This document shows positions 1 to 42,682 of a stretch of 42,682 nucleotides of DNA, piece by piece. Origin of the DNA: Acidobacteriota bacterium (GTDB taxonomy: Bacteria; Acidobacteriota; Aminicenantia; UBA2199); contig JAQUQF010000001.1 in assembly GCA_028749105.1 (NCBI GenBank), forward strand, positions 1 to 42,682. The letters run 5' to 3'. How positions within the stretch are numbered: the stretch's first letter is position 1; the number at the start of each line of letters is the position of its first letter. The translations under genes were made by a program, and so were the position numbers. The notes under the pieces were generated by a model. That model worked only from the letters and a program-made list of their open reading frames with translations. It did not search any database and was not told where the DNA came from.

Positions 1-525
1 CGCCCACGCCGCCGCCGCCGCCGCCTCCCGCGCCGCCGCCCACGCCGCCGCCGCCCACGCCGACGCCGCCGCCTCCTCCCATGCCGCCGCCGCCGCCGCC
101 GCCTCCCGCGCCGCCGCCGCCGATCTGTCGGCTCCCGACAGCCACGCTTTCGCCCAAGTGTGCCATTGGGTATCTGATTTTGGTGTCACCTCTTGCGCCG
201 CCAAAATGGCATAACGAACGCGCTGCTCAATCGTGACAACCGGGAGCGCGATTTGCTTGATTGGACGCATCCGAGTCCAACCCTCTTTCATCTGCCCGTC
301 ACGCAGATTCTTGCCCGCAACCTCGACCGCAAATCCAAGCGGGTCACGGATGTTGGCGTGGATGGGGTTATGCAAAACAGCCAGCAGCGGGTGGATGTAG
401 TCATGCAGCCACCCGGGGCCGCACAGTTCGCCGTGGCCGTCTGTTTCCTTCCACTCCCCGACGGTCCACCGGCAGCCGCCGTGGCTGGTCATGTCCTGAC
501 GCAGCAACTTATAACGGATTTTCAT
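1..525 (-). CDS. Partial CDS (C-terminus lies beyond the window edge): globular N-terminal domain followed by Ala/Trp low-complexity repeats; paralog of 42220..42682
   Basis: Hand translation of the minus strand. ATG at 525-523 forms an ATGA overlap with the stop of 522..806. Reads MKIRYKLLRQDMTSHGGCRWTVGEWKETDGHGELCGPGWLHDYIHPLLAVLHNPIHANIRDP...QWHTWAKAWLSGADRSAAAAREAAAAAAAWEEAAASAWAAAAWAAAREAAAAAWA and stays open to nt 1. It is missing from the ORF track only because no stop lies in the window. Confidence 0.7.
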   Translation of the reverse strand, partial: MKIRYKLLRQDMTSHGGCRWTVGEWKETDGHGELCGPGWLHDYIHPLLAVLHNPIHANIRDPLGFAVEVAGKNLRDGQMKEGWTRMRPIKQIALPVVTIEQRVRYAILAAQEVTPKSDTQWHTWAKAWLSGADRSAAAAREAAAAAAAWEEAAASAWAAAAWAAAREAAAAAAWA

Positions 526-806
526 GCAAACTTCCCTTTCTTGGCGTCCCAGCGGACGCGGATGCCGCTTTTTGTGGCGTCTTTTGCGAGATATGCACGA
601 CAGTTTTTCGTCACAACCGCCAACAATCCGTGGTTGTTGAGGTAGTTCAGCACCCGCGCCGCCTCGTTGCCACGCTCAAGACGGTAGCGGCCGATGGTTT
701 CCCATTCGTTATCGTGCAGGGCCGCGCGCTGGAAACTCGCCCCAGAGACCACACCGGTTTCGTTGGCGAACTGTATCCACACCCGCTCCGGCAGTTTCTT
801 GCTCAT
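522..806 (-). CDS. Hypothetical protein, 94 aa
   Basis: ATG at 806 preceded by AGAGGAGTGGAGAA. ATGA overlaps at both ends (803..1081 upstream, gene at 525 downstream). Its C-terminal half has a diverged copy at 42099..42263. Confidence 0.7.
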   Translation of the reverse strand: MSKKLPERVWIQFANETGVVSGASFQRAALHDNEWETIGRYRLERGNEAARVLNYLNNHGLLAVVTKNCRAYLAKDATKSGIRVRWDAKKGKFA

Positions 807-1081
807 TTCTCCACTCCTCTGATGCGGTCAATCATAAAAAACGCACCAAACACTATGCCAATCGTGCCCCCGACAAGGGCCATGGTTCCACCCGCAAGGC
901 GAACACCCACCCAGCCGCCCATCATAAAGGCCCCCGCCAACGCGACCATGCGATACAGCACATACAGCCAACCCAAAACGCCGTGGATGATGCACCAGAA
1001 CACGGAGTGGTTCGTTGTCCACGACAACACTATTGCGATCGCGGTCCCCATCCCTATCCCGCAGGAACTACCCTTGCTCAC
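803..1081 (-). CDS. Small integral membrane protein, 92 aa (about 3 hydrophobic helices)
   Basis: GTG start with AAGGAGG 7 nt upstream. GTGA overlap with 1078..1359. Hydrophobic stretches AIAIVLSW, VLGWLYVLYRMVALAGAFMMGGWVGV and GGTIGIVFGAFFMI. Confidence 0.7.
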   Translation of the reverse strand: MSKGSSCGIGMGTAIAIVLSWTTNHSVFWCIIHGVLGWLYVLYRMVALAGAFMMGGWVGVRLAGGTMALVGGTIGIVFGAFFMIDRIRGVEK

Positions 1082-1359
1082 TTCGCGCCCTCCTTTTTCA
1101 GCAGCTCATCCACAAAGTTCAGGTGCGTCCGGGCTTCACGCACAAGACCGCGCTCAAGGTCTTCTTTTATGCGCTTGAACAGACTGTCCCCGGTAACACG
1201 GCATTTTTTCAAAGCCCAGCGAACGCCGAGCAAGCGCACAACCAACTCAGCAACGAAGCCTTCATGGCTACTTACAACCCCCCTCATTTCGCGCCTCCTT
1301 TCACGCACTTTGCCCTCCTTTTCTTCCAGCCGCCTGCCGAGTGGATCCTCTTTGCTCAT
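1078..1359 (-). CDS. Hypothetical charged/helical protein, 93 aa
   Basis: ATG at 1359. First gene of a three-gene overlapping string (1359 -> 522). Confidence 0.6.
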   Translation of the reverse strand: MSKEDPLGRRLEEKEGKVRERRREMRGVVSSHEGFVAELVVRLLGVRWALKKCRVTGDSLFKRIKEDLERGLVREARTHLNFVDELLKKEGAK

Positions 1360-1389
1360 AATTTTACGACACTCCTAACCGATATGTGT

Positions 1390-1716
1390 TCAGCCGGGCC
1401 GGCTCGGCGCGCGCGCACCCCCCCCCGCCCCTGCGCGCTCCCGCCCGCACCCGCCCGCGGTCGCCCCGGCGCGCGCTCGCCCGCCCACGCTCGCCCGCGC
1501 CTGGGCGCCCAGGCCAATCAACCACCAGCTCGCCACCACTCTCCCTGGCCACCCCGTGCCCGGCCAGCGCCAGGTCGGCGCCGATCCGGATCTGCCGGCC
1601 ACCCTGGGCCCCAGGTCAGGCAAGGTCCACCGCCGCCGGCGGATGATGCCCAGGACGCCCGACCGGACCATCCCCAGGATCACCGGCCGCCGCCGCCATT
1701 GATTCCGCGCTCGCAT
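1390..1716 (-). CDS. Possible Arg/Gly/Trp-rich small protein, 108 aa (uncertain)
   Basis: ATG at 1716 preceded by AAGGGGTGAAT. High G/C at third codon positions in this frame. The region is so GC-rich that several frames are open. Confidence 0.3.
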   Translation of the reverse strand: MRARNQWRRRPVILGMVRSGVLGIIRRRRWTLPDLGPRVAGRSGSAPTWRWPGTGWPGRVVASWWLIGLGAQARASVGGRARAGATAGGCGRERAGAGGGARAPSRPG

Positions 1717-1864
1717 ATTCACCCCTTGCATAGTCGTATAATCTTTATTATGAGTTGACCTCGCAATCCATAAAGCTCTATTTTGCAAGCACTTATGACT
1801 TCTGAAGATTTTGACCTTTGCATCTCCAAAATCATGATTTCATAAACCCTTGTAATTGTGTGAA

Positions 1865-2656
1865 TTATGGAAGTCGGTGGGGAGCGCTCCCAGCGCCAGG
1901 TTGGTCAGGTGGTCCCCCTGGATCGCCCAGGTCGGCCCCAGGATTGCTATCCAGCCGGACCCCAAGATTCCCCTGGCCGGCACTATCCGCGTCATTCCTG
2001 GCGGGTCCTGGCGTTTCCCTGGTCGCGCTATAGGGTTGGTCGCCGGCCGGCTGGACCTCCGCGCCATCAGGATCACTCGCGGCCTGGCGATTGGGATCCC
2101 CGGCCGGGCCCAGCAGCTTCCCCTTTGCCGCCGGCCTTTCCTCCTCCAAACCGATACGTGGTAGATTGTCCAGATACTCTCGGACATCCTCCGGCGTTAC
2201 TTCGCGCGTGGTCTCCACACGCACGGTGGGCCCGCCAGAAAGCAACTCTGATTTATCAGTCAGGATGCCCGCCAAAATCCCCAGATCGCGCGCAGGAATC
2301 TTTCGTGCGCGCTCATCATCAGACAGTAGTTCAATGATCCCCTCAACACACATGCGCGATGCTTCCCTACTCAAGGAAGCTATCCTTTGTTTTTCTATTG
2401 CTACATTCGCGGGCTCGCGCGCTCTGACCGCCAACACGGTGTGCGGACTCACGCACAGGATTCGCGCTATCCGCTGGACTCCTATTCCCTCCGCGCCCAA
2501 GGCAATTATGGCTCGATACTTTTCAGGCTCCGCAGAAAAAAGACGCGCCGCCGTGAAGGTTGGATTACGGCCACTTTCCTCCTCCTGAAAAAGACGCGCT
2601 GGCATCTGATCAGAAGAAAACAGCATAGGCTGTTGTTGTATCAACGATTCCGACAT
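1865..2656 (-). CDS. HTH DNA-binding protein with a helical middle domain and disordered acidic/Pro-rich tail; regulator or small-terminase-like
   Basis: ATG at 2656 preceded by AGAGGGAGTT. HTH-like GIGVQRIARILCVSPHTVLAVR, then LGILAGILTDKSELLSGGPT. The functional assignment is not resolved. Confidence 0.7.
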   Translation of the reverse strand: MSESLIQQQPMLFSSDQMPARLFQEEESGRNPTFTAARLFSAEPEKYRAIIALGAEGIGVQRIARILCVSPHTVLAVRAREPANVAIEKQRIASLSREASRMCVEGIIELLSDDERARKIPARDLGILAGILTDKSELLSGGPTVRVETTREVTPEDVREYLDNLPRIGLEEERPAAKGKLLGPAGDPNRQAASDPDGAEVQPAGDQPYSATRETPGPARNDADSAGQGNLGVRLDSNPGADLGDPGGPPDQPGAGSAPHRLP

Positions 2657-2979
2657 AACTCCCTCTGGACCTTACGCCAGTAAAAAACGGTCGCTGGTTT
2701 CCGATCGCCGCGGGGCCCACCATTCCAGATGCGCGCAATCCGCTCTGGACTGGCACTTGGTCCGGCGTAATGGCGAAGGTAAAGCTCAGCTATTCTGAGC
2801 GCGTGGTGGGGCACTAGCGCCGCGTGATGGGTGTATTGGGTGCCATAGATCCGATTGACATCCAGCACTACCGCCTTATGGATCTGCATGACCCCCAGGG
2901 CCCGGCCCTGATCGCCTACCGCGGCCGGGTTATTCCCCGACTCGACGATGATCATCGCCGCCAACAGTTGCGCCATCAC
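2641..2979 (-). CDS. Lytic transglycosylase / lysozyme-like (SLT, GH23-type) domain protein, 112 aa
   Basis: Catalytic-Glu motif IIVESGNNPAAVGDQGRALGVMQI plus downstream IARIWNGGP. GGGGGTGG Shine-Dalgarno before the GTG/ATG start at 2979/2976. Confidence 0.85.
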   Translation of the reverse strand: MMAQLLAAMIIVESGNNPAAVGDQGRALGVMQIHKAVVLDVNRIYGTQYTHHAALVPHHALRIAELYLRHYAGPSASPERIARIWNGGPRGDRKPATVFYWRKVQRELCRNR

Positions 2980-3206
2980 TTTCCACCCCCATCAGGCACA
3001 GGGAAAAAAAAGACGCCCCAGTTGCGCCGAACAGCGGCAGCTAGGACGCATGAACCATCAGCGGCCAGGTAACGGTTACCGGCCCAGGCAAGGACTTCTT
3101 GAGGCTGGCCAGGGCGGCCAGGATGCTGCTTAACGAGGATTGATTGCGGAAGATTTCCGCGATCAAAGAAAGCGGCGACGACTGAACTCAGCGGCCCCTT
3201 TGACAT
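2976..3206 (-). CDS. Hypothetical small protein (weak)
   Basis: ATG at 3206 (the track start at 3218 is TTG). Its stop overlaps the SLT start. No recognisable motif. Confidence 0.3.
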   Translation of the reverse strand: MSKGPLSSVVAAFFDRGNLPQSILVKQHPGRPGQPQEVLAWAGNRYLAADGSCVLAAAVRRNWGVFFFPVPDGGGK

Positions 3207-3216
3207 CACACCACCC

Positions 3217-3263
3217 AATCAACATCAGTAGGTAAAAGGATTCCCTACCGTAAGTGGTTGATT
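3217..3263 (-). other. Nested stem-loop in the leader just upstream of the 3206 start
   Basis: Outer arms AATCAAC (3217-3223) / GTTGATT (3257-3263). Inner arms GTAGG (3228-3232) / CCTAC (3244-3248). Confidence 0.5.
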
Positions 3264-3364
3264 ATCAAAGATTTGCAGAATGATAAGATTTATGCGACGT
3301 TCGCAATCTTACCGTTCTGGAGTCTTTGATACATCAACCGGGAAAAATCTCCCCAACTAAAGGC

Positions 3365-3393
3365 AAGCTACAGGCCGACGCTCATTCTGTCAA
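3365..3393 (-). promoter_or_regulatory. Candidate sigma70-type promoter reading leftward
   Basis: Minus strand TTGACA (3393-3388), 17-nt spacer, TAGCTT (3370-3365), in the AT-rich gap 3219-3406. The -10 element is weak. Confidence 0.3.
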
Positions 3394-3406
3394 GATTTAT
3401 TTTCAA

Positions 3407-4000
3407 TTATTTTAGCCGAAAGATTCTATCGGAAAATCTAGCTCGTATCGAAGAAACTATCTGATCGTCCGAACCGTAGGTGGCCAACAAAAACATTGGA
3501 TCCAATTCCTTATATTCAGCGCCTCCAGCAACTCTACTGAAGTAAGCAAACCGGATTTGGATGGCGACGGCATGATTCGATTTCAATACAGTTGGCCATA
3601 CCATCATAAAGGGAAATATAGATTTTGCTGCATCTTGTGATGTAGGGAAAAGGTGGAATCCATGCCGCAATAACTCATCCCTTATTGCTACCCTGATCTT
3701 TATGGCAACATCGGGCTCGGATCCTTCCTCCAATTCCGTGACATATGCATACTGCGGTTGCTGATTCAATCCTGGAATCAACGGCGCCAAGGCCGGGCTC
3801 GGACTCGCCGGAGCGGGCGGCGCCATCTCCGGCACGGCATCGCTTTCCCAGAAATTAGAGGTGGCGTTGGTCGGCATAGACTCCAGCTCAAAACCTGGCG
3901 GTAGTTCTGCCGATTTAAAACCCGGCGGCAGCCTGGGATCAGCGGCAAAGGCCACCACTACAAGTCCACAACAAAGGCAAATCAGGAGCATTGGTTTCAT
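3407..4000 (-). CDS. Secreted (Sec signal peptide) protein, 197 aa, with an N-terminal LPPGFKSAELPPGFELES motif shared with the giant protein
   Basis: ATG at 4000 in an ATGA overlap with 3997..4179. MKPMLLICLCCGLVVVAFA|ADP has an AxA cleavage site. The body of the gene is visibly lower in GC than its neighbours. Confidence 0.8.
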   Translation of the reverse strand: MKPMLLICLCCGLVVVAFAADPRLPPGFKSAELPPGFELESMPTNATSNFWESDAVPEMAPPAPASPSPALAPLIPGLNQQPQYAYVTELEEGSEPDVAIKIRVAIRDELLRHGFHLFPTSQDAAKSIFPFMMVWPTVLKSNHAVAIQIRFAYFSRVAGGAEYKELDPMFLLATYGSDDQIVSSIRARFSDRIFRLK

Positions 4001-4179
4001 AACTCCCCCCGTTGCCGGGCCCATCGGATCTTGGCGGCCCTAATCGCCGCCCGGCGTTTTCTCGCTCCTCGGCCGGCGTGGCCGCCAATCTTCCCCCAGG
4101 CGACTGCGGCGGCGTGGGTAATGATAGCGGTCTCAATCACCGTCCCGCACTTTGGGCAGATAACTTTTCCGCTGTTCAT
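3997..4179 (-). CDS. Small basic protein with a CxxC knuckle, 60 aa
   Basis: ATG at 4179 preceded by AAAGGAGGAAGA. MNSGKVICPKCGTV... with the tail GRGARKRRAAIRAAKIRWARQ. Confidence 0.6.
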   Translation of the reverse strand: MNSGKVICPKCGTVIETAIITHAAAVAWGKIGGHAGRGARKRRAAIRAAKIRWARQRGEL

Positions 4180-4390
4180 TCTTCCTCCTTTTGCGCTCAG
4201 CGGCCCGCTCGGCCGCATACCAGCGGGCCATAACCCAAAAGACCTTCGACAGCGCCGCCCGATATGTAATGCGCCGGCGCTCTTCCCGCAAGCCTAAAAT
4301 GTCCCCTGGCTCCAGACTTACAATCAGCCGCCGCCCAGAGGCTAATGGCCGCTCTCCGCGCCTTTTCACCGTCTTCTTTAGTCCTGTCAT
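4133..4390 (-). CDS. Hypothetical basic protein, 85 aa
   Basis: ATG at 4390 in an ATGA overlap with 4387..4617. Its 3' end overlaps the next gene by 47 nt. Confidence 0.55.
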   Translation of the reverse strand: MTGLKKTVKRRGERPLASGRRLIVSLEPGDILGLREERRRITYRAALSKVFWVMARWYAAERAAERKRRKNEQRKSYLPKVRDGD

Positions 4391-4617
4391 GATACACCCC
4401 TTAATATGGCGGCCAAGCGGGCATCGTCCGCGTCAATACGGCGTTGCAGCGACTCCGCCGCCCGGAAGTCTTCCCCTGCCACAAACCATTTGATTTCCTC
4501 GATGTGCTTCAAGATCAGGCGGGCCTTGTTGACCCCGAAACATACACCGTGATCCCTGGGATCCTCCTTCAAGATGATCGTGGGATGCCCGTGATACTGC
4601 GATCGTTCTGCACTCAT
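4387..4617 (-). CDS. Hypothetical protein, 76 aa
   Basis: ATG at 4617 preceded by AAAGGGGGGAACT. First gene after the AT-rich gap 4640-4804. Confidence 0.6.
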   Translation of the reverse strand: MSAERSQYHGHPTIILKEDPRDHGVCFGVNKARLILKHIEEIKWFVAGEDFRAAESLQRRIDADDARLAAILRGVS

Positions 4618-4804
4618 AGTTCCCCCCTTTCTTACCAACCCTATAGAGCAACTTTCATGCCAAGCAGCTTCGTATATGACAAGAATACATAATCCCCTTA
4701 TATTTCGACGCTTTTAGTTTTCGCCTGGGCACCAATCCGTAGCAGCTTCGCAAAAATGATATTGTAATTCCGCAAAACTGCTACGCGGCGGGGTGTTTGG
4801 ACGG

Positions 4805-7800
4805 CTAACGCCGGTCTTCTATGACCGTTTGTAGGCGCTGATATTTCTCGGCAGAGGTGGGAGCCTGGAGACTGGTTCGCAGGTCCAGAGGTAGAAGTTT
4901 GGCGATTTCTTCTTTCTTTACCGACTCCAGGAAGTTTGCCGCATAATGCCGCTTGATTGCCAGCGCCGGCGGTAATGGCTGGTTGGGATACTTCTGGAGC
5001 AGGTATGCTCCCTCTGCCAGTTTGACTCTGACCTCCGGCGTCAGAACATCTTGGAGCCGCCTGGTGCGCTTGAATGTCGCCATCATCTTATCTATTTCCA
5101 GCCGATTCTCGGCCATCTGATCCCCTGCTGACTTCGAACTCCGCGCCAGGTATTCCTTGTAGCCTACATTGGAGACCTTGAGCCGCCGCCCGAGACTGGC
5201 GGCCACCAGCGGGATCCGCAAAAACTTTTCAATCCCGCTGGTGGGCAGGTCCGGATTGGTATCAAACCGCCCGAGTAACCCGCCCAAGCTCTGATTCCAC
5301 TCCATTTGTGCGACCTTGATCGCGTCCTCGGGCCCGATCTCCCGGGCCTCATCCCGCGATAGCATCGGCCGCCCGCGCGCCATGGGATTTCCCCCGCCGG
5401 CCAGGATCAGGCCGTCATAGAGCATCTTGGTCATGGGGTTTATGCCTGGCAACTGTCCACCGGCGAACGAAGCCAGATTGCCGGCCACCTGCTTCCAGTC
5501 CTGGGCGGGCCCGATCCCCGCGAGCGCGAGCGCGCTGTTGGCCAGGGCCGCCACTACCCTCTCGGGTTCTGCCCAGACATGCCGGTAATAGAGGACTTTG
5601 CGCTCTTTCCTGTCCACCCAGCACAGAGGGATGCAGAGATAATTCATTTTATCAGATTCAGAGATGGAAAGATCCATTTCTTCGGATTCGTTACGCTTCT
5701 TCCGGCCGGCCAGCCACATCCCCAGGCCGCCAAAGACCAAGGCCCGCAGCGCCAACGGCCAGATCACCCGCCGGGCAGAGTTCCAGGCAAATTCGGCCGG
5801 CCGGTTCCGGGCTGTCCGCCAGAGCGAGCGCGAGCCCTCTTTGATTGCGTTGTAGAACAGAACAGCCAGGCGGATGTTGGGCGTATAACTCCCCTTTTCG
5901 AGGAAATCAGGCGAGCCGCTCATCATTCGCACCGTAATCCTCTTTTCCCATTCCGGCATATCGGGTTGGTATTTATCCAGGTGTTGCATCCCGGCAATCT
6001 TGACGGTTCGCTCTAAAACCTGGCCATATTCGCCCTGGTGCTTGAGCCAGTCTAGCATCACCCTAAATAATTCCTTGTCCCGGGTGCTGTCCAGGGGATC
6101 CAGGCCGCGCCGTTTCATTTCCCGGATAAACGGATCCGTCTCCGCGCCTTCGCCCCAATATCCTTCGCTACGGGATATGACCATCCCGCGCTTGAGGGCC
6201 AGCATGGCCAGCGCGTTTTCCCGCCCCGCGTATTGCTGGTGGGCTGCCCGGAAGCTCGATAATGCAAACTCCCCAAAGGCGCCCCCGGTCCCAGGCACGT
6301 ATTCCCGCCAGCGCCGCCAGGTCCCGGGCATCTGGAAGTTGAACGCGCCGACGTCTCGGGGAAAATTGGTAATAAACCAAAACCACGGATTCTTGGCCGT
6401 GATCCCGGAGGCGATCACGTCGTTGGCCACCTGGAGCGCGCCCTGGGCCAGGGAATGGGTCATAATCGAGTTACCCCGATTCCATTGGTCCACCAGGAAG
6501 CGCGGGGCATACCAGGCGTATAGCTCCCCTTTGTGTATGCAGTAAATTGTTCCAATCCGAGCATCATCGCGTTCAATAAACTCCAGCCGCCGCCCGGTCC
6601 ATTGTTTCTCTGCCTGCCGAAATAGATCCTGGTATGGCGAGTTGAGCATAGCCTGGATGGCCACCCATTTAGCGCGTTCTTTATACATCCAGTTGATCAG
6701 CGCGGCGCCCTTTAGTAGTGTGGCGCTTTCGGGGTTGGCAATCGGTCCGGTCATGCCGATTTGACGATAAACTTTATTCCCCACGCCCGATCCCAGCCGG
6801 TTGTTAAGCGCCTGCTGCAGGCTATCCTCGGTCTCATTCCAGCGCCCGCGGACCGCGGCAAACGTGCAATATACGCGGTTGTCTTCCAGCCATTTCTGGA
6901 GTGCTTCATCCAGGATCTCAAACTCCCTGGCCTGGCCGACGACCTCTTGCTGCCAGATCTCGGAGAGCTTCTTCTGCGAAGCTTCCAGGGCCGCAAACCG
7001 TTCCGGCCCCAGGTTGCGTTTCAATTCCTCGATCCGTTCCCTGGCGCTTTTCGGCGTGGCCAGCCAGGGGTTGGCCAGGTTCATCCGGCCGCCGGTGGAG
7101 TCCCGCCATTCGTAGCCTACCCGCAGCAGGAAGTCATACTCCCCGCGATCCTTCCGGTTGAGCCCCAGCTTTTCGCTGGGCGCCACCACTTCGGAATTGA
7201 CGCGCGCGGCAAATCGTTCAATGGGCGCCCCGCGGTAAAGGTAGTCGGAAAGCGCTCCCAGGGCCGGGCCGCCCTGGTCTTTGGGCAGGCGTTCCAGCCG
7301 CCATTGGTAGGGCCGGAAGATCCGGTCCAGTTTCATGCTGAATTCTTCCTGGCGCTCCATCCTGGTTGGCGCCAGGCTGGATTGGATCACCAGCAGTTGG
7401 TCCTGGGCTTCCATGTCCGCGCGCAGGTTGCGGACCCAATCCTCGCGCGCCGTGCCAGCCTTGATCTTCTCCTGAATCGCATCGTATTCCCGCTTGAGCG
7501 CCGGGCGTTGTTCCAGGTATTCGTAGAACAGGTGCGTGAATAGTGGCGCGCGCTTGTGGACCGCCGCCGGGTTATTGAGCAGGGCGCTGACCGCCTCGGC
7601 ATACATCTCCTCGGGCTTGTCGTAGTAGGGCTGCCATTCTCCTCCTCCGCGCCACCAGAGGATGAGGTTCTTGAGTTCGGCCTTGACCTGGCCTAGCGTG
7701 ATCATGCCGCGGCGATCGGTTTCACGCTTGACCAGTTCGGCGTAATGCTGGCTGACCTGCTTCTTCCAGGCGTCCCGTTGGCCAGCGGGCGGCCGTTTGC

Positions 7801-10800
7801 CAGCGCGGCGCTCGGCCTCGCGGCGCAGTAGCCGGCGATCCCGATCCGTCAGGGCTGCTTCTGGCGTGGCGGGCGTCTTGGCCATGGCCTCTTTCAGGTA
7901 ATTTCGCAGCGCCGCAATGTGTCCAAAGAGGTTTCCGCGGCCGTCAATCATCTCTTGTGGCAGCCAGTCCCCGAAATGTCCCACCTCGTGCATGGCCACC
8001 TTGGCGGCCAAAAGCGGGCCCTCGGCCAGGGCTTTCTCGACCTGGGCCTCAAAGAGCATCTTGTAACGCTCCCCGGCCGCGGCGCGCAGCTCTTCGGGGG
8101 TGGCCGTGGCGGGCAGGTTGAGCTTTGCCCATTCCTCGGCGTCTTGGGCCATACGTTCCTTCTCGTCCGGCTGGACCAGGTTGAAAATGCTGGCTTTGAG
8201 TTCAATTTCCCCCGGGGCGCGCAGTCGGAAGAGCCCCAGGACGCCGCGCTGGTTGCCGCGGAAGCGCTCTTTGATCTTCATCCAGCCGCCGCCGGTCAGG
8301 ACGCGGAAGAGCATCCCCACTTCCGGCAGTTCCATCGGGACGACGCTGTAATTGGGATCGTCCGCGATGGGGATCTTCTCGACCGTCCCCGCCTGCCCCA
8401 GGCCGGGCCCCGGCCAGCCGGCGCCGTAGGCGTCCGCATGCTCCTCCCCGCCCGGCCCCACGGTGCCCAGCTCCCTGCGGCCGCCGCGTTTCGGCGCGGC
8501 CGCCGGCTCGAGGTCGCTCATTTCTTTGCGGCCGGCTTCCACTTCCGGGATGAAGGCGGCCATGTCCACGTCTGCGCCGTTCTGGGCCATGAGCGCCACG
8601 TCCAGCTTCCGCTGGAGCACCCCAATCCGCTTCTGATCCCCAAAACTTGAGGGGGCGGTAAGGAATTGTGCATGGCTATTGCTCTTGGTGGTGCGCCGGC
8701 TGATTCGCCCCAGGAGTTGCTGGAAGACGTCCCCCGAGAAATCCATGGAAAGCACCAGCATTGTCCGGGGTTTGTCCCCTACCCGGTCGTCGAGGTTGAC
8801 TCCCGTTCCACCGCTTTTAGCGGTCATGACGGCGACCGGGACCTTGTCCTTCTGGAAAGCGTCAATGGCGGTGGTTTTATCGCCTTTGCCGAATATACTC
8901 GCAAACGGGATCTTGGCGGCCTCGAGCGCCTTGACCAGTTCCGTCGCGCTACCCGGAATGGTGTAATGCTTGCCGACCTGGGCATCCCAGATTTTCGCCA
9001 GCTTGAGTTTGCTCTTGATCATCCAGTCTGAATCTCCCGGCGCCGGTGCCGGCCGCCGCAGGCGTTCAGAGGCGTTGACGGAATCCACCACGATGATCAC
9101 CTTCTGGCCGGCGGCCAGGGCTTCTTTGGTGCGGCGTATGGCTTCCGGGACCTTGTGCGGTTCGGCCAGGTGGGCCATGGCTTGTGTCCGCAGGCCGCTT
9201 AAAATTATCCGGTATTTGCTCCTTGGGGGTAGGCTCCGGATGGCTTGGTCATAATAGGCCAGCATCCGTTGTTCATGCTCGGCCACTTCGCGCGGCATTT
9301 CAACGTTGGTTCTCTCCAGTTTGCCCAGGAATGGATATTCCCGGCGGATCATGGCGCCGTTCTTGATGGCGCCCAGGCGCATAAGGGCCAGGTTTTGCTT
9401 GATACGTGGCCAGTCAAATCCCTGCAAGGGGACGACCACTTCCGTTATTTCGCCAGTTTCGGGATCCTGTTTCTCCTTAATCTCAAATCCCAGCAGGTTT
9501 GCGATGTAATCGGGTTGCAAACCGGTGATCTCGGCCATGAAATAGGCCGCGCCCGTTGGCCGGTCCATCGGCGTTGCGGTGGCAAAGACAATAAACTCCG
9601 CGCTGCGGACCAGTTTCTTGCTGGCTATGGTTTTGCTTGCCAGGGAGTTCTTGAGGTTGTGGCTTTCGTCCATCATTACCACGTCAAACTTCCTCCCGGC
9701 GATTGGATGCGTCGTCGGTTTCACCTGCTCCAGATGCTTGAGTGCGACCGGATTTTCCCCGCTGACTCCTGTATATGTGGCCAGGTAAAACCGATTCAGA
9801 TCAATCTTCAGGCGCTTGGCGTCGTCCAGGAAGCTTCCTTGCAGGATTGATTTTGCCTGGGTCACGATCAGGATCTTGGATTTCCCGCCGCTCTGTTCGT
9901 ATAGTTCGTTGGCGGCTGCCAGCATTTCGGTGGTCTTGCCCAGCCCGACCCCGTCGCCCAATAGATAGCCGCGCTGCTTCTTCTTCGCCCGGGTGAGGAT
10001 GGCGTTGACGCCCAGGCGTTGCTCTTCGCTCATGTCGTATTTCCCGCGGGGGACTATTTCCTCGGGTTGGGGGATGTCGGCCTGGTTGACTACGATCAGG
10101 TCCGTGCGTTCCTTGCCGGGCCCGGGGATAAACTTCTCGCGCGGTTTGGTGTCGTCAGCGGCTTCAATCTTGCCTTGCTTGACCTCTCCCCAGACGGCTA
10201 TCTCGCCGGATTGAATCATATTTCCGGCCAGCTTGGCGATTTCCTCGTATTTGCCCGCAAAGCGTTCACCATAGCGGGCCAGGACCGCCTGGGCGGCCTC
10301 GGGTGTGATCAGCGCCGGCGCCTGGCCGGTTTTCTGAGCGCTTTCAACCGCCGCGGCGGCGACCGCCCGGGCCCCGGCGCGGAGTAACTTTTCTTGTTCT
10401 TGGCTGTAGTCCGCGGGGGCCTCACCGAAGCGCTGGGAGTGGGCGGGCATGCCGAAGGTCAGTTCCGGCCGGTGTGCGCCGGGCTGCGGTAGCTGCATCT
10501 CTTGTCGCAGGCTGCGGCCCAGGGTGGAGACCACGTCCAGCAGAACGTTGTTGTCCAGCGCTTGCCGCCAGGTGGGCAGGTAGCGCTCGAATTGCTCGGG
10601 GGTTACCGCGGCCAGCAGGCTGTTGGCGCCTGTCTGCCGGGCTAGCCGGCGGGCGGTGGCCTGTTGCCGGGTGAGATTGTCCTCCAGCGTGGCTTCCTGG
10701 AGTTCCGCCAGGCAAACGACTTTGCCCGGACTGGTTATGCCGATCATGAGGATGGTATTCTTCGGCCGCTGACCGTAGGCCGCGTTGATCTGTATCACCT

Positions 10801-13800
10801 GCAGTTCGCTGCCTATCTTGGCGCCTAAAAGCGGATGGGGTGTGTCAGGGGTCAGCAGGGGATCCGGGGCGGCGGCCAGGGCTTGATCTTCGATGATTCT
10901 ATAGTTGCCTTCCGGGTCGTAGTATCCGAATTTGCCGTGATCGCCCACCAGGGCGCCTTTCATCCGCGGTCCTATGAGTTGCCGCAGCGCAACCGTCATC
11001 TGTTTGTCTTCGGCGCTGGTGCGCTTCACGTCCCCGCTCGGGTGGTTGTGAAAGGCCATGATTTCAAGGTCAAGCTCTTCGGCCAGTTGTTTGATCGGGA
11101 TGGCGATCTCATCGTAATTCCGGGGCATGTGGACTGCGCCAGGCAGGCGGCTGGTAATGGGTAAGTCCAGCACCACCTGGCCGCTGGCGCGGTCGGATGC
11201 CAGCAGGTGAAAGACCTCTAACCGCGCGCAGCGGGCGGCGCGGACGAGTTGCTGGATGCCGGCCAGGGTGTTGAGTTGGTGGCCGATCAGCGGCGCGACG
11301 CCGTTGAGGGAGAGTTCGTAGGCAATGCCGCGGCCGGTAAGGGTGAGCCGGCGTGGTAGTCCGGGGTGCTGCGGGTCAGATACCCTGCCGCCTGAAACCT
11401 CGCTGATCGCTTCGAGCGCTGTTTTGATGTTGGCGACTTTGTCTTCGCCTGCTCGTTGGGGGTAGTCATTGAAATCCAGCTCCAGTTGTTGATAGTCCTC
11501 GCCGGGTTCGGAATATCTGGTTGGTGCTGCGGTCTTTTCTATCCGGGCGCGGAGTTCCGGGCGTAGGGCCGGACGCTCCCAGATAAAATCTGGCATGTGG
11601 CCGATTTCCGGGAAGGGTTCGGCGCTCCACCCCTTTGCGATGAGATCGGTTACCTCAGGATCCAGGGTAAAGATTTCGGCAGGGGATACACCCCGTTCCA
11701 CGGCCTCTTTATACCATTCCCGGCCGCGCGCGGTTTGCAGACGCTTGATCGCCCAGGCCGTCTTTTCGGTGCTGTAGATGTAGATGAGCCTTTGGTTTTC
11801 ATAGGTGTCCGGCTTTAGGGACGTCATTTCCTCGACCACCTGGGCCGGGAAGGGACTGTAAATATCCGGCTTTTCTAATAGCCTACCCTGGGTTTTGGTG
11901 GCGTCAAGGAATAAATCTGGCTGCGGCGGCGGCAGGACCACCGGGACCTGGCGGGCCAGCCAGCGAGTATGTTTGGCCGTGGCTAGCTGTATCCTGATGC
12001 TGGCTTCCTCTTCCGTGATCCTGCCTTCGTCCAGGGCGGTGATCAGGGCCTTGGCCTTCTGAATCATTGCCCGGCTGGCCAGCCCGGCAGCATCCCCCGT
12101 CGCCGGGCCGGCCAGCTCCATCCCGGCGATCTCCTCGATCTCCTGGCGCGCCTTGGTCTTGGGCTTTTCGGACGGGAATAGTTCCGGCTGGGTGAAAAGC
12201 GCGTTGTATGCCGCCGGGACGTCGCGGACCGTTACCACCGGCGCGCCAAAGGTGTCTTCCGGAAGTTCCTTGCCATACTTTGTAGCCGCTTCGCCCACCT
12301 TGGGCGGGTTGATCAGCGCGTCTAGCTCGTCCAGGGCCGCCTGGCTCAACCCCACCGGCCCCGCCGGCGGCTGTCCTGGCGTGGGCGTTGTCGGGATCCC
12401 GGCCTCGGCCGGCGGCGCCGGCGGCTGTCCTGGCGTGGGCGTTGTCGGGATCCCGGCCGCGGCCGGCGGCGGCTGTCCGGCCGCCAGGGATTCAGGGAAG
12501 CCTTCCATCCCGCGGCTGATATGCTCCAACAAGTCAATCTTGACGGTGCTGGGTGGTTTGCCGGTGAAAAGTTCAAGCTGGTCCTTGCGGACCTGCACGG
12601 CCATTTGTGCATATTTCTCCAAAGCCTCCCGGAGTTGTTTGGCGCTCTTGGCTTGGGTGAGGATCAACGCCAGGCGGCGCTGTTCGGGGCTGGCGTTCTT
12701 GAACATATCGAGCTGCGAAAAGAAGAGCTCCATTGTCGGGAAGGTTCCTTCCGTGACCAGGCGCTTGCCTTCCAGGATGAATGGCATGGTGGCGCTGATC
12801 TCGGGGGCCAGATCAAACTCCGGCCGGGTGGCCTTGAGGCGCGCCAGGACTGGCGTGGCGGCGGTGATACCGCGCAGCATGTCCTTGACCCGGTATTCTC
12901 CGGCGCGTTCCAGGAGCGCCGCGACCGAGTCGTGAACGCCTGGATCATCCCGTAACAGCAGGGCTAGCAGGGCTCGCTGGATCCGGGCCTCGGTCTTCTC
13001 TGGCAAAAGCAGGCCGCGGCTGTCGAAGAGATCGCTGGAGTCGTCTATGCCCGCCAGGAATCCCTCAATAAAGCTCTTATTGCTGGCCGCTGTAATCTCG
13101 CCGCTTTCCGGCAGATTCATGGCCGCCAGTAGGTTCCCGGCGCTGATTACCTCGGCGTCAGCCAGGGATTTCTCGGATTCGGACATCGTCTGCGTTACCG
13201 CGCGGTTGCTTTCTCGCGCGAAGTCCGGCGCGTCGGTGCCGGTGTAACTGCTGATAATGCGCGCCACAAACGGCTTGGTCATACCTGCCGGTGGCGGCCC
13301 GATCTTTACTTTCTGCGCCAGGGCAGCAGAGTAGTCCTTCAATGCCACCTTCCGGGGGTCGTTGTCGTCCAGGGCATAAACGTCCTCCAGGGTGTCCATG
13401 CGCCCGTAACCGGCCACCGGCCGACCTACGGCGGCGTCTATCATCGGCGCGCCGTAGTCGCTGGTGGTGGATTCTCCCAGGCGGTCAGGAGCGAATTCCT
13501 GCAGTCGCCGGCTCCGGCTCATGGTGTAGATCTTCCGCTGGCGGTTGCGTTCCTGCAGCCCGGCGAGTTGGGACGCGTTGATGTTCCGCGCGGCTTTGAC
13601 CTGGGGATCGTCCAAATCCAGCCAGGCGTAATAGCCTTCCGCCACCTTCCCGGGGACCTGCGGCGCTTGCACACGGAAGCCTACCACCCCCGCCGGCGCC
13701 GGCGGGATCCGCACCTGGGGCTTGACCACCGGCGCCAGGGGCGGCACGGCCGGCCCGGCGGCCGGCGGCGTGGCGGCTAAAGCCTGCCGGATCCCCGCCA

Positions 13801-15484
13801 GGGCCGGGTCTGTTCCCGGCAGGGCCGGCAGTAACCCCGTCCCACGCCGGGCTTCGGGCGCAGGGCCCCTGGCGGCCAGGGGTTGCTGTTCGATTCCGAT
13901 CCCGCGCGCGCGGGCCAATTCCGCTTGGGCCGCCTTGTCGCCTTTGCGCGCCCGGGCCGCCAGATCTTTCTGCCGCAATGCTTCCGCGCGTTCGGCGCCT
14001 TGGACTTTCTCGCGCCATTCTTCGCGGAATCGGGCGGCATCTCCCCAGGCTTTGGCCAGTTCTTTGTCTTTGAGATAAAGATCCACCTGCTGCTGGGCCC
14101 GAGCGTCCCCTTGCATGGCCGCTGTTACCCAGGTGTTTGCTGCTTTTGCGTCTAAGCCTTGCTTGATCAACTGGCTGACCGCCTGGCCAGCCAGGACTTG
14201 TTGCACCATATCCGGGAGTTGCATGCCAACGAGTAGAGCAAAGGTGTTGCGGACGTCTTCGCTGGTTACCTCCTGCCCCATGGCTTTCTGCGCGGCAGAG
14301 AGTTCCAGGGTTCTGAGCCCGGCGCCGGCAAGTTGCTTGGCCACCCTTTGGAACGCGCCGCCTTGGGGCGTAAACCATTTCGGCAAGGGCGTTCGCAAGA
14401 GTATTCCCGAGACCGCCGATGCTCCCAGGCCTTGCATATCCCATTGTGGCTTCTCGCCGGCTGTAACCCGCATATCATTGTCAAGCATCTGGTGCTGTAG
14501 GTTGAGGAGTGGCAAGCCTACCCATGGGACGCTGGCAATCAGCGCGTCGCCGCCCAGCGCAAAGCGGGGAATATCCTGGAGCAGAGTGTCCGCCAGGGAG
14601 TTGCCGGTCCCCAGCTCTCCCATCCGTATAGCGGCGTCCTTGACTTCCTGGGGCGTGAACACTTCTTTCCGGCGTTCACCGGTAACGGGGGAATAGTAGG
14701 TTTCCGGGTGCGTGGCCAGCTCAAGACGTTGGGTTACATTCCGGACGGCCTTCCCGGCGACTGATGGCCCGAAAACCCCCAGAAATGGCTTTCCAAGCGC
14801 TTCCCGGAAGAATCCGCCGCCACGGGCGTATTCCCGGGCTTGAACCTCCAGGGGTTTCGGCGGCGGCGGAAATAGCCGTTCCTGGACGCGCTGCAGCACG
14901 GATTTGGGTTGATCGGGAGCCCGTAGAACGGGGCCCTCTTCCGGCTGCATGGCGGCGGCGGTCTCCATCCAGGCTTTGGGATCTGTCGGCTCCGGCGGGA
15001 TCGCCAGGTAAGGCATCAGATCCTGGTCCAGCCGGATTAGCTGCTGGGGTTGGACGAATTCAGCGGCCTTTGTGGAAAATTTCGGCGGCGGCGGGGAGAT
15101 CGCCACCTCCGGCGGCTGGCTGACCCCGACCGGCGGCGGGGCGCCCTGTAAGAGGGTCTCACCTGGCGGCAGCTCGGCCTGCGGCGGAATTGCCCCAGGC
15201 GGCTCAAAGCTAAACCCCGCCGGCAACATCTCCAGCTCAAACCCAGGCGGCAATTCCCCCTGGCCGGCCGGTGGCGCTTCCAGCTCAAACCCAGGCGGCA
15301 AGGCCGCCGGGTCAGCCTGCTGCACCGGTGGCGCCTCCAGCTCAAACCCAGGCGGCAATTCCCCCTGGCCGGCCGGTGGCGCTTCCAGCTCAAACCCAGG
15401 CGGCAAGGCCGCCGGGTCAGCCTGCTGCACCGGTGGCGCCTCCAGCTCAAACCCAGGCGGAAAATCTATCTGATCCCGTTCCAT
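4805..15484 (-). CDS. Giant polyvalent protein, 3,559 aa: PPGFELE repeats, RadC-like JAB, SNF2-family ATPase, HExxH zincin motif, hydrophobic unassigned C-terminal region
   Basis: Single uninterrupted ORF with ATG at 15484. The motifs listed in the sub-features below were read directly from the translation. Confidence 0.92.
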   Translation of the reverse strand: MERDQIDFPPGFELEAPPVQQADPAALPPGFELEAPPAGQGELPPGFELEAPPVQQADPAALPPGFELEAPPAGQGELPPGFELEMLPAGFSFEPPGAIPPQAELPPGETLLQGAPPPVGVSQPPEVAISPPPPKFSTKAAEFVQPQQLIRLDQDLMPYLAIPPEPTDPKAWMETAAAMQPEEGPVLRAPDQPKSVLQRVQERLFPPPPKPLEVQAREYARGGGFFREALGKPFLGVFGPSVAGKAVRNVTQRLELATHPETYYSPVTGERRKEVFTPQEVKDAAIRMGELGTGNSLADTLLQDIPRFALGGDALIASVPWVGLPLLNLQHQMLDNDMRVTAGEKPQWDMQGLGASAVSGILLRTPLPKWFTPQGGAFQRVAKQLAGAGLRTLELSAAQKAMGQEVTSEDVRNTFALLVGMQLPDMVQQVLAGQAVSQLIKQGLDAKAANTWVTAAMQGDARAQQQVDLYLKDKELAKAWGDAARFREEWREKVQGAERAEALRQKDLAARARKGDKAAQAELARARGIGIEQQPLAARGPAPEARRGTGLLPALPGTDPALAGIRQALAATPPAAGPAVPPLAPVVKPQVRIPPAPAGVVGFRVQAPQVPGKVAEGYYAWLDLDDPQVKAARNINASQLAGLQERNRQRKIYTMSRSRRLQEFAPDRLGESTTSDYGAPMIDAAVGRPVAGYGRMDTLEDVYALDDNDPRKVALKDYSAALAQKVKIGPPPAGMTKPFVARIISSYTGTDAPDFARESNRAVTQTMSESEKSLADAEVISAGNLLAAMNLPESGEITAASNKSFIEGFLAGIDDSSDLFDSRGLLLPEKTEARIQRALLALLLRDDPGVHDSVAALLERAGEYRVKDMLRGITAATPVLARLKATRPEFDLAPEISATMPFILEGKRLVTEGTFPTMELFFSQLDMFKNASPEQRRLALILTQAKSAKQLREALEKYAQMAVQVRKDQLELFTGKPPSTVKIDLLEHISRGMEGFPESLAAGQPPPAAAGIPTTPTPGQPPAPPAEAGIPTTPTPGQPPAGPVGLSQAALDELDALINPPKVGEAATKYGKELPEDTFGAPVVTVRDVPAAYNALFTQPELFPSEKPKTKARQEIEEIAGMELAGPATGDAAGLASRAMIQKAKALITALDEGRITEEEASIRIQLATAKHTRWLARQVPVVLPPPQPDLFLDATKTQGRLLEKPDIYSPFPAQVVEEMTSLKPDTYENQRLIYIYSTEKTAWAIKRLQTARGREWYKEAVERGVSPAEIFTLDPEVTDLIAKGWSAEPFPEIGHMPDFIWERPALRPELRARIEKTAAPTRYSEPGEDYQQLELDFNDYPQRAGEDKVANIKTALEAISEVSGGRVSDPQHPGLPRRLTLTGRGIAYELSLNGVAPLIGHQLNTLAGIQQLVRAARCARLEVFHLLASDRASGQVVLDLPITSRLPGAVHMPRNYDEIAIPIKQLAEELDLEIMAFHNHPSGDVKRTSAEDKQMTVALRQLIGPRMKGALVGDHGKFGYYDPEGNYRIIEDQALAAAPDPLLTPDTPHPLLGAKIGSELQVIQINAAYGQRPKNTILMIGITSPGKVVCLAELQEATLEDNLTRQQATARRLARQTGANSLLAAVTPEQFERYLPTWRQALDNNVLLDVVSTLGRSLRQEMQLPQPGAHRPELTFGMPAHSQRFGEAPADYSQEQEKLLRAGARAVAAAAVESAQKTGQAPALITPEAAQAVLARYGERFAGKYEEIAKLAGNMIQSGEIAVWGEVKQGKIEAADDTKPREKFIPGPGKERTDLIVVNQADIPQPEEIVPRGKYDMSEEQRLGVNAILTRAKKKQRGYLLGDGVGLGKTTEMLAAANELYEQSGGKSKILIVTQAKSILQGSFLDDAKRLKIDLNRFYLATYTGVSGENPVALKHLEQVKPTTHPIAGRKFDVVMMDESHNLKNSLASKTIASKKLVRSAEFIVFATATPMDRPTGAAYFMAEITGLQPDYIANLLGFEIKEKQDPETGEITEVVVPLQGFDWPRIKQNLALMRLGAIKNGAMIRREYPFLGKLERTNVEMPREVAEHEQRMLAYYDQAIRSLPPRSKYRIILSGLRTQAMAHLAEPHKVPEAIRRTKEALAAGQKVIIVVDSVNASERLRRPAPAPGDSDWMIKSKLKLAKIWDAQVGKHYTIPGSATELVKALEAAKIPFASIFGKGDKTTAIDAFQKDKVPVAVMTAKSGGTGVNLDDRVGDKPRTMLVLSMDFSGDVFQQLLGRISRRTTKSNSHAQFLTAPSSFGDQKRIGVLQRKLDVALMAQNGADVDMAAFIPEVEAGRKEMSDLEPAAAPKRGGRRELGTVGPGGEEHADAYGAGWPGPGLGQAGTVEKIPIADDPNYSVVPMELPEVGMLFRVLTGGGWMKIKERFRGNQRGVLGLFRLRAPGEIELKASIFNLVQPDEKERMAQDAEEWAKLNLPATATPEELRAAAGERYKMLFEAQVEKALAEGPLLAAKVAMHEVGHFGDWLPQEMIDGRGNLFGHIAALRNYLKEAMAKTPATPEAALTDRDRRLLRREAERRAGKRPPAGQRDAWKKQVSQHYAELVKRETDRRGMITLGQVKAELKNLILWWRGGGEWQPYYDKPEEMYAEAVSALLNNPAAVHKRAPLFTHLFYEYLEQRPALKREYDAIQEKIKAGTAREDWVRNLRADMEAQDQLLVIQSSLAPTRMERQEEFSMKLDRIFRPYQWRLERLPKDQGGPALGALSDYLYRGAPIERFAARVNSEVVAPSEKLGLNRKDRGEYDFLLRVGYEWRDSTGGRMNLANPWLATPKSARERIEELKRNLGPERFAALEASQKKLSEIWQQEVVGQAREFEILDEALQKWLEDNRVYCTFAAVRGRWNETEDSLQQALNNRLGSGVGNKVYRQIGMTGPIANPESATLLKGAALINWMYKERAKWVAIQAMLNSPYQDLFRQAEKQWTGRRLEFIERDDARIGTIYCIHKGELYAWYAPRFLVDQWNRGNSIMTHSLAQGALQVANDVIASGITAKNPWFWFITNFPRDVGAFNFQMPGTWRRWREYVPGTGGAFGEFALSSFRAAHQQYAGRENALAMLALKRGMVISRSEGYWGEGAETDPFIREMKRRGLDPLDSTRDKELFRVMLDWLKHQGEYGQVLERTVKIAGMQHLDKYQPDMPEWEKRITVRMMSGSPDFLEKGSYTPNIRLAVLFYNAIKEGSRSLWRTARNRPAEFAWNSARRVIWPLALRALVFGGLGMWLAGRKKRNESEEMDLSISESDKMNYLCIPLCWVDRKERKVLYYRHVWAEPERVVAALANSALALAGIGPAQDWKQVAGNLASFAGGQLPGINPMTKMLYDGLILAGGGNPMARGRPMLSRDEAREIGPEDAIKVAQMEWNQSLGGLLGRFDTNPDLPTSGIEKFLRIPLVAASLGRRLKVSNVGYKEYLARSSKSAGDQMAENRLEIDKMMATFKRTRRLQDVLTPEVRVKLAEGAYLLQKYPNQPLPPALAIKRHYAANFLESVKKEEIAKLLPLDLRTSLQAPTSAEKYQRLQTVIEDRR
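7900..8300 (-). other. Zincin-like metallopeptidase motif region of the giant protein
   Basis: HEVGH at nt 7976-7990 (aa 2499-2503). A downstream EMYAEAVSALL supplies a possible third-ligand Glu. The fold is not verified. Confidence 0.55.
8670..10030 (-). other. SNF2-family SF2 ATPase/helicase module of the giant protein
   Basis: Motif I GDGVGLGKT (about 9930-9960). Motif II DESHNLKN (9647-9670). Motif III TATP. Motif V SGGTGVNLDD. Motif VI QQLLGRISRR (8693-8722). Confidence 0.85.
10880..11290 (-). other. RadC-like JAB/MPN (JAMM) domain of the giant protein
   Basis: HNHPSGDVKRTSAED (nt 11006-11050, aa 1479-1493) fits H-x-H-x7-S-x2-D, with an upstream Glu in ARLEVFHLL. Confidence 0.75.
12366..12458 (-). 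repeat. Duplicated 39-nt block (54-nt period) encoding GIPTTPTPGQPPA linker repeats inside the giant gene
   Basis: ggcggctgtcctggcgtgggcgttgtcgggatcccggcc occurs at 12366-12404 and again at 12420-12458. Confidence 0.85.
15230..15460 (-). repeat. 105-bp tandem repeat, 2.2 copies, encoding (PPGFELEAPPVQQADPAAL-PPGFELEAPPAGQGEL)n
   Basis: Copies start at 15230, 15335 and 15440 (partial) and look identical by eye. There are six PPGFELE motifs in aa 8-95. Confidence 0.9.
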
Positions 15485-15487
15485 GGC

Positions 15488-16942
15488 TTATGCTGGCACC
15501 CATTGCCCGTTACGATATACCATCCTCGCGCCGGTCGCCTTATTGACGGCTGTCGAGCCCTCAATAGGCTTCGGTCCCGCGGGCGCTGCGGGCGCCGCCG
15601 GTGCGGCGCTGCCGGCTGGCGGCGGGGCCACTTGCGGCCCGGCTTCCTGGGCTGGCGGCGGTGTGCCGGAAAACTTGCTGCTCATGAATCCCATCATTTG
15701 CTGCATCAAACCCGGCTCAACCGGGGTAACTTCGACATTCGCGGCAGCATTCTGTAGCATTTCCATCAAAGGATTGGGGCTCTTTAGGACCTCCATGGTG
15801 TCGGCGTTCACGATCATGTTGCCCATCTTGACAAAACGATGCGTCTTACCCTGGCCATCGGTAACGGTATATTGCGGCATCTGCTGTTTGTCCTCAAACT
15901 GCTTTGCTTGCTGCTGCAGTTTCAGGGCCGCCTGGTCAAGGCGCTTTTCTCCCAGATCCTTCTGGAGTGCCAGCCGGGCTTGGTCAGCGGCGGCTTTCCT
16001 GGCTGTCTCTTGTTCCCGCGCTCTGGCCTGGGTTTCGGCGGCTTGGACACGCGATTCCCCGGTGGCCTGCGCGGCCGCTACCCGGGCTTCGGCCGGTATG
16101 CGCGCTTTTGCCTCGGCCGTCCGTGCGGCAAACCCGGCAATCCGTTCCTGGGTCTGCCTCTGCCGCTCCGTGGCCTCTTCCTGGCGGCCTTCGCGTAACC
16201 GCCGCTGCTGCTCTTCGTGCGTCATGCCCGCTCCCACCTGGTTGGTGGCGGCGTTCAGCGCGCCCACCGACCGTGCGTATTGGCTCCAGATGTTTTCGCC
16301 TTCCTTGATCTGCCGCTCCCGCTCCGCCATGGTCGCCGGCGCCAGGCGCGACATCGGCATCCCCGTTGAGGTCACCGCCCCGCCAAACCGATCAAATGGC
16401 GCCTGCTGCCCCGGCGCCTGGGCCGGCGCGGCCACGGACGCCGGCGCCATCACGGGCGGCCGCGGCTGCGCGGCGGCGTATTCCTCCATGGCGTTCAATG
16501 TCCCGCGCTGGGCTGGCGTCCCGCGCTGTATCCCAAAGTCCGCCAGCGCCGGTCCGGGCGCCGCCCCGGGCCGCCAAGGCCCAGGTGGCAACTGTCCGTA
16601 ATTCTGCATCTGATTCAGCATCCGGTTTTGCCCAGGCAACCCGGCAGGCAATCCCAGGTCCGTTGGCGCCGGCTGGGCATTCGACCACGGCCCCGGTCCC
16701 CGCCCGACCGCTGCGGGCGCGGCCCCGGCCGCGGCCGCGGCCGCTTGAATGGCCGCCGGCGCCGGCGTGGCCGCGGGGACCGCCCCCCCGCGCGCGCGCT
16801 GCCATTCGGTTGATCCCACCCGCTCCCCAGCGGCGTTGGTGTCCCCGCGCAGATAGTCGCCCAGCACGTTGATCCCCTCCTGATTGTCCATCGGATTTTG
16901 CAATAATTCGCGGCGCCGCCGCATCTCTTCTTCGTAGGTCAT
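15488..16942 (-). CDS. Low-complexity Ala/Pro/Gln-rich coiled-coil protein, 484 aa (putative internal virion/ejection protein)
   Basis: ATG at 16942 preceded by AAGGAGACACC. Long ERQ-rich helix. Its stop lies 3 nt before the giant gene start. Confidence 0.7.
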   Translation of the reverse strand: MTYEEEMRRRRELLQNPMDNQEGINVLGDYLRGDTNAAGERVGSTEWQRARGGAVPAATPAPAAIQAAAAAAGAAPAAVGRGPGPWSNAQPAPTDLGLPAGLPGQNRMLNQMQNYGQLPPGPWRPGAAPGPALADFGIQRGTPAQRGTLNAMEEYAAAQPRPPVMAPASVAAPAQAPGQQAPFDRFGGAVTSTGMPMSRLAPATMAERERQIKEGENIWSQYARSVGALNAATNQVGAGMTHEEQQRRLREGRQEEATERQRQTQERIAGFAARTAEAKARIPAEARVAAAQATGESRVQAAETQARAREQETARKAAADQARLALQKDLGEKRLDQAALKLQQQAKQFEDKQQMPQYTVTDGQGKTHRFVKMGNMIVNADTMEVLKSPNPLMEMLQNAAANVEVTPVEPGLMQQMMGFMSSKFSGTPPPAQEAGPQVAPPPAGSAAPAAPAAPAGPKPIEGSTAVNKATGARMVYRNGQWVPA

Positions 16943-16958
16943 GGTGTCTCCTTTCGAG

Positions 16959-17918
16959 TTATGCGTTGGTAAAGTTCCATTTGAACAAAAAGAAAGAACC
17001 GCCGCTACTGTGCCAATAAGTTGATTGATACTCTACCGGGATCACATCCCAGGCAAAACCAGCGCCAACCTTGGTAAACGGCGACTCGTCATAATACCCC
17101 ACCAGATCAGTTAACACCGATGCGTCAGCGGCTTCCGACCATTCTTGAAACTTCTCAAAACCTGCTCCCGTCAGTCCTAGTTCGGGGTCTATAATCCCAA
17201 CCCCCTGATGGTATAGCCACGCCCATAATTCCTTAGCCGCCGGGCGTCCAGTCCAAATCGAACCGCACCCAAACTTCGCCGCCGTGCGAAACTGCTCGTC
17301 CGCTGCGCCCTGCGTGTAAGCCCAATACCATTCGTTTTCGCCGCCACCACTAATCCAAGGGGCCGCAGCCCACCCCGCGTTATCGGCGCTCCATCGCGTA
17401 GTTGCATCAACCCCTTGCGTCGGAACGCCGCTGCCATAAGCCTTATATCCCATAATCGCGCCGCCAAGGTCTTCCCACTTCTGATAAGCTGGCGTCCACT
17501 TCAACGCCGCCAGGCCCTTCTGTAAATCCTCAAAACACCAGTTTCCGCGCATGTCTCCAGCCCCAATCTTCCCGTAGCTGAACGGATCCCCGGGCTCCAC
17601 CTTGCGCCGGAAACCGTCCGCATGCAGCCCCGCCGCCGCCCGCCAGGTCGCCAGCGTGAACGGCCGGAAACTCTTGCTGTCGGCGGCCAGCGGACCGGAC
17701 ACATGATCCACAAAGTTAACGCAGTTGGTTTCCAGCCAGTCCTGGATCGCCCGCCAAAGCGTCTTGTCCTGCGCGGCCGCGCCGGCCGTCAGCGCCGCCA
17801 CCGCGCTTTGCCTTAGCGCCTGCCGGCGCTCGCTGTAAGCCAGGACGATCTCATTCGCCCCGGCCAGGTCCTGCCCGCCATTGGTCCAATCCGCCGGCGC
17901 TGTAAATGCGGCGCTCAT
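16959..17918 (-). CDS. Trp-rich hypothetical protein, 319 aa (putative virion protein)
   Basis: ATG at 17918. Preceded by a heptad-repeat leader. No recognised motif. Confidence 0.7.
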   Translation of the reverse strand: MSAAFTAPADWTNGGQDLAGANEIVLAYSERRQALRQSAVAALTAGAAAQDKTLWRAIQDWLETNCVNFVDHVSGPLAADSKSFRPFTLATWRAAAGLHADGFRRKVEPGDPFSYGKIGAGDMRGNWCFEDLQKGLAALKWTPAYQKWEDLGGAIMGYKAYGSGVPTQGVDATTRWSADNAGWAAAPWISGGGENEWYWAYTQGAADEQFRTAAKFGCGSIWTGRPAAKELWAWLYHQGVGIIDPELGLTGAGFEKFQEWSEAADASVLTDLVGYYDESPFTKVGAGFAWDVIPVEYQSTYWHSSGGSFFLFKWNFTNA

Positions 17919-17926
17919 TCAATTCC

Positions 17927-17972
17927 CAATCTCCAATCTCAAATTTCTTCCTTCTGCATTCTGCCTTCTGCC
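17927..17972 (-). repeat. Leader micro-repeats: GAGATTG/GAAATTT heptads plus GGCAGAA heptads
   Basis: Plus-strand caatctc caatctc aaatttc (17927-17947) and ttctgcattctgccttctgcc (17952-17972), lying between the stop at 17974 and the start at 17918. Confidence 0.85.
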
Positions 17973-17973
17973 T

Positions 17974-18264
17974 TTATATCCACCTCACCACATCCCAGGT
18001 CGGCTTGAGCTCATCCCCGGCCACTTCCGCGCCGATCGCCCGCAGGTTCCCATCCCCGTCATACGCCCGCAAGAATATCCCGTAATACAACGTCTCCGTC
18101 CCCTCCACATTCAGACCGCCAGCTACCGCGTCGTCAAACCAGTCCGTATCCGCGCGCGGGATCATGTCCCCCGTCTCATCATCAAGCTGATCGCGCAGCC
18201 GCGCCAGCTCTTCGCGCATGGCTTGCAGCTCCGCCGTCTGGTCTTGTATAAAAGCGTCCGCCAT
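17974..18264 (-). CDS. Hypothetical acidic protein, 96 aa
   Basis: ATG at 18264 preceded by AAAAGGGAGAGGGA. Confidence 0.65.
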   Translation of the reverse strand: MADAFIQDQTAELQAMREELARLRDQLDDETGDMIPRADTDWFDDAVAGGLNVEGTETLYYGIFLRAYDGDGNLRAIGAEVAGDELKPTWDVVRWI

Positions 18265-18276
18265 TCCCTCTCCCTT

Positions 18277-18304
18277 TTCTGCATTCTGCCTTCTGCCTTC
18301 TGCC
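18277..18304 (-). repeat. Leader micro-repeat: GGCAGAA x3 + TGCAGAA (same 21-mer as 17952-17972)
   Basis: ttctgcattctgccttctgccttctgcc, lying between the stop at 18310 and the start at 18264. Confidence 0.85.
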
Positions 18305-18309
18305 TTTCT

Positions 18310-20772
18310 TCACATGTCCGTCGTTTCCGCGGTGGTCAGCGCCCAGGAGCCCACGCTGTAAATCTTGTATCGGGTGGCCGTGTAATAGGAGCCTGTCTTG
18401 GCCACGGTGGAATTGTTCCGGCAGTCGGAGATATACTCTTCGGCTTTGTCCCGGCTGGTGGTCATCCGGATCATTTTCTCCAGCGTTATGTCCCGCCAAT
18501 ACGTATAATCGTTTTTGTATTGCCGGTGGCGGACGTAATACGGCCCGTAGGTTCCGATTGTCGTCCCGCCGCTGCTGGTGGCGCGGTAGGGGGACTTGTT
18601 GATGTCATAGTCGTAAAGCCCAAACCTGTTGCGGCGTTCCAGGACCGTGTTGTCCGTCGCGGCCGAGAGCGCCGCGGCCGCCAATACCGCCGCGAATTGC
18701 GCCGCGGAACAGTTGCGCCCATGCCAGTAATAGACCGTGCCGTAGCGCGTGAGGTAGCTGCTGTTCCATTGCTGGGTTTTCGGGGTGGTAACTTCTTCGA
18801 CCGTCCGCACCTTGCCGCTTTCGGTGGGCTGGGCCTCAACGCGCTTGGCCGTATTCGCCGCCGGTGTGCCCGAGGGCGTGGTGGCGTTTTCCGTGTGCAG
18901 GACCCGCGTTACCTGCTCGCTGGCGTCTTCCGCCGTGCTGGTGGCCGTCTGGTCTTTGACCGTTACGGTTTCTTCCACGCTCCGTAGTCGCCCGGATTCC
19001 GTCGGCGCCAGGTCCAGGCGCTTGATCTCACCGACCGCCGCGGTGGGCGGGGTCGGCGTGGACGGGTTCTCGGTGTGGAGGACGCGCTCTACCCGCCGGG
19101 CGGCGTTGTCTTCGCCCATGGTCGCGGACTGGTCGTTGACCTGGATGACTTCGTTTTCCGTCCGCACCCTGCCTGCTTCGGTGGGTGTGTTCCGGGCGCG
19201 ATAGATCTTCCCTGCCGGCGGCGATCCCGGCGTTACCGCCACGGCCGCCTGGGTGTGCAGCTCCGTCGTGCCCGTCCGGGCGGCGCTCTTTTCATGACTG
19301 GTCGCGCTCTGGTCCTGGACGGTTACCACTTCCTCCACCGTCCGGGTCCGGCCGGCTTCGGTCGGCTGGTTCTCGTTGCGCTTGATCTTCCCGGCTTCCT
19401 GCACTGGCGCGCCCAAAGGGGCGGCGTTCTCGGTATGCAGGTTCCGCTCCGTCTGGGCCGCGGCGCTGGTTTCCCGGCTGGTGGACGTCTGGTCCTGGAC
19501 GGTTACCACTTCCTCCACCGTCCGCGTCTTGCCGGATTCGGTGGGCTGGTTCTCGTTGCGCTTGATCTTCCCCGCTTCCTGCTCCGGCGTGCCCAGGGCG
19601 GCGGCGTTCTCAGTATGCAGGGCCCGGGTGGTCTTCCTGGCGGCGCTGGTCTCCGCGCTGGTCCGGGTCTGGTCCTTGACGGTTATGGTTTCTTCCACGC
19701 TCCGCATGCGCCCGGCCTCGGTGGGGAGTAGTTCCACCCGCTTGATCTCTCCTGCGGCCGCGGCCGGGTCAGCCACGGCGGCGGCGTTCTCGGTGTGGAG
19801 GACCTTCACGGCGGATTTCGAGGCGCTATCTTCCCGGCTGGTGGACGTCTGGTCCTGGACGGTTACCACTTCCTCCACCGTCCGCGTCTTGCCCGATTCC
19901 GTGGCTTGGTTGTCGTTGCGCTTGATCTTCCCCGCTTCCTGCTCCGGCGCGCCCAGGGGGGCGGCGTTTTCGGTGTGGCTGGCTCTTTCCGTCTTCCTGG
20001 CGGCGCTGGTCTCCGCGCTGGTCCGGGTCTGGTCCTTGACGGTCCGCTTTTGGGTCTGGATGTCCTGTGTGCAATCCTCATTCTTCGTCCGATCCAGATT
20101 CCGGATCTCGCCCGCTGGCACATCTTCAAGATCCAGCAGCGTTACGGCGGCGCCGGTATCGGTCTTGTCGCCTTCATATACCCCGTGGTGTTTGGTGGTC
20201 AGATCGGAGGCGGCGGCGCTTTCCTGGCTGCGGTGTTCGGCGATCACCTGATAAAGCCGGGTCCGCTTCTCGATAAACGTGGTGTAAGTCCCGCGCTCCG
20301 GGTCAACATTGAGCGGGCCCATCCGGTAGGAAATTCCGCTGCTGTTCGCCGGCACGGTGGGTAGTGTGCGCAATCCGAAATACCATGTCACCTCCACGCG
20401 GTATCGGCAGCCTTTCTCGGTAATGACGTCGGCAATGGTCTTGTCTCCGCACCATAACGCCTGCCAGATCCGGAGCGTCCCGCGCAGTTGGGCCTCGTTC
20501 TTGACCTCTTCATACCAGATCCGGCCGCCATACCAGGTGCCCGTCCGGGCCCATTGCGTTCCCGCCATGGGGTTTGTAACGGAAGTTGAGGCGGTGGCGT
20601 TGGCGGCGCTGGTGTAGGTCTGCAGGTAGAGGACCAGGGCGTCAAGGTCTTCCCGGTTGACGCCATCCAGGTAGCGTTCAATCAGGTTGTCCCCAAACCC
20701 GCGGTTCTGCTGGCCCTCGTTGACCTTCCACAGCCGTTCGGCCAGCAGTTCTCTGATGGTGGCGGTTTCCAC
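18310..20772 (-). CDS. 820-aa putative virion protein with 7-8 tandem 60-residue repeats
   Basis: GTG start at 20772. Repeat unit G(K/E)IKRN.NQ.TE(S/A)G(K/R)TRTVEEVVTVQDQT.TS.E.SAA....R.LHTENAA. Confidence 0.8.
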   Translation of the reverse strand: METATIRELLAERLWKVNEGQQNRGFGDNLIERYLDGVNREDLDALVLYLQTYTSAANATASTSVTNPMAGTQWARTGTWYGGRIWYEEVKNEAQLRGTLRIWQALWCGDKTIADVITEKGCRYRVEVTWYFGLRTLPTVPANSSGISYRMGPLNVDPERGTYTTFIEKRTRLYQVIAEHRSQESAAASDLTTKHHGVYEGDKTDTGAAVTLLDLEDVPAGEIRNLDRTKNEDCTQDIQTQKRTVKDQTRTSAETSAARKTERASHTENAAPLGAPEQEAGKIKRNDNQATESGKTRTVEEVVTVQDQTSTSREDSASKSAVKVLHTENAAAVADPAAAAGEIKRVELLPTEAGRMRSVEETITVKDQTRTSAETSAARKTTRALHTENAAALGTPEQEAGKIKRNENQPTESGKTRTVEEVVTVQDQTSTSRETSAAAQTERNLHTENAAPLGAPVQEAGKIKRNENQPTEAGRTRTVEEVVTVQDQSATSHEKSAARTGTTELHTQAAVAVTPGSPPAGKIYRARNTPTEAGRVRTENEVIQVNDQSATMGEDNAARRVERVLHTENPSTPTPPTAAVGEIKRLDLAPTESGRLRSVEETVTVKDQTATSTAEDASEQVTRVLHTENATTPSGTPAANTAKRVEAQPTESGKVRTVEEVTTPKTQQWNSSYLTRYGTVYYWHGRNCSAAQFAAVLAAAALSAATDNTVLERRNRFGLYDYDINKSPYRATSSGGTTIGTYGPYYVRHRQYKNDYTYWRDITLEKMIRMTTSRDKAEEYISDCRNNSTVAKTGSYYTATRYKIYSVGSWALTTAETTDM
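18780..20113 (-). repeat. 180-nt (60-aa) coding tandem repeats, about 7.5 diverged copies
   Basis: Periodicity read from the translation of 18310..20772. Copies are about 50-85% identical at the protein level by eye. Confidence 0.8.
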
Positions 20773-20796
20773 AGCGCGCTGATGCCCTCCCCTGGT

Positions 20797-20976
20797 CTAT
20801 TTTGCCGGCGCCGGCTTGCGGGCGGACTCGATATACCGCCAAACCGCCGCGCCAATGATCAGGAGCGCGCCCACCACGCTCTCCAGCTCGCCCTCCGTGA
20901 TCTTGCCGTTGGCCACCAACCCGCCGCCGACAATCAGTAGGATCTGCCGCGCCACCATGACGATTTTCTCATACAT
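20797..20976 (-). CDS. Small two-TM holin-like/lysis-regulator protein, 59 aa
   Basis: ATG at 20976 preceded by AAAGGAGGGCAAGAAAC. MYEKIVMVARQILLIVGGGLVANG...VVGALLIIGAAVWRYI. Overlaps the stop of the 3TM holin gene by 8 nt. Confidence 0.55.
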   Translation of the reverse strand: MYEKIVMVARQILLIVGGGLVANGKITEGELESVVGALLIIGAAVWRYIESARKPAPAK

Positions 20977-21364
20977 GTTTCTTGCCCTCCTTTTCTTGCT
21001 GTTGCTGCGTTCCAAACTTGAACATCAAGGCCACAAACTCCAGGATCTTGCCGTCCAGCTTGTAGCCCAGGAGCCCCATCACCAGGAGCGTGAAGAGGAC
21101 GTAGTCCGCGGAGGCGTCAAAGGCCGTGCCTAATACCGATTTCACCAGTAACCCGGCGGCGATCAGCAGCATGACGATTGCCCGCCAGTTGCCGGCCAGC
21201 CAATACCGGCCGCCGAGTTCAGCCTGGATCACATCCGCAAAGCGGAGCGTGATCTCCGCGGCGGCCTTGTCGGCTTCGGCTTTATCTCCGAATATGCCGC
21301 GCAGGATGTCCCGCGTGGTCTCGAACATCTTGCCTATCCCCGGTAATCCGTCCAGCCAGCTCAT
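20969..21364 (-). CDS. Holin, 3-TM gene-transfer-agent type (GTA_holin_3TM-like), 131 aa
   Basis: N-terminal GIFGDKAEADKAAAEITL...WLAGNWRAIVMLLIAAGLL resembles that family's signature. Hydrophobic helices follow. ATGA overlap with the upstream gene. Confidence 0.6.
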   Translation of the reverse strand: MSWLDGLPGIGKMFETTRDILRGIFGDKAEADKAAAEITLRFADVIQAELGGRYWLAGNWRAIVMLLIAAGLLVKSVLGTAFDASADYVLFTLLVMGLLGYKLDGKILEFVALMFKFGTQQQQEKEGKKHV

Positions 21365-22212
21365 CCCAGCCCCCGGGTTCCCGTGCCGCGCAAATATACG
21401 CGCTGCGCGTCCAGCGTTTTCCCGTCCGGCGCCAGGTTGTATTCATGCCAGATCAGCCGACCGCGCGGGATGCGCGTCATGATGATTTCGCATTCCTGTT
21501 TCAAGCCTGCCACGCCGCGGCGATCGCCTTCCGCGGGATGCCAGGAGTTTTCCACCAGCACGAATTCCAAGTTGAGCGGCGTGGTCTGGTAACTCGTCCA
21601 CCGGTAGGCCGAGAATTCGCTGCCGCCGTTCCATTGTAAATGAGTGCCCACCTCCTTGACGCCCGGGAAGGCTTCGCGCACCGCGTCCAAACAGCGCGTG
21701 AGCTGCTCCATGCTGCGGACGCCTTCATTGCTCTCGATGGAGAGCGCGGCGGCGCTGAAAAGCTTCCCTATCCGCTTATCCAGTTGACGCCAGCCGGCTA
21801 TATGCGGGCCTATATCCCACCAACGCGGCGTGGCGTCGTCGGTGTAGAGGGTCGCTATCGCGGCAATGCCGTCGCGCGCCAGGTCTTGCAGGGCCGCCTC
21901 GGCCGCCTCCACCGCCGCGTCGTTCAGCTCATCCGGAAAGCGCAGGAAGAGGTTGCCGCCGGGCCCGTTGGGCGTCAGGAGAAAGGCGATCGCCGGCGTT
22001 TCGTCCGCATGCGTCCGGTCTTTCACCCAGGAGCGCACCCGCTGTTGTTCGGCGGCGGACATGGCCAGGTAATCCCAGGTGGACCGGATTTTGCCGTTGG
22101 CATCGCGCCAGAAGAGCGGACAGCACACGCTCTCCCCCAGCACCACCGCGCGGGTTGTGTCGCCAAAGATCCGGCGGATCAACTCCACAATCCATTCCAG
22201 TATTCCGCTCAT
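21361..22212 (-). CDS. Hypothetical 283-aa protein; candidate endolysin (alternating beta/alpha pattern, possible TIM-barrel glycosidase)
   Basis: ATG at 22212 preceded by GGAGTAGGAGGGCAGGC. Translationally coupled to the holin gene. Candidate acidic motifs LSIESNEG, VLVENSW and IWHEYN. The function is inferred from position only. Confidence 0.7.
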   Translation of the reverse strand: MSGILEWIVELIRRIFGDTTRAVVLGESVCCPLFWRDANGKIRSTWDYLAMSAAEQQRVRSWVKDRTHADETPAIAFLLTPNGPGGNLFLRFPDELNDAAVEAAEAALQDLARDGIAAIATLYTDDATPRWWDIGPHIAGWRQLDKRIGKLFSAAALSIESNEGVRSMEQLTRCLDAVREAFPGVKEVGTHLQWNGGSEFSAYRWTSYQTTPLNLEFVLVENSWHPAEGDRRGVAGLKQECEIIMTRIPRGRLIWHEYNLAPDGKTLDAQRVYLRGTGTRGLG

Positions 22213-22373
22213 GCCTGCCCTCCTACTCCGCCGCTTCCGGCTGACTAGCCAGCCGCGTTACCTCCTCGGTTGACGGCGTGTGCCGCGATTGCCCAGCCCC
22301 CGGCCCGACCCGTCCCTGCGCCTGCGGCCACCACACGCTCCGCGCCCGCCCCGACCTGCATTGCCTCTGCCCC

Positions 22374-22610
22374 TCATGTCGCCCCCCTTTCGGTTTGTGT
22401 TTCGGTTCCGTCGTCCACTCTGTCAACCTGCGGGCATCCGTTCTCCGCCCGCACGAACCCCATACGCTCCGACAACTCCCGCAACCGTCGCCGCTCGGTG
22501 GTCATCTCGCGCAGGCGCTGCGGCAACTGGTCAAGCACCCGCTCGGCCTCGTCAGCAATGCGCCGGTCGGTGCATTCCGGGCAGTAATGCGTTTGGGGTA
22601 GCATGGTCAT
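22374..22610 (-). CDS. Hypothetical 78-aa protein with a CPEC knuckle
   Basis: ATG at 22610 in an ATGA overlap with 22607..22837. Confidence 0.5.
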   Translation of the reverse strand: MTMLPQTHYCPECTDRRIADEAERVLDQLPQRLREMTTERRRLRELSERMGFVRAENGCPQVDRVDDGTETQTERGAT

Positions 22611-22837
22611 TGGTGCCCCCGCTCCATCAGCCGCTTGACGTCCTGCTTGGTCTCGGCCACGTCGCGGCGGATGTAGGACATCTCGACGATTGCCTGCTCC
22701 ACAACGCGGATACGCGTCTCCTGCTCGTCATTGCGCCGGAACTCTCGGCAGACGGTGAACCCGCCTATCGCCATGACCAGACCCAGCGCCCCTTGGACCG
22801 CCCATATCACCACTCCGCTTGCTCCATTGAGCGCCAT
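22607..22837 (-). CDS. N-terminal TM + coiled-coil protein, 76 aa (i-spanin-like or antiholin-like topology)
   Basis: ATG at 22837, 5 nt after the stop of the upstream gene (the track start at 22861 is TTG). GVVIWAVQGALGLVMAIGGFTV is followed by a charged helix. Confidence 0.55.
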   Translation of the reverse strand: MALNGASGVVIWAVQGALGLVMAIGGFTVCREFRRNDEQETRIRVVEQAIVEMSYIRRDVAETKQDVKRLMERGHQ

Positions 22838-22841
22838 AGAG

Positions 22842-23147
22842 CTACCCGCCTTTTCTACCAAGTGTTTCGGTGGCCACTACGGCCACCACCGCAACGATGA
22901 GAACAATCTTACCGACCGCCGCCGACCAAGGTTCAGCGTATGCTATCTCACCAAGCATACCATCCCTCATCCCCCAAAAACTGCAGGTCTGTCTGCTCGC
23001 CACCACCGTCTGCCCCAAAGCCCACAGCAGCAAAGACCATACGCTAATACGCCAAGTGAGATGCGGCCTGTCAAACCACACCCCGGCGGCAACAGCCAAG
23101 CCGCACCAAGATAGAGAAATAAGTCCTATTGCTGCAATTTCCACCAA
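22842..23147 (-). CDS. Membrane protein, about 3 TM, 101 aa; start uncertain (TTG)
   Basis: Hydrophobic segments IAAIGLISLSWCGLAVAAGVW, ISVWSLLLWALGQTVV and KIVLIVAVVAVVA. Lower GC than the surroundings. Confidence 0.45.
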   Translation of the reverse strand: MVEIAAIGLISLSWCGLAVAAGVWFDRPHLTWRISVWSLLLWALGQTVVASRQTCSFWGMRDGMLGEIAYAEPWSAAVGKIVLIVAVVAVVATETLGRKGG

Positions 23148-23740
23148 ATGTCATCCTCGACTTCAAAGCTTTTGAACATCTGCCGCACCGCCTGCACAAC
23201 CCCCGCGTGGCACGGCAGCGTTGAGAAGTCATGGCCGCAAATCATCCCGCCGCGCTTGATGAGGCGCTTGGCCTGCCGGATGTCGTGCAGCACGGTCTCG
23301 TAGTCGTGCCCGCCGTCAATGAAAATGAAGTCAAACTGCCGCGCCATCAGCATCGGCAGCACCACGTCCGACCGCCCGCGCATGGGCACAACGACGTTTG
23401 CCAGCCCCGCCCGGCTGACCAGCCGCCAGAACACGCGGAAGATGTCCCGGTGCGCTGACGCCGCCGCGTTATGGTCGTCGCCTTCCCCGCGCCACCAGTC
23501 AACGCACACCAGCCGCCCGTGCCCACGCACCACCGCGCCCAGGATGACCGTGGAGCAGCCGCACCACGACCCGATTTCAAGCGCGTTGAAGGTCTTTTTG
23601 CCGGCCACCGCACCCTCGGCCAGTTGCCGCAGAGTAACGGCCTGCGTTCCCCACATCTGCGCGGGCTGGATGTAGAACGGGGCCGCCAGCCGCAGTAGGC
23701 ACGGCCGATTGCGGACAAATGTTTTCACCTTACGCCACAT
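23126..23740 (-). CDS. Class I SAM-dependent methyltransferase (Methyltransf_24/CmcI-like), 204 aa
   Basis: Motif I ALEIGSWCGCST, post-I VCVDWW, and FDFIFIDGGHDYETVLHDIRQAKRLIKRGGMICGHDF. Confidence 0.8.
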   Translation of the reverse strand: MWRKVKTFVRNRPCLLRLAAPFYIQPAQMWGTQAVTLRQLAEGAVAGKKTFNALEIGSWCGCSTVILGAVVRGHGRLVCVDWWRGEGDDHNAAASAHRDIFRVFWRLVSRAGLANVVVPMRGRSDVVLPMLMARQFDFIFIDGGHDYETVLHDIRQAKRLIKRGGMICGHDFSTLPCHAGVVQAVRQMFKSFEVEDDIWWKLQQ

Positions 23741-23882
23741 TACGCCCCCCTAGTCCCACCGCAACCAATATCATCCACGCCCCCGCAGCCGCGCCCCACG
23801 CCAACAGCAGCGGCAGGGCCAGCGCCAGCACGGTTGCAGCCAGCAGGGCGCGGTAGAGGCGTTGGAAGGGGGTTTCGGTCAT
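23730..23882 (-). CDS. Small two-TM peptide, 50 aa
   Basis: ATG at 23882 in an ATGA overlap with the stop of 23879..24136. MTETPFQRLYRALLAATVLALALPLLLAWGAAAGAWMILVAVGLGG. Confidence 0.5.
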   Translation of the reverse strand: MTETPFQRLYRALLAATVLALALPLLLAWGAAAGAWMILVAVGLGGRNVA

Positions 23883-24136
23883 TTGTGCGCCTCGGCCCCG
23901 GCGGCCTTCTGGGCTTCCTTCTCCGCCTTGGCCTTCTTGTTCATAGCCGCCTGTAACTCGCTGAAGTTCTTGGCTGCCGCCACGTCCCGTGCAAAGTCTT
24001 CCGGACTGTAATAGTCCGGGCTCTGTCGGTAGGCCCGCTCGGCCTTCCACTCCCTCAACCGCGTTTCGTTGCGGAGGTTCAGCGGTCCGGCCCAGGCAGC
24101 GCCAGCCAACAAGATCAATGCGATCGTCAGTTTCAT
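23879..24136 (-). CDS. Secreted small protein, 86 aa (Sec signal peptide, Lys/Ala-rich tail)
   Basis: ATG at 24136 preceded by TAAGGAGAGACACC, where TAA is the fibre gene stop. MKLTIALILLAGAAWAGP. The longer track ORFs 23879..24292 and 23730..24179 were trimmed. Confidence 0.65.
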   Translation of the reverse strand: MKLTIALILLAGAAWAGPLNLRNETRLREWKAERAYRQSPDYYSPEDFARDVAAAKNFSELQAAMNKKAKAEKEAQKAAGAEAHK

Positions 24137-24147
24137 GGTGTCTCTCC

Positions 24148-27024
24148 TTATTCCGGCGCGCACGGCGCGGCCACGCCAAGCACGGTTACAGGGTAGTTGC
24201 TGCTGCATAACACGCGAATCAGCGTGTTGCTCGCCGACGGCTGGTTGGTCATCCAGGCTGTGCCAACGAACAGCTTGTTGCTGACGGCCCAAGTGTCGCG
24301 CACCTCGATCTCCGCCCGCGTCCAGGTGTCGCCCAGGTCGCGGCTCATCTCGATCTGCACGTCATTGGTCGGCACGTCATTGTTGCCGACGTGTATCAGC
24401 GCCGACGGGTAGGCATACCCCGGCACAAACGGCAGGATAGTGTTGGTGGCGGTGAGGGTCGTGGACATAAGAGGGTCCTCAAGATACCGATAACTTTTCC
24501 CATTTCCATCATAGCCGCCAATCGCGTATAGATAATTGCTATGCCCAACTAGGATGGCACGATGGAGAGTGGTTGCTGTCCCGTCTATTTCCGTCCAAGA
24601 CGTTCCATAATTCGTTGATACATAAAAATTTGTTGCGGCGGTTTTGTAGGCATAAACAGTGTCGCCCACGCCCGCACACCCCATATACTGATTCTGCCCA
24701 AATGGTGTATCCCCCTTGTCTGTATAACTTGCACCATCAAACGAATAGGTCTTATCCGACAAGAAGATCAGAATACGGTCGCCTGAACCACCGGAAACCT
24801 TGGCAGCCCTCTGCGCGCCCCACATCACGGCTGGCAATCCGTCAATTTGTTCCCATACAGCCCCATCAAAACGATATACATTGGTTTGAGGCGACCCATC
24901 CCCAACGCTACCACCAAACGAATACAGATATTGCCCAAGAGCAGCACAGGATGGCATATATCTAGCAGCCGGCAATCCCTCGACTTCTTCCCAGGTAGCT
25001 GCATTCCACCTGAAAACGTTTGTCCGGGCCGGACCCCAGGGCACGCCGCCGCCGACCACATAAAAGCGATTACTATAAACTCCAAATCCATGATAGTTTG
25101 TCGGCGCCCCGTGAATACTCGGCAAACTCACCAGGTTTGTTCCATCGTAAGTATAAAAGTTTGAAGTGCCGTCGCTGTGTAAATAAAACGTGTTAGAAAT
25201 TACTCCGCCTATCCACTCGGAAGCACCAACCTCGGCCAATGTTTCCCAACCTTGCTGCAAAAAGTTTTTGTATCCCGGATCAGCCCACGTCGCATTCGTG
25301 CTCATCCCCGCCATGATGCCGGCCTCGTCGTCAAACCAATACCCCGGCCCGTCAATCAACCCCTGGCTATAACTGGCGGCGGAGTTCCAGGCTTCATACC
25401 GCAGCGCCAGCAGGTTATCCGGTATCCACGGCGCGACCGAAAACGTGTTGCCGATCTTGCGGATTGTCGCGCCATCGCCGACGGGGACCGGCACGGCGAT
25501 CATGAGTTTGTTCGTGCCGATGCTGGCGGTCCCGCCGGTCATCTCGACTTCCAAGACGGCGTTGGTGGCGGTGTTCCACCTGTTTGTCGGCTCTTCCAGA
25601 GCGCTCACCTGGCCCTGCAGCGTGGCCACATCCCCGGTGGCGCCAGTGGCATCCGTGGCCGCTTGATCCCAGACGGACGTGCGGCCTTGGACATCCAGCA
25701 TCTCGCCCTGGAGGGTGGCCACATCCGCGGTGGCGCCAGCCGCGTCAGTGGCGGCCGTGTCCCAGACGGACGTGCGCCCCTGGACATCCAGCATCTCGCC
25801 CTGCAGCGTGGCCACATCCCCGGTGGCGCCAGTGGCATCCGTGGCCGCTTGATCCCAGACGGACGTGCGCCCCTGGACATCCAGCATCTCGCCCTGCAGG
25901 GTGGCCACATCCCCGGTGGCTGACGCCGCATCTGCGGCCGCCTGGTTCCACGTGGAGGTGCCGGCTTCGACGGCCGCCACTCGGCCGGTCGCGTCTATCC
26001 CGTCCGCGCTGGCCTGGTTCCAAAGGCTCGTCCCGGCCTCGACGTCTGCCATTCGCCCCGCCAGATCGTTGGTCCCACCTTCTACGGCTTGGAGTCTGCC
26101 TTCAAACCCGGCGTTGGTGTTCCCCTGTGCGTTGAAGAGCGATTGGAAACCGGCATTCGTGTTCCCCTGGGCGTCGAAGAGCGATTGGAAACCGGCATTC
26201 GTGTTCCCCTGGGCGTTGAATTTACTCTGGAATGTAGAGTTGGTGGATCGTTGCTGCGTAATAAAGTCATCATTGGTCCCAATGCGCAGATCATATTCGT
26301 GATTGATATTCGCCTGGTTATCGTAAAACGCCTGCCAAACCACATTGGAGTTGTTCAGGTTGTTCAGATGCGCCTGGAATCCGGCATTGGTGTTCCCCTG
26401 GGCGGTCCGGAAGGCTTCATTGGACGCTATCCTGACCTCAAACCCCGCGTTGGTGTTCCCCTGGGCGTCATGCAGCGCCTGGAACCCCGCATTCGTGTTC
26501 CCCTGGGCGTCATGGAGCGCCTGGAACCCCGCATTCGTGTTCCCCTGGGCGTCATGGAGCGCCTGGAACCCCGCGTTGGTGTTCCCCTGGGCGTCATGGA
26601 GCGCCTGGAACCCCGCGTTGGTGTTCCCCTGGGCGTCATGCAGCGCCTGGAAGCCAGCATTCGTATTTCCCTGGGCGTCATGCAGCGCCTGGAAGCCAGC
26701 ATTCGTATTTCCCTGGGCGTCATGGAGCGCCTGGAAGCCAGCGTTGGTGTTCCCCTGGAGGGCGGCGTTGTTGGTGATCTGGGCTGTGAGGTTATTGGTC
26801 GCATTCGCCAAATTCGTCTGAATAGCGCCAATAGTCCCGACCAGGTTGGTCATGTAGGATCCGGCATTCGTGCCCCCCGAGCTGCGAATGTATTTGCCAT
26901 CCGCGCCGTCGAACACGACCACTTCGCCGTCCGACACCCGGCCCTTGGTGGCCACATTCGGGTAATACTGCGCCCCAGCACTCGCCGCCAAGCCCAGAAT
27001 AATCATCGCCAAGTGCTTTTTCAT
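24148..27024 (-). CDS. Fibre/receptor-binding-like protein, 958 aa: signal-peptide-like N-terminus, 14-aa and 31-aa repeat arrays, C-terminal Kelch-type beta-propeller
   Basis: ATG at 27024 preceded by GAGGAGGGAA. MKKHLAMIILGLAASAGAQ. VVVFDGADGKYIRSSG is a fibre-like motif. Kelch-like blades: FYVVGGG, LYSFGGS, VYAYKTA, LYAIGGYDG. Confidence 0.85.
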   Translation of the reverse strand: MKKHLAMIILGLAASAGAQYYPNVATKGRVSDGEVVVFDGADGKYIRSSGGTNAGSYMTNLVGTIGAIQTNLANATNNLTAQITNNAALQGNTNAGFQALHDAQGNTNAGFQALHDAQGNTNAGFQALHDAQGNTNAGFQALHDAQGNTNAGFQALHDAQGNTNAGFQALHDAQGNTNAGFQALHDAQGNTNAGFEVRIASNEAFRTAQGNTNAGFQAHLNNLNNSNVVWQAFYDNQANINHEYDLRIGTNDDFITQQRSTNSTFQSKFNAQGNTNAGFQSLFDAQGNTNAGFQSLFNAQGNTNAGFEGRLQAVEGGTNDLAGRMADVEAGTSLWNQASADGIDATGRVAAVEAGTSTWNQAAADAASATGDVATLQGEMLDVQGRTSVWDQAATDATGATGDVATLQGEMLDVQGRTSVWDTAATDAAGATADVATLQGEMLDVQGRTSVWDQAATDATGATGDVATLQGQVSALEEPTNRWNTATNAVLEVEMTGGTASIGTNKLMIAVPVPVGDGATIRKIGNTFSVAPWIPDNLLALRYEAWNSAASYSQGLIDGPGYWFDDEAGIMAGMSTNATWADPGYKNFLQQGWETLAEVGASEWIGGVISNTFYLHSDGTSNFYTYDGTNLVSLPSIHGAPTNYHGFGVYSNRFYVVGGGVPWGPARTNVFRWNAATWEEVEGLPAARYMPSCAALGQYLYSFGGSVGDGSPQTNVYRFDGAVWEQIDGLPAVMWGAQRAAKVSGGSGDRILIFLSDKTYSFDGASYTDKGDTPFGQNQYMGCAGVGDTVYAYKTAATNFYVSTNYGTSWTEIDGTATTLHRAILVGHSNYLYAIGGYDGNGKSYRYLEDPLMSTTLTATNTILPFVPGYAYPSALIHVGNNDVPTNDVQIEMSRDLGDTWTRAEIEVRDTWAVSNKLFVGTAWMTNQPSASNTLIRVLCSSNYPVTVLGVAAPCAPE
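25615..25986 (-). repeat. 93-nt (31-aa) coding repeats ...DVATLQGEMLDVQGRTSVWDQAATDATGATG, about 4 copies
   Basis: Unit starts at 25615, 25708, 25801 and 25894. Confidence 0.9.
26089..26757 (-). repeat. 42-nt (14-aa) coding repeats QGNTNAGFQALHDA; about 7.6 near-perfect copies at 26437-26757 plus degenerate copies down to 26089
   Basis: The unit ctgggcgtcatgSagcgcctggaaSccSgcRttYgtRttYcc repeats head-to-tail. Confidence 0.9.
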
Positions 27025-27033
27025 TTCCCTCCT

Positions 27034-27064
27034 CGATCCGCCAGATCAACCCGATCCGCCAGAT
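27034..27064 (-). promoter_or_regulatory. 13-bp direct repeat x2 (18-bp period) in the leader of the fibre gene
   Basis: cgatccgccagat at 27034-27046 and again at 27052-27064, lying between the stop at 27079 and the start at 27024. Confidence 0.5.
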
Positions 27065-27078
27065 TCTACCCTTCTCCC

Positions 27079-27393
27079 TCAGTCGCTCAGCGGCTCAATC
27101 CGGACCACCGCGGCGCCGTCCCCCTGGATGAACCGCGCGGCGTTGATTAGCCGTTTGCTCCAGATCCCGTTGTAGCCTGCCGCCAGCAGAATCCCCGCCG
27201 AGGCGTCAACGGGATCAGTCCCGTCAAAGGTTACATACACGCTTTTGGTCTTCACACTCACCCAGACATGACTGGTTAATGCGTTCTGCGCCTCCGGGGT
27301 AACAACCGAGGCGCCTACCGAGAGCTCTTCGGCCGTGACGCTATTGGCCGTGGGCGCCAACTGGTTTTCAAGGTTGATCACAAATGCGTTCAT
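27079..27393 (-). CDS. Hypothetical beta-rich protein, 104 aa
   Basis: ATG at 27393 preceded by AGGAGGAACC. The track ORF (start 27522) overlaps the upstream gene and was trimmed. Confidence 0.65.
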   Translation of the reverse strand: MNAFVINLENQLAPTANSVTAEELSVGASVVTPEAQNALTSHVWVSVKTKSVYVTFDGTDPVDASAGILLAAGYNGIWSKRLINAARFIQGDGAAVVRIEPLSD

Positions 27394-27415
27394 GGTTCCT
27401 CCTGTGGTTTGGTCT

Positions 27416-28285
27416 CTATTTCCGGAAGGTGATTTTCCTGGCCACGCCTTGCTGGTTGATTTGCCTGTCTTCCAGGTCGCCAAGGATCTTCTCCGCCTGG
27501 GCGCGCTCTTTGTCGCGCTCAATGGGGTCCAGCAGAAAGTCGGCGTGGACGGCGTGAGCCAAATACCGCTGGAAAAGCGCCGGGATGCTCACGGGCTCCC
27601 AATAGGCGGTTTCGCTGTCAGGCTGCTTGTCGGCGTTGGCGGCCAGGGCTTTGTAGCTCTCGCCAGTGGCGGCCAGGTAGCACAGATCGCCAATGGCGTA
27701 ATTGGTCGCGGCGCTCCAGGCGGTCAGGGAGATTTGAGGCGCCGGCGGCCGGAATTTTATCCAGGGCCGGGTGGGCGCGTCGTCGCTGTTGATGATCAGC
27801 GCGTCGCCATAGAATTCAACTTCCAGGATTCGGCCTTTCCCGCGGTAGATCCGCGGGTCATAGTCATACGCGCATTCCTGCAGGTCCACGGCGCTGATTT
27901 CCGTCTCGCCCGCTTGCTGATAGTCAATGGTGCGCAGAAAATCATCCCCTACTTCGGCCCACCAGGCGGTCTCGGTCTCGGGGTTCTTGGCGGTGTTGGC
28001 GCCCTGCAAGCTGATGTAATACTTCTCATCCCCGCCGGATGTCGTGTGAAACACCTCCGCGCCCAAGGCGTAAATCAGGGCACTCTCCCAGGTGGCGCGG
28101 TATTGGCGCCGCTCGACCAGCAGCACTTCCGGCCACATGTAGTATTCATAGATTTCTTCCAGGCGCTCGTTGATCCAGTCGGCTATGCGGGCTTGCTCGG
28201 CGGCGGCCACGTTCGCGCTGGCCGGGTCGTATCCGCGCTTGCGGATAATGGCTTCGTAAAGCGCTTTGGTGGTGACGGTCTTCAT
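27416..28285 (-). CDS. Putative virion protein, 289 aa, with two CBM5/12-like W..Y..GD...Y.A....P....W motifs
   Basis: GGDEKYYISLQGANTAKNPETETAWWAEV and AWSAATNYAIGDLCYLAATGESYKALAANADKQPDSETAYWEPV. Confidence 0.7.
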   Translation of the reverse strand: MKTVTTKALYEAIIRKRGYDPASANVAAAEQARIADWINERLEEIYEYYMWPEVLLVERRQYRATWESALIYALGAEVFHTTSGGDEKYYISLQGANTAKNPETETAWWAEVGDDFLRTIDYQQAGETEISAVDLQECAYDYDPRIYRGKGRILEVEFYGDALIINSDDAPTRPWIKFRPPAPQISLTAWSAATNYAIGDLCYLAATGESYKALAANADKQPDSETAYWEPVSIPALFQRYLAHAVHADFLLDPIERDKERAQAEKILGDLEDRQINQQGVARKITFRK

Positions 28286-28286
28286 C

Positions 28287-28616
28287 TCAATAGACTTTCC
28301 GGAAGCTCACTCTCCCATGCCGATTGCGCAAGGCGCGCGTGGATCTCACCGCGTCTTCGTTGATCCCAAACTCGCGGCGGTCCTGGTCTTTCCAGTAGTT
28401 CTCTCCGGCTTTGCTCAAGACCTCCCGGCCTTCGGTGTCCACGGCGTTCATGACGGCCAGGGTGCTGATCTGCCGGCGCAGCCGGCCGGTCTTCCCGATC
28501 CGCGCCAGGTCGCCGCGCCCCATCGCCAGCCGGCCGTCGCGCTCGCGCTCTCTCCGTAACCCCTCCTGCTTCTTCTCCCATATCCGCCGCCGCAATTCTT
28601 TCAAAACATCGTCCAT
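28287..28616 (-). CDS. Hypothetical basic protein, 109 aa
   Basis: ATG at 28616 preceded by GAAAGGGTGAAGCC. Its stop lies 1 nt before the next start. Confidence 0.6.
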   Translation of the reverse strand: MDDVLKELRRRIWEKKQEGLRRERERDGRLAMGRGDLARIGKTGRLRRQISTLAVMNAVDTEGREVLSKAGENYWKDQDRREFGINEDAVRSTRALRNRHGRVSFRKVY

Positions 28617-28628
28617 GGCTTCACCCTT

Positions 28629-30911
28629 TCAGTTCGGGCTTGGCAGGCCGCGCCCCTCTTCCTTCCACCCTTCCTCTTCCTGCTGACCTCTGACCTCTGT
28701 CCTCTGACCTCTGTCTTCCAGCGCCGGCGGCGCGCCCTGGCGGCCGATCTGGGCGTTGGCGCCGTATTGCTGTGCCAGGAATTGTAGCCGCTGGATCCGG
28801 CTCTGCAGGATCGCGGCTTTGTCGGGGGGCAGGTCGTTGAAGATTTCCGGGTTGGCTTGCTGGATTTGCTGGTAAAAGGCGGCGCGGGTGGCGTAGTCTT
28901 CGCTGCCATCATCCGAAAGGGGTGGCTCCATCCCAGCCCGGATTTGCTGATATTTGGCGGTCTCATCCTGGGTTTCATCTCTCACCGCCTGGTCGCGGTG
29001 CTTGAAGGCCGCCGGGGCCACGCCAGGGACCAGCCGATATAAAAACTCTTCCACGATCGGGCCGGAGTCCACCTGCTGGCTGCGGTCCATGGCCAGGACA
29101 AGCTCCTTGAGCATCTTGCCTTTTTTCATCATCTTTTCGGCGTCCAGGTCTTCGGGGTCGAATTGGAGTTCCAAATCAAATTGACCCTGGATCTCTTCGC
29201 GGCCGGCGGCAAAGAGGGGTTGCCCTTGCGCGTTGGTGATGCGTTGAATAATCTCGTCCGGCATGAATTGTTGCACGAGCTTGAAGACCTGCCCCAGGAC
29301 TTCACGCAGGTTGAGCAGCCACCATAAGACCTTGAATTCCCGGGCCAGTTGCGGACCGCTGGGGGGGTTGTCTTTGTTCTCGCGGCCGAAATAGTCGTCC
29401 ACCTGCCGCCGGATCTCCATGATCATGTTGACGACCGTTTGCGGGTATTGGGGGGGCGCCAGCCATTTGTAGTCGCCGTCGCGTTTGGCCGGCAGCTCGC
29501 CCAGCGGACGCAGCCGCAGGGCGCCCATGCGGGCCCGGCCGCGGGTGATCATGGGTGGCACACCGGAAAGCTGGGCGTTGTCACCGAAACTGTCGCAGTA
29601 GAGTTTCAGGAGTCCCTGGTAGGATGCCGCCAGGGTGCCCAGGCCGCGGGCGTCCAGCATCCGGCCGCTGATGGTCTCGCGCTGGAAGACGTGCCCGGGA
29701 TACCCGCCGTGAACGTAGTTGATCAGTTCCGGGGGTTTGGCCGGATCCTTAACGTCTTTGTGGAAGACCACATAAAACCGGCCGGGGATCCCGTCGTCGT
29801 TGAGTGCCCGGAAATACGCGGTGATGATGTTGTAGAGGCCGCGGTAATAGCTGGGGTCCCTGGCCGTCAGGGGTCCGTTGAGGGTCTCGCGGGTGTATTC
29901 CGGGACCGCGCTCTCGCCTTCATGGCCTTGCTCGCCGTCTTTGCCCACCACGGCTTCAACGAAGTCTTGGTCCCAGCCTTCGGAAGTGATGCGTTCGTAG
30001 AGCTGGGCTTTGGTGAGCCAGTCGCTCTCGAAATATACTCGCGCTTCCTGAAATTCCCCGGTGTTGCGCGGTATAAACCATTCTTCCCAGATCCGTTTGC
30101 CCTCGATCATGGGTTGATTGGCGCTGATGTAGGGCTCCGGGTATTCGGCGCTGCCGGTCTCGCGGAGTTGCTTGATCATCTGCTTGGCCCGGCGTGGCCG
30201 CAAATGCGGGAAGAATTCCTTGAGGATGCTTTGCAGGTATTCCGCGTTGGTCGCCGCGGGGGCCTGGAGCGCACCCAGGAAGTCCTGGGCGGCCAGCGCC
30301 AGTTGGCCGGCTTTTGTTTCCTCGTCCAGGCCGGATTGCTCCAGCTCTTGCTGGGCGCGCTGGAGATATTGCTCCAGGAGTTCTTCGGCGGTAATGTTGG
30401 TGAGCCGCAGGCTGGTTTCGCGTTTCCAGTAGATTTTCAGCAGGGCTACGGCGGGGGTGTCGCCAATGTAGTAGTTGGCCACTTTGGCCAGCTCTTTGAT
30501 CCAGGTCAAACCCCAGATGTTCATGAGCACGTAGCGCATGAGGATCGTGAGCTTGGCGGCTTTGCGGGCGTCTTCTTCGGTTACCCCGGAAAACTTGATC
30601 CGGGCCCGCATGGCCGCCGTGATCAGGAGCGCCACGTCTTCGTTGATGAGTAAATCTGCCAGGCGTATCTTCTGGTCGCAGGCGCCGTCAAAGGGTTCGG
30701 GCTCTTCTTCGTCCACGGCGTGTTTCAGGCCGTCGTCGGATTGGTTTTCCCAGAAGGCCAGCCGCGTGTTGTCCGTGGTGATCCGTTTTTCCCAGATGTC
30801 CGCGCTTTCCCGGGCTAGGTCTTCGAGTTCGGCTTTGATCTCGTCGAGGGTCAGCCCGCTTTCGGGCCAGGTCAGAATCCCATCGCCGGCCACCTGGTCG
30901 AAGTCAGGCAT
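28629..30911 (-). CDS. Probable portal protein, 760 aa
   Basis: Size, position in the head module, an N-terminal RLAFWENQSDDG motif reminiscent of P22-type portals, and a Gln-rich helical C-terminus. The call is by resemblance only. Confidence 0.6.
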   Translation of the reverse strand: MPDFDQVAGDGILTWPESGLTLDEIKAELEDLARESADIWEKRITTDNTRLAFWENQSDDGLKHAVDEEEPEPFDGACDQKIRLADLLINEDVALLITAAMRARIKFSGVTEEDARKAAKLTILMRYVLMNIWGLTWIKELAKVANYYIGDTPAVALLKIYWKRETSLRLTNITAEELLEQYLQRAQQELEQSGLDEETKAGQLALAAQDFLGALQAPAATNAEYLQSILKEFFPHLRPRRAKQMIKQLRETGSAEYPEPYISANQPMIEGKRIWEEWFIPRNTGEFQEARVYFESDWLTKAQLYERITSEGWDQDFVEAVVGKDGEQGHEGESAVPEYTRETLNGPLTARDPSYYRGLYNIITAYFRALNDDGIPGRFYVVFHKDVKDPAKPPELINYVHGGYPGHVFQRETISGRMLDARGLGTLAASYQGLLKLYCDSFGDNAQLSGVPPMITRGRARMGALRLRPLGELPAKRDGDYKWLAPPQYPQTVVNMIMEIRRQVDDYFGRENKDNPPSGPQLAREFKVLWWLLNLREVLGQVFKLVQQFMPDEIIQRITNAQGQPLFAAGREEIQGQFDLELQFDPEDLDAEKMMKKGKMLKELVLAMDRSQQVDSGPIVEEFLYRLVPGVAPAAFKHRDQAVRDETQDETAKYQQIRAGMEPPLSDDGSEDYATRAAFYQQIQQANPEIFNDLPPDKAAILQSRIQRLQFLAQQYGANAQIGRQGAPPALEDRGQRTEVRGQQEEEGWKEEGRGLPSPN

Positions 30912-30943
30912 TTCGGCCCCTCTCAGATGACGCCAGGAACAGA

Positions 30944-30968
30944 CCGGAAGGGGTCCGCCCCCTCCCGG
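30944..30968 (-). other. 10-bp stem-loop 20 nt downstream of the 30989 stop
   Basis: RNA sense CCGGGAGGGG-GCGGA-CCCCUUCCGG (one G-U pair). Confidence 0.5.
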
Positions 30969-30988
30969 CCTGCTCTCTGCGCACGTGG

Positions 30989-32152
30989 TTATGGGTTGAT
31001 CGAGACAATCCGGAAGTAGAACCGCACTTCCCCGGCGCTGTTCTCGCTCAGCGCGTTTTCGCTGTTCGGGGTGAAGGTGAAGTCCACGGTGTCATCCGCG
31101 GTATAAACCTTCCGGCCGTAGGTGTTGTCCACCAGCGCCGTAACCGCCGTCAGACTTCCCTTGGTAACGGTCGCCGTGGCGGTCGCACCGATCAGATACC
31201 TGTTCTCGGCGCTCGGTGTCAGCGTGGCGGTGGCCGTCGCGTTGGTCGGCAGATCCACGGCTTTTGCCGTCAGCGTGGCGGTGGCCGTCGCGTTGGTCGG
31301 CAGATCCACGGCTTTTGCCGTCAGCGTGGCGGTGGCCGTCGCGTTGGTCGGCAGATCCACGGCTTTTGCCGTCAGCGTGGCGGTAACCAGCACGTTGGTT
31401 ACCCACTCCACCTCTTCCCCGGCGGCATTGGTGATCGCGGCGCCGGTAGAGTCATACCCCTTGGCCGTGTGCAGCGTGATCACGAAGGCCGGATCGTTGG
31501 TGTCGGCCACGTTGATGGTTTCCGTGTTCAGCGTCACCGCCACGGCCGGATCGTTGGTGTCGGCCACGTTGATTGCTTCCGTGTTCAGCGTCACCGCCAC
31601 GGCCGGATCGTTGGTGTCGGCCACGTTGATTGCTTCCGTGTTCAGCGTCACCGCCACGGCCGGATCGTTGGTCGCCGCCAGCATGTCAGCGTCCATGGTG
31701 ATATAGGATACCGTCACCGTCGGATCGTTGGTCTTGGCGTAGTTGATCGTCTCGGTGGTCGTGCCTTGCCAGGCGCGGCCGTATTTCTGCCAGATCTCCG
31801 TCATGTTGGAGTTCAGTTCCGTGGAGTCCAGGTAGAAATCGGCGCCCGCCGCACCGTCGCCCACCGTAACTGCCACCGAGCCGGTGGCATTGTTCCCGGC
31901 GTTGAAGGCGGTCACCAGTTCCATCGCCACCAGTTCGACCCGCTGCTTGGACGTTACCGCCAGGGACGTGAGTGCCTGGGCGGTGTCAGCGTTGGTCTCC
32001 GTCAGGTCGGAATGGTCAATGGTGACCACGTGCGTAGCGCCGGCGTAGGAGCGTTCCTGGATCGTGATCGGCCGCACCGATGCTCCCCAGCCGGGGCCCG
32101 CCAGCCAGCCGACCAGCAGCGTCGCCATTAAAATTGCCGTCAGTTTCTTCAT
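30989..32152 (-). CDS. Signal-peptide repeat protein, 387 aa, located between the capsid and portal genes (decoration/surface protein candidate)
   Basis: MKKLTAILMATLLVGWLAGPGWGAS. Arrays NDPAVAVTLNTEAINVADT x3-4 and ATATLTAKAVDLPTNAT x3. Confidence 0.8.
   Translation of the reverse strand: MKKLTAILMATLLVGWLAGPGWGASVRPITIQERSYAGATHVVTIDHSDLTETNADTAQALTSLAVTSKQRVELVAMELVTAFNAGNNATGSVAVTVGDGAAGADFYLDSTELNSNMTEIWQKYGRAWQGTTTETINYAKTNDPTVTVSYITMDADMLAATNDPAVAVTLNTEAINVADTNDPAVAVTLNTEAINVADTNDPAVAVTLNTETINVADTNDPAFVITLHTAKGYDSTGAAITNAAGEEVEWVTNVLVTATLTAKAVDLPTNATATATLTAKAVDLPTNATATATLTAKAVDLPTNATATATLTPSAENRYLIGATATATVTKGSLTAVTALVDNTYGRKVYTADDTVDFTFTPNSENALSENSAGEVRFYFRIVSINP
31218..31385 (-). 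repeat. 51-nt perfect tandem repeat, 3.3 copies (17-aa units)
   Basis: gtcagcgtggcggtggccgtcgcgttggtcggcagatccacggcttttgcc, with units starting at 31218, 31269 and 31320. Confidence 0.9.
31487..31675 (-). repeat. 57-nt tandem repeat, 3.3 copies (19-aa units)
   Basis: Units start at 31487, 31544 and 31601. They are near-identical. Confidence 0.9.
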
Positions 32153-32230
32153 CCCTTTGCCCTCCTTTGTGGTCCGTCAGATTCTTTTCCCCTCCGCTTT
32201 CTGTCCCTCCCTCTCCCCCCCCCCCGTCGC

Positions 32231-32256
32231 CCCCCCGGCTGTTTCCAGCCGGGGGG
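32231..32256 (-). other. Perfect 11-bp hairpin with GAAA tetraloop, 20 nt after the capsid gene stop
   Basis: RNA sense CCCCCCGGCUG-GAAA-CAGCCGGGGGG. It has no U-tract and is followed by G-runs. Confidence 0.7.
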
Positions 32257-32276
32257 CTTTGGGTGGGGATTATGTG

Positions 32277-33281
32277 TTAGCTGTTGGTATAGACATACCC
32301 CTGGCCAAGCGGATTGAGGCATTTCAGGATATACACTGCGTCATGGTAACCGCGCGGGCCGCCACCCTGGTCTTCCACCGTCCAGGCGGTCGGGGCTTGC
32401 AGGAAGCAGAGTTCCCACATGTCCATGTCCAGGAAAACCCCGGATCGGCTGCTGTAATCCGTGCTGGCACCGCTGCCCTCGGTGTGCGCCAGATACCAAT
32501 GGGCAAAGGTGTGCACCAGCCCGGCGTCAAACTCGAAGAAGTCCACCACGCGCTGGATCTTCTTCTCGCTGGCGTCGAGGTTGTAGCGCGTGAGCGCCTG
32601 GGCGGTGTTGATGTCCTCCACGTGGCGCTGGGCCCAGCCGCTCATGGCGACTTTGAGCTTGATCCCCACGTAGGCGGCCAGGTCCACCGGGCCTTTCTTG
32701 GCGGCCGCCATGGTTTCCAGCATGGTCTCCATGGCCGCGGCCGTGAATCCGGAGAGCGCGGCCGTGAAATGGCAGGCGGCATTCGGCCGGAAGTTGGCGG
32801 GCACCGGCAGCACTCCCTGCTCGGAATCGCTCAGCCAGGAAAGCACACCGCGGCTGCGGTAGGTGTTGCCGCCCGACTCGGCCCGGGTGTCCAGGGTGGA
32901 AAGGAGCTGCTTCTCCGTCATGCGCGCCAGGCCCAGGGCGTCGTCCGCGGCTTGCTTGGCTTTCTCGCTCTTCACCCCCGCGGCTTTGATGAGCTGCGCC
33001 AGGCGGGTAACCTGCCAGCCGGCGGTCCGCAGCAGCATGGCGTAGCCGCTGACTTTCTCCCGCGTGGTGTGGGTGAAGGCGCTGATGTCCGTGCCGTCCA
33101 GGGTGCCGGTGAAGGCCACGTCCGCATGGAGCTGACACGGCCACTCGCTCAGCATCTCTTTCGGTTTCGGCCCGCGTTTGACCAGACGCGAAAACGGCGT
33201 TTTCTCGCTCTCCGCGATGTAAATGGTGTCGCCAAGTTCCTGCAGTTTCATCGGGACGTCAGTTTCATAGAGTCCGGGCAT
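32277..33281 (-). CDS. Major capsid protein, HK97 fold (SU10/P22-coat-like family), 334 aa
   Basis: N-terminal LGDTIYIAESEKTPFSRLVKRGPKPKEMLSEWPCQ pattern typical of this capsid family. Follows a scaffold-like gene. AGGAGGG Shine-Dalgarno. Confidence 0.8.
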   Translation of the reverse strand: MPGLYETDVPMKLQELGDTIYIAESEKTPFSRLVKRGPKPKEMLSEWPCQLHADVAFTGTLDGTDISAFTHTTREKVSGYAMLLRTAGWQVTRLAQLIKAAGVKSEKAKQAADDALGLARMTEKQLLSTLDTRAESGGNTYRSRGVLSWLSDSEQGVLPVPANFRPNAACHFTAALSGFTAAAMETMLETMAAAKKGPVDLAAYVGIKLKVAMSGWAQRHVEDINTAQALTRYNLDASEKKIQRVVDFFEFDAGLVHTFAHWYLAHTEGSGASTDYSSRSGVFLDMDMWELCFLQAPTAWTVEDQGGGPRGYHDAVYILKCLNPLGQGYVYTNS

Positions 33282-33327
33282 GATAGGGCCCTCCTGTTAT
33301 CCCGATGCCAACCGGCAAGCGGGGTGG

Positions 33328-34140
33328 TTAGAATTTGCTCGCGATCATTTCTTCCAGGGCTGCCCGCCCGCCACCCCGCGCGCTGAAGGTCTTGGACGTG
33401 AATTCCGGCTTCTTGCCCGGCGCTGGTTTCTTGAGCGCCGCCCGCGGTAAAACGCTGGGGGCCGGGCCGCCGGCCTTGGGCTGCACCCTGCGGGTGCGAA
33501 TGCTGCGGCCCATTTTCATATCTGCGAGCATCTGTTCGGCTTTCTCGCGCATCAGCGTTTTGGTCTGCGGGGCCAGGTCGGATAGTTCGTCCGCGACCTG
33601 GGCTTCGCGTTCAGCCACGTCCGCGGCGCTTAATACCGGGTCGCCGGCGGCGCCGCTGCCTTCGTATCCGTCGCGGTGGCGCGTCAGCCAGGCGCGCTCG
33701 GCTTTCAGGGCCTCGTAGCGCTTGATCTGCGCCACTTCTGCCGGGGTAACGTATTCCGGCGTCAACCCCATCCGCAAAGCGTCCTGCACTACTTGCGCGT
33801 CGCGCGCTTCGAGTTCCTTGATCTTGGTTTCGAGTTCCTTGGCCTGGGCTTCGGCGTTCTTGCGTTTCACGTTGATTCCGTGAATCCGCTCGTTGACGGC
33901 GGCCTGGGCTTCCGGACTCAATCCCTGCACTTCCCCGTCCTGGACGGCTCCCTCTGCCAGTTCGGGGTCTTCTTCCTGGCCGGCGGCGGCTGGGTCGCCC
34001 GGATCGTCCGGTTGCCCTTCCGCGCTTCTCGCTTCCGCGATCTTGGCCTCCAACTCTTCCGCGTCTGTTTTTCCCGCCTCGGGCTCGGCCGGCGCTGCGC
34101 CGCGTGGATCTTCTGCGTCCATGATGTTTGCTCCCATCAT
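33328..34140 (-). CDS. Scaffolding protein (acidic, coiled-coil), up to 270 aa; a start at 34122 is more likely
   Basis: Position immediately upstream of the capsid gene. Glu/Ala/Lys-rich helices. GGGAG lies 8 nt before the ATG at 34122. Confidence 0.7.
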   Translation of the reverse strand: MMGANIMDAEDPRGAAPAEPEAGKTDAEELEAKIAEARSAEGQPDDPGDPAAAGQEEDPELAEGAVQDGEVQGLSPEAQAAVNERIHGINVKRKNAEAQAKELETKIKELEARDAQVVQDALRMGLTPEYVTPAEVAQIKRYEALKAERAWLTRHRDGYEGSGAAGDPVLSAADVAEREAQVADELSDLAPQTKTLMREKAEQMLADMKMGRSIRTRRVQPKAGGPAPSVLPRAALKKPAPGKKPEFTSKTFSARGGGRAALEEMIASKF

Positions 34141-34282
34141 TGAGGAGTTTTCCCGCGCTTTTCGCAGCGCGTCGGCGCTCCGTTTTTGGAGTTTTTTTCC
34201 TTCGCCTTTATCCTTCTATGGGGACCGATTTCCTGCAAGGTGCTGATTTTCAATTCTGACGATTCAACCAATTTCGGTCTCT

Positions 34283-34328
34283 AAAACAGCAAAAAGGCCC
34301 CGCCAAGCCTCCACGGCTCGACGGGGCC
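34283..34328 (-). terminator. Rho-independent terminator candidate
   Basis: RNA sense GGCCCCG..(AGCC GUGG AGGCU)..CGGGGCC followed by UUUUUGCUGUUUU, 25 nt after the stop at 34354. Confidence 0.6.
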
Positions 34329-34353
34329 CTCCCCCTTCTTCAGAGATAACTAC

Positions 34354-34629
34354 TCAGGTTATCCTCAGCCTCCACTCCCCGCACCAATCATCCTCTTCGC
34401 GCCTCACATATTCCGGAAACCTCCGGCACCAGCAAGTCGCCCTTCTGTCTATCGCGTGTTGCGGCTTGCCCTTCTCATCAGTCCCAAAGGTCGAAACGAC
34501 GAAAGTATGCGCGTAAAAATACCCGCAACTACCGCATTTTCCCAGTTCAGCCTTCGACCCCAGGGACTCTTGCCGCTCCGGATAGGTTTCGTCCTGCGGC
34601 GGTTTCAGATCTCCGGTTTCATTTTTCAT
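34354..34629 (-). CDS. Cys-rich small protein, 91 aa (possible Zn-binding)
   Basis: CGSCGYF ... CWCRRFPE ... DDWCGEW. ATG at 34629 preceded by AGAGGAAGGGAAGACG. Confidence 0.65.
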   Translation of the reverse strand: MKNETGDLKPPQDETYPERQESLGSKAELGKCGSCGYFYAHTFVVSTFGTDEKGKPQHAIDRRATCWCRRFPEYVRREEDDWCGEWRLRIT

Positions 34630-34646
34630 CGTCTTCCCTTCCTCTT

Positions 34647-34674
34647 AAATCTCAAATCTCAAATTTCAAATCTC
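34647..34674 (-). repeat. Four heptads GAGATTT/GAAATTT in the leader of 34354..34629
   Basis: Plus-strand aaatctc aaatctc aaatttc aaatctc. The same heptad family occurs at 17927-17947. Confidence 0.85.
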
Positions 34675-34677
34675 TTC

Positions 34678-34983
34678 CTACCCGCCTGCCCTCCTTTTCC
34701 GGCCTTCTTCGGCTATCTGTAAAATCCGCTCCTGGGCGTCAGCCAGCCAGCCGATCCCGCCGGCATGGTAGGCCCTGGTCTCTGCCGTGATGTCCACTCC
34801 GGCGGCGGAGTCCACGGCCATTTCTTCATACCCTTTCAGGATGTGCATGATCGCCACCAGCAGGGGGTTGTCTTTTTCCACGGAGAGCGCTTCCAGGATC
34901 TTTTTCTCCGACAGTTCCGGGATCCTGGCGAAGAGCTCCCGCGTCCTGTGCTGACGCCACCAGCTTTTTGTCCAGCTCAGCAT
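34678..34983 (-). CDS. Hypothetical protein, 101 aa
   Basis: ATG at 34983 (MLSWTKSWWRQHR...). The upstream part of the track ORF overlaps the HTH gene and was trimmed. Confidence 0.55.
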   Translation of the reverse strand: MLSWTKSWWRQHRTRELFARIPELSEKKILEALSVEKDNPLLVAIMHILKGYEEMAVDSAAGVDITAETRAYHAGGIGWLADAQERILQIAEEGRKRRAGG

Positions 34984-35159
34984 TTGATCTTCTCCTTTCC
35001 CATGGTTTTGACGACTTCCGCTCGCAGATAAACCGCGTATTTGCGGCCGGGCAGAATCCGCCGGCGCACTCCGCGCAAGCATCCCACGCTATACGAGCTG
35101 AGCCCGTATTCGCGCATGATGTCTTTGCGGCGCACATAGATTGTTTCCGGTAATGCCAT
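34977..35159 (-). CDS. Excisionase/MerR-like HTH DNA-binding protein, 60 aa
   Basis: ATG at 35159 preceded by AAGGAGGTGGGG. MALPETIYVRRKDIMREYGLSSYSV... Confidence 0.6.
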   Translation of the reverse strand: MALPETIYVRRKDIMREYGLSSYSVGCLRGVRRRILPGRKYAVYLRAEVVKTMGKEKIKC

Positions 35160-35176
35160 CCCCACCTCCTTGTTTT

Positions 35177-37237
35177 TCACCTTTCCCGCACCGTCTTTCC
35201 TGTTGGTAGCCTTTTGTGCGATCCAAAGGGCACCGGCCGCTTCGGGGCCACGCCATAACTGAATCCACCCCGGCCGTGCGTGGCCTCTCGCCCATCATCT
35301 TCGCATTCGCTCATGAAGAAGTAGCGCAGCAGGTCAATCGGATCTTTGCAGGCGCCTTTCTCGCCATCGGCGCCGGTCCAGTTCTCCAGGGCGTAAATCA
35401 TGTTGGGGCAGGCGGCGCTGATGTAGAGGCTCGGAGCATTGCTGAGGTTGCCGGCGTCGTCGGTCTCGTAGTCGAGCGCGGTGTTGATCGCGCTCTCACC
35501 TTCGCAAATTTCTTTGCCGGGCGCCAGGTCAAAGGTGAGCAGCAGATCGTCAAAGATCGTCTGGAGCGTGATCGGCCGGTCGTTCTCGATCCGGGGCGCG
35601 CTGGCGGCGCGGCTGTCCATGATCCGACCGGAGATCAACTCCCGGGCGCCGCAGCGTTCATCCCATTCTTCCAGTTCTTCGTCCGGGGGATATTCCCGGC
35701 CAGGGTTTTCCGACCGCCATTCTTCGTAGTTGCGCCAGCCTTCCAGCCTGGCGATCTCAAATTTGTAACGGCGATGCCCCCAGCCCCAGGGGCCTTGGCC
35801 TTCACTACGGGCCCCGTCGTTCCGGCCTTCATTGCGCCCGCTCGGGATCGCCCAGGGGCCCGGAATCCCGACCCCGGGTATCAGGTAGTCCCCGGGCCAT
35901 TCGCGATACACCACGTATGTCCGGCGTTCGCCTGGTTGGCTCACCCGGATCCAGCATTGGTAGTAGTTCCGACCGGAGGCCGGATCCATAAAGTGATAAT
36001 TGGTCCCCGCGATCGCGGCGGCTTGTTTGGGGGTCAAGACATGCCGGCGGCGGTCAAAGCGCGGGAATTTGCCCGCCACCGTCTTTTCGGCTACGCCGTA
36101 AAACCTCTCTCGGATATACGGGCGCGGTCTCTTCCGGACGCTGGCGATCAGCTCTTTGGGGTTGCCGAATGGGTTGTCCGCACCGTGAAACCAGATCACG
36201 CCTTTGAGGGGATCCACACAGCGGGCGACTCTGGGCACCCATTCCAGGGTGGCTTGATTTTCTTCCGCGGCTCCCGCCAGCCAGGTCCAAATGTCCGGCG
36301 GCCGGGCGGCGGGTGATAATACCAGCTTTTTGCCGGCGGTCTGCAGGGTCCAGTATTCTTCTTCCGTCAGTCCCAGGGCGCCAGATTCGTCAGGGTTTTG
36401 GCCCAATACCGGGAGTAAATGCCCGGGAGTTCTCCAGGTTGTCTGGGCGCTGTCCAGGAAGAGCTTGACGGTCGGGGTCCAGCCGTGAACGGGCGTGAAG
36501 GTTACTATTCCCTTGCCGGCGCGCGTTACCAGCCGGATCATCAGCTCGTCCAGCCAGTCGGCAGGCACCAACTCGTCCGGGGCCACCAGGTCGGGCTCTA
36601 AGCCCTGGATGGCGGTGTCCCGATCCTGCATGTAATTCATGAAATAACACGCGCTGCCGTTGGGCGTAATGAAACTCGATTCGGAAAATCCGGTCTTGCG
36701 TTTGTATTTGATGTAGGCCACCGCCGTCATGACCTGCAGCTTCCATTCGGCGGGTAAATACTTCCAGAATAAGGGTTGCTGGTCCATGACGCTGCGGGGA
36801 TTGCTCTCATGGAACGCATAGATCTTCGATCCGCTCTTATGAACGAGTGTGCCCAGGGAGCGCTTGGCCGAGTATTCGCTCTTGCCCGTGCGGTTGCCGC
36901 CCAGGATCAACAGCATGCGCACCGGCTCCGTGAATCCCAGCCGCCGGCGCACCTGGGCCTTGAAGTCTTCCCAGGTGGTCCCGCGCGCCTGGAGTTGTTT
37001 CTCAAAATGCTTGTCCAGTAGCCATTCGTAATCCAGCAGCGCGTCCGCGATCTTCCAGATCGGGCTTTCCCAGCCATAGCGCAGAGGATCGTCTTCCGCC
37101 GCGGCGATGGCTTCCGCGCGCATGTCCAGCAGGCGCTTGGCGGCGGCGTCCAGCGTCAGGCCGTGGCGGGCGGCCTCGGCTTCCACCTGGGCTCGGCTGG
37201 GCGGGGGCAGAATGGGATGATTTTTTATTCCTGGCAT
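35177..37237 (-). CDS. terL: Terminase large subunit, 686 aa
   Basis: Walker A LILGGNRTGKSEYS. Walker-B-like DLVAPDE. Size and C-terminal nuclease-length region are consistent. Confidence 0.85.
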   Translation of the reverse strand: MPGIKNHPILPPPSRAQVEAEAARHGLTLDAAAKRLLDMRAEAIAAAEDDPLRYGWESPIWKIADALLDYEWLLDKHFEKQLQARGTTWEDFKAQVRRRLGFTEPVRMLLILGGNRTGKSEYSAKRSLGTLVHKSGSKIYAFHESNPRSVMDQQPLFWKYLPAEWKLQVMTAVAYIKYKRKTGFSESSFITPNGSACYFMNYMQDRDTAIQGLEPDLVAPDELVPADWLDELMIRLVTRAGKGIVTFTPVHGWTPTVKLFLDSAQTTWRTPGHLLPVLGQNPDESGALGLTEEEYWTLQTAGKKLVLSPAARPPDIWTWLAGAAEENQATLEWVPRVARCVDPLKGVIWFHGADNPFGNPKELIASVRKRPRPYIRERFYGVAEKTVAGKFPRFDRRRHVLTPKQAAAIAGTNYHFMDPASGRNYYQCWIRVSQPGERRTYVVYREWPGDYLIPGVGIPGPWAIPSGRNEGRNDGARSEGQGPWGWGHRRYKFEIARLEGWRNYEEWRSENPGREYPPDEELEEWDERCGARELISGRIMDSRAASAPRIENDRPITLQTIFDDLLLTFDLAPGKEICEGESAINTALDYETDDAGNLSNAPSLYISAACPNMIYALENWTGADGEKGACKDPIDLLRYFFMSECEDDGREATHGRGGFSYGVAPKRPVPFGSHKRLPTGKTVRER

Positions 37238-37542
37238 ATTCCCAATCCTCGTAAAATCGCGGCGCGCTCGATCTTGGTGTCAAGGATCTCCAGGAGCTCG
37301 GCTAACCCGGGGCCTTGGAGCCAATATAACAACACCAGCACTTCGCCCGGTGTCCGGCATCCGCCCACTACCACCCGCGGCGGCCAGCCTTCCTGCCAAC
37401 GCGGATCGAGCTTGCCATTCTTCGCAATGCCGGCGTTGCGCAGGCTCTTGTAGTCCTCCACCGCCTGCTCGATGATGGCATACCCCAGGGCATCATACCC
37501 CTCAGTCCAGAGAACAGGAAAATACAGGTCAGTCTTTCGCAT
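37225..37542 (-). CDS. Hypothetical 105-aa protein upstream of terL (small-terminase position, unverified)
   Basis: ATG at 37542. GYAIIEQAVEDYKSL. Overlaps the terL start by 13 nt. Confidence 0.55.
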   Translation of the reverse strand: MRKTDLYFPVLWTEGYDALGYAIIEQAVEDYKSLRNAGIAKNGKLDPRWQEGWPPRVVVGGCRTPGEVLVLLYWLQGPGLAELLEILDTKIERAAILRGLGICQE

Positions 37543-37912
37543 TCCGTTTCCTTTCCCAGATCTCCATCCAGCGCATGACGTAATCCACCACGCTGCGGGC
37601 GAAGGGGATTTCCTGGTCTTCGGTGATGCCTTTGGGCTCAAATTCCTGGTAGCCAAATTTTTTTACCAGGCTCTCCAGGCTCTCCCCGCGCTGGAGCGCA
37701 ATGGAGATGGCTATGCTCCAGGAGTCCGCAAAGCCGTCCAGAGTGCTGCCGCTTTCGTCCATGTGCAGGAAGAGTTCCGCCGGCCGGCCGTCCGGATAAA
37801 ATCCCACCGTGAAAAAGAATTTCACCCGGCCAAAGGGCGCCGCCGCGCGGATCACCGCCTTGTGCGTGATGCTCGGCCTGGTGTCCGGTAACCGCTCGCG
37901 CGTGTCGTTCAT
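37529..37912 (-). CDS. Stand-alone TSCPD-like domain protein (ribonucleotide-reductase C-terminal-domain-like), 127 aa
   Basis: RPSITHKAV...FFFTVGFYPDGRPAELFLHMDESGSTLDGFADSWSIAISIALQRGESLESLVKKF...ARSVVDYV matches the family pattern. The TSCPD Cys position reads ARSVVD. Confidence 0.65.
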   Translation of the reverse strand: MNDTRERLPDTRPSITHKAVIRAAAPFGRVKFFFTVGFYPDGRPAELFLHMDESGSTLDGFADSWSIAISIALQRGESLESLVKKFGYQEFEPKGITEDQEIPFARSVVDYVMRWMEIWERKRNAKD

Positions 37913-38121
37913 GCTTTGCCTTGCCTCCTTTCCCGCTTGAGTTCCCTCTCAATCTCCCGGGCGCGCTCCAGGTCCTCCGCCACCCCGACGATCGCTTCTG
38001 TAACTTTCTCCCCCGCCTTTCTTTGCCGAAGCGCCCAGGCGACCGCATCCCCCAGCCGGCGCACAAAGAGCCCGCCGGCTTCATGCCATTCCACCGCCCA
38101 CCATTGTTTCCATTCATTCAT
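37909..38121 (-). CDS. Hypothetical 70-aa protein
   Basis: ATG at 38121. ATGA overlap downstream and an 8-nt overlap with the dnaB stop. Confidence 0.55.
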   Translation of the reverse strand: MNEWKQWWAVEWHEAGGLFVRRLGDAVAWALRQRKAGEKVTEAIVGVAEDLERAREIERELKRERRQGKA

Positions 38122-39463
38122 CCAGGCCGAATCCTTCTTCCCCGCACTCCTCGAACATGAAGTAGTGGGCGTGAAGCCAGCATTGGATTACCCCGGTCTC
38201 GCCGTTCTGTTGCTTCTGAATGTCCACGTTGACCGGCCTCTTTTTTTTCTGTTCTTCGTAGCCCATCTTCTTGACCGCTTTCTCATCCCGATAAACGAAT
38301 ATGACTACCGTCGCGTCCTGTTCCAGGCTGCCGCTGCCGCGCAGGTCCGCCAGCCGGGGGGGCCGGTCGTCCCGCTCGTTGTCGCGGGTGAGCTGGGACA
38401 CGCAGAGGATCGGAATCTCCAGCTCCAGCGCCAGGCGCTTGAGCACCCCGCTGACGTGCGTGATCTTCTGGCATTCCTGCCAGTAGGCGGCGGCGGGATG
38501 TGAAATCTGCACGTTCTGGATGAAGTCCAAGGTCATGAGCTGCATGTTGTGTTTGGCTTTCATCCCCCGCGCCCAGGATGTGATGGCGCCTACGTCGAAA
38601 ATGTCCCCTTTGACCGCGATGGGATACCCCTTAACCATGGGTATAATCTCGTCATGCAGCTTGGCTAGTTGGCTTTCACCCGCAAAACCGGAATTGAGTT
38701 TGGGGAGGCTGATCCCCGCTTCCCGACATAGCATCCGGGCCCATACCATCTGCACGGGCATGTCTATGGCCACCCGGCCTACCCACCCGCCGGCTTTGGC
38801 GACATGCGCGGCTATGTTTTCTTCCAGGACGCTTTTTCCCTGGCTGGGCCGGCCGGCGACCAGGTATAATCCCGGCCGTAAGCCGCCGCCCAAAAGCTGG
38901 TTGAGTTTGCTGAAGGGTGTTTCCAGCCCGGAGGGTTTTTCTCCGGCTTTGACCGCGCGCCAGCCGGCATAAAGGGTTTGCATGACCTCTTCGGGCGACT
39001 TTTCTTTTTCGGCCAGTTCCCCCAGGATCCCCGTAAAACTTTCCGCACTCTCCAGCGCTATTTTTTCCGGCTCTTCGCCAGTTCCCACCTGAACGTTCAC
39101 CTTCCCGGCTAATTCGATCAGACGCCGCCGCATCCACTCCGACCTGACCAGGCCCAGGTAATAGGGCCCATGCGCGGCGGCGGGCACCGCGTCCACCAGC
39201 GCGTTGAGGTAGTCCAGGCCGCCGGCGGTCTTGAGTTTGCCGGCGCGTTCCAGATTTTCGGAGAGGGTGAGGATGTCCACCGGGCGGCCGGCGGCGAAAA
39301 GCTCTAGCATGGCGGCGAAAATAACCTGGTTGCGGTGTTCGTAAAACATGGCCGCCGTGATTTTTCCGTCGCTGATGGCATACGGAATTATCTGGGCGGG
39401 CTCCAGGAGCGCCGCGCCCAGGGCGGCGCGCTCGGCTTCTTTTTGGGTTTCAGTCCGTTCCAT
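38114..39463 (-). CDS. dnaB: Replicative DNA helicase DnaB family, 449 aa
   Basis: ERAALGAALLEP N-terminal domain. Walker A VAGRPSQGKS. DLRGSGSLEQDATVVIFVYRDE. ATG at 39463 preceded by GGGGAGGGCAAAAAAG (the track start at 39481 is GTG). Confidence 0.93.
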   Translation of the reverse strand: MERTETQKEAERAALGAALLEPAQIIPYAISDGKITAAMFYEHRNQVIFAAMLELFAAGRPVDILTLSENLERAGKLKTAGGLDYLNALVDAVPAAAHGPYYLGLVRSEWMRRRLIELAGKVNVQVGTGEEPEKIALESAESFTGILGELAEKEKSPEEVMQTLYAGWRAVKAGEKPSGLETPFSKLNQLLGGGLRPGLYLVAGRPSQGKSVLEENIAAHVAKAGGWVGRVAIDMPVQMVWARMLCREAGISLPKLNSGFAGESQLAKLHDEIIPMVKGYPIAVKGDIFDVGAITSWARGMKAKHNMQLMTLDFIQNVQISHPAAAYWQECQKITHVSGVLKRLALELEIPILCVSQLTRDNERDDRPPRLADLRGSGSLEQDATVVIFVYRDEKAVKKMGYEEQKKKRPVNVDIQKQQNGETGVIQCWLHAHYFMFEECGEEGFGLDE

Positions 39464-40322
39464 CTTTTTTGCCCTCCCCACCCTTGAAAAGACGCTTCTC
39501 CAGCTCTTCCCAGGCGCCGCCGTTTTTTTGCTGCTCTACCAGCCGACGCACGATTTTTTCATATTGCACCCGAAGCCAACTGCCAGGTTGGGCGATAGGC
39601 CCCGCCAAAATCGCCTTGTCAGCGACCTCGGCGGCGACTTTCTCCCAATTCACTTCCACCGGCGCGGCGGCAAAGAAGCGGCGCGCCAGGTAGTCCTGTT
39701 CCCAGGTCAGGTTGTGAAGTTCGATCCTGCCCTTGAGAATCCGGTGCGCCGCATCTCCTTCCATGCCTTCTACCCCCTCGCTCTCCGTGGGAGTGGGTAT
39801 GGGAGTGGGAATGGGAGTGGGAATGGGAATGGGAGACATGTTTTTCCCTGCATTTCCCTGCATTTCCCTGCCATTCCCTTCAATTCCTTGCAATTCCTTG
39901 CAATTCCTTGCAATTCCTTGCAATTGCTTTCCTTTCCGTGGAGTTGCCTTTTTTTCCTTGATAATGCTGGCTTTTACGCGGGGCGGGCGGCCGTCGGCGT
40001 AGGTCAGGTGGTGGGCGGCCAGGTATCTGTCGGCCGAGTTGTCGGAGTGATCCGACCAGTCGTGTATGATCAGCCGGTGGGTCTGGTCTTTTCGGATCCA
40101 TCCCGCGGCGACCAGCCCCTCGATGAGCAGCTCCGGATCGAGTTTCCAGCCGATCATGCCGGCCAGGGCGTCGTTGGTGTATTTCCCGATGTCCCCGGCT
40201 GGGCAATACCGGGCCGCGAACAGCCACAGGGTTTCCATGATCCCGACCGCGGCATACTTCTCCAGCCCCAGGATGCTCATGAGCATCAGCATCTTGGGAT
40301 GTTCCGGCGTTCCCCTCTTCAT
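39450..40322 (-). CDS. Replication initiator/replisome-organiser-like protein, 290 aa, with a repeat-encoded central linker
   Basis: N-terminal HPKMLMLMSILGLEKYAAVGIMETLWLFAARYCPAGDIG...LVAAGWI...LIIHDWSDH resembles phage replication-protein N-terminal domains. Sits immediately upstream of dnaB. Confidence 0.65.
   Translation of the reverse strand: MKRGTPEHPKMLMLMSILGLEKYAAVGIMETLWLFAARYCPAGDIGKYTNDALAGMIGWKLDPELLIEGLVAAGWIRKDQTHRLIIHDWSDHSDNSADRYLAAHHLTYADGRPPRVKASIIKEKKATPRKGKQLQGIARNCKELQGIEGNGREMQGNAGKNMSPIPIPTPIPTPIPTPTESEGVEGMEGDAAHRILKGRIELHNLTWEQDYLARRFFAAAPVEVNWEKVAAEVADKAILAGPIAQPGSWLRVQYEKIVRRLVEQQKNGGAWEELEKRLFKGGEGKKDGTD
39788..39836. repeat. 12-nt repeats GGGAGTGGGAAT x3 plus hexamer GGGAAT, encoding PIPTPIPTPIPTP
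   Basis: Directly adjacent to the 10-bp repeat block. Confidence 0.85.
39841..39940. repeat. Ten consecutive 10-bp units (phased A/T tracts); ori/iteron candidate inside the initiator gene
   Basis: TTTTTCCCTG CATTTCCCTG CATTTCCCTG CCATTCCCTT CAATTCCTTG x4 CAATTGCTTT CCTTTCCGTG. The period is not a multiple of 3. Confidence 0.6.
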
Positions 40323-40681
40323 TCCCCACCCCCTTGTTTCACCCCGTATTTTTCCCCGTCCCAGACGTATCTCTCGTGCAATTCCGGCTCAATACAAGCG
40401 TCCACGCTCGCGCACTCGCCGCGCCAGAACCGATAAACATATCCCCGTAGGTAATAGAGCGTCATGTGCTCTCCGGCAGGGATCTTTTCCGGCCCGCCTG
40501 TCCGGCTCTGATAACCGTGGCTTGTGTGTTCGGACTTACGCAGGATGATGTAATCCCGGCGCTGGTGCAGCCAGGGTGCCAAGCGGATTGCCCGCACGGA
40601 TGTTGGGTGCCCAACTATGCGGTCGCCTACCCGAATGATCCTGTCCGCTGTGCGCTCAGCGAGTGTCATAGCAGGGATCAT
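40319..40681 (-). CDS. Hypothetical protein, 120 aa
   Basis: ATG at 40681 immediately after the stop of 40682..41131. ATGA overlap with the initiator gene. Confidence 0.6.
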   Translation of the reverse strand: MIPAMTLAERTADRIIRVGDRIVGHPTSVRAIRLAPWLHQRRDYIILRKSEHTSHGYQSRTGGPEKIPAGEHMTLYYLRGYVYRFWRGECASVDACIEPELHERYVWDGEKYGVKQGGGE

Positions 40682-41131
40682 CTACCACCTCCCCCGACCC
40701 CGCGGCAGGCGGCCGACAAAGTCCCACATGTTTCCCCCAGGCGGCTGCTGCAGTTGGGCGCGTTCAATCTGCATTCCGGGCAGGAAGTTCTGGTTGTTCC
40801 GAACCCGGATGATGATCTCCTCTCCGTTGAGCGTGGCCTCCATGAAACGGCCGTTTTTCAGGAAGACCCGTTTGACGACCGCCGGGAGATCGGGCGCCGC
40901 CTCGGGCGGGACCTGGGTAATACTCCCCAGGATTGACTTGGCCTCCTGGGCATTGCTCATGGCCAGGATGTTGATGATCTTCTCAATCCCCTTCTGGCTG
41001 TAGCGGATCTGCCGCCGGGCCATGCCGTATTCCTCGGCGCCGAACCCGTTTTCAGTCCGGATCCGCCGGATGGTCTCCCGGGGCACCCCCAGCCGTTGGG
41101 CAACTTCATCCTCGTTGTGATCGTATTTCAT
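40682..41131 (-). CDS. HTH DNA-binding protein, 149 aa
   Basis: DEVAQRLGVPRETIRRIR. C-terminal beta-rich domain ending RLPRGRGRW. Confidence 0.65.
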   Translation of the reverse strand: MKYDHNEDEVAQRLGVPRETIRRIRTENGFGAEEYGMARRQIRYSQKGIEKIINILAMSNAQEAKSILGSITQVPPEAAPDLPAVVKRVFLKNGRFMEATLNGEEIIIRVRNNQNFLPGMQIERAQLQQPPGGNMWDFVGRLPRGRGRW

Positions 41132-41265
41132 CTCCGCCCCTTTCCTGGTTTCCAGCCGTGTTTCACCGCCTGGGCGAACCGCTCAAAGCGGTCCCGGGCC
41201 CCGCGGCTCTTGAACGTCCGCACCTCCCCGCTCGCCATCCGCAGCTTCCTTTTTCCGATTTTCAT
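41128..41265 (-). CDS. Possible small basic protein, 45 aa (MKIGKRKLRMASGEVRTFKSRGARDRFERFAQAVKHGWKPGKGRR)
   Basis: ATGA overlap with the 41131 start. AGGA 4 nt before the ATG. Overlaps 41183..41422 by 83 nt, so at most one of the two overlapping reading frames is used across 41183-41265. Confidence 0.4.
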   Translation of the reverse strand: MKIGKRKLRMASGEVRTFKSRGARDRFERFAQAVKHGWKPGKGRR

Positions 41266-41422
41266 TCCTGGTCCTTTCGCATAGCGGGCACAGCAACCGC
41301 TCCCCGGGTTTGTGCCTGATTCCGTGTTCCTGGCGCAAGATCGCAATGGCCTGTTGTTGCGCCTGCTCATGCCGCCAGATCGCGGCCCTGACCCCAACCA
41401 TGCCCCCCCGTCCCCAGCTCAT
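41183..41422 (-). CDS. Possible small protein, 79 aa, with a CPLC knuckle
   Basis: ATG at 41422 preceded by AAAGGGGGAGAAAA. The C-terminal third looks like out-of-frame sequence. Confidence 0.45.
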   Translation of the reverse strand: MSWGRGGMVGVRAAIWRHEQAQQQAIAILRQEHGIRHKPGERLLCPLCERTRNENRKKEAADGERGGADVQEPRGPGPL

Positions 41423-41474
41423 TTTTCTCCCCCTTTCTTAAACAGTTGGAGTTGATCCATTTTCCTCCTTTGCC

Positions 41475-41630
41475 CTAGTTGTTATTGCATTCCCCCACCT
41501 CCGCCACCCGCCGCGCCCTGCGCTTGGCGTTCTTGGCCCTGCGGCGCTCCCGGCGGGCCATGGCTCTCTTAGCAGCCTCCTCCGCCGACACCGGCTGGAG
41601 TCTTGCCCGTCGCAGTTCTTTGAGTGTCAT
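41475..41630 (-). CDS. Possible small basic protein, 51 aa (MTLKELRRARLQPVSAEEAAKRAMARRERRRAKNAKRRARRVAEVGECNNN)
   Basis: Hand translation. ATG at 41630 preceded by GGGGGAGACGCC. Below the ORF-track length cut-off. Overlaps the tail of 41569..42102 by 62 nt. Confidence 0.4.
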   Translation of the reverse strand: MTLKELRRARLQPVSAEEAAKRAMARRERRRAKNAKRRARRVAEVGECNNN

Positions 41631-42102
41631 GGCGTCTCCCCCTTCCCCGGCGGCGGGGCTTCCTCACCTCCTCAATCCGCTTGCCGCAGTAGTGGCAGAA
41701 CGCGTAATGGGCTTGCACCGGACCAACGTGGCAGAAGGTGATCTTGCCGCACCCGGTATCCCACGCGTCGGTATCCCACGAGTCGGGCGGGTGCCGCGTC
41801 CACTTGCAGGTCGCGGGCGGCGGGTCGGGGACCGGCTCTCCCGTTTCCACCTTCGGCAGCGGGCCGCCCCACTGGCCGCCACACTCCTCGATTGGGCGAT
41901 TGCAATATCCCAACGTTGCCCATAATTTTCCGTCATTAAAACAGTCAACGTGAACGGGCATCCAAGTATGCCTTTTACTTTCTCGCCAGTAGTTCCACCC
42001 CGGCTCGGTGGGCGGCGGCTGGGGCGTGGGGAAGACGGTCAGGCACCCCGTGTCGTCATACCCGTGGCGAATGCCCTGGTTGTCACGGAATTGGATTTTC
42101 AT
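41569..42102 (-). CDS. Cys/Trp/Pro-rich protein, 177 aa, with a C-terminal zinc-ribbon-like CxxC pair
   Basis: GCGKITFCH...FCHYCGKRI. ATG at 42102 in an ATGA overlap with the truncated ORF upstream. Confidence 0.65.
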   Translation of the reverse strand: MKIQFRDNQGIRHGYDDTGCLTVFPTPQPPPTEPGWNYWRESKRHTWMPVHVDCFNDGKLWATLGYCNRPIEECGGQWGGPLPKVETGEPVPDPPPATCKWTRHPPDSWDTDAWDTGCGKITFCHVGPVQAHYAFCHYCGKRIEEVRKPRRRGRGRRHDTQRTATGKTPAGVGGGGC

Positions 42103-42219
42103 ACGAACCGTCCTTTCTCCGCTGACCAGCGGACGCGGATGGTGTGTTGCCTTAAATCCGATAAAAACATATCTTCCATAACGGAACCGTTTAATGGATT
42201 GCTGGCGTAATCTTTCAAT

Positions 42220-42682
<463 letters not shown>

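Follow-up and report, generated by a model that had tools for sequence, protein, structure and literature searches.

A small exported protein of a podovirus-like phage appears to carry, immediately behind its predicted signal-peptide cleavage site, a copy of the short N-terminal motif of the giant protein that fills the third ejection protein slot of the same phage. As a twin, this motif recurs near the N-termini of large and otherwise dissimilar proteins of other phages, among which the 197-aa protein described here is the only carrier found behind a signal peptide. Tentatively, and with somewhat less than even confidence, we propose that the 197-aa protein may be a periplasmic decoy, competing with incoming ejection proteins for their partner, be it a protein tail of the type that ends the neighboring 484-aa protein or a host factor.

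The window analyzed, a stretch of 42,682 nucleotides, is a podovirus-like phage contig: it has a capsid of SU10 type together with a portal, a terminase and DnaB. A search of GenBank phages gave no match to the capsid protein. Neither an integrase nor a repressor module occurs among the tested ORFs of this 42.7-kb contig, so that the "resident" phage from which the original prediction had the small protein secreted is left unsupported. The contig lacks a terminal repeat, and its completeness is therefore unproven.

The gene and the elements at its 5′ end are as follows.

3407..4000, minus strand: gene of the 197-aa protein, from its ORF and translation, without detectable homologue
4003..4010, minus strand: ribosome-binding site GGGGGGAG (GGGGGAG), read from the sequence, 2 nt before the ATG
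3944..4000, minus strand: signal peptide MKPMLLICLCCGLVVVAFA, residues 1-19, from hydrophobicity and the -3/-1 rule, with cleavage predicted after AFA

The ATG overlaps the stop codon of the upstream Zn-ribbon ORF (ATGA). Translation opens with MKPMLLICLCCGLVVVAFA and, past the predicted cleavage, continues as ADPRLPPGFKSAELPPGFELES; the protein is thereby laid out as a Sec-type signal peptide, a disordered arm with the latter reading, and a C-terminal domain. The N-terminus combines K2, a hydrophobic core of 15 residues (MLLICLCCGLVVVAF; Kyte-Doolittle 12-residue maximum 3.28) and A-F-A at positions -3 to -1. By sequence rules alone, this is the layout of a Sec-exported substrate of signal peptidase I, and the signal peptide and cleavage site read in the original prediction agree with it. 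A lipobox ([LVI][ASTVI][GAS]C) was sought in the signal peptide and is absent: none of the cysteines 8, 10, and 11 follows a G, A, or S (the residues before them are I, L, and C), and all three occur too early within the hydrophobic core. The bacterial lipoprotein reading is thus ruled out on sequence. No second membrane segment was found, as no 19-residue stretch outside residues 1-19 exceeds 1.6 on the Kyte-Doolittle scale. A spanin was considered and rejected, the protein having neither a lipobox nor a C-terminal membrane segment and its domain being predicted as alpha/beta, not coiled-coil. Nothing but the protein itself was recovered from 5.8 billion proteins (word-indexed search), from 1.84 billion cluster representatives (full HMMER scan) or from viral contigs, and it has no Pfam, PHROG, or NCBIfam match; its gene was independently called on two further assemblies.

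The motif connects this protein to the giant through the following elements.

3917..3931, minus strand: motif copy 1 of the 197-aa protein, LPPGF(KSAE), degenerate past the Phe
3881..3904, minus strand: motif copy 2 of the 197-aa protein, the canonical LPPGFELE
4805..15484, minus strand: giant 3559-aa polyvalent protein, whose domains and position point to a third ejection protein
15203..15460, minus strand: N-terminal motif array of the giant, five PPGFELE and a degenerate LPAGFSFE, from a motif scan
15230..15460, minus strand: perfect 105-bp tandem duplication in the giant gene, 2.2 copies (Tandem Repeats Finder, 100% matches, score 462)

Within the window, PPGF in real reading frames is confined to these two proteins, and the chance of LPPGFELE arising in the 197-aa protein is about 1.6e-7. 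Local alignment of the giant N-terminus with the 197-aa protein scores 84, versus 33 ± 6.5 over 500 shuffles (z ~7.8), which bears out the shared PPGFELE motif from which the original prediction set out. The alignment spans the whole repeat unit, ADPAALPPGFELE...ELPPGFELEMLP in the giant versus ADP-RLPPGFK...ELPPGFELESMP in the 197-aa protein, whose first 22 mature residues copy one such unit (ADP-x-LPPGF ... ELPPGFELE-xx-P). The count of six PPGFELE copies in the giant needs correction to five exact copies and one degenerate copy, a number inflated by the tandem duplication; as the extra copies come from the 105-bp repeat, the ancestral state is the twin found in other phages. Similarity in the DNA itself, also claimed earlier, is real (19/21) but adds no information beyond the peptide: over 24 aligned codons pS is 0.68 and pN 0.18, and with synonymous sites so nearly randomized the DNA match merely reflects the common peptide. 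Conversely, the retention of 18/24 residues across near-saturated synonymous sites argues for selection on the exported copy. The two copies start at residues 6 and 15 of the mature protein, and this spacing of 9 is shorter than that of every natural twin observed.

Pattern scans (9 and 22 viral stretches and 2 genome contigs) place twin LPPGFxL[D/E] near the N-terminus of large phage proteins in about 30 contigs. The first copy begins at residue 4-21 of the carriers, the spacing is mostly 12-19 residues, and in an all-against-all BLAST most carrier pairs are alike only over their first 30-50 residues. Wherever the neighbors can be named, the carriers occupy the position of P22 gp16, the third ejection protein. 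Their ejection identity is indicated by phrog_26400 "DNA ejection protein" (E 7e-60), by the annotation of relatives as "DNA injection protein, similar to P22 gp16" (Xfas53) and "DNA transfer protein" (DSL-LC05), and by neighbors that match P22 gp10-like head-closure protein and "DNA ejection" families. The giant of the window combines ddrB-ParB and SNF2/ResIII domains, a weak RadC match and an HEVGH metalloprotease-type motif read from its translation; its slot corresponds to the gp16-like position of ejection proteins in other phages, which strengthens the earlier view of it as an ejected protein. Orthologous giants with only 40-50% identity keep the motif in their disordered N-terminal tails, consistent with the proposal that it is a short linear motif under selection. 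Neither a 4-sequence profile protein search nor a genome-contig scan added further giant orthologues, and a scan with the C-terminal 700 aa of the giant returned none.

The 197-aa protein resembles these carriers in that it has the motif twice and begins the first copy no more than about 21 residues from the mature N-terminus. It departs from the fuller definition of the twin module in its copy 1 (LPPGFKSA), spacing of 9, size of 197 aa, signal peptide and upstream Zn-ribbon ORF, and is therefore a mimic and not a member. Of 56 instances of the motif across 288 kb of other loci, none has a hydrophobic segment ahead of it, and an exported copy did not turn up in any second phage, leaving a single instance so far. 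Recurrence of the motif was thus established for dissimilar phage proteins, but recurrence of the exported partner was not: it is seen in this phage alone. A decoy pair was also sought in relatives, where the accessory membrane proteins (L005, L004/L007) proved unlike the N-termini of their own giants (shuffle fractions 0.21, 0.46), an observation that speaks against a decoy. A tblastn search of GenBank phages with a 37-aa twin-motif peptide gave no match, the query probably being too short and too low in complexity, and the strings LPPGF, PPGFEL, PPGFVL, and LPEGF have no literature match in a phage context.

A second conserved element adjoins the motif in these loci.

15488..16942, minus strand: 484-aa protein encoded immediately upstream of the giant and, judging from position alone, a putative second ejection protein
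15491..15553, minus strand: conserved C-terminal tail TAVNKATGARMVYRNGQWVPA of the 484-aa protein, candidate partner of the twin motif

With the consensus ..TAxNPxTGxRhhhxNGxWxP over 21-24 residues, this tail ends the upstream-encoded protein in nearly every twin-motif locus, and it occurs only once per locus; the last 24 residues of the 484-aa protein match the equivalent protein of locus L011. After the tail come TAA GCC ATG, in the reading frame of the giant; in the DNA, less than 100 bp separate tail and motif. Their co-occurrence may stem from inheritance as one mosaic block instead of binding. The host envelope factor of the original prediction still stands as a possible motif partner but is not the sole candidate, as the co-occurring tail of the neighboring ejection protein also fits and would be at least as good a candidate as a host periplasmic factor. 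The identity of the tail as a WW-like domain was discarded, since a profile of 21 tails recovered no WW domain among PDB sequences; its sole match there is an IHF/HU beta-arm (RTGRNPKTGDKVEL, E 0.004). GYF-type recognition of PPGF offers an analogy, and no GYF-like domain is present in the Pfam results of the window. The Kelch-repeat tail protein (24148-27024) was considered as a motif receptor, with no evidence found for it.

Beyond the arm that holds the motif, the mature protein has a folded part.

3755..3943, minus strand: disordered, proline-rich arm of the mature 197-aa protein, residues 20-82 (AlphaFold), holding both motif copies
3410..3754, minus strand: C-terminal alpha/beta domain, residues 83-197 (AlphaFold and Foldseek), of predicted PelC/LptE/PqiC-like fold and low GC3

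In the full-length AlphaFold model, pLDDT is below 50 for residues 12-72, so that self-binding of the arm to the C-terminal domain finds no support there. Two AlphaFold runs gave the same domain topology, and the domain-only run reached pLDDT 80.2 and pTM 0.72 (both single-sequence models). Foldseek searches of the PDB with these single-sequence models matched PelC (E 2e-4 to 1e-3, probability 0.99-1.00, query TM-score 0.50-0.59) and further LptE, GNA1162, PqiC, and CT253, at 5-14% sequence identity. TM-scores of about 0.5 signify a resemblance of the predicted fold to PelC/LptE/PqiC and nothing more; Pfam, NCBIfam, and PHROGs give no match that would place the protein in these sequence families, and Foldseek against viral models gave no meaningful match. 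The predicted fold resembles that of periplasm-facing envelope proteins. PelC, LptE, PqiC, and GNA1162 belong to an outer-membrane lipoprotein fold family (PMC10897342, PMC12141448), whose alpha/beta topology the predicted domain of the 197-aa protein resembles. It differs from them in lacking sequence similarity and the lipid-anchor cysteine, and no partner barrel or MCE protein is encoded near its gene.

The genomic setting of the gene is defined by the following neighbors.

3997..4218, minus strand: Zn-ribbon ORF, 73 aa, kept in relatives and forming the upstream edge of the insertion
3388..3406, minus strand: conserved promoter-like element TTGAAAATAAATCTTGACA, unique in the window and forming the downstream edge of the insertion
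2641..2979, minus strand: SLT-domain lytic transglycosylase, probable endolysin (Pfam PF01464, E 1e-7), of the lysis region just downstream
803-1081: holin-like ORF, lysis region

The low GC content noted earlier is confirmed at 0.497 for the gene versus 0.614 for the window. GC3 is 0.495, compared with 0.52-0.84 in 15 other window genes (at least 0.58 in all but one), and over the last 110 codons it falls to 0.43, below any 110-codon stretch in those 15 genes. Three small ORFs (83, 85, and 73 aa) separate the gene from the giant gene, contrary to the earlier picture of direct adjacency. In locus L004 the same promoter-like element comes directly after the Zn-ribbon gene; across L004/L007 and L005, either this element or other genes stand immediately downstream of the Zn-ribbon gene, and the 197-aa gene is absent from the slot. 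Atypical in its codon use, the 197-aa gene is an insertion specific to this lineage. As regards the idea of a moron, absence from the relatives' slot and atypical composition fit, but an own promoter and terminator do not appear, no convincing consensus flanking the gene; it runs in the same direction as the upstream ORFs, to which its translation is coupled. The slot after the giant gene holds unrelated small membrane proteins in relatives and in Xfas53.

How a periplasmic decoy would operate can be outlined as follows. Once exported and cleaved, the 197-aa protein would reside in the periplasm, perhaps against the inner face of the outer membrane, with its copy of the ejection-protein tag exposed at the free N-terminus. 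For the trans-envelope DNA conduit of a same-motif phage to be completed, the N-terminus of its third ejection protein would have to engage a partner, which could be a host envelope factor or the tail of the second ejection protein. Occupation of that partner by the mimic would abort DNA delivery, and the outcome would be superinfection exclusion, or progeny spared wasteful ejection into infected cells and debris. Only phages with the same tag would be excluded in this way. In a bolder version, which we consider rather unlikely, the twin tag and the ..NPxTGxRhhhxNGxWxP tail could be the two halves of an undescribed docking joint between second and third ejection proteins, formed as podoviruses rebuild their DNA conduit in the periplasm; the exported copy would jam the joint of incoming relatives, amounting to superinfection exclusion through mimicry of the phage's own linear motif, and the recent five-fold amplification of the tag in the giant could be a counter-move. 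The degenerate copy 1, the short spacing, the lack of an evident own promoter and the failure to find lysogeny genes are observations that count against a decoy.

The nearest known parallel is P22 SieA, an envelope protein that blocks DNA injection and is escaped by mutations in the ejection proteins gp16 and gp20 (Leavitt et al., 2024, PMC10883804). Both are phage envelope proteins, and gp16 and gp20 represent the same two protein classes that are implicated here. SieA differs in being a multi-pass inner-membrane protein, expressed from a prophage and unlike its targets, whereas the 197-aa protein, beyond a signal peptide predicted to be cleaved, has no membrane segment and reproduces the N-terminal tag of its presumed target, and no lysogeny genes were found on its 42.7-kb contig. 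A SieA-type multi-pass architecture was rejected, the hydrophobicity of the 197-aa protein being confined to residues 1-19. The variable region that follows gene 16 contains sieA, much as the 197-aa gene comes after the giant gene. Small exported phage proteins that act against superinfection or wasteful adsorption include T5 Llp, phi80/N15 Cor, and T4 Sp and Imm, and virulent phages make them too; Llp and Cor are lipoproteins that mask the receptor, and Sp inhibits the tail lysozyme. The 197-aa protein differs from Llp and Cor in lacking a lipobox, and we know of no case in which Llp, Cor, Sp, or Imm copies a linear motif of an ejected protein. Colicin translocation domains similarly use a short, competable epitope in a disordered N-terminal region for passage through the periplasm. 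The colicin analogy drawn originally holds in this functional respect but not in sequence: compared by eye, LPPGFxL[D/E] is unlike the TolB box, which is of DGSGW type, and the TonB box, of ETVIV type.

Giant polyvalent proteins are packaged and have been proposed as ejected, according to two reports (Iyer et al., 2017, PMC5512222; phi24B gp47, bioRxiv 10.64898/2026.04.10.717836). The giant of the window is similar in its ddrB-ParB, SNF2, and zincin-like modules and in being encoded among virion genes; it differs in taking the place of a gp16-sized ejection protein. An N-terminal twin motif is not mentioned in the passages of PMC5512222 and the phi24B gp47 paper that were searched by term.

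Of the alternatives to a periplasmic decoy, the most serious, unlikely though far from negligible, is that the twin motif is a cytoplasmic signal for virion incorporation or co-assembly, for example by binding the third ejection protein to the tail of the second so that both are packaged together. The copy in the 197-aa protein would then be a by-product of intragenomic recombination, and the protein would act via its PelC/LptE-like domain alone, as an ordinary envelope-modifying accessory; if the motif serves in the cytoplasm for encapsidation, a periplasmic copy would have no binding target. Packaged proteins with N-terminal capsid-targeting signals provide a precedent, as in the T4 internal proteins and P1 DarB, and a cytoplasmic signal would suit the constant position of the motif at the extreme N-terminus of cytoplasm-made proteins, the adjacency of tail and motif in the DNA and the degeneracy of copy 1 in the 197-aa protein. 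Against this, the near saturation of synonymous sites with 18/24 residues kept points to selection on the exported copy, and the segment is set exactly between the signal-peptidase site and the linker. Such placement, which puts the motif at mature residue 6 as in genuine carriers, is hard to explain by accident.

It is improbable that the 197-aa protein is instead a helper that engages the same periplasmic partner late in infection, such as a host peptidoglycan hydrolase or a Tol/Ton component, and thereby aids lysis or release. Its gene does lie directly upstream of the lysis region (promoter-like element, SLT transglycosylase, holin-like ORF), oriented for co-transcription with late genes, and the lysis genes of DSL-LC05 likewise come after the ejection genes. 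The protein itself, however, has no membrane anchor, lipobox, or spanin-type coiled coil, and relatives with the same lysis region do without the gene, which is thus dispensable for lysis. Still less can be said for a virion or ejected protein recruited through the common tag, whose hydrophobic N-terminus would insert into the host membrane after ejection; the tag shared with a packaged protein and a gene location within 1 kb of the ejection-gene cluster suggest it, but the canonical Sec signal layout with its AXA cleavage site, a predicted fold matching periplasm-facing envelope lipoproteins and the existence of relatives without the gene make it highly improbable. That the ORF is spurious or a decaying gene fragment, as the lack of a detectable homologue and the atypical composition might suggest, is scarcely credible in view of its strong ribosome-binding site, its start/stop overlap with the upstream ORF, the compact domain confidently predicted from single sequence in two AlphaFold runs with coherent fold matches, and the calling of the same gene on independent assemblies.

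These observations bear on how ejected proteins of short-tailed phages assemble into a DNA conduit, and on how exclusion systems such as P22 SieA recognize them. The present analysis contributes two short conserved elements, both amenable to mutation, where the second ejection protein meets the third, found in dozens of uncultured phages with hosts that span 46-71% GC, and one natural case in which an ejection-protein tag has been moved behind a signal peptide. Should the exported copy have no competing role, the twin motif, with its wide occurrence, and the tail that accompanies it would still appear undescribed in ejection proteins. If it is a competitor, the function of the tag would be located in the periplasm, exclusion would follow a specificity code at the peptide level, and simple peptide decoys would suggest themselves as tools against defined groups of phages.

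Within real reading frames of the window, PPGF occurs in two proteins only, a 197-aa protein with a predicted export signal (the small protein) and a 3559-aa giant. Both are encoded on a phage contig whose recognisable genes all lie on the minus strand:

38114-39481, minus strand, DnaB-type helicase
35177-37237, minus strand, large terminase
32277-33281, minus strand, SU10-type major capsid protein
28629-30911, minus strand, portal
24148-27024, minus strand, 958-aa Kelch-repeat protein of the tail region (PF13964, E 9e-9)
15488-16942, minus strand, 484-aa protein without assigned family, as are an 820-aa and a 319-aa protein, also minus strand
4805-15484, minus strand, giant with ddrB-ParB and SNF2/ResIII domains
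3407-4000, minus strand, small protein

Among GenBank phages, no relative of the capsid protein turned up, and the contig lacks a terminal repeat. It begins (window 1-200) within a GCC/GCCGCC-rich low-complexity stretch with a GC of 0.71; assembly may have broken off here within a repeat-rich gene, and the genome may then be incomplete at that end. Kelch repeats are unusual in phage tail proteins, and the 958-aa protein may be a receptor-binding propeller. The premise of a resident phage found no backing, as no integrase was detected among the window ORFs tested.

Residues 1-19 of the small protein are arranged like a Sec signal peptide, as originally predicted, with A-F-A ahead of the predicted cleavage site and no lipobox in the signal peptide region; the predicted mature N-terminus is ADPRLPPGFKSAELPPGFELES. 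Three independent searches (protein databases, cluster representatives, viral contigs) returned no homologue, and no family in Pfam, PHROG, or NCBIfam matched. Single-sequence AlphaFold modeling leaves residues 12-72 disordered and folds residues 83-196 into a beta-alpha-beta-alpha-beta-beta-beta-alpha domain, a topology reproduced when residues 76-197 were modeled alone (pLDDT 80.2, pTM 0.72). Searched against the PDB with Foldseek, both models returned hits that were nearly all Gram-negative envelope proteins, headed by PelC (query TM-score 0.50-0.59) and including LptE, GNA1162, PqiC, CT253, and, in the first search with the full-length model, the TolB N-terminal domain. Because sequence identity to these matches is 5-14%, they indicate fold resemblance rather than family membership. 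The predicted fold and signal peptide agree in suggesting a location in the periplasm of a diderm host. The low GC ascribed to the gene is likewise borne out: its GC at third codon positions (GC3) is 0.495, against 0.52-0.84 in the 15 other window genes (at least 0.58 in all but one), and falls to 0.43 over its last 110 codons, below every equal stretch of those genes.

The giant carries five exact PPGFELE copies and one degenerate copy, where the original prediction counted six. At its 5′ end, the giant's gene holds a perfect 105-bp tandem duplication (15230-15460; 2.2 copies, 100% identity), which lifts the count from the usual two to five; since the repeated units show no mismatch, the high copy number is recent. 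The amplification could reflect slippage or selection for higher avidity. Similarity between the small protein and the giant spans a whole repeat unit (alignment score 84 vs. 33 ± 6.5 for shuffled sequences). Over 24 aligned codons, differences per synonymous site (pS) amount to 0.68 and per nonsynonymous site (pN) to 0.18, the latter biased downward by an alignment picked for amino-acid identity. With synonymous sites almost randomised, the DNA similarity cited originally adds nothing beyond the shared peptide, which itself stands; the pS/pN pattern argues for selection keeping that peptide in both genes.

How widespread such motifs are was assessed by scanning viral and genome-bin contigs with two degenerate DNA patterns, each demanding two motif copies, which recovered 9 and 22 viral stretches and two genome-bin contigs, one from another Acidobacteriota MAG. 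In all loci but L027, L032, and L038, the twin LPPGFxL[D/E] starts 2-21 residues after the start codon. The proteins bearing it (carriers) are mostly about 250-1000 aa long (3204 aa in L024, 2813 aa in L033, >1382 aa in L031), and in all-against-all BLAST most share their first 30-50 residues only. Wherever context is readable, the carrier occupies third place in an ejection cassette of the P22 type. In L010 and L011, a gp10-like head-closure protein comes first, then further genes, among them one for a "DNA ejection" protein (phrog_598), then an unassigned protein and the carrier, with a tail fibre gene behind it in L011; in L024, the order is a "DNA ejection protein" (phrog_4287), a 561-aa protein, and a giant carrier. 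The L008 carrier matches phrog_26400 "DNA ejection protein" (E 7e-60) and is related to gp40 of Xylella phage Xfas53, annotated as similar to P22 gp16, while that of L010 has a relative in phage DSL-LC05 annotated "putative DNA transfer protein". The twin tag is a conserved module of ejection proteins. Related or equivalent proteins from the cultured phages Xfas53 and DSL-LC05 and from the metagenome-derived podovirus genome MW202713 begin with sequences other than LPPGF, so the tag differs between lineages: DSL-LC05 has an ENPFAQFA/DNPFAQFA twin (L041, 2525-2640), MW202713 a TFEIT...TYEVT twin with PDG/PEG turns (L020, 4449-4550), and Xfas53 gp40 neither. Locus L004 bears yet another twin, IRYLDD/IRYLEDED. 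N-terminal twin tags may thus be a general, lineage-specific feature of third ejection proteins. Our literature search found no published mention of LPPGF-type motifs.

Immediately upstream of the carrier gene, a gene encodes a protein of 380-590 aa whose C-terminus, in nearly every twin-motif locus, fits the consensus ..[ST]A-x-[NG]-P-x-T-G-x-[RK]-h-h-h-x-[NG]-G-x-W-x-P, followed by one to three residues and the stop codon. In the window this tail is EGSTAVNKATGARMVYRNGQWVPA, the C-terminus of the 484-aa protein. Each locus gives a single hit to the corresponding regular expression, in every case at the end of this upstream protein. The tail is absent from cassettes whose third protein lacks LPPGF (Xfas53, MW202713, DSL-LC05), and drift of the motif to IRYLDD in L004 is accompanied by loss of the tail's tryptophan. 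Two carriers without an upstream tail-bearing gene depart from the cassette rule, namely, a 249-aa protein with four LPPG[FY]xLE copies in a Candidatus Angelobacter MAG (L017, 3326-4075) and a 448-aa protein between replication genes and terminase in a Burkholderiales MAG (L018, 3444-4790). A tail profile run against the PDB recovered no WW domain; its sole match was the beta-hairpin arm of IHF/HU (E 0.004), for which reason we claim no more for the tail than a probable small beta-meander that makes two tight turns. The core eGrTAxNPxTGxrhxh (window 15491-15562) resembles the DNA-intercalating beta-arm of IHF/HU, RTGRNPKTGDKVEL, which may reflect either shared hairpin geometry or DNA contact. 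The tail is a candidate partner of the twin tag. Tail and tag lie <100 bp apart in DNA, however, so co-inheritance as one block explains their co-occurrence as well as binding does. In the window, the 484-aa and giant ORFs share a frame with only TAA GCC between them, and tail and tag are parted by TAA GCC ATG (15482-15490); read-through of the stop would fuse the tail directly to the giant's motif array.

Queried with its N-terminal region, the giant found one protein (P0002), and an alignment-based scan found four contigs of 42.7-43.7 kb (L003/L005, L004/L006) plus fragments. The relatives' giants are 38-60% identical to that of the window over aligned parts, and their disordered N-termini bear motif variants: LPEGYVLEE and VPDGYVLES (L001/L002), LPEGFVVDE and VPEGFALDP (L005), and IRYLDD and IRYLEDED (L004, 9473-9600). 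The small gene is absent from these relatives, L005 included. In L004 (about 20919-20940) and L007, an element conserved between distant relatives, TTGAAAATA-N2-T-N-TTGACA-N-AAT, directly follows the Zn-ribbon gene; in the window (3388-3406) it stands after the small gene instead. It contains a perfect -35 hexamer, occurs once in the window, and lies upstream of a region with an SLT endolysin. The small gene is a lineage-specific insertion in a variable region. After the giant gene, L007 (146 aa) and L005 (177 aa, opposite strand) encode unrelated small membrane proteins, neither resembling its own giant's N-terminus by alignment. More broadly, what follows the third ejection gene differs between phages: small proteins that are membrane or signal-anchored, unrelated to one another, and frequently encoded on the opposite strand (L005 16623-17156, L007 7062-7502, and L019 6035-6653, the last Xfas53 gp41 and gp42; all minus strand). 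By analogy with sieA in P22, accessory envelope proteins seem to have a hot spot here. The convergent 177-aa ORF of L005 shares its ending, LLYPTD[R/Q], with the giant gene there; each 3′ end falls in one arm of a 17-nt palindrome (16613-16646) that may act as a bidirectional terminator. In the window, two exact copies of CGAAGCTGCT (4663-4672 and 4741-4750, 78 bp apart) occupy the AT-richer stretch that separates the giant gene from the next ORF; with one mismatch allowed, the sequence is no more frequent across the window than expected by chance.

At its N-terminus, predicted to be free, the small protein's disordered arm reproduces the tag with which the resident ejection protein begins. 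The periplasm would be the only compartment where exported and virion-delivered proteins can meet the same partner, so the exported copy is best read as a competitor for that partner, be it the second ejection protein's tail from an incoming virion or a host envelope factor. Such competition would exclude phages using the same tag. A periplasmic decoy of this kind is a possibility we favor tentatively, at somewhat under even chances. Rather less probable is a tag that serves as a cytoplasmic packaging signal, its exported copy being incidental. Lysis genes adjoin the small gene, as would suit a late helper acting on the same partner, an explanation we consider improbable. That the small protein is itself a virion protein is very doubtful. 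That ORF 3407..4000 is spurious is scarcely credible; GGGGGGAG precedes it, its ATG and the stop codon of the Zn-ribbon ORF before it overlap, and we regard it as a real gene.

For a periplasmic decoy, the closest described system is P22 SieA, an envelope protein that blocks DNA injection and whose escape mutations map to gp16 and gp20 (PMC10883804). SieA, though, comes from a temperate phage, crosses the inner membrane several times, and shows no mimicry of its target. For giant polyvalent proteins, Iyer et al. predict both packaging and ejection from genomic context (PMC5512222); gp47 of phi24B was detected by virion proteomics, and its authors propose it as an ejection protein (bioRxiv 10.64898/2026.04.10.717836). 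The motif recurs in N-termini elsewhere; no second exported carrier was found, none of those from the pattern-scan loci having a hydrophobic segment ahead of the motif. The exported mimic is thus a single case from an uncultured phage, with a putative activity, while the twin tag and its candidate partner tail recur reproducibly in dozens of contigs and seem not to have been described. If the mimicry reading is true, it would represent a new variant of superinfection exclusion and would place the tag's function in the periplasm.

Follow-up and report, generated by a model that had tools for sequence, protein, structure and literature searches.

A 3,559-residue polyvalent protein of an uncultured podophage-like lineage: a probable virion-packaged ejection protein with exchangeable enzyme cargo

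We analysed a 42,682-nt stretch of DNA (the whole of which is called the window here) and found that one giant ORF in it encodes a DdrB-type ParB domain, a RadC-type domain, a SWI2/SNF2 ATPase and an HExxH peptidase motif in a single polypeptide, at the end of a late/structural operon. Judged by these features, the giant protein belongs to the known class of polyvalent proteins (Iyer et al., 2017; PMC5512222) and is not a new kind of system, which bears out the polyvalent-protein reading given in a first-pass annotation of this DNA. We consider it likely that the giant is a virion-packaged ejection protein with polyvalent anti-defence cargo, built as a chassis plus cargo and encoded by a novel podophage-like lineage, the host of which is probably a member of the Verrucomicrobiota.

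The giant ORF has the following extent.
4805..15484, minus strand: whole giant ORF, 3,559 aa plus stop codon (ORF list and translation).

The ORF is ATG-initiated and takes up 10,680 of the 42,682 nt of the window (25.0%). Both the ORF list and the translation agree with the earlier description of a single unbroken frame of 3,559 aa, and a script found every motif named in that description at its place. Homologous giant ORFs of 1,702-3,109 aa were present on 11 IMG/VR contigs and five MAG contigs, and a sixth MAG contig carried a relative of 1,245 aa; in total there are at least 17 related viral or MAG contigs, several of them from Verrucomicrobiota. Because homologous giant ORFs occur on these other contigs, sequence comparison indicates that the giant ORF is a real gene and no assembly artefact.

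We then examined the genes around the giant, of which two upstream ORFs are relevant.
15488..16942, minus strand: 484-aa low-complexity ORF (Ala/Pro/Gln-rich), 3 nt from the giant, a candidate internal virion protein.
16959..17918, minus strand: 319-aa ORF two genes upstream of the giant, syntenic in the relative L004.

The giant is the last large gene past those for TerL, an SU10-type major capsid protein and portal-like and tail-fibre-like proteins, all on one strand, so that gene order confirms its placement at the distal end of the virion-protein operon, right after a low-complexity ORF. This is the late/packaging gene context by which phage-type polyvalent proteins are recognised. In short-tailed phages, proteins of the gp75/ORF80 type are likewise encoded by the final large gene of the morphogenesis module, the place that the giant has here. 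The junction with the upstream ORF reads TAA-GCC-ATG, with the start of the giant 3 nt past the stop. L004 has a positional counterpart of the 484-aa ORF ahead of its own giant, and the two have the C-terminal motif TG.R..(F/Y)RNG.W.P in common, while in L014 the giant is abutted by a 402-aa ORF; a family search with the 484-aa ORF gave no match. The 319-aa ORF is 43% identical over 82 aa to a 361-aa ORF of L004 (E 9e-14), a match also recovered by tblastn. The same arrangement of genes around the giant is seen in L004, Bcep22, PTXU04 and Sp5. A DnaB-containing replication block lies apart from it, at 38-41 kb.

Three enzyme domains were recognised in the middle of the protein.
12605..13603, minus strand: aa 628-960, DdrB-like ParB domain (aa 628-742) and a helical extension common with P1 DdrB (Pfam, PHROGs, BLASTP).
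10895..11284, minus strand: aa 1401-1530, divergent RadC-like JAB domain (Glu in LEVF, H1479-N-H1481, S1490, D1493).
8615..10069, minus strand: aa 1806-2290, SWI2/SNF2-type SF2 ATPase (motifs I GLGKT, II DESH, III TATP, V GGTGVNL, VI QQLLGRISRR).

The ParB module matched Pfam PF18763 with E values of 7e-8 to 7e-9 (33-36 bits against a cut-off of 27.6), as well as phrog_5143 and phrog_2299, and tblastn identified ddrB of P1 and P7. In BLASTP, aa 70-392 of P1 DdrB aligned with aa 643-960 of the giant at 27% identity over 337 aligned columns (E 2e-14), with the active-site arginine of the GxGR motif aligned (G-Y-G-R in the giant and G-N-G-R in P1 DdrB). By this alignment, aa 643-960 is homologous to the P1 internal head protein DdrB. 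P1 DarB had been named as the paradigm of such proteins; the P1 relative of the giant is instead DdrB, with tblastn landing on ddrB and not on darB. We also rejected a DarB-type identity, as the giant lacks the methylase-helicase dyad. The reported absence of a methyltransferase motif held up, in that neither a [DNS]PP[YFW] motif nor a methyltransferase profile was found in the giant. The ParB domain had been overlooked in the first-pass annotation.

A RadC-like JAB domain had also been proposed, and our analysis upholds it in divergent form, with a full catalytic set and a profile-profile match, though below the Pfam cut-off. Its HNHPSG motif was located by script at aa 1479. Pfam RadC (PF04002) scored 20.5 bits (E 4.8e-4) against a cut-off of 22.1, with 30 residues aligned, and the NCBIfam RadC model gave an E value of 0.004. 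Comparison by hhalign with a RadC profile made from the RadC domains of family members and E. coli YicR resulted in a probability of 93.4% (E 2.5e-7, 96 columns). The Glu, HNHPSG, Ser and Asp were invariant in the RadC alignment (A6), with a one-residue insertion ahead of the Ser, and in the family members L009, L014 and L013 the corresponding place is taken by an unmistakable RadC domain (E 7.5e-30, 5.5e-24 and 1e-15, respectively). BLASTP against E. coli YicR aligned the motif alone. A single-sequence AF2 model of the domain (pLDDT 37) showed a compatible order of helices and strands round the motif and was too poor for assignment of a fold.

For the SNF2-type ATPase, the script located GLGKT at aa 1847, DESH at aa 1939, TATP at aa 1969 and QQLLGR at aa 2255. 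Pfam cut-offs were passed for both ResIII (38.3 bits, cut-off 22.5) and SNF2-rel_dom (36.7 bits, cut-off 24.9), the Helicase_C match was weak (E 0.03), and the region matched the helicase family phrog_62 with an E value of 2.6e-27. With all motifs present, the domain is as first described.

Downstream of the ATPase lies a peptidase-like region.
7535..8332, minus strand: aa ~2385-2650, HExxH metallopeptidase-like region (H2499, E2500, H2503, and E2626 in EMYAEA).

The HEVGH motif was found by script at aa 2499. Among 14 aligned family members (A8), the His, Glu and His of the motif, the RG of an RGN and the downstream E2626 were invariant, and the HExxH motif was present in 17/17 related giant ORFs (script) and in all homologues of the alignment A1 that span the region. 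A variable insert, of about 80 aa in some homologues, separates the two helices that carry the HExxH and the distal Glu, as has been described for the MPTases of polyvalent proteins (PMC5512222). This region had been taken for a zincin: the motif and distal Glu are indeed conserved, but Pfam, PDB and Foldseek did not confirm a zincin fold. The region was matched by a Pfam model in 0/14 members, there was no PDB sequence or profile match, Foldseek against PDB gave nothing, and the predicted structure had a pLDDT of about 50 at the motif. Against the peptidase region of P1 DdrB, alignment was obtained at the HExxH helix only (hhalign 10.6%).

The C-terminal part, about 1,000 aa described earlier as unassigned, turned out instead to be a conserved module with remote but significant homology to gp75 and ORF80.
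5180..7183, minus strand: aa 2768-3435, core of the conserved C-terminal module (hhalign, Foldseek, BLASTP).
5711..5767, minus strand: aa 3240-3258, transmembrane-like helix, VIWPLALRALVFGGLGMWL (Kyte-Doolittle, window length 19, score 1.64).

Profile comparison by hhalign with the C-termini of Bcep22 gp75, Sp5 ORF80 and Vibrio D171 gave a probability of 97.2% (E 3.1e-11, 597 columns), against 0.2% for a reversed template; the profiles were shallow (the 14 sequences of A8 against a 3-sequence alignment), and at about 14% identity the relationship is remote. PTXU04 gp25 was matched at 78% (E 1.8e-5). Foldseek against BFVD yielded 43 matches at E<=1e-3, many of which are the later segments (suffix _2/_3) of large phage proteins of the polyvalent kind, and BLASTP placed the module at 30-38% identity to all giants of the family. 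No Pfam model, those for polyvalent proteins included, matched any of the 14 aligned sequences of the peptidase region and C-module. Hydrophobic helices had been noted in this part; we found one that is strongly hydrophobic, VIWPLALRALVFGGLGMWL, the sole such helix of the giant, and the segment is hydrophobic throughout the family alignment. Taken across the family alignments, the C-terminal third is the invariant core of the family and no appendage.

The N-terminal part contains a second conserved module, a tandem motif and a linker.
15095..15484, minus strand: aa 1-130, PPGFELE repeated five times, then low-complexity sequence rich in Pro (N-terminal short tandem motif).
13730..15193, minus strand: aa 98-585, conserved N-terminal module (BLASTP against relatives).
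12355..12462, minus strand: about aa 1008-1043, duplicated PT-rich linker (AGIPTTPTPGQPPA twice), a 54-nt direct repeat.

About 1,300 aa ahead of the JAB domain had been left unassigned, yet the N-module and the DdrB-like ParB segment (aa 628-960) are both recognisable there. The N-module is 46% identical to the giant of L008 (E 7e-105), 26% identical to that of L009 (E 7e-16; both BLASTP) and 50% identical to P0009, and a Pfam search with it gave no match. The linker duplication was seen at the DNA level as well, its two copies (12355-12408 and 12409-12462) being 94% identical. The script placed the PPGFELE repeats at aa 9, 28, 44, 63 and 79, in a region that is a perfect 105-nt DNA duplication (15230-15334 and 15335-15439). 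Most family members, as well as PTXU04 gp25, have analogous short N-terminal tandem motifs.

The gene next downstream of the giant carries a related motif.
3407..4024, minus strand: 205-aa ORF, the N-terminus of which resembles a signal peptide and leads into LPPGFKSAELPPGFELES.

The PPGF[EK] motif occurs twice in this protein, just past the signal-peptide-like stretch, and a Pfam search gave no match. The sequence LPPGFKSAELPPGFELES is the motif of the N-terminal repeats of the giant; a tie between the two proteins is uncertain.

Comparison of the relatives, which the first-pass annotation had recommended, separated constant from variable parts. All 17 related giant ORFs retain the HExxH region and the C-module, while RadC is found in 6 of them and an SNF2-type P-loop and ParB in about 4 each. 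L008 shares aa 98-585 and aa 1666-3558 with the giant and differs in the middle, and members of 1,700-2,000 aa have no recognisable enzymes. On these alignments, the invariant part (the HExxH region and the C-module, which is about 950 aa long; at least some relatives have the N-module as well) is separate from exchangeable ParB, RadC and SNF2 enzymes. Domains found in some close relatives and missing from others, as these are, typically represent accessory cargo that is selected in an arms race.

The same pattern could be read as that of a protein which is mainly structural, acting in assembly of the tail or ejectosome (as a needle, tape-measure or channel), with enzyme-like domains that are incidental or serve assembly, for example as an ATPase in a step that needs energy, and not anti-defence. 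The invariant parts are non-enzymatic modules and the HExxH only, which together with the enzyme-free members, the membrane-like helix, the requirement for PTXU04 gp25 in a laboratory host (PMC11879866) and the reading of Sp5 ORF80 as a factor in tail assembly, possibly as an ATPase (PMC5155283), would fit such a protein. We nevertheless consider this unlikely as an account of the whole giant, since the catalytic residues of SNF2, RadC and ParB are all retained, these domains serve as hubs both in polyvalent proteins that are injected and in the P1 Dar system, and their patchy distribution fits cargo and not structural parts. As regards the chassis, a structural role is compatible with the ejection-protein reading.

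A second alternative, that of an unpackaged cytoplasmic polyprotein for replication, recombination or repair, in which SNF2, ParB and RadC act on replicating phage DNA, seems very improbable to us: the gene ends the structural operon, away from the DnaB block, the protein has homologues in DdrB, an internal head protein, and in gp75, which is virion-associated, and its size and constant C-module are unparalleled among replication proteins. What speaks for it is that all three enzymes come from DNA-metabolism superfamilies and that packaging in this phage is a prediction from homologues.

The first-pass annotation had drawn a parallel to N4 gp50, a virion-packaged RNA polymerase of a podophage. 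The likeness in size (about 3,500 aa) and position stands, as does the remark that an RNA-polymerase signal is missing, and nothing beyond size and position is alike. It is extremely doubtful that the giant is a virion RNA polymerase of the N4 type, or some other enzyme of transcription, that has diverged past recognition. About 1,100 aa have no assignment (aa 131-620 in part, 960-1400 and 1530-1800) and the N4 vRNAP carries a polyvalent-type MPTase (PMC5512222), but searches of Pfam, PHROGs, NCBIfam and PDB sequences gave no RNA-polymerase match, the stretches concerned are short, low-complexity or helical, and the short family members have no room for an RNA polymerase of about 1,100 aa. Finally, an artefact of chimeric assembly, or of sequencing errors that fuse ORFs, has next to no probability even for an uncultured sequence with perfect DNA duplications inside the window, given the colinear giants of 1.7-3.1 kaa on independent contigs of many samples, the homology that covers both ends and the junction regions, and the synteny on both flanks in relatives.

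We return to the reading of the giant as an ejection protein with anti-defence cargo. Its chassis would consist of the N-terminal tandem motif, the N-module (aa 98-585), the HExxH region and the C-module of about 950 aa with its membrane-like helix, and the exchangeable middle would carry a DdrB-type ParB that is NTP-binding or resembles a nuclease, a RadC-type JAB for which a nuclease or processing activity is predicted, and a SWI2/SNF2 translocase. The giant would be synthesised late, through translational coupling to the internal-protein gene, and loaded into the procapsid. At infection it would leave via the portal and tail, and the C-module would help in crossing the envelope, perhaps together with the N-module; such a role of the C-module would account for essential homologues. 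The metallopeptidase would then cleave the polyprotein, and the enzymes so released may counter restriction-type defences at or near the incoming DNA, like the P1 Dar proteins. Packaging and ejection in this phage are predicted because aa 643-960 is homologous to DdrB, and aa 2768-3435 to the C-module of gp75 and JC1 gp69. We extrapolate autoprocessing from P1 DdrB, and the anti-defence role is likewise a prediction. The giant is probably more than a dispensable anti-defence effector, because Sp5 ORF80 and PTXU04 gp25, related-module proteins of two E. coli podophages, are essential for infectivity.

A more speculative idea, to which we give little credence, is that the short N-terminal tandem peptides (PPGFELE x5 here; most relatives and PTXU04 gp25 have other repeats of a hydrophobic-acidic kind) serve as 'address labels', specific to each lineage, through which the front end of the ejected giant docks onto an envelope or periplasmic target of the host. 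The secreted 205-aa protein might then be a decoy that occupies this target and thereby excludes superinfecting relatives, and the family an exchangeable-cargo delivery chassis for virion-borne enzymes. If this were true, the chassis would be analogous to polymorphic toxin systems and common to podophages from Verrucomicrobiota phages to Stx phages.

These results connect an uncultured lineage of phages, the hosts of which are probably Verrucomicrobiota, with the giant proteins of short-tailed phages (Bcep22, the Shiga-toxin phages, PTXU04), a class that is widespread and has been little studied. The class is the product of the last large late gene, with some members virion-borne (Bcep22/JC1) and others essential (Sp5, PTXU04). 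The split into constant and exchangeable parts provides concrete module boundaries for work on infection, anti-defence and cargo release by the peptidase in tractable relatives. The results also show RadC-type JAB domains in use by phage polyvalent proteins, and describe an unmodelled protein family that annotation pipelines currently miss.

Escherichia phage PTXU04 gp25, a putative polyvalent protein of 2,198 aa, is essential by CRISPRi-ART (PMC11879866). Like the giant, it comes from the last large gene in the structural operon of a podophage, has short N-terminal tandem motifs ([ILF]DLS x4) and is similar to aa ~2827-3288 of the giant (Foldseek E 3e-8, hhalign 78%). Unlike the giant, it lacks both an HExxH and any recognisable enzyme, and it contains the Pfam domain LPD38 (PF18857), for which the giant gave no match even at E<=5; the LPD38 segment of gp25 did not align with the family profile.

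Further parallels are the 'DarB-like' giants of Lessievirus podophages, Bcep22 gp75 and its 79%-identical homologue JC1 gp69 (PMC9144972), and ORF80 (2,793-2,806 aa) of the Stx phage Sp5 / VT2-Sakai. Bcep22 gp75 is virion-associated by mass spectrometry, and mass spectrometry of CsCl-purified JC1 virions detected 51 unique peptides of gp69 (PMC9144972). Deletion of ORF80 in Sp5 leaves DNA packaged and heads normal in non-infectious particles, a phenotype its authors view as a tail-assembly defect and not an ejection defect (PMC5155283). Like the giant, these proteins are large (2,800-4,600 aa; 22% of the genome in JC1), are encoded by the last large morphogenesis gene and carry variable enzymes upstream of the C-module. 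A virion protein of about 510-530 aa precedes the giant in Bcep22 and JC1, in the place that the 484-aa ORF has here, and the HExxH of gp75, like that of our giant, lies about 1,050 aa from the C-terminus. On the other hand, identity of gp75 and ORF80 to the giant is about 14% and BLAST-undetectable, and host phylum and capsid lineage differ (an SU10-type MCP here). The cargo of gp75 is an SLT lysozyme, an N6A-methylase motif (NPPF) and a helicase, whereas that of the giant is DdrB-ParB, RadC and SNF2, with no methylase.

P1 DdrB is an internal head protein that is co-ejected with DNA (PMC12810830; PMC5512222); it is processed, and its peptidase role is a prediction only (PMC5512222). It resembles the giant in its ParB with a helical extension of about 200 aa, and in having ParB upstream and HExxH downstream (HELGH at aa 872 in P1). 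DdrB differs in having 995 aa and in being one of a six-protein system of a myophage, while the giant has about 1,500 aa, including RadC and SNF2, between ParB and HExxH, followed by the C-module of about 950 aa. With the class as a whole (Iyer, Burroughs, Anand, de Souza & Aravind, 2017; PMC5512222), the giant shares several unrelated enzyme domains, the hub domains MPTase, SNF2 and DdrB-ParB, and the late-gene context, and DNA-linked delivery is predicted for it. [quoted passage not shown]

The giant gene was found to be an uninterrupted minus-strand ORF of 3,559 aa (4805-15484) with an ATG start, and it takes up 25.0% of the window (42,682 nt). A script recovered every motif listed in the first-pass annotation, each in its place, along with the only strongly hydrophobic helix of the protein.

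Motifs of the giant protein (minus strand), located by script
aa 9-85: PPGFELE, five copies
aa 1479: HNHPSG
aa 1847: GLGKT
aa 1939: DESH
aa 1969: TATP
aa 2255: QQLLGR
aa 2499: HEVGH
aa 3240-3258: strongly hydrophobic helix

The N-terminal repeats correspond to a perfect 105-nt duplication in the DNA, and the PT-rich linker to a 54-nt duplication. A motif script run over the whole protein found no methylase motif [DNS]PP[YFW], in line with the missing N6-adenine methyltransferase motif reported earlier. Methylase is thus absent from the giant itself, unlike the stand-alone 204-aa class I SAM-dependent methyltransferase encoded inside the structural gene block (23126-23740, minus strand; Methyltransf_24, E 3.5e-24).

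We then assigned domains along the protein as follows.

Domain map of the giant protein (minus strand)
aa 1-130: PPGFELE repeats and Pro-rich sequence
aa 98-585: conserved N-module
aa 628-960: DdrB-like ParB module (Pfam PF18763, above cut-off)
aa 1401-1530: RadC-type JAB domain, divergent
aa 1806-2290: SWI2/SNF2 ATPase (ResIII and SNF2-rel_dom above cut-offs; motifs I, II, III, V and VI)
aa ~2385-2650: HExxH region
aa ~2650-3559: C-module, mostly helical and conserved (AF2 mean pLDDT 62.7)

The ParB module had been overlooked within the ~1,300 aa initially left unassigned. In tblastn, the giant matched ddrB of P1, P7 and related phages; in BLASTP, giant aa 643-960 were 27% identical (E 2e-14) to aa 70-392 of P1 DdrB, and the active-site GxGR is kept in this alignment. 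With these matches to P1 ddrB, and with the methylase-helicase dyad absent, we rejected homology to DarB, and the P1 DarB paradigm proposed at first was abandoned. The SNF2-type ATPase and the RadC-like JAB domain, on the other hand, were both upheld, the latter as a divergent member that scores 20.5 bits in Pfam, below the cut-off of 22.1. Unambiguous RadC domains occupy the equivalent place in three relatives (L009, E 7.5e-30; L014, E 5.5e-24; L013, E 1e-15), and a profile of these domains and E. coli YicR aligned with the JAB region of the giant in hhalign (probability 93.4%, E 2.5e-7, 96 columns). The catalytic set (Glu, H-x-H, Ser and Asp) is complete. A homologue search with aa 1340-1800 returned nothing, and the single-sequence AF2 model of this region (pLDDT 37) was too poor to judge the fold.

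In the HExxH region, H2499, E2500, H2503 and a distal E2626 were invariant in 14 aligned family members. Some homologues carry an ~80-aa insert separating the two helices of the region, as Iyer et al. (PMC5512222) describe for the metallopeptidases of polyvalent proteins. No Pfam model recognised this region or the C-module in any of the 14 members, searches of PDB by sequence and by profile gave no match, and Foldseek of the C-terminal model against PDB gave only noise (best E 0.11). The AF2 model was weak at the HExxH motif, and the alignment behind the C-module model was shallow (9 sequences). Beyond the motif, no homology to the P1 DdrB peptidase was demonstrable. Motif-level support, which now includes a distal Glu, is therefore good for the zincin suggested earlier, while the fold, which drew no Pfam or PDB support, is putative. 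The absence of any curated model for the peptidase region and C-module is itself new.

Relatives were retrieved via the C-terminus of the giant, and comprised 8 protein clusters among 5.8 billion proteins, 11 IMG/VR contigs (26-50 kb) and, from GTDB genomes, 6 contigs that belong mainly to MAGs of Verrucomicrobiota or Lentisphaerota. The HExxH region and C-module recur in each of the 17 related giant ORFs, which are 1,245-3,109 aa long, at 30-38% identity, or ~21% in the most distant (L025). The C-terminal ~1,000 aa, also unassigned at first, are thus a conserved module, and the near-unique object implied by the first-pass annotation becomes one member of a gp75/ORF80-type family. Recognisable enzymes were distributed unevenly.

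Enzymes in related loci (L) and homologous proteins (P)
RadC: L009, L013, L014, L020, L021
SNF2-type P-loop: L008, L014, P0002
DdrB-ParB: L014, P0009
ParB-like N-terminal stretch, read in the alignment: P0007

None was recognised in those members of ~1,800-2,200 aa that were scanned with Pfam. The L008 giant is colinear with the window giant over aa 98-585 and 1666-3558 and differs in the middle. The shared HExxH region and C-module, the variable upstream part and this swapped middle therefore indicate a constant chassis with exchangeable cargo, whose boundaries are here made explicit for the first time. The combination of DdrB-ParB and RadC in one phage protein is new, since a 2017 survey saw RadC only in conjugative-element and DdrB-ParB only in phage polyvalent proteins (PMC5512222).

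The N-module (aa 98-585) is matched by no known family; the L008 giant shares 46% identity with it, L009 26% and P0009, the single homologue found in the N-terminal search, 50%. Analysis of the first ~100 codons of each giant ORF (L008-L024, L001 with P0005, L004 with P0009, and L019) showed 2-5 tandem copies of a short motif at the start of most family giants, usually hydrophobic-acidic and different from member to member; their recurrence across the family is also new.

N-terminal tandem motifs
Window giant: PPGFELE
P0009: P[ED]GYVLE
L010: [LM]GFE[VF]
L021: PPRFEDT
P0005: NPFDEFD
L014: YDA[SA]EV
PTXU04 gp25 (L019): [ILF]DLS

The next gene downstream of the giant encodes a 205-aa ORF (3407-4024, minus strand) with a signal-peptide-like start, MKPMLLICLCCGLVVVAFA, followed by LPPGFKSAELPPGFELES, the N-terminal repeat motif of the giant; the likeness extends to the DNA (repeat family D12). 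It had neither a Pfam match nor a homologue in related loci. The motif of each relative was not found in a second ORF within +/-10 kb, so the idea that this protein is a secreted decoy excluding superinfecting relatives is without comparative support. Between the two genes lies a 780-nt gap (4025-4804) without a minus-strand ORF of at least 100 aa, in a stretch of lower GC (0.53-0.54 vs ~0.61). No terminator or promoter in it stood out convincingly from what shuffled sequence gives; the gap may have a regulatory role or mark the boundary of late and early genes.

Upstream, a 484-aa low-complexity ORF ends with its stop codon 3 nt ahead of the ATG of the giant, and structural genes lie on the same strand.

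Structural neighbours of the giant gene (minus strand)
35177-37237: large terminase
32277-33281: SU10-type major capsid protein (Pfam E 1e-21)
28629-30911: SU10-portal-like gene, weak match
Tail-fibre-like gene and Kelch-repeat protein

Three ORFs of this region are repetitive: an 820-aa structural-region ORF with six 180-nt (60-aa) repeats (18310-20772, minus strand), the 958-aa Kelch-repeat ORF with runs of 42-nt and 93-nt repeats (24148-27024, minus strand), and a 387-aa ORF that separates the capsid gene from the portal-like gene and has 51-nt and 57-nt repeats (30989-32152, minus strand). A CT-rich element, TTCTGCCTTCTGCCTTT (coding strand AAAGGCAGAAGGCAGAA), occurs in two intergenic copies that are 85% identical, one immediately 5' of gene 16959-17918 (17937-17975) and the other immediately 3' of gene 18310-20772 (18269-18307). 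It may be a late promoter or translation-initiation element.

The giant gene had no megablast match in GenBank phages, tblastn with its C-terminal 1,226 aa gave none, and the sole match of the capsid protein was partial, at 29% identity, in a Pelagibacter podophage. By these comparisons the window phage is far from any cultured phage. In relatives, the giant is followed downstream by homologues of window genes 1865-2656, 40682-41131 and 39450-40322, DnaB and TerL. This synteny joins both window ends and indicates that the window is a circularly permuted genome, complete or almost so, whose genes follow the order seen in the relatives. As the ends do not overlap exactly, synteny is the sole basis for circularity. 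The GCC/GGC-rich repeats at 1-170 and 42313-42530 code for the poly-Ala tails of small paralogous genes on the minus strand, which share a ...WLSGADR-AAAA... tail and a 49-nt 5' region around the MKI start (516-564 and 42093-42141). A 10-nt unit (TTCCCTGCAT / TTCCTTGCAA) is repeated in tandem about ten times at 39834-39933, inside or beside ORF 39450-40322 and adjoining the DnaB helicase gene; these repeats resemble iterons and may mark a replication origin. ARAGORN found no tRNA gene anywhere in the 42.7 kb, and no Rfam family reached its gathering threshold there.

One C-module relative (L023) lies within the 3.5-Mb Ca. Synoicihabitans sp. contig CBDBDC010000003.1, which makes it a prophage; another (L024, Rariglobus sp.) lies inside a large Verrucomicrobiota contig. 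Their placement implies that these are integrated prophages and that hosts of the lineage belong to the PVC group. The window phage probably infects a PVC-group host, likely in Verrucomicrobiota, which is a new assignment.

To relate the giant to characterised proteins, we compared its C-terminal model with BFVD using Foldseek. There were 43 matches at E<=1e-3 (best 5.8e-23), many of them rear segments (suffix _2/_3) of 'large polyvalent protein associated domain' proteins, among them those of E. coli podophage PTXU04 and of Ralstonia phage Alix. PTXU04 gp25 (2,198 aa), encoded by the final large gene of the structural operon in that phage, aligned to giant aa ~2827-3288 (hhalign 78%, E 1.8e-5). 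Its LPD38 (Pfam) segment does not align with the family and the giant has no Pfam match to LPD38, so assignment as an LPD38 protein was rejected. The family profile was also aligned with the last 1,200 aa each of Bcep22 gp75 (4,602 aa), a VT2-Sakai/Sp5 ORF (2,806 aa) and a Vibrio phage protein (2,800 aa), giving a probability of 97.2% (E 3.1e-11, 597 columns; giant aa 2768-3435, gp75 aa 3771-4463) against 0.2% for a reversed-template control. As in the giant, the HExxH of gp75 lies ~1,050 aa from the C-terminus.

The analysis thus shows the domain set, the intact catalytic motifs, the conservation pattern, the gene position and a remote homology to virion-borne or essential giants. We propose that the giant is loaded into the capsid and then ejected, that its constant modules would serve packaging and envelope crossing, which would account for homologues being essential, and that the HExxH peptidase would cut the polyprotein. 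The ParB/RadC/SNF2 cargo may protect or remodel incoming DNA against restriction-type defences, by analogy with P1 Dar. We consider this composite, a packaged, ejected and self-cleaving giant with anti-defence cargo, the probable reading. Its main rival, a primarily structural giant whose enzymes are not anti-defence, is unlikely; the catalytic motifs are intact. An unpackaged replication or repair polyprotein is considerably less plausible; the gene adjoins structural genes, and the DnaB helicase and HTH regulators lie beyond these. A cryptic RNA polymerase is very hard to credit: profile searches gave no RNAP signal in the giant, rejecting an N4-type enzyme in agreement with the lack of such motifs noted before. 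That the ORF is an artefact is scarcely conceivable.

The packaged and ejected giant proposed here can be set beside known systems. JC1 gp69, a 79%-identical gp75 homologue that takes up 22% of its genome and ends the morphogenesis module, was found in purified virions (PMC9144972). Sp5 without ORF80 packages DNA and forms normal heads yet is non-infectious (PMC5155283), plating drops strongly when PTXU04 gp25 is knocked down (PMC11879866), and P1 DdrB is an internal head protein that is processed and co-ejected with DNA (PMC5512222, PMC12810830). Judged by its sequence, the giant appears to belong to the polyvalent-protein class (Iyer et al. 2017), and more specifically to the gp75/ORF80-type podophage giants. 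In GenBank, 349 phage records carry the gp75 C-module, which is common to the 2,806-aa 'LPD5 domain-containing' ORF of Shiga-toxin phages (L027, VT2-Sakai 48066-56486; 27% identity) and is found in ~100 Vibrio phage records, indicating that the giant podophage class is much wider than the 'DarB-like' label suggests.

Follow-up and report, generated by a model that had tools for sequence, protein, structure and literature searches.

The giant gene and its C-terminal module

The window, by which we mean the whole 42,682-nucleotide stretch of DNA analysed, carries on its minus strand a gene for a giant polyvalent protein of 3,559 aa, which closes the late structural operon both here and in a relative (L013). 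The window phage has a SU10-type capsid protein together with a sub-threshold match to the SU10 portal, and not P22-type proteins. Within the giant protein, N-terminal cargo consisting of ddrB-ParB (aa 628–742), RadC/JAB (aa ~1474–1503) and SNF2/ResIII helicase (aa 1816–1975) domains is followed by a C-terminal module. The features referred to below are these:

4805..15484, minus strand: giant polyvalent protein gene, 3,559 aa
8396..8419, minus strand: GWPGPGLG linker motif, aa 2356–2363, ~20 aa N-terminal of the module
4805..8347, minus strand: C-terminal module, aa ~2380–3559, ~1,180 residues
7445..8347, minus strand: zincin-like metallopeptidase-type domain, aa 2380–2680, delimited by AF2 secondary structure (pLDDT 72–75) and conservation
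7976..7990, minus strand: HEVGH, aa 2499–2503, with D2506, three residues on, also conserved
7931..7939, minus strand: near-invariant R2516-G2517-N2518 after the HExxH helix, overlapping GNLFGH (aa 2517–2522)
7577..7609, minus strand: EMYAEAVSALL, aa 2626–2636, a later helix in which E2626 is the candidate third zinc ligand
5768..7444, minus strand: post-zincin region, aa 2681–3239, mostly helical, with a beta-hairpin patch at aa ~2960–2994
6353..6391, minus strand: NPWFWFITNFPRD, a conserved N/F/D motif (N3032, F3035, D3044) at a helix start
5705..5767, minus strand: single conserved, moderately hydrophobic helix, aa 3240–3260, VIWPLALRALVFGGLGMWLAG
5267..5692, minus strand: divergent LPD38-equivalent region, aa ~3265–3406, including S-x-x-D-K-x-N-Y-x-x-I-P-L
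4808..5266, minus strand: C-terminal helical tail, aa 3407–3559; the protein ends with the module

Nucleotides 4805–8347 encode one conserved C-terminal module, made up of a zincin-like domain, a mostly helical region of ~560 residues, a hydrophobic helix, a divergent LPD38-type domain and a helical tail. An earlier note on this DNA had begun the domain at HEVGH; since a conserved helix and a three-stranded sheet stand before that motif, we placed the start of the module at ~aa 2380 (nt 8347). The positions that the note had given for HEVGH, GNLFGH, EMYAEAVSALL, NPWFWFITNFP and the hydrophobic stretch were all recovered on the translated ORF.

The module was found in 1,595 metagenomic protein clusters at E ≤ 1e-3, and in 734 at E ≤ 1e-30. 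Across 164 representatives the median distance from its end to the C-terminus was 2 residues, and it was preceded by N-terminal extensions of 1 to 3,353 aa with differing domains; the stretch after HExxH ranged from 954 to 1,249 aa across the family. A tblastn search of 50,697 GenBank phages gave no match to the window protein. The hosts of the module range over Verrucomicrobiota-type MAGs, Vibrio, E. coli, Bacillus and Pelagibacter, and the Bacillus cases include podophages of the Gram-positive Bacillus megaterium. For one homologue (L004) the neighbours are ordinary cellular genes and not those of a phage. The GWPGPGLG sequence just ahead of the module is an instance of a (W/Y)PGxxLG linker motif that recurs in the family consensus, and we regard this PGxxLG linker as a candidate processing site of the giant protein.

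The zincin-like domain

To the earlier note the HEVGH, GNLFGH and EMYAEAVSALL motifs had suggested a gluzincin-like arrangement. That the HExxH motif is not a chance occurrence was borne out by its conservation among the 152 aligned relatives, in which the first His was kept in 150 and the Glu and second His in all, while E2626 was kept in 151. The Asp three residues past HExxH was kept in 147 relatives, R2516 in 147, and G2517 and N2518 in 151 each; the GNLFGH motif thus holds for its conserved R2516-G-N2518 part, whereas His2522 is variable. EMYAEAVSALL aligned with IEGFAEF of the Thalassomonas phage protein BA3_0002. The spacing from HExxH to the Glu is 123 aa in the window protein and about 75 aa in minimal relatives. 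AF2 predicted the order helix, three-strand sheet, helical insert, HExxH helix, long insert and Glu helix; in both AF2 models the elements H7–18, E24–26, E38–41 and E47–51 (module numbering, pLDDT ~65–78, prediction only) precede the HExxH helix, HEVGH falls within predicted helix 112–125 of the module, and E2626 starts predicted helix 245–258.

Matches to characterised peptidases were scarce. Neither a Pfam match at E ≤ 10 nor a match in the PDB profile search was found for the zincin; Foldseek against the PDB gave no match for the whole module (best E 0.23) or for the isolated zincin-like domain (best E 0.53). One relative (P0017) had a sub-threshold match to Peptidase_M48 (E 0.0021). The gluzincin-like reading therefore stands as far as the near-invariant HExxH, Asp+3 and downstream Glu and a zincin-compatible predicted topology carry it; as none of the searches matched a known zincin significantly, the identity of the domain as a zincin, judged from motifs and predicted topology, is supported but not proven.

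The nearest points of comparison are the zincin-like MPTases of polyvalent proteins, such as P1 DdrB (Iyer et al. 2017). Both have an HExxH helix and a downstream Glu helix with variable inserts between them, and in both ddrB-ParB occurs in the same polypeptide. The Asp+3 of the window protein is as described for a phage-type MPTase clade; in contrast, the His described for that clade at the end of strand 2 is Leu in the window protein and is present in only 40 of the 152 relatives. The insert between HExxH and Glu is also unusually long relative to the polyvalent-protein MPTases, and alignment to P1 DdrB was confined to the 20-residue HExxH helix (probability 24%).

Homology of the module to LPD38-bearing podovirus proteins

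The 1,060 residues after HExxH gave no Pfam, PHROG or PDB sequence match, even at lenient thresholds, and no Pfam model covered the post-zincin region (aa 2681–3239). This region nevertheless carries the conserved motifs N3032-x2-F-x8-D3044, E3158-R-T-x-K3162, G-S-P-x-F (3190–3194) and F-x-N (3210–3212). The Pfam LPD38 model (PF18857) did not match the window protein at E ≤ 10, nor ten family members at E ≤ 1. Profile comparison gave a different result. With hhalign, the 152-sequence profile matched BA3_0002 with 98–99% probability (E 5e-14 local, 3e-18 global), the alignment being in register at HExxH, the Glu helix, the hydrophobic helix and an I-P-x-Y-D motif. BA3_0002 itself matches Pfam LPD38 at E 2.5e-46, and in the global alignment this segment (residues 2312–2484) mapped onto aa ~3265–3406 of the window protein. 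PTXU04 gp25 also aligned to the module (95% probability, E 1.8e-8), and the post-zincin region was aligned in both proteins. Foldseek against viral models (BFVD) yielded 63 matches at E ≤ 1e-3 (best 1.8e-33) over 900–1,400 columns; these are C-terminal pieces of "large polyvalent protein associated domain (38)" proteins, the BA3 and PTXU04 pieces included.

We concluded from these results that the module is homologous, though at great divergence, to the C-terminal ends of giant "large polyvalent / DarB-like" podovirus proteins. BA3_0002 and PTXU04 gp25 share with the window protein the order of C-terminal parts (an HExxH domain in most, a long helical region, the hydrophobic helix, LPD38 and a helical tail) and a giant gene at or next to the end of the late operon. 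The BA3 gene stands between the tail-accessory genes and the final gene of its operon, a position that in the P22 gene order is held by the ejection genes. Identity to this class is only 12–18%, and neither the Pfam LPD38 model nor any PHROG nor tblastn detects the window protein and ten close relatives. The N-terminal cargo differs as well, being ParB, JAB and SNF2 in the window protein and a methyltransferase in BA3, as do the capsid genes, which are SU10-type in the window phage and P22-type (portal and coat) in BA3. JC1 gp69, Bcep22 gp75 and phi24B gp47 can be likened by description only, through a reported LPD38 near the C-terminus of a giant virion protein; in JC1 gp69 LPD38 has the same placement as the LPD38-equivalent region here, near the C-terminus of a giant protein of the phage structural operon.

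The earlier note had recognised nothing in the last third of the protein and had seen in it the most likely place for a new domain. This is not supported: given its homology to the ends of giant LPD38-bearing podovirus proteins, the region is a divergent copy of a known, functionally unsolved end module and not a new membrane domain. PTXU04 gp25 is entirely without HExxH; at least one essential relative can thus do without the protease.

The hydrophobic helix and the role of the module

Two membrane-like stretches had been noted in the last third. One of them, NPWFWFITNFP (aa 3032–3042, nt 6359–6391), is a conserved polar/aromatic motif and is not hydrophobic across the family; the other, aa 3240–3260, is, and is the only segment that stays so. 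Residues 3240–3258 (Kyte-Doolittle 1.64) form the sole 19-mer above 1.6 in the whole 3,559-aa protein, and the helix directly precedes the LPD38-equivalent region and is followed by GRKKR. It aligned with the hydrophobic helices of BA3_0002 (2291–2308) and PTXU04 gp25. Its equivalent reached 1.6 in only 25% of the 152 relatives (median 1.40), and no further 19-mer in the module did so in any of them. On an approximate additive Hessa-type scale without positional terms, its insertion energy was +3.46 kcal/mol in the window protein, with a median of +5.1, and was positive in all 152 relatives. By both measures no segment conserved across the relatives was found to be hydrophobic enough for autonomous insertion. 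The suggestion of membrane-inserting segments is thus reduced to one conserved, marginally hydrophobic helix, which judged by its sequence has too little hydrophobicity for a transmembrane segment of the classical type.

Our preferred reading, to which we give a probability of roughly 60%, is that the module serves as a constant packaging and ejection chassis with a self-processing protease, which would deliver variable anti-defence domains to the host. It would get the giant polypeptide into the capsid and then out via the tail at infection, and the variable N-terminal enzymes (ParB-like, JAB, SNF2 helicase) would thereby reach the host together with the DNA. The protease-like domain would most likely cleave its own polyprotein, possibly at the conserved PGxxLG linker, and not the host envelope; the fold would be mainly that of a soluble helical protein, with the lone hydrophobic helix making at most conditional membrane contact during ejection. 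Support for this role comes from the literature on LPD38-bearing giant proteins, of which PTXU04 gp25 was aligned here and JC1 gp69 and phi24B gp47 are linked by reported LPD38 only. Burkholderia phage JC1 gp69, with LPD38 at 4195–4401 of 4,515 aa and an N-terminal lytic-transglycosylase-like domain, was found in purified virions (PMC9144972); gp47 of Stx phage phi24B is abundant in virions, invisible in the cryo-EM map, and proposed as an ejection protein (bioRxiv 10.64898/2026.04.10.717836); and E. coli phage PTXU04 gp25 is reported to be essential, its knock-down strongly lowering plating efficiency (PMC11879866). For the N4 virion RNA polymerase, the zincin-containing C-terminal 1,400 aa are needed for encapsidation, and self-processing by such zincin peptidases has been proposed (PMC5512222). 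N4 gp50, with 3,500 aa, is likewise of giant size and injected from the virion, and has HExxH ~1,270 aa before its C-terminus (HELVH at 2228); however, it has no LPD38, and apart from the HExxH helix no sequence similarity to it could be detected (hhalign probability 0.2%, for a single-sequence target of low sensitivity), so that the encapsidation analogy is only architectural.

The earlier note had envisaged instead that a protease fused to membrane-inserting segments could form or remodel an envelope-spanning conduit. On this view the C-terminal region would enter the host membrane(s) after ejection, the protease helping to make or remodel the path for the DNA, and would be a functional equivalent of P22 gp7/gp20/gp16 or T7 gp14–16. 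The position of the hydrophobic helix, conserved from the window family to BA3 and PTXU04 and followed by GRKKR in the window protein, is consistent with this, as are the essential nature of the PTXU04 gene and the late-operon place of the BA3 gene, presumably like that of the P22 ejection genes. Some relatives also carry a lytic transglycosylase in the same polypeptide, like T7 gp16 (JC1 gp69; BFVD LT_GEWL matches), and a conduit-type proposal has been published independently for phi24B gp47 (bioRxiv 10.64898/2026.04.10.717836). The comparison with P22 gp7/gp20/gp16 and T7 gp14/gp15/gp16, which are carried inside the capsid, is one of working alike: they are three proteins against one giant polypeptide in the window phage, and no sequence or fold similarity between them and the module was found. 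Against a conduit stand the single candidate helix with its low hydrophobicity and unfavourable insertion energies, the failure of Foldseek to match any solved channel or pore protein in the PDB, and the Bacillus megaterium podophages, which show that the module is not tied to a double-membrane envelope. We consider a conduit of this kind unlikely.

Still less probable, in our estimate, is that the zincin-like domain acts on peptidoglycan or on some host protein, be it a defence sensor or a component of the envelope, with the downstream region as its targeting or substrate-binding part. Strong purifying selection on the catalytic motif and the many anti-defence domains of polyvalent proteins (PMC5512222) favour such an effector, and the phi24B authors suggest peptidoglycan degradation (bioRxiv 10.64898/2026.04.10.717836). 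The ~900 downstream residues are kept in PTXU04 even without HExxH, however, and are therefore not merely a protease accessory, and the constancy of the module across its diverse hosts argues against a host-specific target. HExxH zincins, moreover, are not known as the usual peptidoglycan hydrolases. The post-zincin region, being without a Pfam or PDB counterpart and containing conserved polar residues outside the zincin (K2925, N3032, D3044, E3158, K3162, S3191, N3212, D3278, R3309 and N3366), might alternatively hide a truly new catalytic effector domain. We rate this lowest of all, as very improbable: judged from their spread and the predicted secondary structure, these residues are scattered over a stretch of ~600 residues made of helical repeats, a part that always ends the protein and keeps a fixed length resembles a structural or assembly unit, and effector domains are the variable parts of such giant proteins.

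The boldest reading, which we put forward as speculation and think rather doubtful, concerns the core of ~700 residues that PTXU04 and BA3 have in common with the window protein, comprising the helical region, the hydrophobic helix and LPD38. This core would be an ejection machine in a single polypeptide, widespread but hitherto unrecognised. It would be soluble in the capsid and refold at infection, the helix entering the cytoplasmic membrane and opening a path for the DNA; it would replace the three-protein P22/T7 ejectosomes, and the zincin would then free the anti-defence cargo inside the cell.

Giant polyvalent proteins make up 20–25% of many podovirus genomes, and the role of their constant C-terminal end is listed as an open question by the phi24B authors (bioRxiv 10.64898/2026.04.10.717836). 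What is new here is that the constant part is a single unit of ~1,100 residues, beyond isolated "MPTase" and "LPD38" domains; that Pfam, PHROGs and BLAST all miss a large metagenomic branch of it (the 1,595 clusters); and that PTXU04 gp25, encoded by an essential gene of an E. coli phage, retains the core of this unit although it has no protease motif. PTXU04, BA3-like Vibrio phages and Bacillus phage Page offer tractable models for the loading and delivery of large protein cargo by phages, and if the module proves sufficient for packaging and delivery, it may be a possible carrier for bringing proteins into laboratory strains with phage particles.

The giant gene and its phage

The largest ORF in the window (4805..15484, minus strand) encodes a protein of 3,559 aa, and a check of its sequence located all of the motifs quoted in the earlier note at the positions given there. 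Pfam and PHROGs assigned only parts of the protein upstream of the C-terminal module (residues ~2380-3559), namely a ddrB-ParB domain, a RadC/JAB motif and an SNF2/ResIII helicase.

Features of the giant protein and of two structural genes in the window
aa 628-742: ddrB-ParB (Pfam/PHROGs)
near aa 1479: RadC/JAB motif (Pfam/PHROGs)
aa 1816-1975: SNF2/ResIII helicase (Pfam/PHROGs)
aa 2499-2503 (nt 7976-7990), minus: HEVGH
aa 2517-2522, minus: GNLFGH
aa 2626-2636, minus: EMYAEAVSALL
aa 3032-3042, minus: NPWFWFITNFP
aa 3240-3260, minus: VIWPLALRALVFGGLGMWLAG
nt 28629-30911, minus: portal candidate, its SU10-portal match sub-threshold (E 1.2e-4, 21 bits vs the 30-bit cut-off)
nt 32277-33281, minus: SU10-type major capsid protein

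The window, which is a complete contig in a 2.17-Mb, 77%-complete MAG, contained no terminal repeat when one was looked for. The element is a divergent podovirus-like phage: along with the two genes listed, it encodes a large terminase (a weak match), a DnaB-type helicase, a Kelch-repeat fibre-like protein and a small SLT lysozyme. The giant gene is the final one in a co-directional block of late structural genes; next come small genes and the lysozyme gene. As the capsid gene lies upstream of the sole portal-like ORF on the minus strand, an unusual order, the portal assignment is uncertain. No copy of the module was found in 300 other searched genomes of the MAG's phylum; therefore, a prophage origin within that phylum is disfavored, and the contig more likely represents a phage that was binned with the MAG than a prophage of common occurrence. 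Two plus-strand ORFs, 6000-6545 and 6761-7543, were taken as shadow ORFs of the 61% GC gene. Several LPPGFELEAPP repeats occur at the N-terminus of the giant protein (window 15205-15484, minus), and a small signal-peptide protein at 3407-4024 (minus), which bears PPGFKSAELPPGFELE, shares the LPPGFELE repeats with it.

A conserved C-terminal unit

When residues ~2380 to the end and the two halves of this region were used in Pfam (even at E ≤ 10), PHROGs and PDB sequence searches, no match was obtained, and blastn and tblastn against 50,697 GenBank phage records likewise gave 0 matches; the description of about 1,000 unassigned residues was therefore correct for routine annotation. With residues 2380-3559 as query, 16 relatives of 1,991-4,462 aa were found; their contigs measured 12-45 kb (~42-45 kb in several cases), and in each relative the distance from HExxH to the C-terminus was 954-1,249 residues. 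An exhaustive HMMER scan over 1.84 billion cluster representatives matched the module in 1,595 clusters at E ≤ 1e-3, 1,346 at ≤ 1e-10 and 734 at ≤ 1e-30. In 164 representatives the module ended a median of 2 residues from the C-terminus of the protein and was preceded by an N-terminal extension of 1 to 3,353 aa (median 967), the domains of which varied (ParB, ArdC-N, methyltransferases, Sbno-type or SNF2 helicases). The layout is thus one of a constant chassis and a variable cargo. The genome-contig scan for relatives used an alignment of closer sequences, and relatives in GTDB genomes lay mostly in Verrucomicrobiota, Lentisphaerota and Opitutales MAGs.

The module of one relative, P0009, encoded on a 42,358-bp JGI contig (L013), was 31-34% identical to that of the window over 76% of the query; in contrast, BLASTP (E ≤ 1e-3) of eight upstream structural proteins (window 15488-30911) against the neighbors of P0009 on L013 detected no similarity. 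Thus, the module is among the best-conserved parts of these phages, being either far more conserved than its neighbors or exchanged between phages. A 3.54-Mb Ca. Synoicihabitans contig encodes a 1,702-aa protein with ParB and the module (L004:8552-13660, plus strand), which has an intact HEIGH and matches the family HMM over its full length. Its neighbors are cellular (two SPFH/Band-7 genes, a sulfatase, a class-V aminotransferase, a SIS/CBS protein and a fumarase), and none of the 7 larger flanking ORFs within ±10 kb was phage-like; this copy may be left over from a prophage or may have been domesticated. The 4,462-aa relative (P0017) bears the precomputed Pfam labels PF28553, PF28554 and PF28555, which, in a newer release of Pfam, might already cover parts of the module.

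Foldseek against predicted viral structures (BFVD) gave 63 matches at E ≤ 1e-3 (best 1.8e-33; TM ~0.4 over 900-1,400 columns at 12-18% identity), and these were fragments from the C-termini of proteins called 'large polyvalent protein associated domain (38)-containing', including proteins of Escherichia phage PTXU04, Ralstonia phage Alix and Cellulophaga phage phi46:3 and entry A8HNV9. We take the source of A8HNV9 to be Thalassomonas phage BA3; at 1,316, its fragment has half the length of BA3_0002 (2,631 aa). The Pfam model for this domain (LPD38, PF18857) matched none of ten family members.

The giant protein of Thalassomonas phage BA3
L010 1851-9746, minus: BA3_0002, 2,631 aa, second-to-last gene of the late operon
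parts of the protein: methyltransferase; HEMAH at 1628; hydrophobic helix 2291-2308; Pfam LPD38 2312-2484 (E 2.5e-46)

Alignment by hhalign of a 152-sequence profile of the family with the C-terminal 1,133 aa of BA3_0002 gave a probability of 98.2% (E 5e-14) locally and 99.2% (E 3e-18, 895 columns) globally. HEMAH fell on HEVGH and IEGFAEF on EEMYAEA, while the hydrophobic helix corresponded to 3233-3250 and LPD38 to about 3265-3406. Past the helix, a shared motif reads I-P-D-Y-E-K-x-x-N-W in BA3, ISESDKMNY in the window protein and I-P-E-Y-D-x-x-N-Y in the family consensus. No Pfam model matched the ~680 residues of BA3_0002 between HExxH and LPD38. PTXU04 gp25 (2,197 aa; L011:1858-8451, plus strand) aligned to module positions 448-912 (95% probability, E 1.8e-8). 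It keeps the core past the zincin, with the hydrophobic helix and the beginning of LPD38, but HExxH is absent from the entire protein; the post-zincin core is therefore an independent and more widely conserved unit. A tblastn search with the BA3 module found 53 phage records, including Vibrio and Shewanella phages, PTXU04, six Pelagibacter phages and Planktothrix phages; 14 came from Bacillus megaterium podophages such as Page, so that phages infecting Gram-positive bacteria use the module too. PHROGs covering the module are labeled 'unknown function' or carry the name of a neighboring domain. These profile and fold matches showed the region to be a divergent version of the module that ends giant polyvalent proteins of podoviruses and combines MPTase (their zincin-like metallopeptidase) with LPD38, rather than the new domain anticipated by the earlier note.

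The zincin-like domain and the hydrophobic helix

Conservation was counted in 152 aligned full modules.

Conserved positions of the protease-like domain
H2499, E2500, H2503 (HExxH): 150, 152 and 152 of 152
D2506, three residues past HExxH: 147/152
R2516, G2517, N2518: 147, 151 and 151 of 152
E2626: 151/152
E or D at 2630: 149/152

The His of GNLFGH, quoted as part of the motif, was variable among the 152 relatives. Two AlphaFold2 models, one of the whole module from a 22-sequence alignment (pLDDT 72.5, pTM 0.61) and one of the isolated domain (pLDDT 75.5), agreed in their order of elements: a helix (7-18), three strands (24-26, 38-41 and 47-51), a first insert, which is helical, the HExxH helix, a second insert, which is long and poorly modeled, and a helix from E2626. 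Short relatives lack both inserts, leaving a compact core of ~190 residues. The zincin core with an Asp three residues after HExxH, as described for phage-type polyvalent peptidases (Iyer et al., PMC5512222), was matched here. A 9-sequence zincin alignment used as a profile against the PDB matched nothing, Peptidase_M48 matched one relative below threshold, and similarity to P1 DdrB was confined to the motif, with only the 20-residue motif helix aligning (24% probability). The assignment to the zincins was supported by the near-invariant HExxH, Asp and Glu and by the predicted topology but not by significant similarity to an established zincin, and so we call the domain zincin-like: its catalytic residues are under strong selection and its fold membership is putative. 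Many relatives have a (W/Y)PGxxLG or GGxLG motif about 15-25 residues upstream of the module, inside otherwise unconserved linkers; its instance here, GWPGPGLG (aa 2356-2363, window 8396-8419, minus), is a candidate self-cleavage site.

The membrane-like helices proposed for this region were reduced to one. Residues 3240-3258 formed the sole 19-mer of the window protein above Kyte-Doolittle (KD) 1.6 (KD 1.64) and the only hydrophobic segment in the family average (mean 1.23), whereas the NPWFWF region was not hydrophobic across the family, its hallmark being conserved N3032, F3035 and D3044. At the helix position, the highest-scoring stretch had a median KD of 1.40 across 152 relatives and reached 1.6 in 25% of them; most of these stretches contained one charged residue. 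No other module segment reached 1.6 in any relative. The additive Hessa-type insertion energy, approximate because it ignores positional terms, was +3.5 kcal/mol here, with a family median of +5.1 and no value ≤ 0. In the AlphaFold model, the segment forms the last part of a 30-residue helix (module 850-879), where pLDDT dropped from ~85 to ~54. A single marginally hydrophobic helix does not fit a classical transmembrane protein; conserved in position directly before LPD38, it could belong to the core of a soluble fold or insert conditionally. Foldseek matches in the PDB (helical-repeat, BAR and transporter folds) were non-significant for both the whole module (best E 0.23) and the isolated domain (best E 0.53), and were rejected as evidence for a membrane protein.

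Proposed role of the module

BA3 encodes a portal, coat and gp10-like protein of the P22 type, and its GenBank annotation calls everything hypothetical. The giant gene of BA3 is flanked by the tail-accessory genes on one side and by the operon's final gene on the other, the place that ejection genes 7, 20 and 16 occupy in the P22 gene order. In published systems, LPD38 is confined to phage-type polyvalent proteins, with the zincin-like peptidase as their main hub domain and proposed to act in polyprotein processing (Iyer et al., PMC5512222). The peptidase-containing C-terminal 1,400 aa of the N4 virion RNA polymerase are required for its encapsidation (PMC5512222); homology to this N4 gp50 C-terminus was not detected. 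JC1 gp69 (4,515 aa; LPD38 4195-4401, lytic-transglycosylase-like domain 80-192) was among the most abundant matches in purified virions (PMC9144972). Phage phi24B gp47 (LPD5, LPD1, LPD38 and MuF-C peptidase; 2,811 aa according to the proteomics section of the paper, >3,000 according to its Discussion) is abundant in virions, missing from the cryo-EM map and proposed by its authors to be an ejection protein forming a periplasm-spanning conduit (bioRxiv 10.64898/2026.04.10.717836). Both proteins are tied to the window module only via their reported LPD38 domain. PTXU04 gp25 is a 'Fit' gene, knock-down of which strongly reduced plating efficiency on a laboratory host (PMC11879866); as it is essential yet lacks HExxH, the protease is dispensable for the essential function in PTXU04.

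We infer, at a probability of roughly 0.6, that the module would be a constant packaging and ejection chassis that brings variable anti-defense enzymes into the host. Its peptidase would most likely process the polyprotein itself, perhaps at the recurrent (W/Y)PGxxLG linker ~20 residues upstream. That the single helix serves as a conduit or membrane-insertion element would accord with the proposal for phi24B gp47, but it gains no support from hydrophobicity, and we consider it unlikely. A peptidase directed at a host protein seems less probable still, and the idea that the post-protease region hides a new enzyme is the most doubtful of these readings.

Modules of this kind had already been described, by Iyer 2017 and in several papers on phage genomes. 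What is new is a subfamily absent from domain databases and the recognition of the module as one ~1,100-residue unit, a step further than published domain maps; its function could be addressed in model phages.

Follow-up and report, generated by a model that had tools for sequence, protein, structure and literature searches.

Phages change their host range mainly by exchanging receptor-binding parts modularly, and such exchange is usually seen as swapped C-terminal tips. The mosaic fibres of T4 (gp37/gp38), T7 (gp17), lambda (Stf) and P2 (H-type) combine a conserved proximal part and a repeat shaft with an exchanged distal module. In a diderm, a Sec leader takes its protein no further than the periplasm. 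In Bdellovibrio bacteriovorus, MAT fibres start with a signal peptide and a conserved domain, continue as a long fibre and end in a variable adhesive tip (Caulton et al. 2024, PMC10769870). This superfamily is marked by a beta-rich domain, conserved and about 130 aa long, just after the signal peptide and by S74 or other defined tips; the tips include TNF-like, C-type lectin and beta-sandwich folds, and at least one binds glycan (PMC10769870). In the Cellulophaga phage phi10:1 (KC821618.1), gp091-gp094 carry the annotation 'structural protein, experimental MS/MS proteomics', and each of the four starts with a signal peptide. Phage fibre-like proteins with export signals were otherwise met in print only as passing mentions.

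Here we describe P0001, a putative fibre protein of 958 aa encoded on a contig of an uncultured phage; the window is the whole stretch of DNA analysed, 42,682 nucleotides. Its parts follow in the order leader, N-terminal domain, repeat shaft, conserved flank, Kelch insert and conserved end domain:

24148..27024, minus strand: complete CDS of P0001, 958 aa, reading frame open throughout
27027..27034, minus strand: Shine-Dalgarno GAGGAGGG, directly 5' of the ATG at 27024, read directly
26968..27024, minus strand: Sec/SPI-type leader MKKHLAMIILGLAASAGAQ, aa 1-19, predicted heuristically
26761..26967, minus strand: mature N-terminal domain, aa 20-88 (YYPNVATKG...GEVVVFDGADGKYIRSSG...)
26441..26758, minus strand: array of 7.6 units of 42 nt, QGNTNAGFQALHDA units, aa 90-187 (TRF, 93% matches)
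26108..26220, minus strand: second array of 2.7 units of 42 nt, QGNTNAGFQSLF[DN]A (TRF)
25594..26058, minus strand: array of the 31-aa module, aa 323-477, three good and two degenerate copies
25261..25512, minus strand: conserved N-flank of the slot, aa 505-588 (GDGATIRKIGNTFSVAPWIPDNLL...GLIDGPGYWFDDE...GYKN)
24469..25284, minus strand: low-GC3 island with six-bladed Kelch propeller, aa 581-852, by change-point analysis
24151..24468, minus strand: conserved beta-rich C-terminal domain, aa 853-958, family-defining
23879..24136, minus strand: predicted secreted helical partner of 85 aa (MKLTIALILLAGAAWA/GPLNLRNE...), own RBS, downstream of P0001

The reading frame is a real late gene of a podophage-like (short-tailed) genome. 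The window encodes an SU10-type capsid protein (E 1e-21), DnaB and a polyvalent giant protein of 3,559 aa, and gives weak portal and terminase matches; the genes of all five lie on one strand. The P0001 gene is found within the structural/late module, third after portal and on the same strand, with portal and adaptor-like genes ahead of it. It follows a gene for a product with a CBM5/12-like motif that matches phrog_6278, and it adjoins a cluster of small membrane proteins and lysis genes. Linkage of the contig to a host through shared 20-mers or spacers was rejected, the sole shared stretch being DnaB-like.

No homology of P0001 to a known fibre family was detected in PHROG (no match), in 50,697 phage records searched by tblastn (no match, nor any for the LamG-type relative P0059) or in PDB (no fibre match). 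INPHARED gave nothing, three scans of IMG/VR gave no true relatives, and the first scans of metagenome and genome collections with a two-sequence alignment found nothing. Word-based searches retrieved no homologue with aa 1-95 and only P0002 with the N-flank.

P0001 is a member of a previously uncatalogued family (about 25 proteins) of phage-borne, fibre-like lectin proteins. We defined this family by an N-flank (TFSVxxWIPxNL ... DGPGY[WL]FxD ... GYxN) and an end domain (SxDxGTxW ... SN.L ... TN[QN]) that bracket an insert; both are present in P0001, which scores 139 bits with the flank profile. The flank was found in every full-length member, and the end-domain profile matched 67 proteins, of which 26 reach E<=1e-10. 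Members share the same order of parts: leader, short conserved mature N-terminus, lineage-specific shaft, flank of about 80 aa, lectin slot and end domain of about 105 aa. The end domain of P0001 contains SRDLGDTW, which is Asp-box-like, and ends in a PC motif; against PDB profiles it gave an Asp-box motif match only (E 0.01, taken as a lead), and the flank gave an insignificant match to the first strands of TNF-family 4-1BBL (E 1.4). Across about 800 sampled genomes of two phyla, the flank profile matched only in the two carrier MAGs, which fits a mobile or phage gene.

The two conserved halves form a socket between which different sugar-binding folds were placed. Of 23 members, 16 have LamG in the slot (Laminin_G_3, a LamG/ConA-like jelly roll) and two have Kelch, namely P0001 and its nearest relative. 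The Kelch module of P0001 is a putative sugar-binding propeller.

Two of the family loci bear on the setting of the gene. On L004, a 40-kb contig binned with a Verrucomicrobiota MAG, we found the gene order of the window again: a phrog_6278-type protein, the family gene, a secreted partner and a giant protein (39% identity to that of the window). On L005, the neighbours are nucleotide-metabolism, transposase and glycosyltransferase genes, with no clear tail module. A further candidate, L006, was discarded as spurious, since it is an unrelated ORF of 211 aa with only a weak stretch of 76 residues in common with P0001.

The earlier note had described the N-terminus as signal-peptide-like, and this was borne out: two lysines (MKKH) precede a 10-residue core (LAMIILGLAA, Kyte-Doolittle mean 2.7) and ASA/AGA small-residue sites (SAGA/Q), a Sec/signal peptidase I pattern by heuristic criteria (a positive n-region, 10-15 hydrophobic residues as h-region and small ones at -3/-1). 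By the same criteria a leader of Sec type is present in 20 of 24 family members; the four leaderless ones start at contig edges, with non-Met residues or within a repeat. The leaders vary in sequence and keep the charge of the n-region, the hydrophobic core of 10-15 residues and the small -3/-1 residues, and family conservation starts only past the predicted cleavage site ('xNPP' or 'DGVYING'). This argues for a signal-peptide pattern and not for a conserved docking motif. Also, in each of the four loci for which there is DNA, a small partner gene lies directly 3' of the family gene, and its product bears a predicted leader in all of them.

These observations make it improbable that the hydrophobic N-terminus is no export signal at all and that P0001 is an ordinary cytoplasmic fibre, its first ~19 residues serving as a buried element for docking or trimerisation or being removed by a phage protease. 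To our knowledge, all tailed-phage fibres described so far assemble in the cytoplasm, the textbook view that speaks for such an element, and the leader call is a heuristic one. A precedent exists as well, predicted signal peptides on some phage capsid proteins having been suggested to be prohead-protease substrates (Matrishin et al. 2023, PMC10367356). Nevertheless, both the pattern kept among family leaders, with conservation beginning past the cleavage site, and the leader of the same type on the partner in four loci are at odds with it. We thus regard P0001 as a predicted Sec substrate.

Export raises the question of the virion. On L004, leaders are predicted only on the family gene product, the partner and a lipoprotein, a block of three, and the upstream tail-like genes have none; an 'exported accessory cluster' would explain this distribution no less well than a fibre. 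It is possible, although we consider it unlikely, that an exported lectin and its partner, not part of the particle, bind the surface or periplasmic glycan of the infected or lysogenic cell itself, with receptor masking, exclusion of rival phages, progeny kept off debris or a change in adhesion as the effect. T5 Llp and Cor-type proteins, encoded beside receptor-binding genes, are comparable. Such a role would agree with the conservation of leader and co-secreted partner across the family, the leaderless tail-like neighbours on L004, the position of the P0001 gene beside small membrane proteins and lysis genes, and further exported proteins predicted in the window (3407-4024 and 30989-32152). 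MAT fibres, which unite signal peptide, fibre and mosaic adhesive tip, likewise work on cell surfaces (PMC10769870). Several observations point instead to the virion: the gene stays among late/structural genes in two distantly related phage contigs; relatives bear fibre-type motifs, and some hit PHROGs labelled 'tail fiber' or 'virion structural protein' with other portions of their sequence; nothing else in the window was recognised as an obvious receptor-binding protein; signal-bearing tail-end proteins were detected by MS/MS in Cellulophaga phage particles; and a shaft of ~900 aa seems oversized for a masking factor. We therefore retain a putative fibre role for P0001, from gene position, the fibre motifs of relatives and the phi10:1 precedent.

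The shaft itself is built from two kinds of repeat. The claim of about 7.6 near-identical 42-nt units with degenerate copies extending the array was confirmed by TRF (42 nt x 7.6, and a second array x 2.7), degenerate 14-aa units occupying the gap between the two arrays. Seven units encode exactly QGNTNAGFQALHDA (14 aa each). Among these seven, 7 codons vary, with 80 pairwise synonymous differences and 0 non-synonymous ones. The units differ only synonymously, hence the shaft peptide is under selection; these counts show that the 42-nt array is kept by purifying selection and is more than the outcome of fresh slippage. As for the four 93-nt units said to encode a 31-aa module, array and module were found as described but the number is approximate: the TRF core (25612-25920) has 3.3 units with 88% matches, against three good and two degenerate copies at the protein level. 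A single-sequence AlphaFold2 model of aa 1-520 had a mean pLDDT of 44.7, with a long helix predicted at aa 53-364 and the 31-aa repeats undefined.

Kelch blades had been proposed for the C-terminal ~280 aa. The assignment holds, since Kelch_6 (E 9e-9, 35.5 bits, cut-off 25.3) and Kelch_1 (24.8 bits, cut-off 20.1) both match above the curated cut-offs of the Kelch-repeat beta-propellers (Pfam clan CL0186), but the propeller is internal (aa ~589-851), with a non-Kelch domain (~105 aa) behind it. In the AlphaFold2 model covering aa 480-958, only the propeller is good: blades 1-4 have pLDDT 64-90, later blades are weaker and the socket halves remain below 50. In Foldseek the propeller model best matched six-bladed Kelch domains (E 1e-10, TM-score normalised to the target 0.5-0.63), and it suggests a closed propeller of about six four-stranded blades. 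When the propeller was compared separately, the closest sequences were cellular Kelch proteins at 31-38% identity.

The DNA encoding the blades is AT-rich at synonymous sites, as had been noticed, with change-points at 24469-25284 in place of the earlier ~24415-25257. GC3 is 0.46 in aa 581-852 and 0.794 in the rest of the gene (Fisher p 3e-23), so that the uniform profile named beforehand as speaking against a swapped module is not what the gene shows. At fourfold sites GC is 0.49 inside the island against 0.89-0.90 outside, and the mean GC3 of the contig in 100-codon windows is 0.76 +/- 0.08. Other low-GC3 genes of the contig resemble accessory imports. A diversity-generating retroelement was rejected as the source of variation: RVT_1 had no match in the whole MAG (control genomes did match), and the island has no second copy in contig or MAG.

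Do composition and homology break at the same places? In 30-codon windows, P0001 and P0002 share 87-90% identity across the flank core, 13-43% over the propeller and 43-63% over the end domain. In three of the four loci with DNA, the slot coincides with an island of low GC3 whose edges match its own: the window (island aa 581-852, slot 589-851), L002 (aa 328-578, slot 319-590) and L005, a LamG member (aa 828-1067, slot ~825-1066). The signal is missing in L004. Together with the different folds found in the slot, these edges support a swap at the family level. The horizontally swapped module of the earlier note is thus upheld in its foreign composition, in the non-homologous folds of the slot and in change-points that coincide with homology break-points; the swap need not be recent. 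The nearest relative has its own low-GC3 Kelch, only ~27% identical to that of P0001, and the conserved flanks of the two are near saturation at synonymous sites.

The history of the Kelch module may be simple or double. A single clade of the two phage propellers was not rejected (AU p 0.515), and their branches (2.4 and 2.1) are about three times longer than the median of cellular homologues (0.73). Both score better in BLAST against cellular Kelch than against each other, which could reflect only the consensus-like repeats of the cellular proteins. The tree is compatible with one acquisition or with two, and the two modules could be one old, fast-diverged acquisition; a 'cassette pool' is therefore not the sole reading.

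This leaves appreciable room, somewhat short of probable, for a low-GC3 block that was never imported. The slot would be a hypervariable region in which the force that raises GC3 elsewhere, be it codon selection or GC-biased repair in homologous recombination, has no effect and AT-biased mutation prevails, either because the sequences are too diverged to recombine or because recurrent positive selection interferes with linked weak selection. Such interference with weak selection at linked sites is the Hill-Robertson effect. If acquisition was single and preceded the split, as the tree allows, amelioration should have erased an imported GC3 signal by the time the flanks approached saturation, whereas both Kelch members still have low GC3. 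The long phage branches agree with this, and the same dip is seen over the Kelch portion of a cellular Kelch-FG-GAP gene. However, LamG and Kelch are non-homologous, so replacement took place at least once; the islands of three loci have sharp edges, which fall together with those of the slot; and the import-like look of the other low-GC3 genes also argues against it.

Taking these lines together, we give about an even chance to a late phage gene of a new lectin-fibre family, encoding an exported host-recognition fibre with an exchangeable lectin cassette. In this proposal the N-terminus of P0001 would dock, the 14-aa and 31-aa repeats would act as spacers and the Kelch head would bind a surface glycan. 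From the conserved leader we infer export by Sec; fibre and small co-exported partner would leave by this route and mature outside the cytoplasm, and the fibre would be added to particles at a late stage, either in the periplasm or upon lysis. The conserved halves may serve as anchors for homologous recombination by which lectin cassettes are traded between phages, and the cassettes would circulate in a pool of lower GC than these GC-rich phages. A broader version is more speculative and rather doubtful: the host-recognition fibres of the present phage, and of many further uncultured tailed phages, would be exported by Sec with a small secreted partner, fold in the periplasm and be added to otherwise complete particles, either outside the cytoplasm or upon lysis; their sugar-binding heads would be plug-in cassettes that pass between phage lineages through a conserved two-part socket.

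What is exchanged here is an internal cassette with a strongly conserved half on either side, and the same compositional scar marks its edges in three independent loci. This scar gives a clean marker in the sequence by which host-recognition modules of uncultured phages can be located, and the socket family is a natural system for asking if modules derive from a shared pool. With a secretion signal throughout and a co-secreted partner, it constitutes a well-defined family of fibre-like phage proteins with predicted export signals. If its proteins are in virions, the site where tailed-phage particles are completed needs rethinking.

Compared with described systems, P0001 resembles phi10:1 gp091-gp094 in that these are consecutive tail-end proteins with signal peptides, found in purified particles according to the record annotation. 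The phi10:1 proteins differ in belonging to another phage family (Assiduviridae) with a Bacteroidota host and in having leaders that follow the rule of that phylum, with glutamine at the mature N-terminus; BLAST and two profile HMMs gave no similarity between them and the socket family. P0001 resembles MAT fibres in its predicted signal peptide, its long, putatively fibrous build and a variable adhesive part for which more than one fold is used, but MAT fibres come from cellular genes of a predator, which displays them on its surface, and many end in an S74 chaperone-protease absent from P0001; its sequence matched none of the deposited MAT tip structures. The propeller has counterparts both in phage 'virion structural proteins' of PhiPA3, Noxifer and Phabio (six-bladed fold, BFVD Foldseek E 1e-8 to 1e-11) and in cellular Kelch-TIG surface proteins of Lentisphaerota and Verrucomicrobiota. 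The similarity is confined to the propeller, none of these proteins having the socket halves, shaft or leader arrangement of P0001. Finally, P0001 shares with the T4, T7, lambda and P2 fibres a conserved proximal part, a repeat shaft and a horizontally exchanged binding module; as with T7 gene 17, its gene lies in the late region beside lysis genes, and a small accessory gene follows directly 3', like tail-fibre assembly genes. In contrast to those fibres, with which it has no detectable sequence relation, P0001 has a Sec-type leader and a downstream partner itself predicted to be secreted, and its module is an insert between conserved halves and not a C-terminal tip.

The window is the longest contig of a 376-contig, 2.17-Mb MAG, and overall GC is alike in the two (0.614 against 0.611). 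The gene under study carries several tandem arrays, delimited with Tandem Repeats Finder, and GAGGAGGG directly precedes its start:

24148-27024, minus strand: family gene, open frame of 958 codons
26441-26758, minus strand: 42-nt array, 7.6 copies
26108-26220, minus strand: 42-nt array, 2.7 copies
25612-25920, minus strand: 93-nt array, 3.3 copies

As the earlier note proposed, the N-terminus MKKHLAMIILGLAASAGAQ looks like a Sec signal: charge, hydrophobic core and small residues follow the pattern of a predicted signal peptidase I substrate. The claim of about 7.6 near-identical 42-nt units was also correct, while the 93-nt array, described as four units, is present with 3.3 copies. Seven 42-nt units encode the exact peptide QGNTNAGFQALHDA; the 7 codons that vary among them do so synonymously (pairwise differences: 80 synonymous, 0 non-synonymous). 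Purifying selection therefore acts on the repeat peptide, and recent slippage alone does not explain the array.

Kelch motifs scored above Pfam cut-offs, and an AlphaFold2 model of aa 480-958, with confidence limited to the propeller blades, resembles six-bladed Kelch domains of PDB and of phage proteins. This confirmed the propeller but not the C-terminal position previously given to it: the propeller is internal (slot aa 589-851). Its DNA is indeed more AT-rich than the rest of the gene, as had been claimed, and sharply so: a two-boundary likelihood scan delimited a low-GC3 island at aa 581-852 (24469-25284), with GC3 of 0.46 inside versus 0.794 outside and 0.49 versus 0.89 at fourfold sites (Fisher p 3e-23). 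Along the gene GC3 is mostly 0.74-0.90, falls to 0.36-0.54 over the propeller and is 0.84-0.88 in the final 100 codons. Since the drop sits at synonymous sites, amino-acid content does not account for it, and among 932 windows of 100 codons in the contig's genes only few other genes reach comparably low values. A second, smaller GC dip at about 26100-26400 follows Asn/Phe/Ile-rich degenerate repeats. Separately, four more genes on the contig have low whole-gene GC3 (0.50-0.58 versus a contig mean of about 0.76) and may be further imported accessory genes:

3407-4024, minus strand: low-GC3 gene, leader-bearing, predicted to be exported
1865-2656, minus strand: low-GC3 gene
22842-23147, minus strand: low-GC3 gene
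2976-3218, minus strand: low-GC3 gene

The sole close relative of the window protein is P0002, a 693-aa protein encoded on a 2.6-kb Logan contig (L002). In 30-codon windows the two are 87-90% identical in the core of the stretch ahead of the propeller, 13-43% in the propeller and 43-63% over the last ~105 residues. A search of 1.84 billion representative proteins with a profile of this end domain gave 67 matches, 26 of them at E<=1e-10, and every full-length match also carries the N-flank, with motifs TFSVxxWIPxNL, DGPGY[WL]FxD and GYxN. Between these conserved halves the content differs: a Laminin_G_3/ConA-like domain in 16 of 23 members, Kelch only in the window protein and P0002. The halves thus make up a socket for an exchangeable lectin insert, which was certainly replaced in the history of the family. 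The interpretation in the earlier note is accordingly supported in part: its horizontally swapped receptor-binding module stands as a swap at family level, while a virion fibre, a recent transfer and unstable repeats stay proposals. Pre-socket parts are unrelated between members (collagen-like repeats, LRRs, large repeats, the fibre-type motif GGTMSGxLDMGGNxITNxG), and a few members match PHROGs 'tail fiber' or 'virion structural protein'. In ~800 genomes sampled from the two phyla in question, the flank profile matched only in the two carrier MAGs, and searches of IMG/VR and GenBank phages did not recover the family. The end domain (window 24151-24468, minus strand) holds an Asp-box-like SxDxGxTW, here SRDLGDTW, and the N-flank profile matched 4-1BBL, a TNF-family protein, over its first strands, though not significantly (E 1.4); taken together, these suggest that the flank and the end domain may build a single TNF/C1q-like jelly-roll knob, one loop of which would hold the lectin.

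Three further loci have readable DNA: L002; L004, a contig of 40 kb that was binned with a Verrucomicrobiota MAG and carries a LamG member; and L005, a 50.8-kb metagenome contig with a 1,169-aa LamG member and a less clear gene context. The slot is a compositional island in 3 of the 4 loci.

Coincidence of slot and GC3 island
Window (Kelch): island aa 581-852; slot aa 589-851; GC3 in/out 0.46 / 0.79
L002 (Kelch): island aa 328-578; slot aa 319-590; GC3 in/out 0.50 / 0.79
L005 (LamG): island aa 828-1067; slot aa ~825-1066; GC3 in/out 0.42 / 0.74
L004 (LamG, from a lower-GC genome): no GC3 island found in the gene

L005 has a LamG insert, so the effect is not confined to DNA that encodes Kelch. 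It could reflect repeated import of inserts out of a lower-GC cassette pool, or a local failure of whatever maintains high GC3 elsewhere. We keep both readings, because in the window gene and L002 alike the synonymous sites of the socket halves are close to saturated, the two phage Kelch modules share ~27% identity and have branches about three times as long as the median, a single clade of the two is not rejected by an AU test (p 0.515), and in a Lentisphaerae MAG the cellular gene of the Kelch/FG-GAP protein P0017 (L010 1982-5209, plus strand) has a GC3 of 0.42-0.55 in its Kelch half versus 0.7-0.8 elsewhere in the gene. The odd composition of Kelch modules may extend beyond this phage to further genomes. 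A diversity-generating retroelement was excluded.

All large window genes lie on the same strand. DnaB is among them, as are an SU10-type major capsid protein (E 1e-21) and a polyvalent protein of 3,559 aa; the matches to terminase and to an SU10-type portal are weak. The family gene is preceded by portal, 109-aa, 289-aa and ~104-aa protein genes in this order, and followed by an 85-aa protein predicted to be secreted, a 50-aa two-TM peptide, a Methyltransf_24 enzyme, small membrane proteins and the lysis region.

Window 27416-28285, minus strand: 289-aa protein with CBM5/12-like motif, matching phrog_6278, upstream of the family gene
L004 5937-7850, plus strand: phrog_6278-matching protein with CBM5/12-like motif, upstream of the family gene
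Window 23730-23881, minus strand: 50-aa two-TM peptide, downstream of the secreted partner
Window 23126-23740, minus strand: Methyltransf_24 class I methyltransferase (E 3.5e-24)
Window 30989-32152, minus strand: 387-aa protein with Sec-type leader MKKLTAILMATLLVGWLAGPGWGA, between SU10-type capsid and portal genes
L004 11681-12049, plus strand: 122-aa lipoprotein (MKKSIVIIGIGLLLSGC...), directly after the small secreted partner

The phrog_6278-type protein, upstream in both phage contigs, is a candidate second glycan-binding virion protein. L004 encodes a giant protein with 39% identity to that of the window and represents a distantly related phage of the same kind. The start and stop codons of the two-TM peptide and methyltransferase genes overlap, which couples the two. 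The 387-aa protein, without match in Pfam or PHROG, and the 3407-4024 product are further leader-bearing proteins of the window.

In all four loci the gene directly 3′ of the family gene encodes a small protein whose body is helical and which has a leader too. In L004 family gene, partner and lipoprotein make a run of three consecutive leader-bearing genes, and the lipoprotein could be spanin-like or receptor-blocking. By residue pattern, 20 of 24 family members carry a putative leader, in which one or two K/R are followed by a decamer of strong hydrophobicity and by small residues; the other four start at the edge of a contig, at a residue other than Met or within a repeat. Leader sequences are not conserved, and conservation sets in immediately behind the cleavage site predicted for them (xNPP or DGVYING), as expected of a genuine signal peptide that precedes a mature N-terminus with a function of its own. 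The alternative, a fibre that is not exported and has a hydrophobic element at its N-terminus, is improbable. Mature N-termini are of two conserved types, (I/Y)xNPP... and D(G)VYINGxxV... (P0041-P0065, P0106, P0108), and the shafts behind them are unrelated to one another.

The best single reading, which we consider plausible, is a host-recognition fibre with a plug-in lectin head, Sec-exported together with its partner. Its main rival, possible but less probable, accepts export and makes the protein a non-virion envelope factor, acting for example in receptor masking or exclusion; the nearest structural analogue would be the surface-displayed MAT fibre set of Bdellovibrio (PMC10769870). As a host-recognition fibre, the protein belongs to a kind already known, the modular phage recognition proteins; unusual here are the two-part socket, the coincident compositional scars in three loci, and the family-wide predicted export signal with a partner predicted to be co-secreted. 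Signal peptides have been mentioned for Porphyromonas phage genes of unknown function (Matrishin et al. 2023, PMC10367356). In Cellulophaga phage phi10:1 (KC821618.1), gp091-gp094 are annotated as structural proteins by MS/MS and all four begin with signal peptides; although without homology to the present family, they are a real precedent that signal-bearing proteins can be particle-associated.

Follow-up and report, generated by a model that had tools for sequence, protein, structure and literature searches.

The location of a phage replication origin inside the gene of its own initiator protein is textbook knowledge. In phages of the lambda type, the number of repeats in the origin alters the length of the linker in the initiator protein (PMC7466680). 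The oriL of SPP1 lies in gene 38, where the product of the gene, G38P, binds direct repeats, and a DnaB-family helicase is encoded downstream (PMC6316719). In the Lactococcus phages TP901-1 and Tuc2009, the organizers (ORF13/Rep and Rep2009, respectively) also bind direct repeats within their own genes, and these repeats are the origin (PMC8965321). Iteron plasmids such as pPS10, RK2, and F encode winged-helix initiators (RepA, TrfA, and RepE) that bind direct iteron repeats beside the opening site (PMC4980987, PMC4081077). Genome annotations of uncultivated phages hardly ever include an origin of replication. Here, we describe a block of short repeats in a contig of 42,682 nucleotides (hereafter, the window) that has the same relative gene position as the proven origins of lambda (PMC7466680), SPP1 (PMC6316719), and TP901-1/Tuc2009 (PMC8965321). 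By analogy with lambda O, SPP1 gene 38, and TP901-1 rep, arrays in the linker are the signature of initiator-binding iterons. The block is probably the theta-type replication origin of the phage, embedded where its own initiator gene encodes the linker. We argue by analogy because homology to lambda O, SPP1 G38P, and TP901-1 Rep is not detectable. The window is a clear further example of a known concept rather than a surprise, and its layout recurs in most relatives of the initiator family.

The initiator gene (39450..40322, minus strand) encodes 290 amino acids and was identified from its open reading frame and its matches to PHROG profiles. It matches phrog_9474, annotated as 'replication initiation protein', with an E-value of 5.3e-20. 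The alignment covers aa 3-99 and profile positions 8-104 of 288, i.e., only the N-terminal domain, and the C-terminal part has no match. This family includes gp65 of the Paenibacillus phage Harrison and gp47 of the Faecalibacterium phage Lagaffe. Further matches were found to phrog_3926 (2.6e-5) and phrog_13246 ('replisome organizer', 3e-4). We found no sequence match of the initiator in Pfam, NCBIfam, or PDB, and none in Pfam even at E <= 10. The 3' end of the gene overlaps a gene encoding a DnaB-type replicative helicase (38114..39481, minus strand), with matches to the Pfam profiles DnaB_C (2.2e-51) and DnaB N-terminal (2.5e-21) and to phrog_19 (1e-59). Hence, the initiator is directly upstream of dnaB, as originally predicted. 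No helicase-loader gene was seen in this phage. With nearly all genes on the minus strand, the cumulative GC skew falls monotonically across the window; it has no extremum near 39.9 kb and is uninformative. DnaA boxes are absent within several kb of the block and their total count is at chance level. We found no sigma-70-like promoter in 39300-41300, terminator-like sites only at chance level, and no RNA family in an Rfam scan of 38000-42682.

The initiator is predicted to have two folded domains separated by a disordered linker. The N-terminal domain (aa 1-118; 39969..40322, minus strand), which presumably binds the iterons, was modelled by AlphaFold2 with a pLDDT of 96, a pTM of 0.87, and the topology H-H-H-H-beta-beta-H-H. 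Its PDB fold matches with Foldseek are all non-significant, the best (MarR, RovA, RuvB, and DnrK) having E-values of ~0.24-0.5 and query-normalised TM-scores of ~0.3-0.4. Many of the matches are to proteins that we take to carry winged-helix modules (MarR, RovA, FadR, RuvB, RecQ, and the N-terminus of DnrK). From these non-significant matches, the fold is presumed to be winged-helix-like. The search for structural matches in BFVD returned 'Primosomal protein 1' (6e-5), 'Replisome organizer' (8e-4), and a 'GpO N-terminal' protein (E = 0.2). Together with phrog_9474 (5e-20) and phrog_13246, the first two BFVD matches are in line with the expected resemblance of this domain to phage replication-organiser proteins. 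Links to the DnaD-like replisome organizers (phrog_428, phrog_186) are only indirect, through phrog_13246 (3e-4) and the two lower BFVD E-values.

The linker (aa 119-189; 39756..39968, minus strand) was delimited by the AlphaFold pLDDT and holds both repeat arrays described below. In the full-length model, 10-residue blocks over aa 121-190 have mean pLDDT values of 50-64. The repeats encode aa 121-179 and thus correspond to a low-pLDDT linker between two confidently folded domains. The frame and the translation (…KQLQGIARNCKELQGIEGNGREMQGNAGKNMSPIPIPTPIPTPIPTPTESEG…) of the original prediction were correct, and the protein does read through the repeats as a linker, which is disordered in the AlphaFold model. 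In the alignment of the relatives, this region is of low complexity and cannot be aligned. The C-terminal domain (aa 190-290; 39453..39755, minus strand) is helical in the AlphaFold model, with a pLDDT of 92-97 for aa 191-260, and presumably recruits the helicase. A tblastn search identified this C-terminal type in 7 of 80 loci encoding the N-terminal domain, and all seven have a DnaB-type gene downstream.

Array A, the candidate iterons, spans 39841..39940 (no strand assigned) and is made of ten contiguous decamers. Read directly in register from 39841, decamers 1 to 4 are gtttttccct, gcatttccct, gcatttccct, and gccattccct, and decamers 5 to 10 are tcaattcctt, gcaattcctt (three times), gcaattgctt, and tcctttccgt. 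The array includes three units of (T/C)(T/A)TTTCCCTG at 39843-39872, one intermediate unit, four units of CAATTCCTTG at 39882-39921, and two degenerate units, the sets of three and four being found as claimed. Their coding-strand form is AAGGAATTGC / AGGGAAATGC, and the array provides the codons for aa 128-161 of the initiator. TRF reported a repeat of period 10 at 39844-39925, with 8.2 copies, 91% matches, and 0% indels, and a repeat search of the window gave nine copies with a start-to-start spacing of exactly 10. The lag-10 self-identity at 39841 is 75/90 nt, for a window-wide value of 23.9 +/- 5.3, a best value elsewhere in the window of 59, and a maximum of 49 across 200 block shuffles. 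The direct reading, TRF, the repeat spacing, and the lag-10 identity thus concur with the ten head-to-tail decamers of the original prediction: the array is real, has no gaps, and is far above chance. The intrinsic curvature predicted for the block was also recovered with a wedge model, which tentatively ranks it with the window's most curved stretches. Over 31 bp, the predicted curvature reaches the window maximum, 74.5 degrees at 39838; over 105 bp, it is the second highest (127.6 degrees at 39879). The exact decamer array was absent from the viral contigs of the public collections searched. It was present in three metagenome contigs, where we regard it as a coincidental simple repeat, since the flanks are unrelated and there is no initiator homologue nearby.

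Array B (39788..39836, no strand assigned) consists of 6/12-bp repeats that read TGGGAGTGGGAA on the plus strand. TRF placed it at 39788-39834, with a period of 12 (TGGGAGTGGGAA), 3.9 copies, and 94% matches, and the array has 12 matches when 4.25 are expected. Three copies of GGGAGTGGGAAT had been proposed at this position; the repeat array is there, with two exact and two variant copies rather than three. The coding strand reads CCCATT/CCCACT and encodes (Pro-Ile/Thr)n at aa 163-179, and the array may mainly be a (Pro-X)n linker. Hexamer arrays could be explained at the protein level because most period-6 arrays read as (Pro-X)n. Array B belongs to the same proposed module as the decamers, in which it may be a spacer or (Pro-X)n linker, an auxiliary binding or unwinding element, or a recombination joint. 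Its plus strand has ~8-9 runs of GGG with a 6-nt spacing, each followed by three other bases. A G-quadruplex would fit the window and two relatives (L001, L002), and was rejected as a general explanation since most relatives have units of the CCAGAG/GCCAGA type. We also set aside a single-strand fold of 39781-39960, in which GGGAAT of array B partly pairs with the TTCCC cores of array A, because the relatives lack such an inverted relation; its z-score is only -2.26.

On the other side of array A, a candidate easily melted region (39941..39976, no strand assigned) is made of two degenerate decamer copies, which extend from the array to 39960, and a T-rich, low-GC flank. The T-rich stretch expected after the decamers is present at 39949-39956. 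The GC content of 39877-39976 is 40%, versus 61% for the window, and this is the sixth-lowest 100-nt span. The candidate AT-rich element beside the repeats is modest in this phage (40% vs 61% GC) and is not conserved across the family.

At E <= 1e-3, 6787 cluster representatives share the conserved N-terminal domain, and the family comprises at least 3700 clusters when grouped at 50% identity. Relatives are found in isolated phages of Cyanobacteria and Firmicutes and, for Acidobacteriota, Planctomycetota, and Verrucomicrobiota, in phages and prophages from MAGs. None of the 69 family members scanned matches a Pfam replication or DNA-binding family, none of the members tested has a Pfam or NCBIfam match, and the family has no solved structure. 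To study the distribution of linker arrays, whose absence from relatives would have counted against an origin, we used 80 viral contigs encoding the N-terminal domain, which provided 79 usable linkers. Tandem repeats were found in 66 of the 79, and the other 13 have no array detectable by TRF. Repeats cover 22.6% of the linker and 0.56% of the flanks, with a peak at nt 300-600 of the gene. The same layout is found in isolated phages: Microcystis phage Mwe-Yong1318-1, Synechococcus phage Sc-Yong805-2, Paenibacillus phage Harrison, and Faecalibacterium phage Lagaffe. The conserved N-terminal domain is the only constant partner of the arrays, a DnaB gene being downstream in 21 of the 80 loci. Together with the periods given below, these results show that the repeats are a DNA-level element with a position conserved among relatives. 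The sequences of the units vary from phage to phage, as expected for phage-specific recognition.

The decamers could instead be initiator-binding sites for control (autoregulation, titration/handcuffing, or copy control), with replication starting elsewhere, which we consider unlikely. An extra copy of the iteron core, TGCAATTCC, is found at 40377..40385 (no strand assigned), 55 nt upstream of the start codon of the initiator gene. It may serve autoregulation or be there by chance; we estimate that ~0.3 chance matches are expected window-wide. Dual roles of this kind are known for plasmid iterons (PMC4980987), and not all origins of SPP1 are in gene 38, a second one being located outside it (PMC6316719). 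Control would also be consistent with arrays lacking a conserved AT-rich element: we found no conserved AT-rich unwinding element in the family, where the position of the least stable 30-mer varies and the average array is not AT-rich. Averaged over the family, GC content dips only mildly, at nt 240-450 of the gene. However, there is no second decamer cluster in the whole 42.7-kb window, and in the experimentally studied phages with repeats so placed these are the origin (PMC7466680, PMC6316719, PMC8965321). Furthermore, the iteron arrays of some relatives flank an AT-rich spacer (L067), and those of L007 flank a hexamer array; both are classic origin layouts.

The chances are slim that the repeats are neutral products of replication slippage, tolerated by a disordered linker and without function at the DNA level. 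The region is indeed predicted to be disordered, the hexamer arrays look like microsatellites, and the encoded peptides vary freely: CCCATA/CCCATT encodes PIPT in the window but HSHT in L002, and the arrays of five relatives (L013, L015, L021, L029, L077) change frame internally. Yet, neutral slippage in coding DNA favours multiples of 3, and the long arrays of the linkers mostly have other periods. After dereplication, there are 52 of them, with periods of 10 (16 arrays), 11 (20), 12 (9), 13 (3), 14 (2), 16 (1), and 21 (1), and none of 8, 9, or 15. Periods of 10 or 11 account for 36 of these 52 arrays versus 4 of 24 outside the linker (p = 2e-5), where arrays are mostly multiples of 3 (linker vs outside, p = 2e-5 and 2e-4). 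This upholds the view that the 10-bp period does not result from coding constraints, since arrays of period 10 or 11 occupy the corresponding position in relatives. The slippage of a single 10- or 11-bp unit would cause a frameshift that removes the C-terminal domain of an essential protein, and the persistence of the arrays therefore argues for selection at the DNA level. Neutrality also fits poorly with the recurrence of an AAGTC core in 12 loci whose N-terminal domains are only ~46% identical, or with the fixed order of the arrays: in all 31 loci with both types, the long array is followed by an array of 6 bp (sometimes 5 or 7 bp; p about 1e-9).

It is very unlikely that the repeats, especially the hexamers, are mainly a recombination joint to swap C-terminal modules recruiting the helicase or its loader onto the N-terminal domain. 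The latter is joined to at least 35 C-terminal families among 77 ORFs, the junction between the two parts coincides with the arrays, and 8 loci with at least three copies of (GCCAGA) carry 7 different C-terminal families. But a joint leaves unexplained the helical 10/11-bp periodicity of array A and its phage-specific units, and it is compatible with an origin, as neither excludes the other. Finally, a packaging (pac) site bound by the small terminase is scarcely credible: pac sites can be phased short repeats on bent DNA, as in SPP1 and P1, and the large terminase gene (35177-37237, PHROG search) is 2.5 kb from the block, but pac is normally in or beside the small-terminase gene and the arrays accompany the N-terminal domain of the initiator across relatives, whatever the neighbour genes.

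If the block is the origin, as we favour, replication could start as follows. The initiator and the DnaB-type helicase are produced from genes that overlap. The winged-helix-like N-terminal domain would bind the ten contiguous decamers. With one unit per helical turn, the bound proteins would lie on one face of the curved DNA, which would result in a wrapped nucleoprotein complex on intrinsically curved DNA, like the lambda O-some. The strain would then open nearby DNA, most likely at the low-GC decamers and the T-rich flank (39877-39976), and the C-terminal helical domain would recruit the phage helicase directly. Since no loader gene was seen, the arrangement resembles an initiator-plus-helicase module.

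A tentative, and rather doubtful, extension is that the family shares a two-part origin within the gene, made of contiguous 10-11-bp iterons and, always 3' of them, a CCA-rich microsatellite with a period of 5-7 bp, without a conserved AT-rich element. If true, this would differ from the textbook design of iterons plus an AT-rich DUE. The microsatellite would be a site for unwinding, single-stranded DNA binding, or helicase loading, and also the joint at which phages exchange C-terminal helicase-recruiting modules. In practice, the linker array provides a simple sequence rule to propose the probable origin and the recognition sequence of the initiator in thousands of genomes. This could be used for annotation, for the design of replicons or shuttle vectors in soil phyla that are hard to manipulate, and to study the co-evolution of initiator specificity and iteron sequence.

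How does this locus compare with the known systems? The parallel with lambda that was originally drawn holds for the position in the gene (repeats at aa 121-179 here, iterons at aa 117-145 of lambda O) and does not extend to detectable protein homology. The comparison of a 69-sequence profile with lambda O gave an hhalign probability of 0.1%, and there are no shared PHROGs, since lambda O matches phrog_277/2365/391 and others and the initiator matches different ones. Judging from these sequence comparisons, the initiator is an analogue of lambda O that falls outside detectable Phage_rep_O (phrog_277) homology. In ori-lambda, as in the Stx phages 933W and P27, the origin is located centrally within the initiator gene, in its linker-coding part, as proposed for the window. 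Lambda has several initiator-binding repeats and sequence-directed curvature, which are candidate and predicted features in the window, and both have a gene for helicase delivery directly downstream. However, the four lambda iterons are 18 bp long, are spaced by ~20-24 bp, and precede a defined AT-rich region, whereas in the window ten 10-bp units adjoin one another and the hexamer array that follows them is not AT-rich. The lambda P protein captures the host DnaB, whereas this phage encodes its own DnaB-type helicase. In the Salmonella phage P22, the gene 18 initiator is presumably followed directly by the phage-encoded DnaB-type helicase of gene 12, with the origin in the initiator gene, as proposed here; its initiator is presumably O-like and its iteron architecture different.

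In SPP1, gene 38 (the replisome organizer G38P) is followed by the genes of the G39P loader and the G40P helicase. Gene 38 has short contiguous repeats, AACAATGAW, with a 9-bp spacing at nt 418-449. SPP1 differs from the window by its separate loader, its AT-rich unwinding element, and oriR, which is a second origin. The repeats of TP901-1 are at aa 118-136 of Rep. TP901-1 and Tuc2009 differ from the window by a 15-bp period, an AT-rich sequence, and a DnaD-like C-terminus. Comparing SPP1 G38P and TP901-1 Rep with the N-terminal domain gave hhalign probabilities of 0.1-0.2%, a weak test since the templates are single sequences. The iterons of plasmids measure ~17-22 bp and are located outside the rep gene, and a defined AT-rich DUE with 13-mers and DnaA boxes is present, whereas each unit of the window spans one helical turn and the units adjoin one another within the gene.

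The window looks phage-like: it encodes a large terminase (35177-37237) and a major head protein (32277-33281), and its genes lie almost all on one strand. The repeat block is enclosed by the ORF of the 290-aa initiator (39450-40322, minus strand). The gene for a DnaB-type helicase (38114-39481, minus strand; Pfam DnaB_C, 2e-51) begins within the 3' end of this ORF. Between the helicase and terminase genes is an ORF of 127 aa (37529-37912, minus strand) that has a TSCPD domain (2e-8). The initiator has no sequence match in Pfam, NCBIfam, or PDB. Its residues 3-99 match the PHROG family phrog_9474 'replication initiation protein' (5e-20), and there are weaker matches to phrog_3926, phrog_2509, and phrog_13246 'replisome organizer'.

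Using a 69-sequence alignment as input, AlphaFold2 predicted an N-domain (aa 1-115, pLDDT above 95) made of four helices, a beta-hairpin, and two further helices, then a disordered stretch (mean pLDDT of 50-64 in the blocks over aa 121-190) and a confident, helical C-domain (aa 190-270). As the repeats encode aa 121-179, they constitute the linker. Searching PDB with this model using Foldseek gave nothing significant; among the weak hits that ranked highest, many carry winged-helix modules. In a viral structure library, the matches were uncultured-phage proteins (3e-10), 'Primosomal protein 1' (6e-5), and 'Replisome organizer' (8e-4). The invariant or near-invariant parts of the N-domain (39969-40322, minus strand) include an N-terminal MKRGTPEHPK arm, GDIG (aa 43-46), and an H87-D-W-x-x-H92 motif, a residue set unusually rich in His and Asp for a plain DNA-binding domain.

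The ten phased decamers of the original prediction are borne out. Read from the plus strand, they occupy 39841-39940 without gaps: gtttttccct, gcatttccct (twice), and gccattccct as units 1-4, then tcaattcctt, gcaattcctt (three times), gcaattgctt, and tcctttccgt as units 5-10, followed by two degenerate units and a T-run up to 39960. Tandem repeat finding (TRF) gave period 10 on 39844-39925 (8.2 copies, 91% matches, no indels), and a repeat search recovered nine copies spaced by exactly 10 nt. The lag-10 self-identity of the block is 75/90, against 23.9 ± 5.3 window-wide and a maximum of 49 in 200 block shuffles. No second decamer array was found in a search of the whole window. The neighboring array of TGGGAGTGGGAA-type 12-mers, each a pair of hexamers (39788-39836, plus strand), is also present (TRF on 39788-39834: period 12, 3.9 copies, 94% matches), with the trivial correction that it comprises two exact and two variant copies instead of three identical ones. 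The decamers and their T-rich flank form a low-GC patch (40% vs 61%). The intrinsic curvature predicted for the block is supported by a first-order wedge model (Bolshoy-Trifonov parameters), where it ranks highest of the window with a 31-bp span and second-highest with a 105-bp one.

Several other features lie in or near these arrays. The iteron core TGCAATTCC has one further exact match at 40377-40385, within the 3' end of the gene before the initiator and 55 nt ahead of the initiator's start codon; this match may serve autoregulation or have arisen by chance. In the hexamer array, a GGG run recurs every 6 nt, about 8-9 times in all, with three other bases after each run (39789-39835, plus strand). 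This is a canonical motif of the G-quadruplex type, on the template strand, that is common to the nearest relatives, the viral-contig loci L001 and L002, and absent from most of the family. Since a decamer variant (CTGCCATTCCC, 39868-39878) has its inverted complement in the hexamer units (GGGAATGGGAG, 39807-39835), the two arrays form an imperfect inverted repeat, centered on an ACATGT palindrome (39837-39842); its single-strand folding has a z of only -2.26.

The comparative evidence is the main result of our analysis. A search of 5.8 billion proteins gave 68 relatives, in which the N-domain is conserved and the linker is of low complexity, often with visible repetition. We ran TRF on 80 viral-contig loci encoding the N-domain (score of at least 40, at least 2.5 copies) and found a tandem repeat in 66 of the 79 usable linkers. 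Repeats cover 22.6% of the linkers vs 0.56% of the remaining 436 kb of these loci, and the coverage profile, otherwise flat, rises to a sharp peak between nt 300 and nt 600 of the gene. After dereplication to 59 loci, the long arrays have periods of 10 (16), 11 (20), 12 (9), 13 (3), 14 (2), 16 (1), and 21 (1), and none of 8, 9, 15, or 18; outside the linker, most arrays have a period divisible by three (Fisher p = 2e-5 and 2e-4). A second linker array has a short period, of 6 (39), 5 (5), or 7 (3). The long array is 5' of the short one in 31/31 loci with both (p about 1e-9), and the window fits this order, its coding strand having decamers, then hexamers. The long-period unit differs from phage to phage (AAGTCCGGAA, GCCGGGGCAA, ACGACAAGTC, ACAGAAACTCA, GACACCACGGC, CCAGTACCCTACT, TGCAACCCCGG); an AAGTC core is common to 12 loci with an N-domain identity of only about 46%.

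No AT-rich element was found at a conserved position across the family. Classic origin layouts occur in L067, with an AT-rich spacer between two iteron arrays, and in L007, with a hexamer array between two such arrays. The linker-array pattern is present in the isolated phages Microcystis Mwe-Yong1318-1, Synechococcus Sc-Yong805-2, Paenibacillus Harrison, and Faecalibacterium Lagaffe, and in 3 of 5 genome-collection loci (Bryobacteraceae, Planctomycetaceae, and Verrucomicrobiota MAGs); TRF reported no array in the other two, from Terriglobia. Three metagenome contigs (L094, 2575-2602; L095, 3214-3241; L096, 8406-8433) carry the same GCAATTCCTT tandem array in 3-5 copies, with unrelated, apparently non-phage, partly intergenic flanks and no initiator homologue nearby; we treated these as coincidence.

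The N-domain family is large: counted as cluster representatives (50% identity), it comprises 6787 at E <= 1e-3 and, of these, 3717 at E <= 1e-10. No member scanned matches a Pfam or NCBIfam replication or DNA-binding family, there is no solved structure, and we found no experimental study of any member in the literature. A DnaB homologue is downstream in only 21/80 loci; what the arrays accompany is the N-domain and not the helicase. In the 77 complete ORFs, the N-domain has at least 35 unrelated families of C-termini as partners, an extreme domain shuffling at the linker, and in the viral-contig loci the junction between them is the site of the arrays. An identical (GCCAGA)n at the junction with seven different C-terminal families would fit a recombination joint.

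About 32/38 period-6 arrays encode (Pro-X)n, perhaps no more than a stiff linker. This reading is countered by X spanning acidic, basic, and hydrophobic residues, by six period-6 arrays read in other frames and several changing frame mid-array, and by eight short-period arrays having period 5 or 7. The CCCATA/CCCATT DNA encodes PIPT in the window and L001, but HSHT in L002.

Elsewhere in the window, a 3559-aa ORF (4805-15484, minus strand) takes up a quarter of the sequence, with a helicase-like stretch at aa 1753-1974 (phrog_62, 2.6e-27) and matches to large proteins of unknown function (phrog_5143). Large minus-strand ORFs without family match, probably for tail or fibre-like structural proteins, contain many long in-frame tandem repeats (15230-15460, 19308-20043, 25612-25920, 26441-26758, 31218-31384, and 31465-31672), with units of 42-180 nt of which some are 100% identical. 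CGC/CCG triplet arrays are found at both ends (7-122 and 42312-42469), with no exact overlap between the ends, and the ORF at 42220-42678 (minus strand) is Ala-rich and of low complexity.

Because slippage by a single unit shifts the frame, a repeat that is not a multiple of three is costly in an essential gene. The persistence of the arrays points to selection on DNA for the binding of a phage-specific protein on one helix face, since the period is centered on the helical repeat, place and order are fixed, and the unit is phage-specific. The sole constant candidate for this protein is the adjacent N-domain. It is possible that the decamers are binding sites with a purely regulatory role. The arrays accompany the initiator gene irrespective of its neighbors, which makes a pac site unlikely, and both the distribution of periods and the constant long-then-short order contradict neutral slippage. 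An origin within the gene, with decamers acting as iterons putatively bound by the N-domain of their own initiator, would best explain the block, since proven phage origins are built alike. The original prediction of a replication origin embedded in the initiator gene is thus supported, on comparative and structural-prediction grounds only, and the part that merits follow-up is the family-wide two-array architecture.

Origins inside initiator genes are a well-known kind of element, of which the block in the window is probably a further case. In phage lambda, the annotated iterons cover aa 117-145 of O, compared with aa 121-179 here. In TP901-1 rep we located the repeats at aa 118-136, and in SPP1 gene 38 around aa 140-150. 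The initiator has no detectable homology to lambda O, SPP1 G38P, or TP901-1 Rep, and by analogy would work like them.
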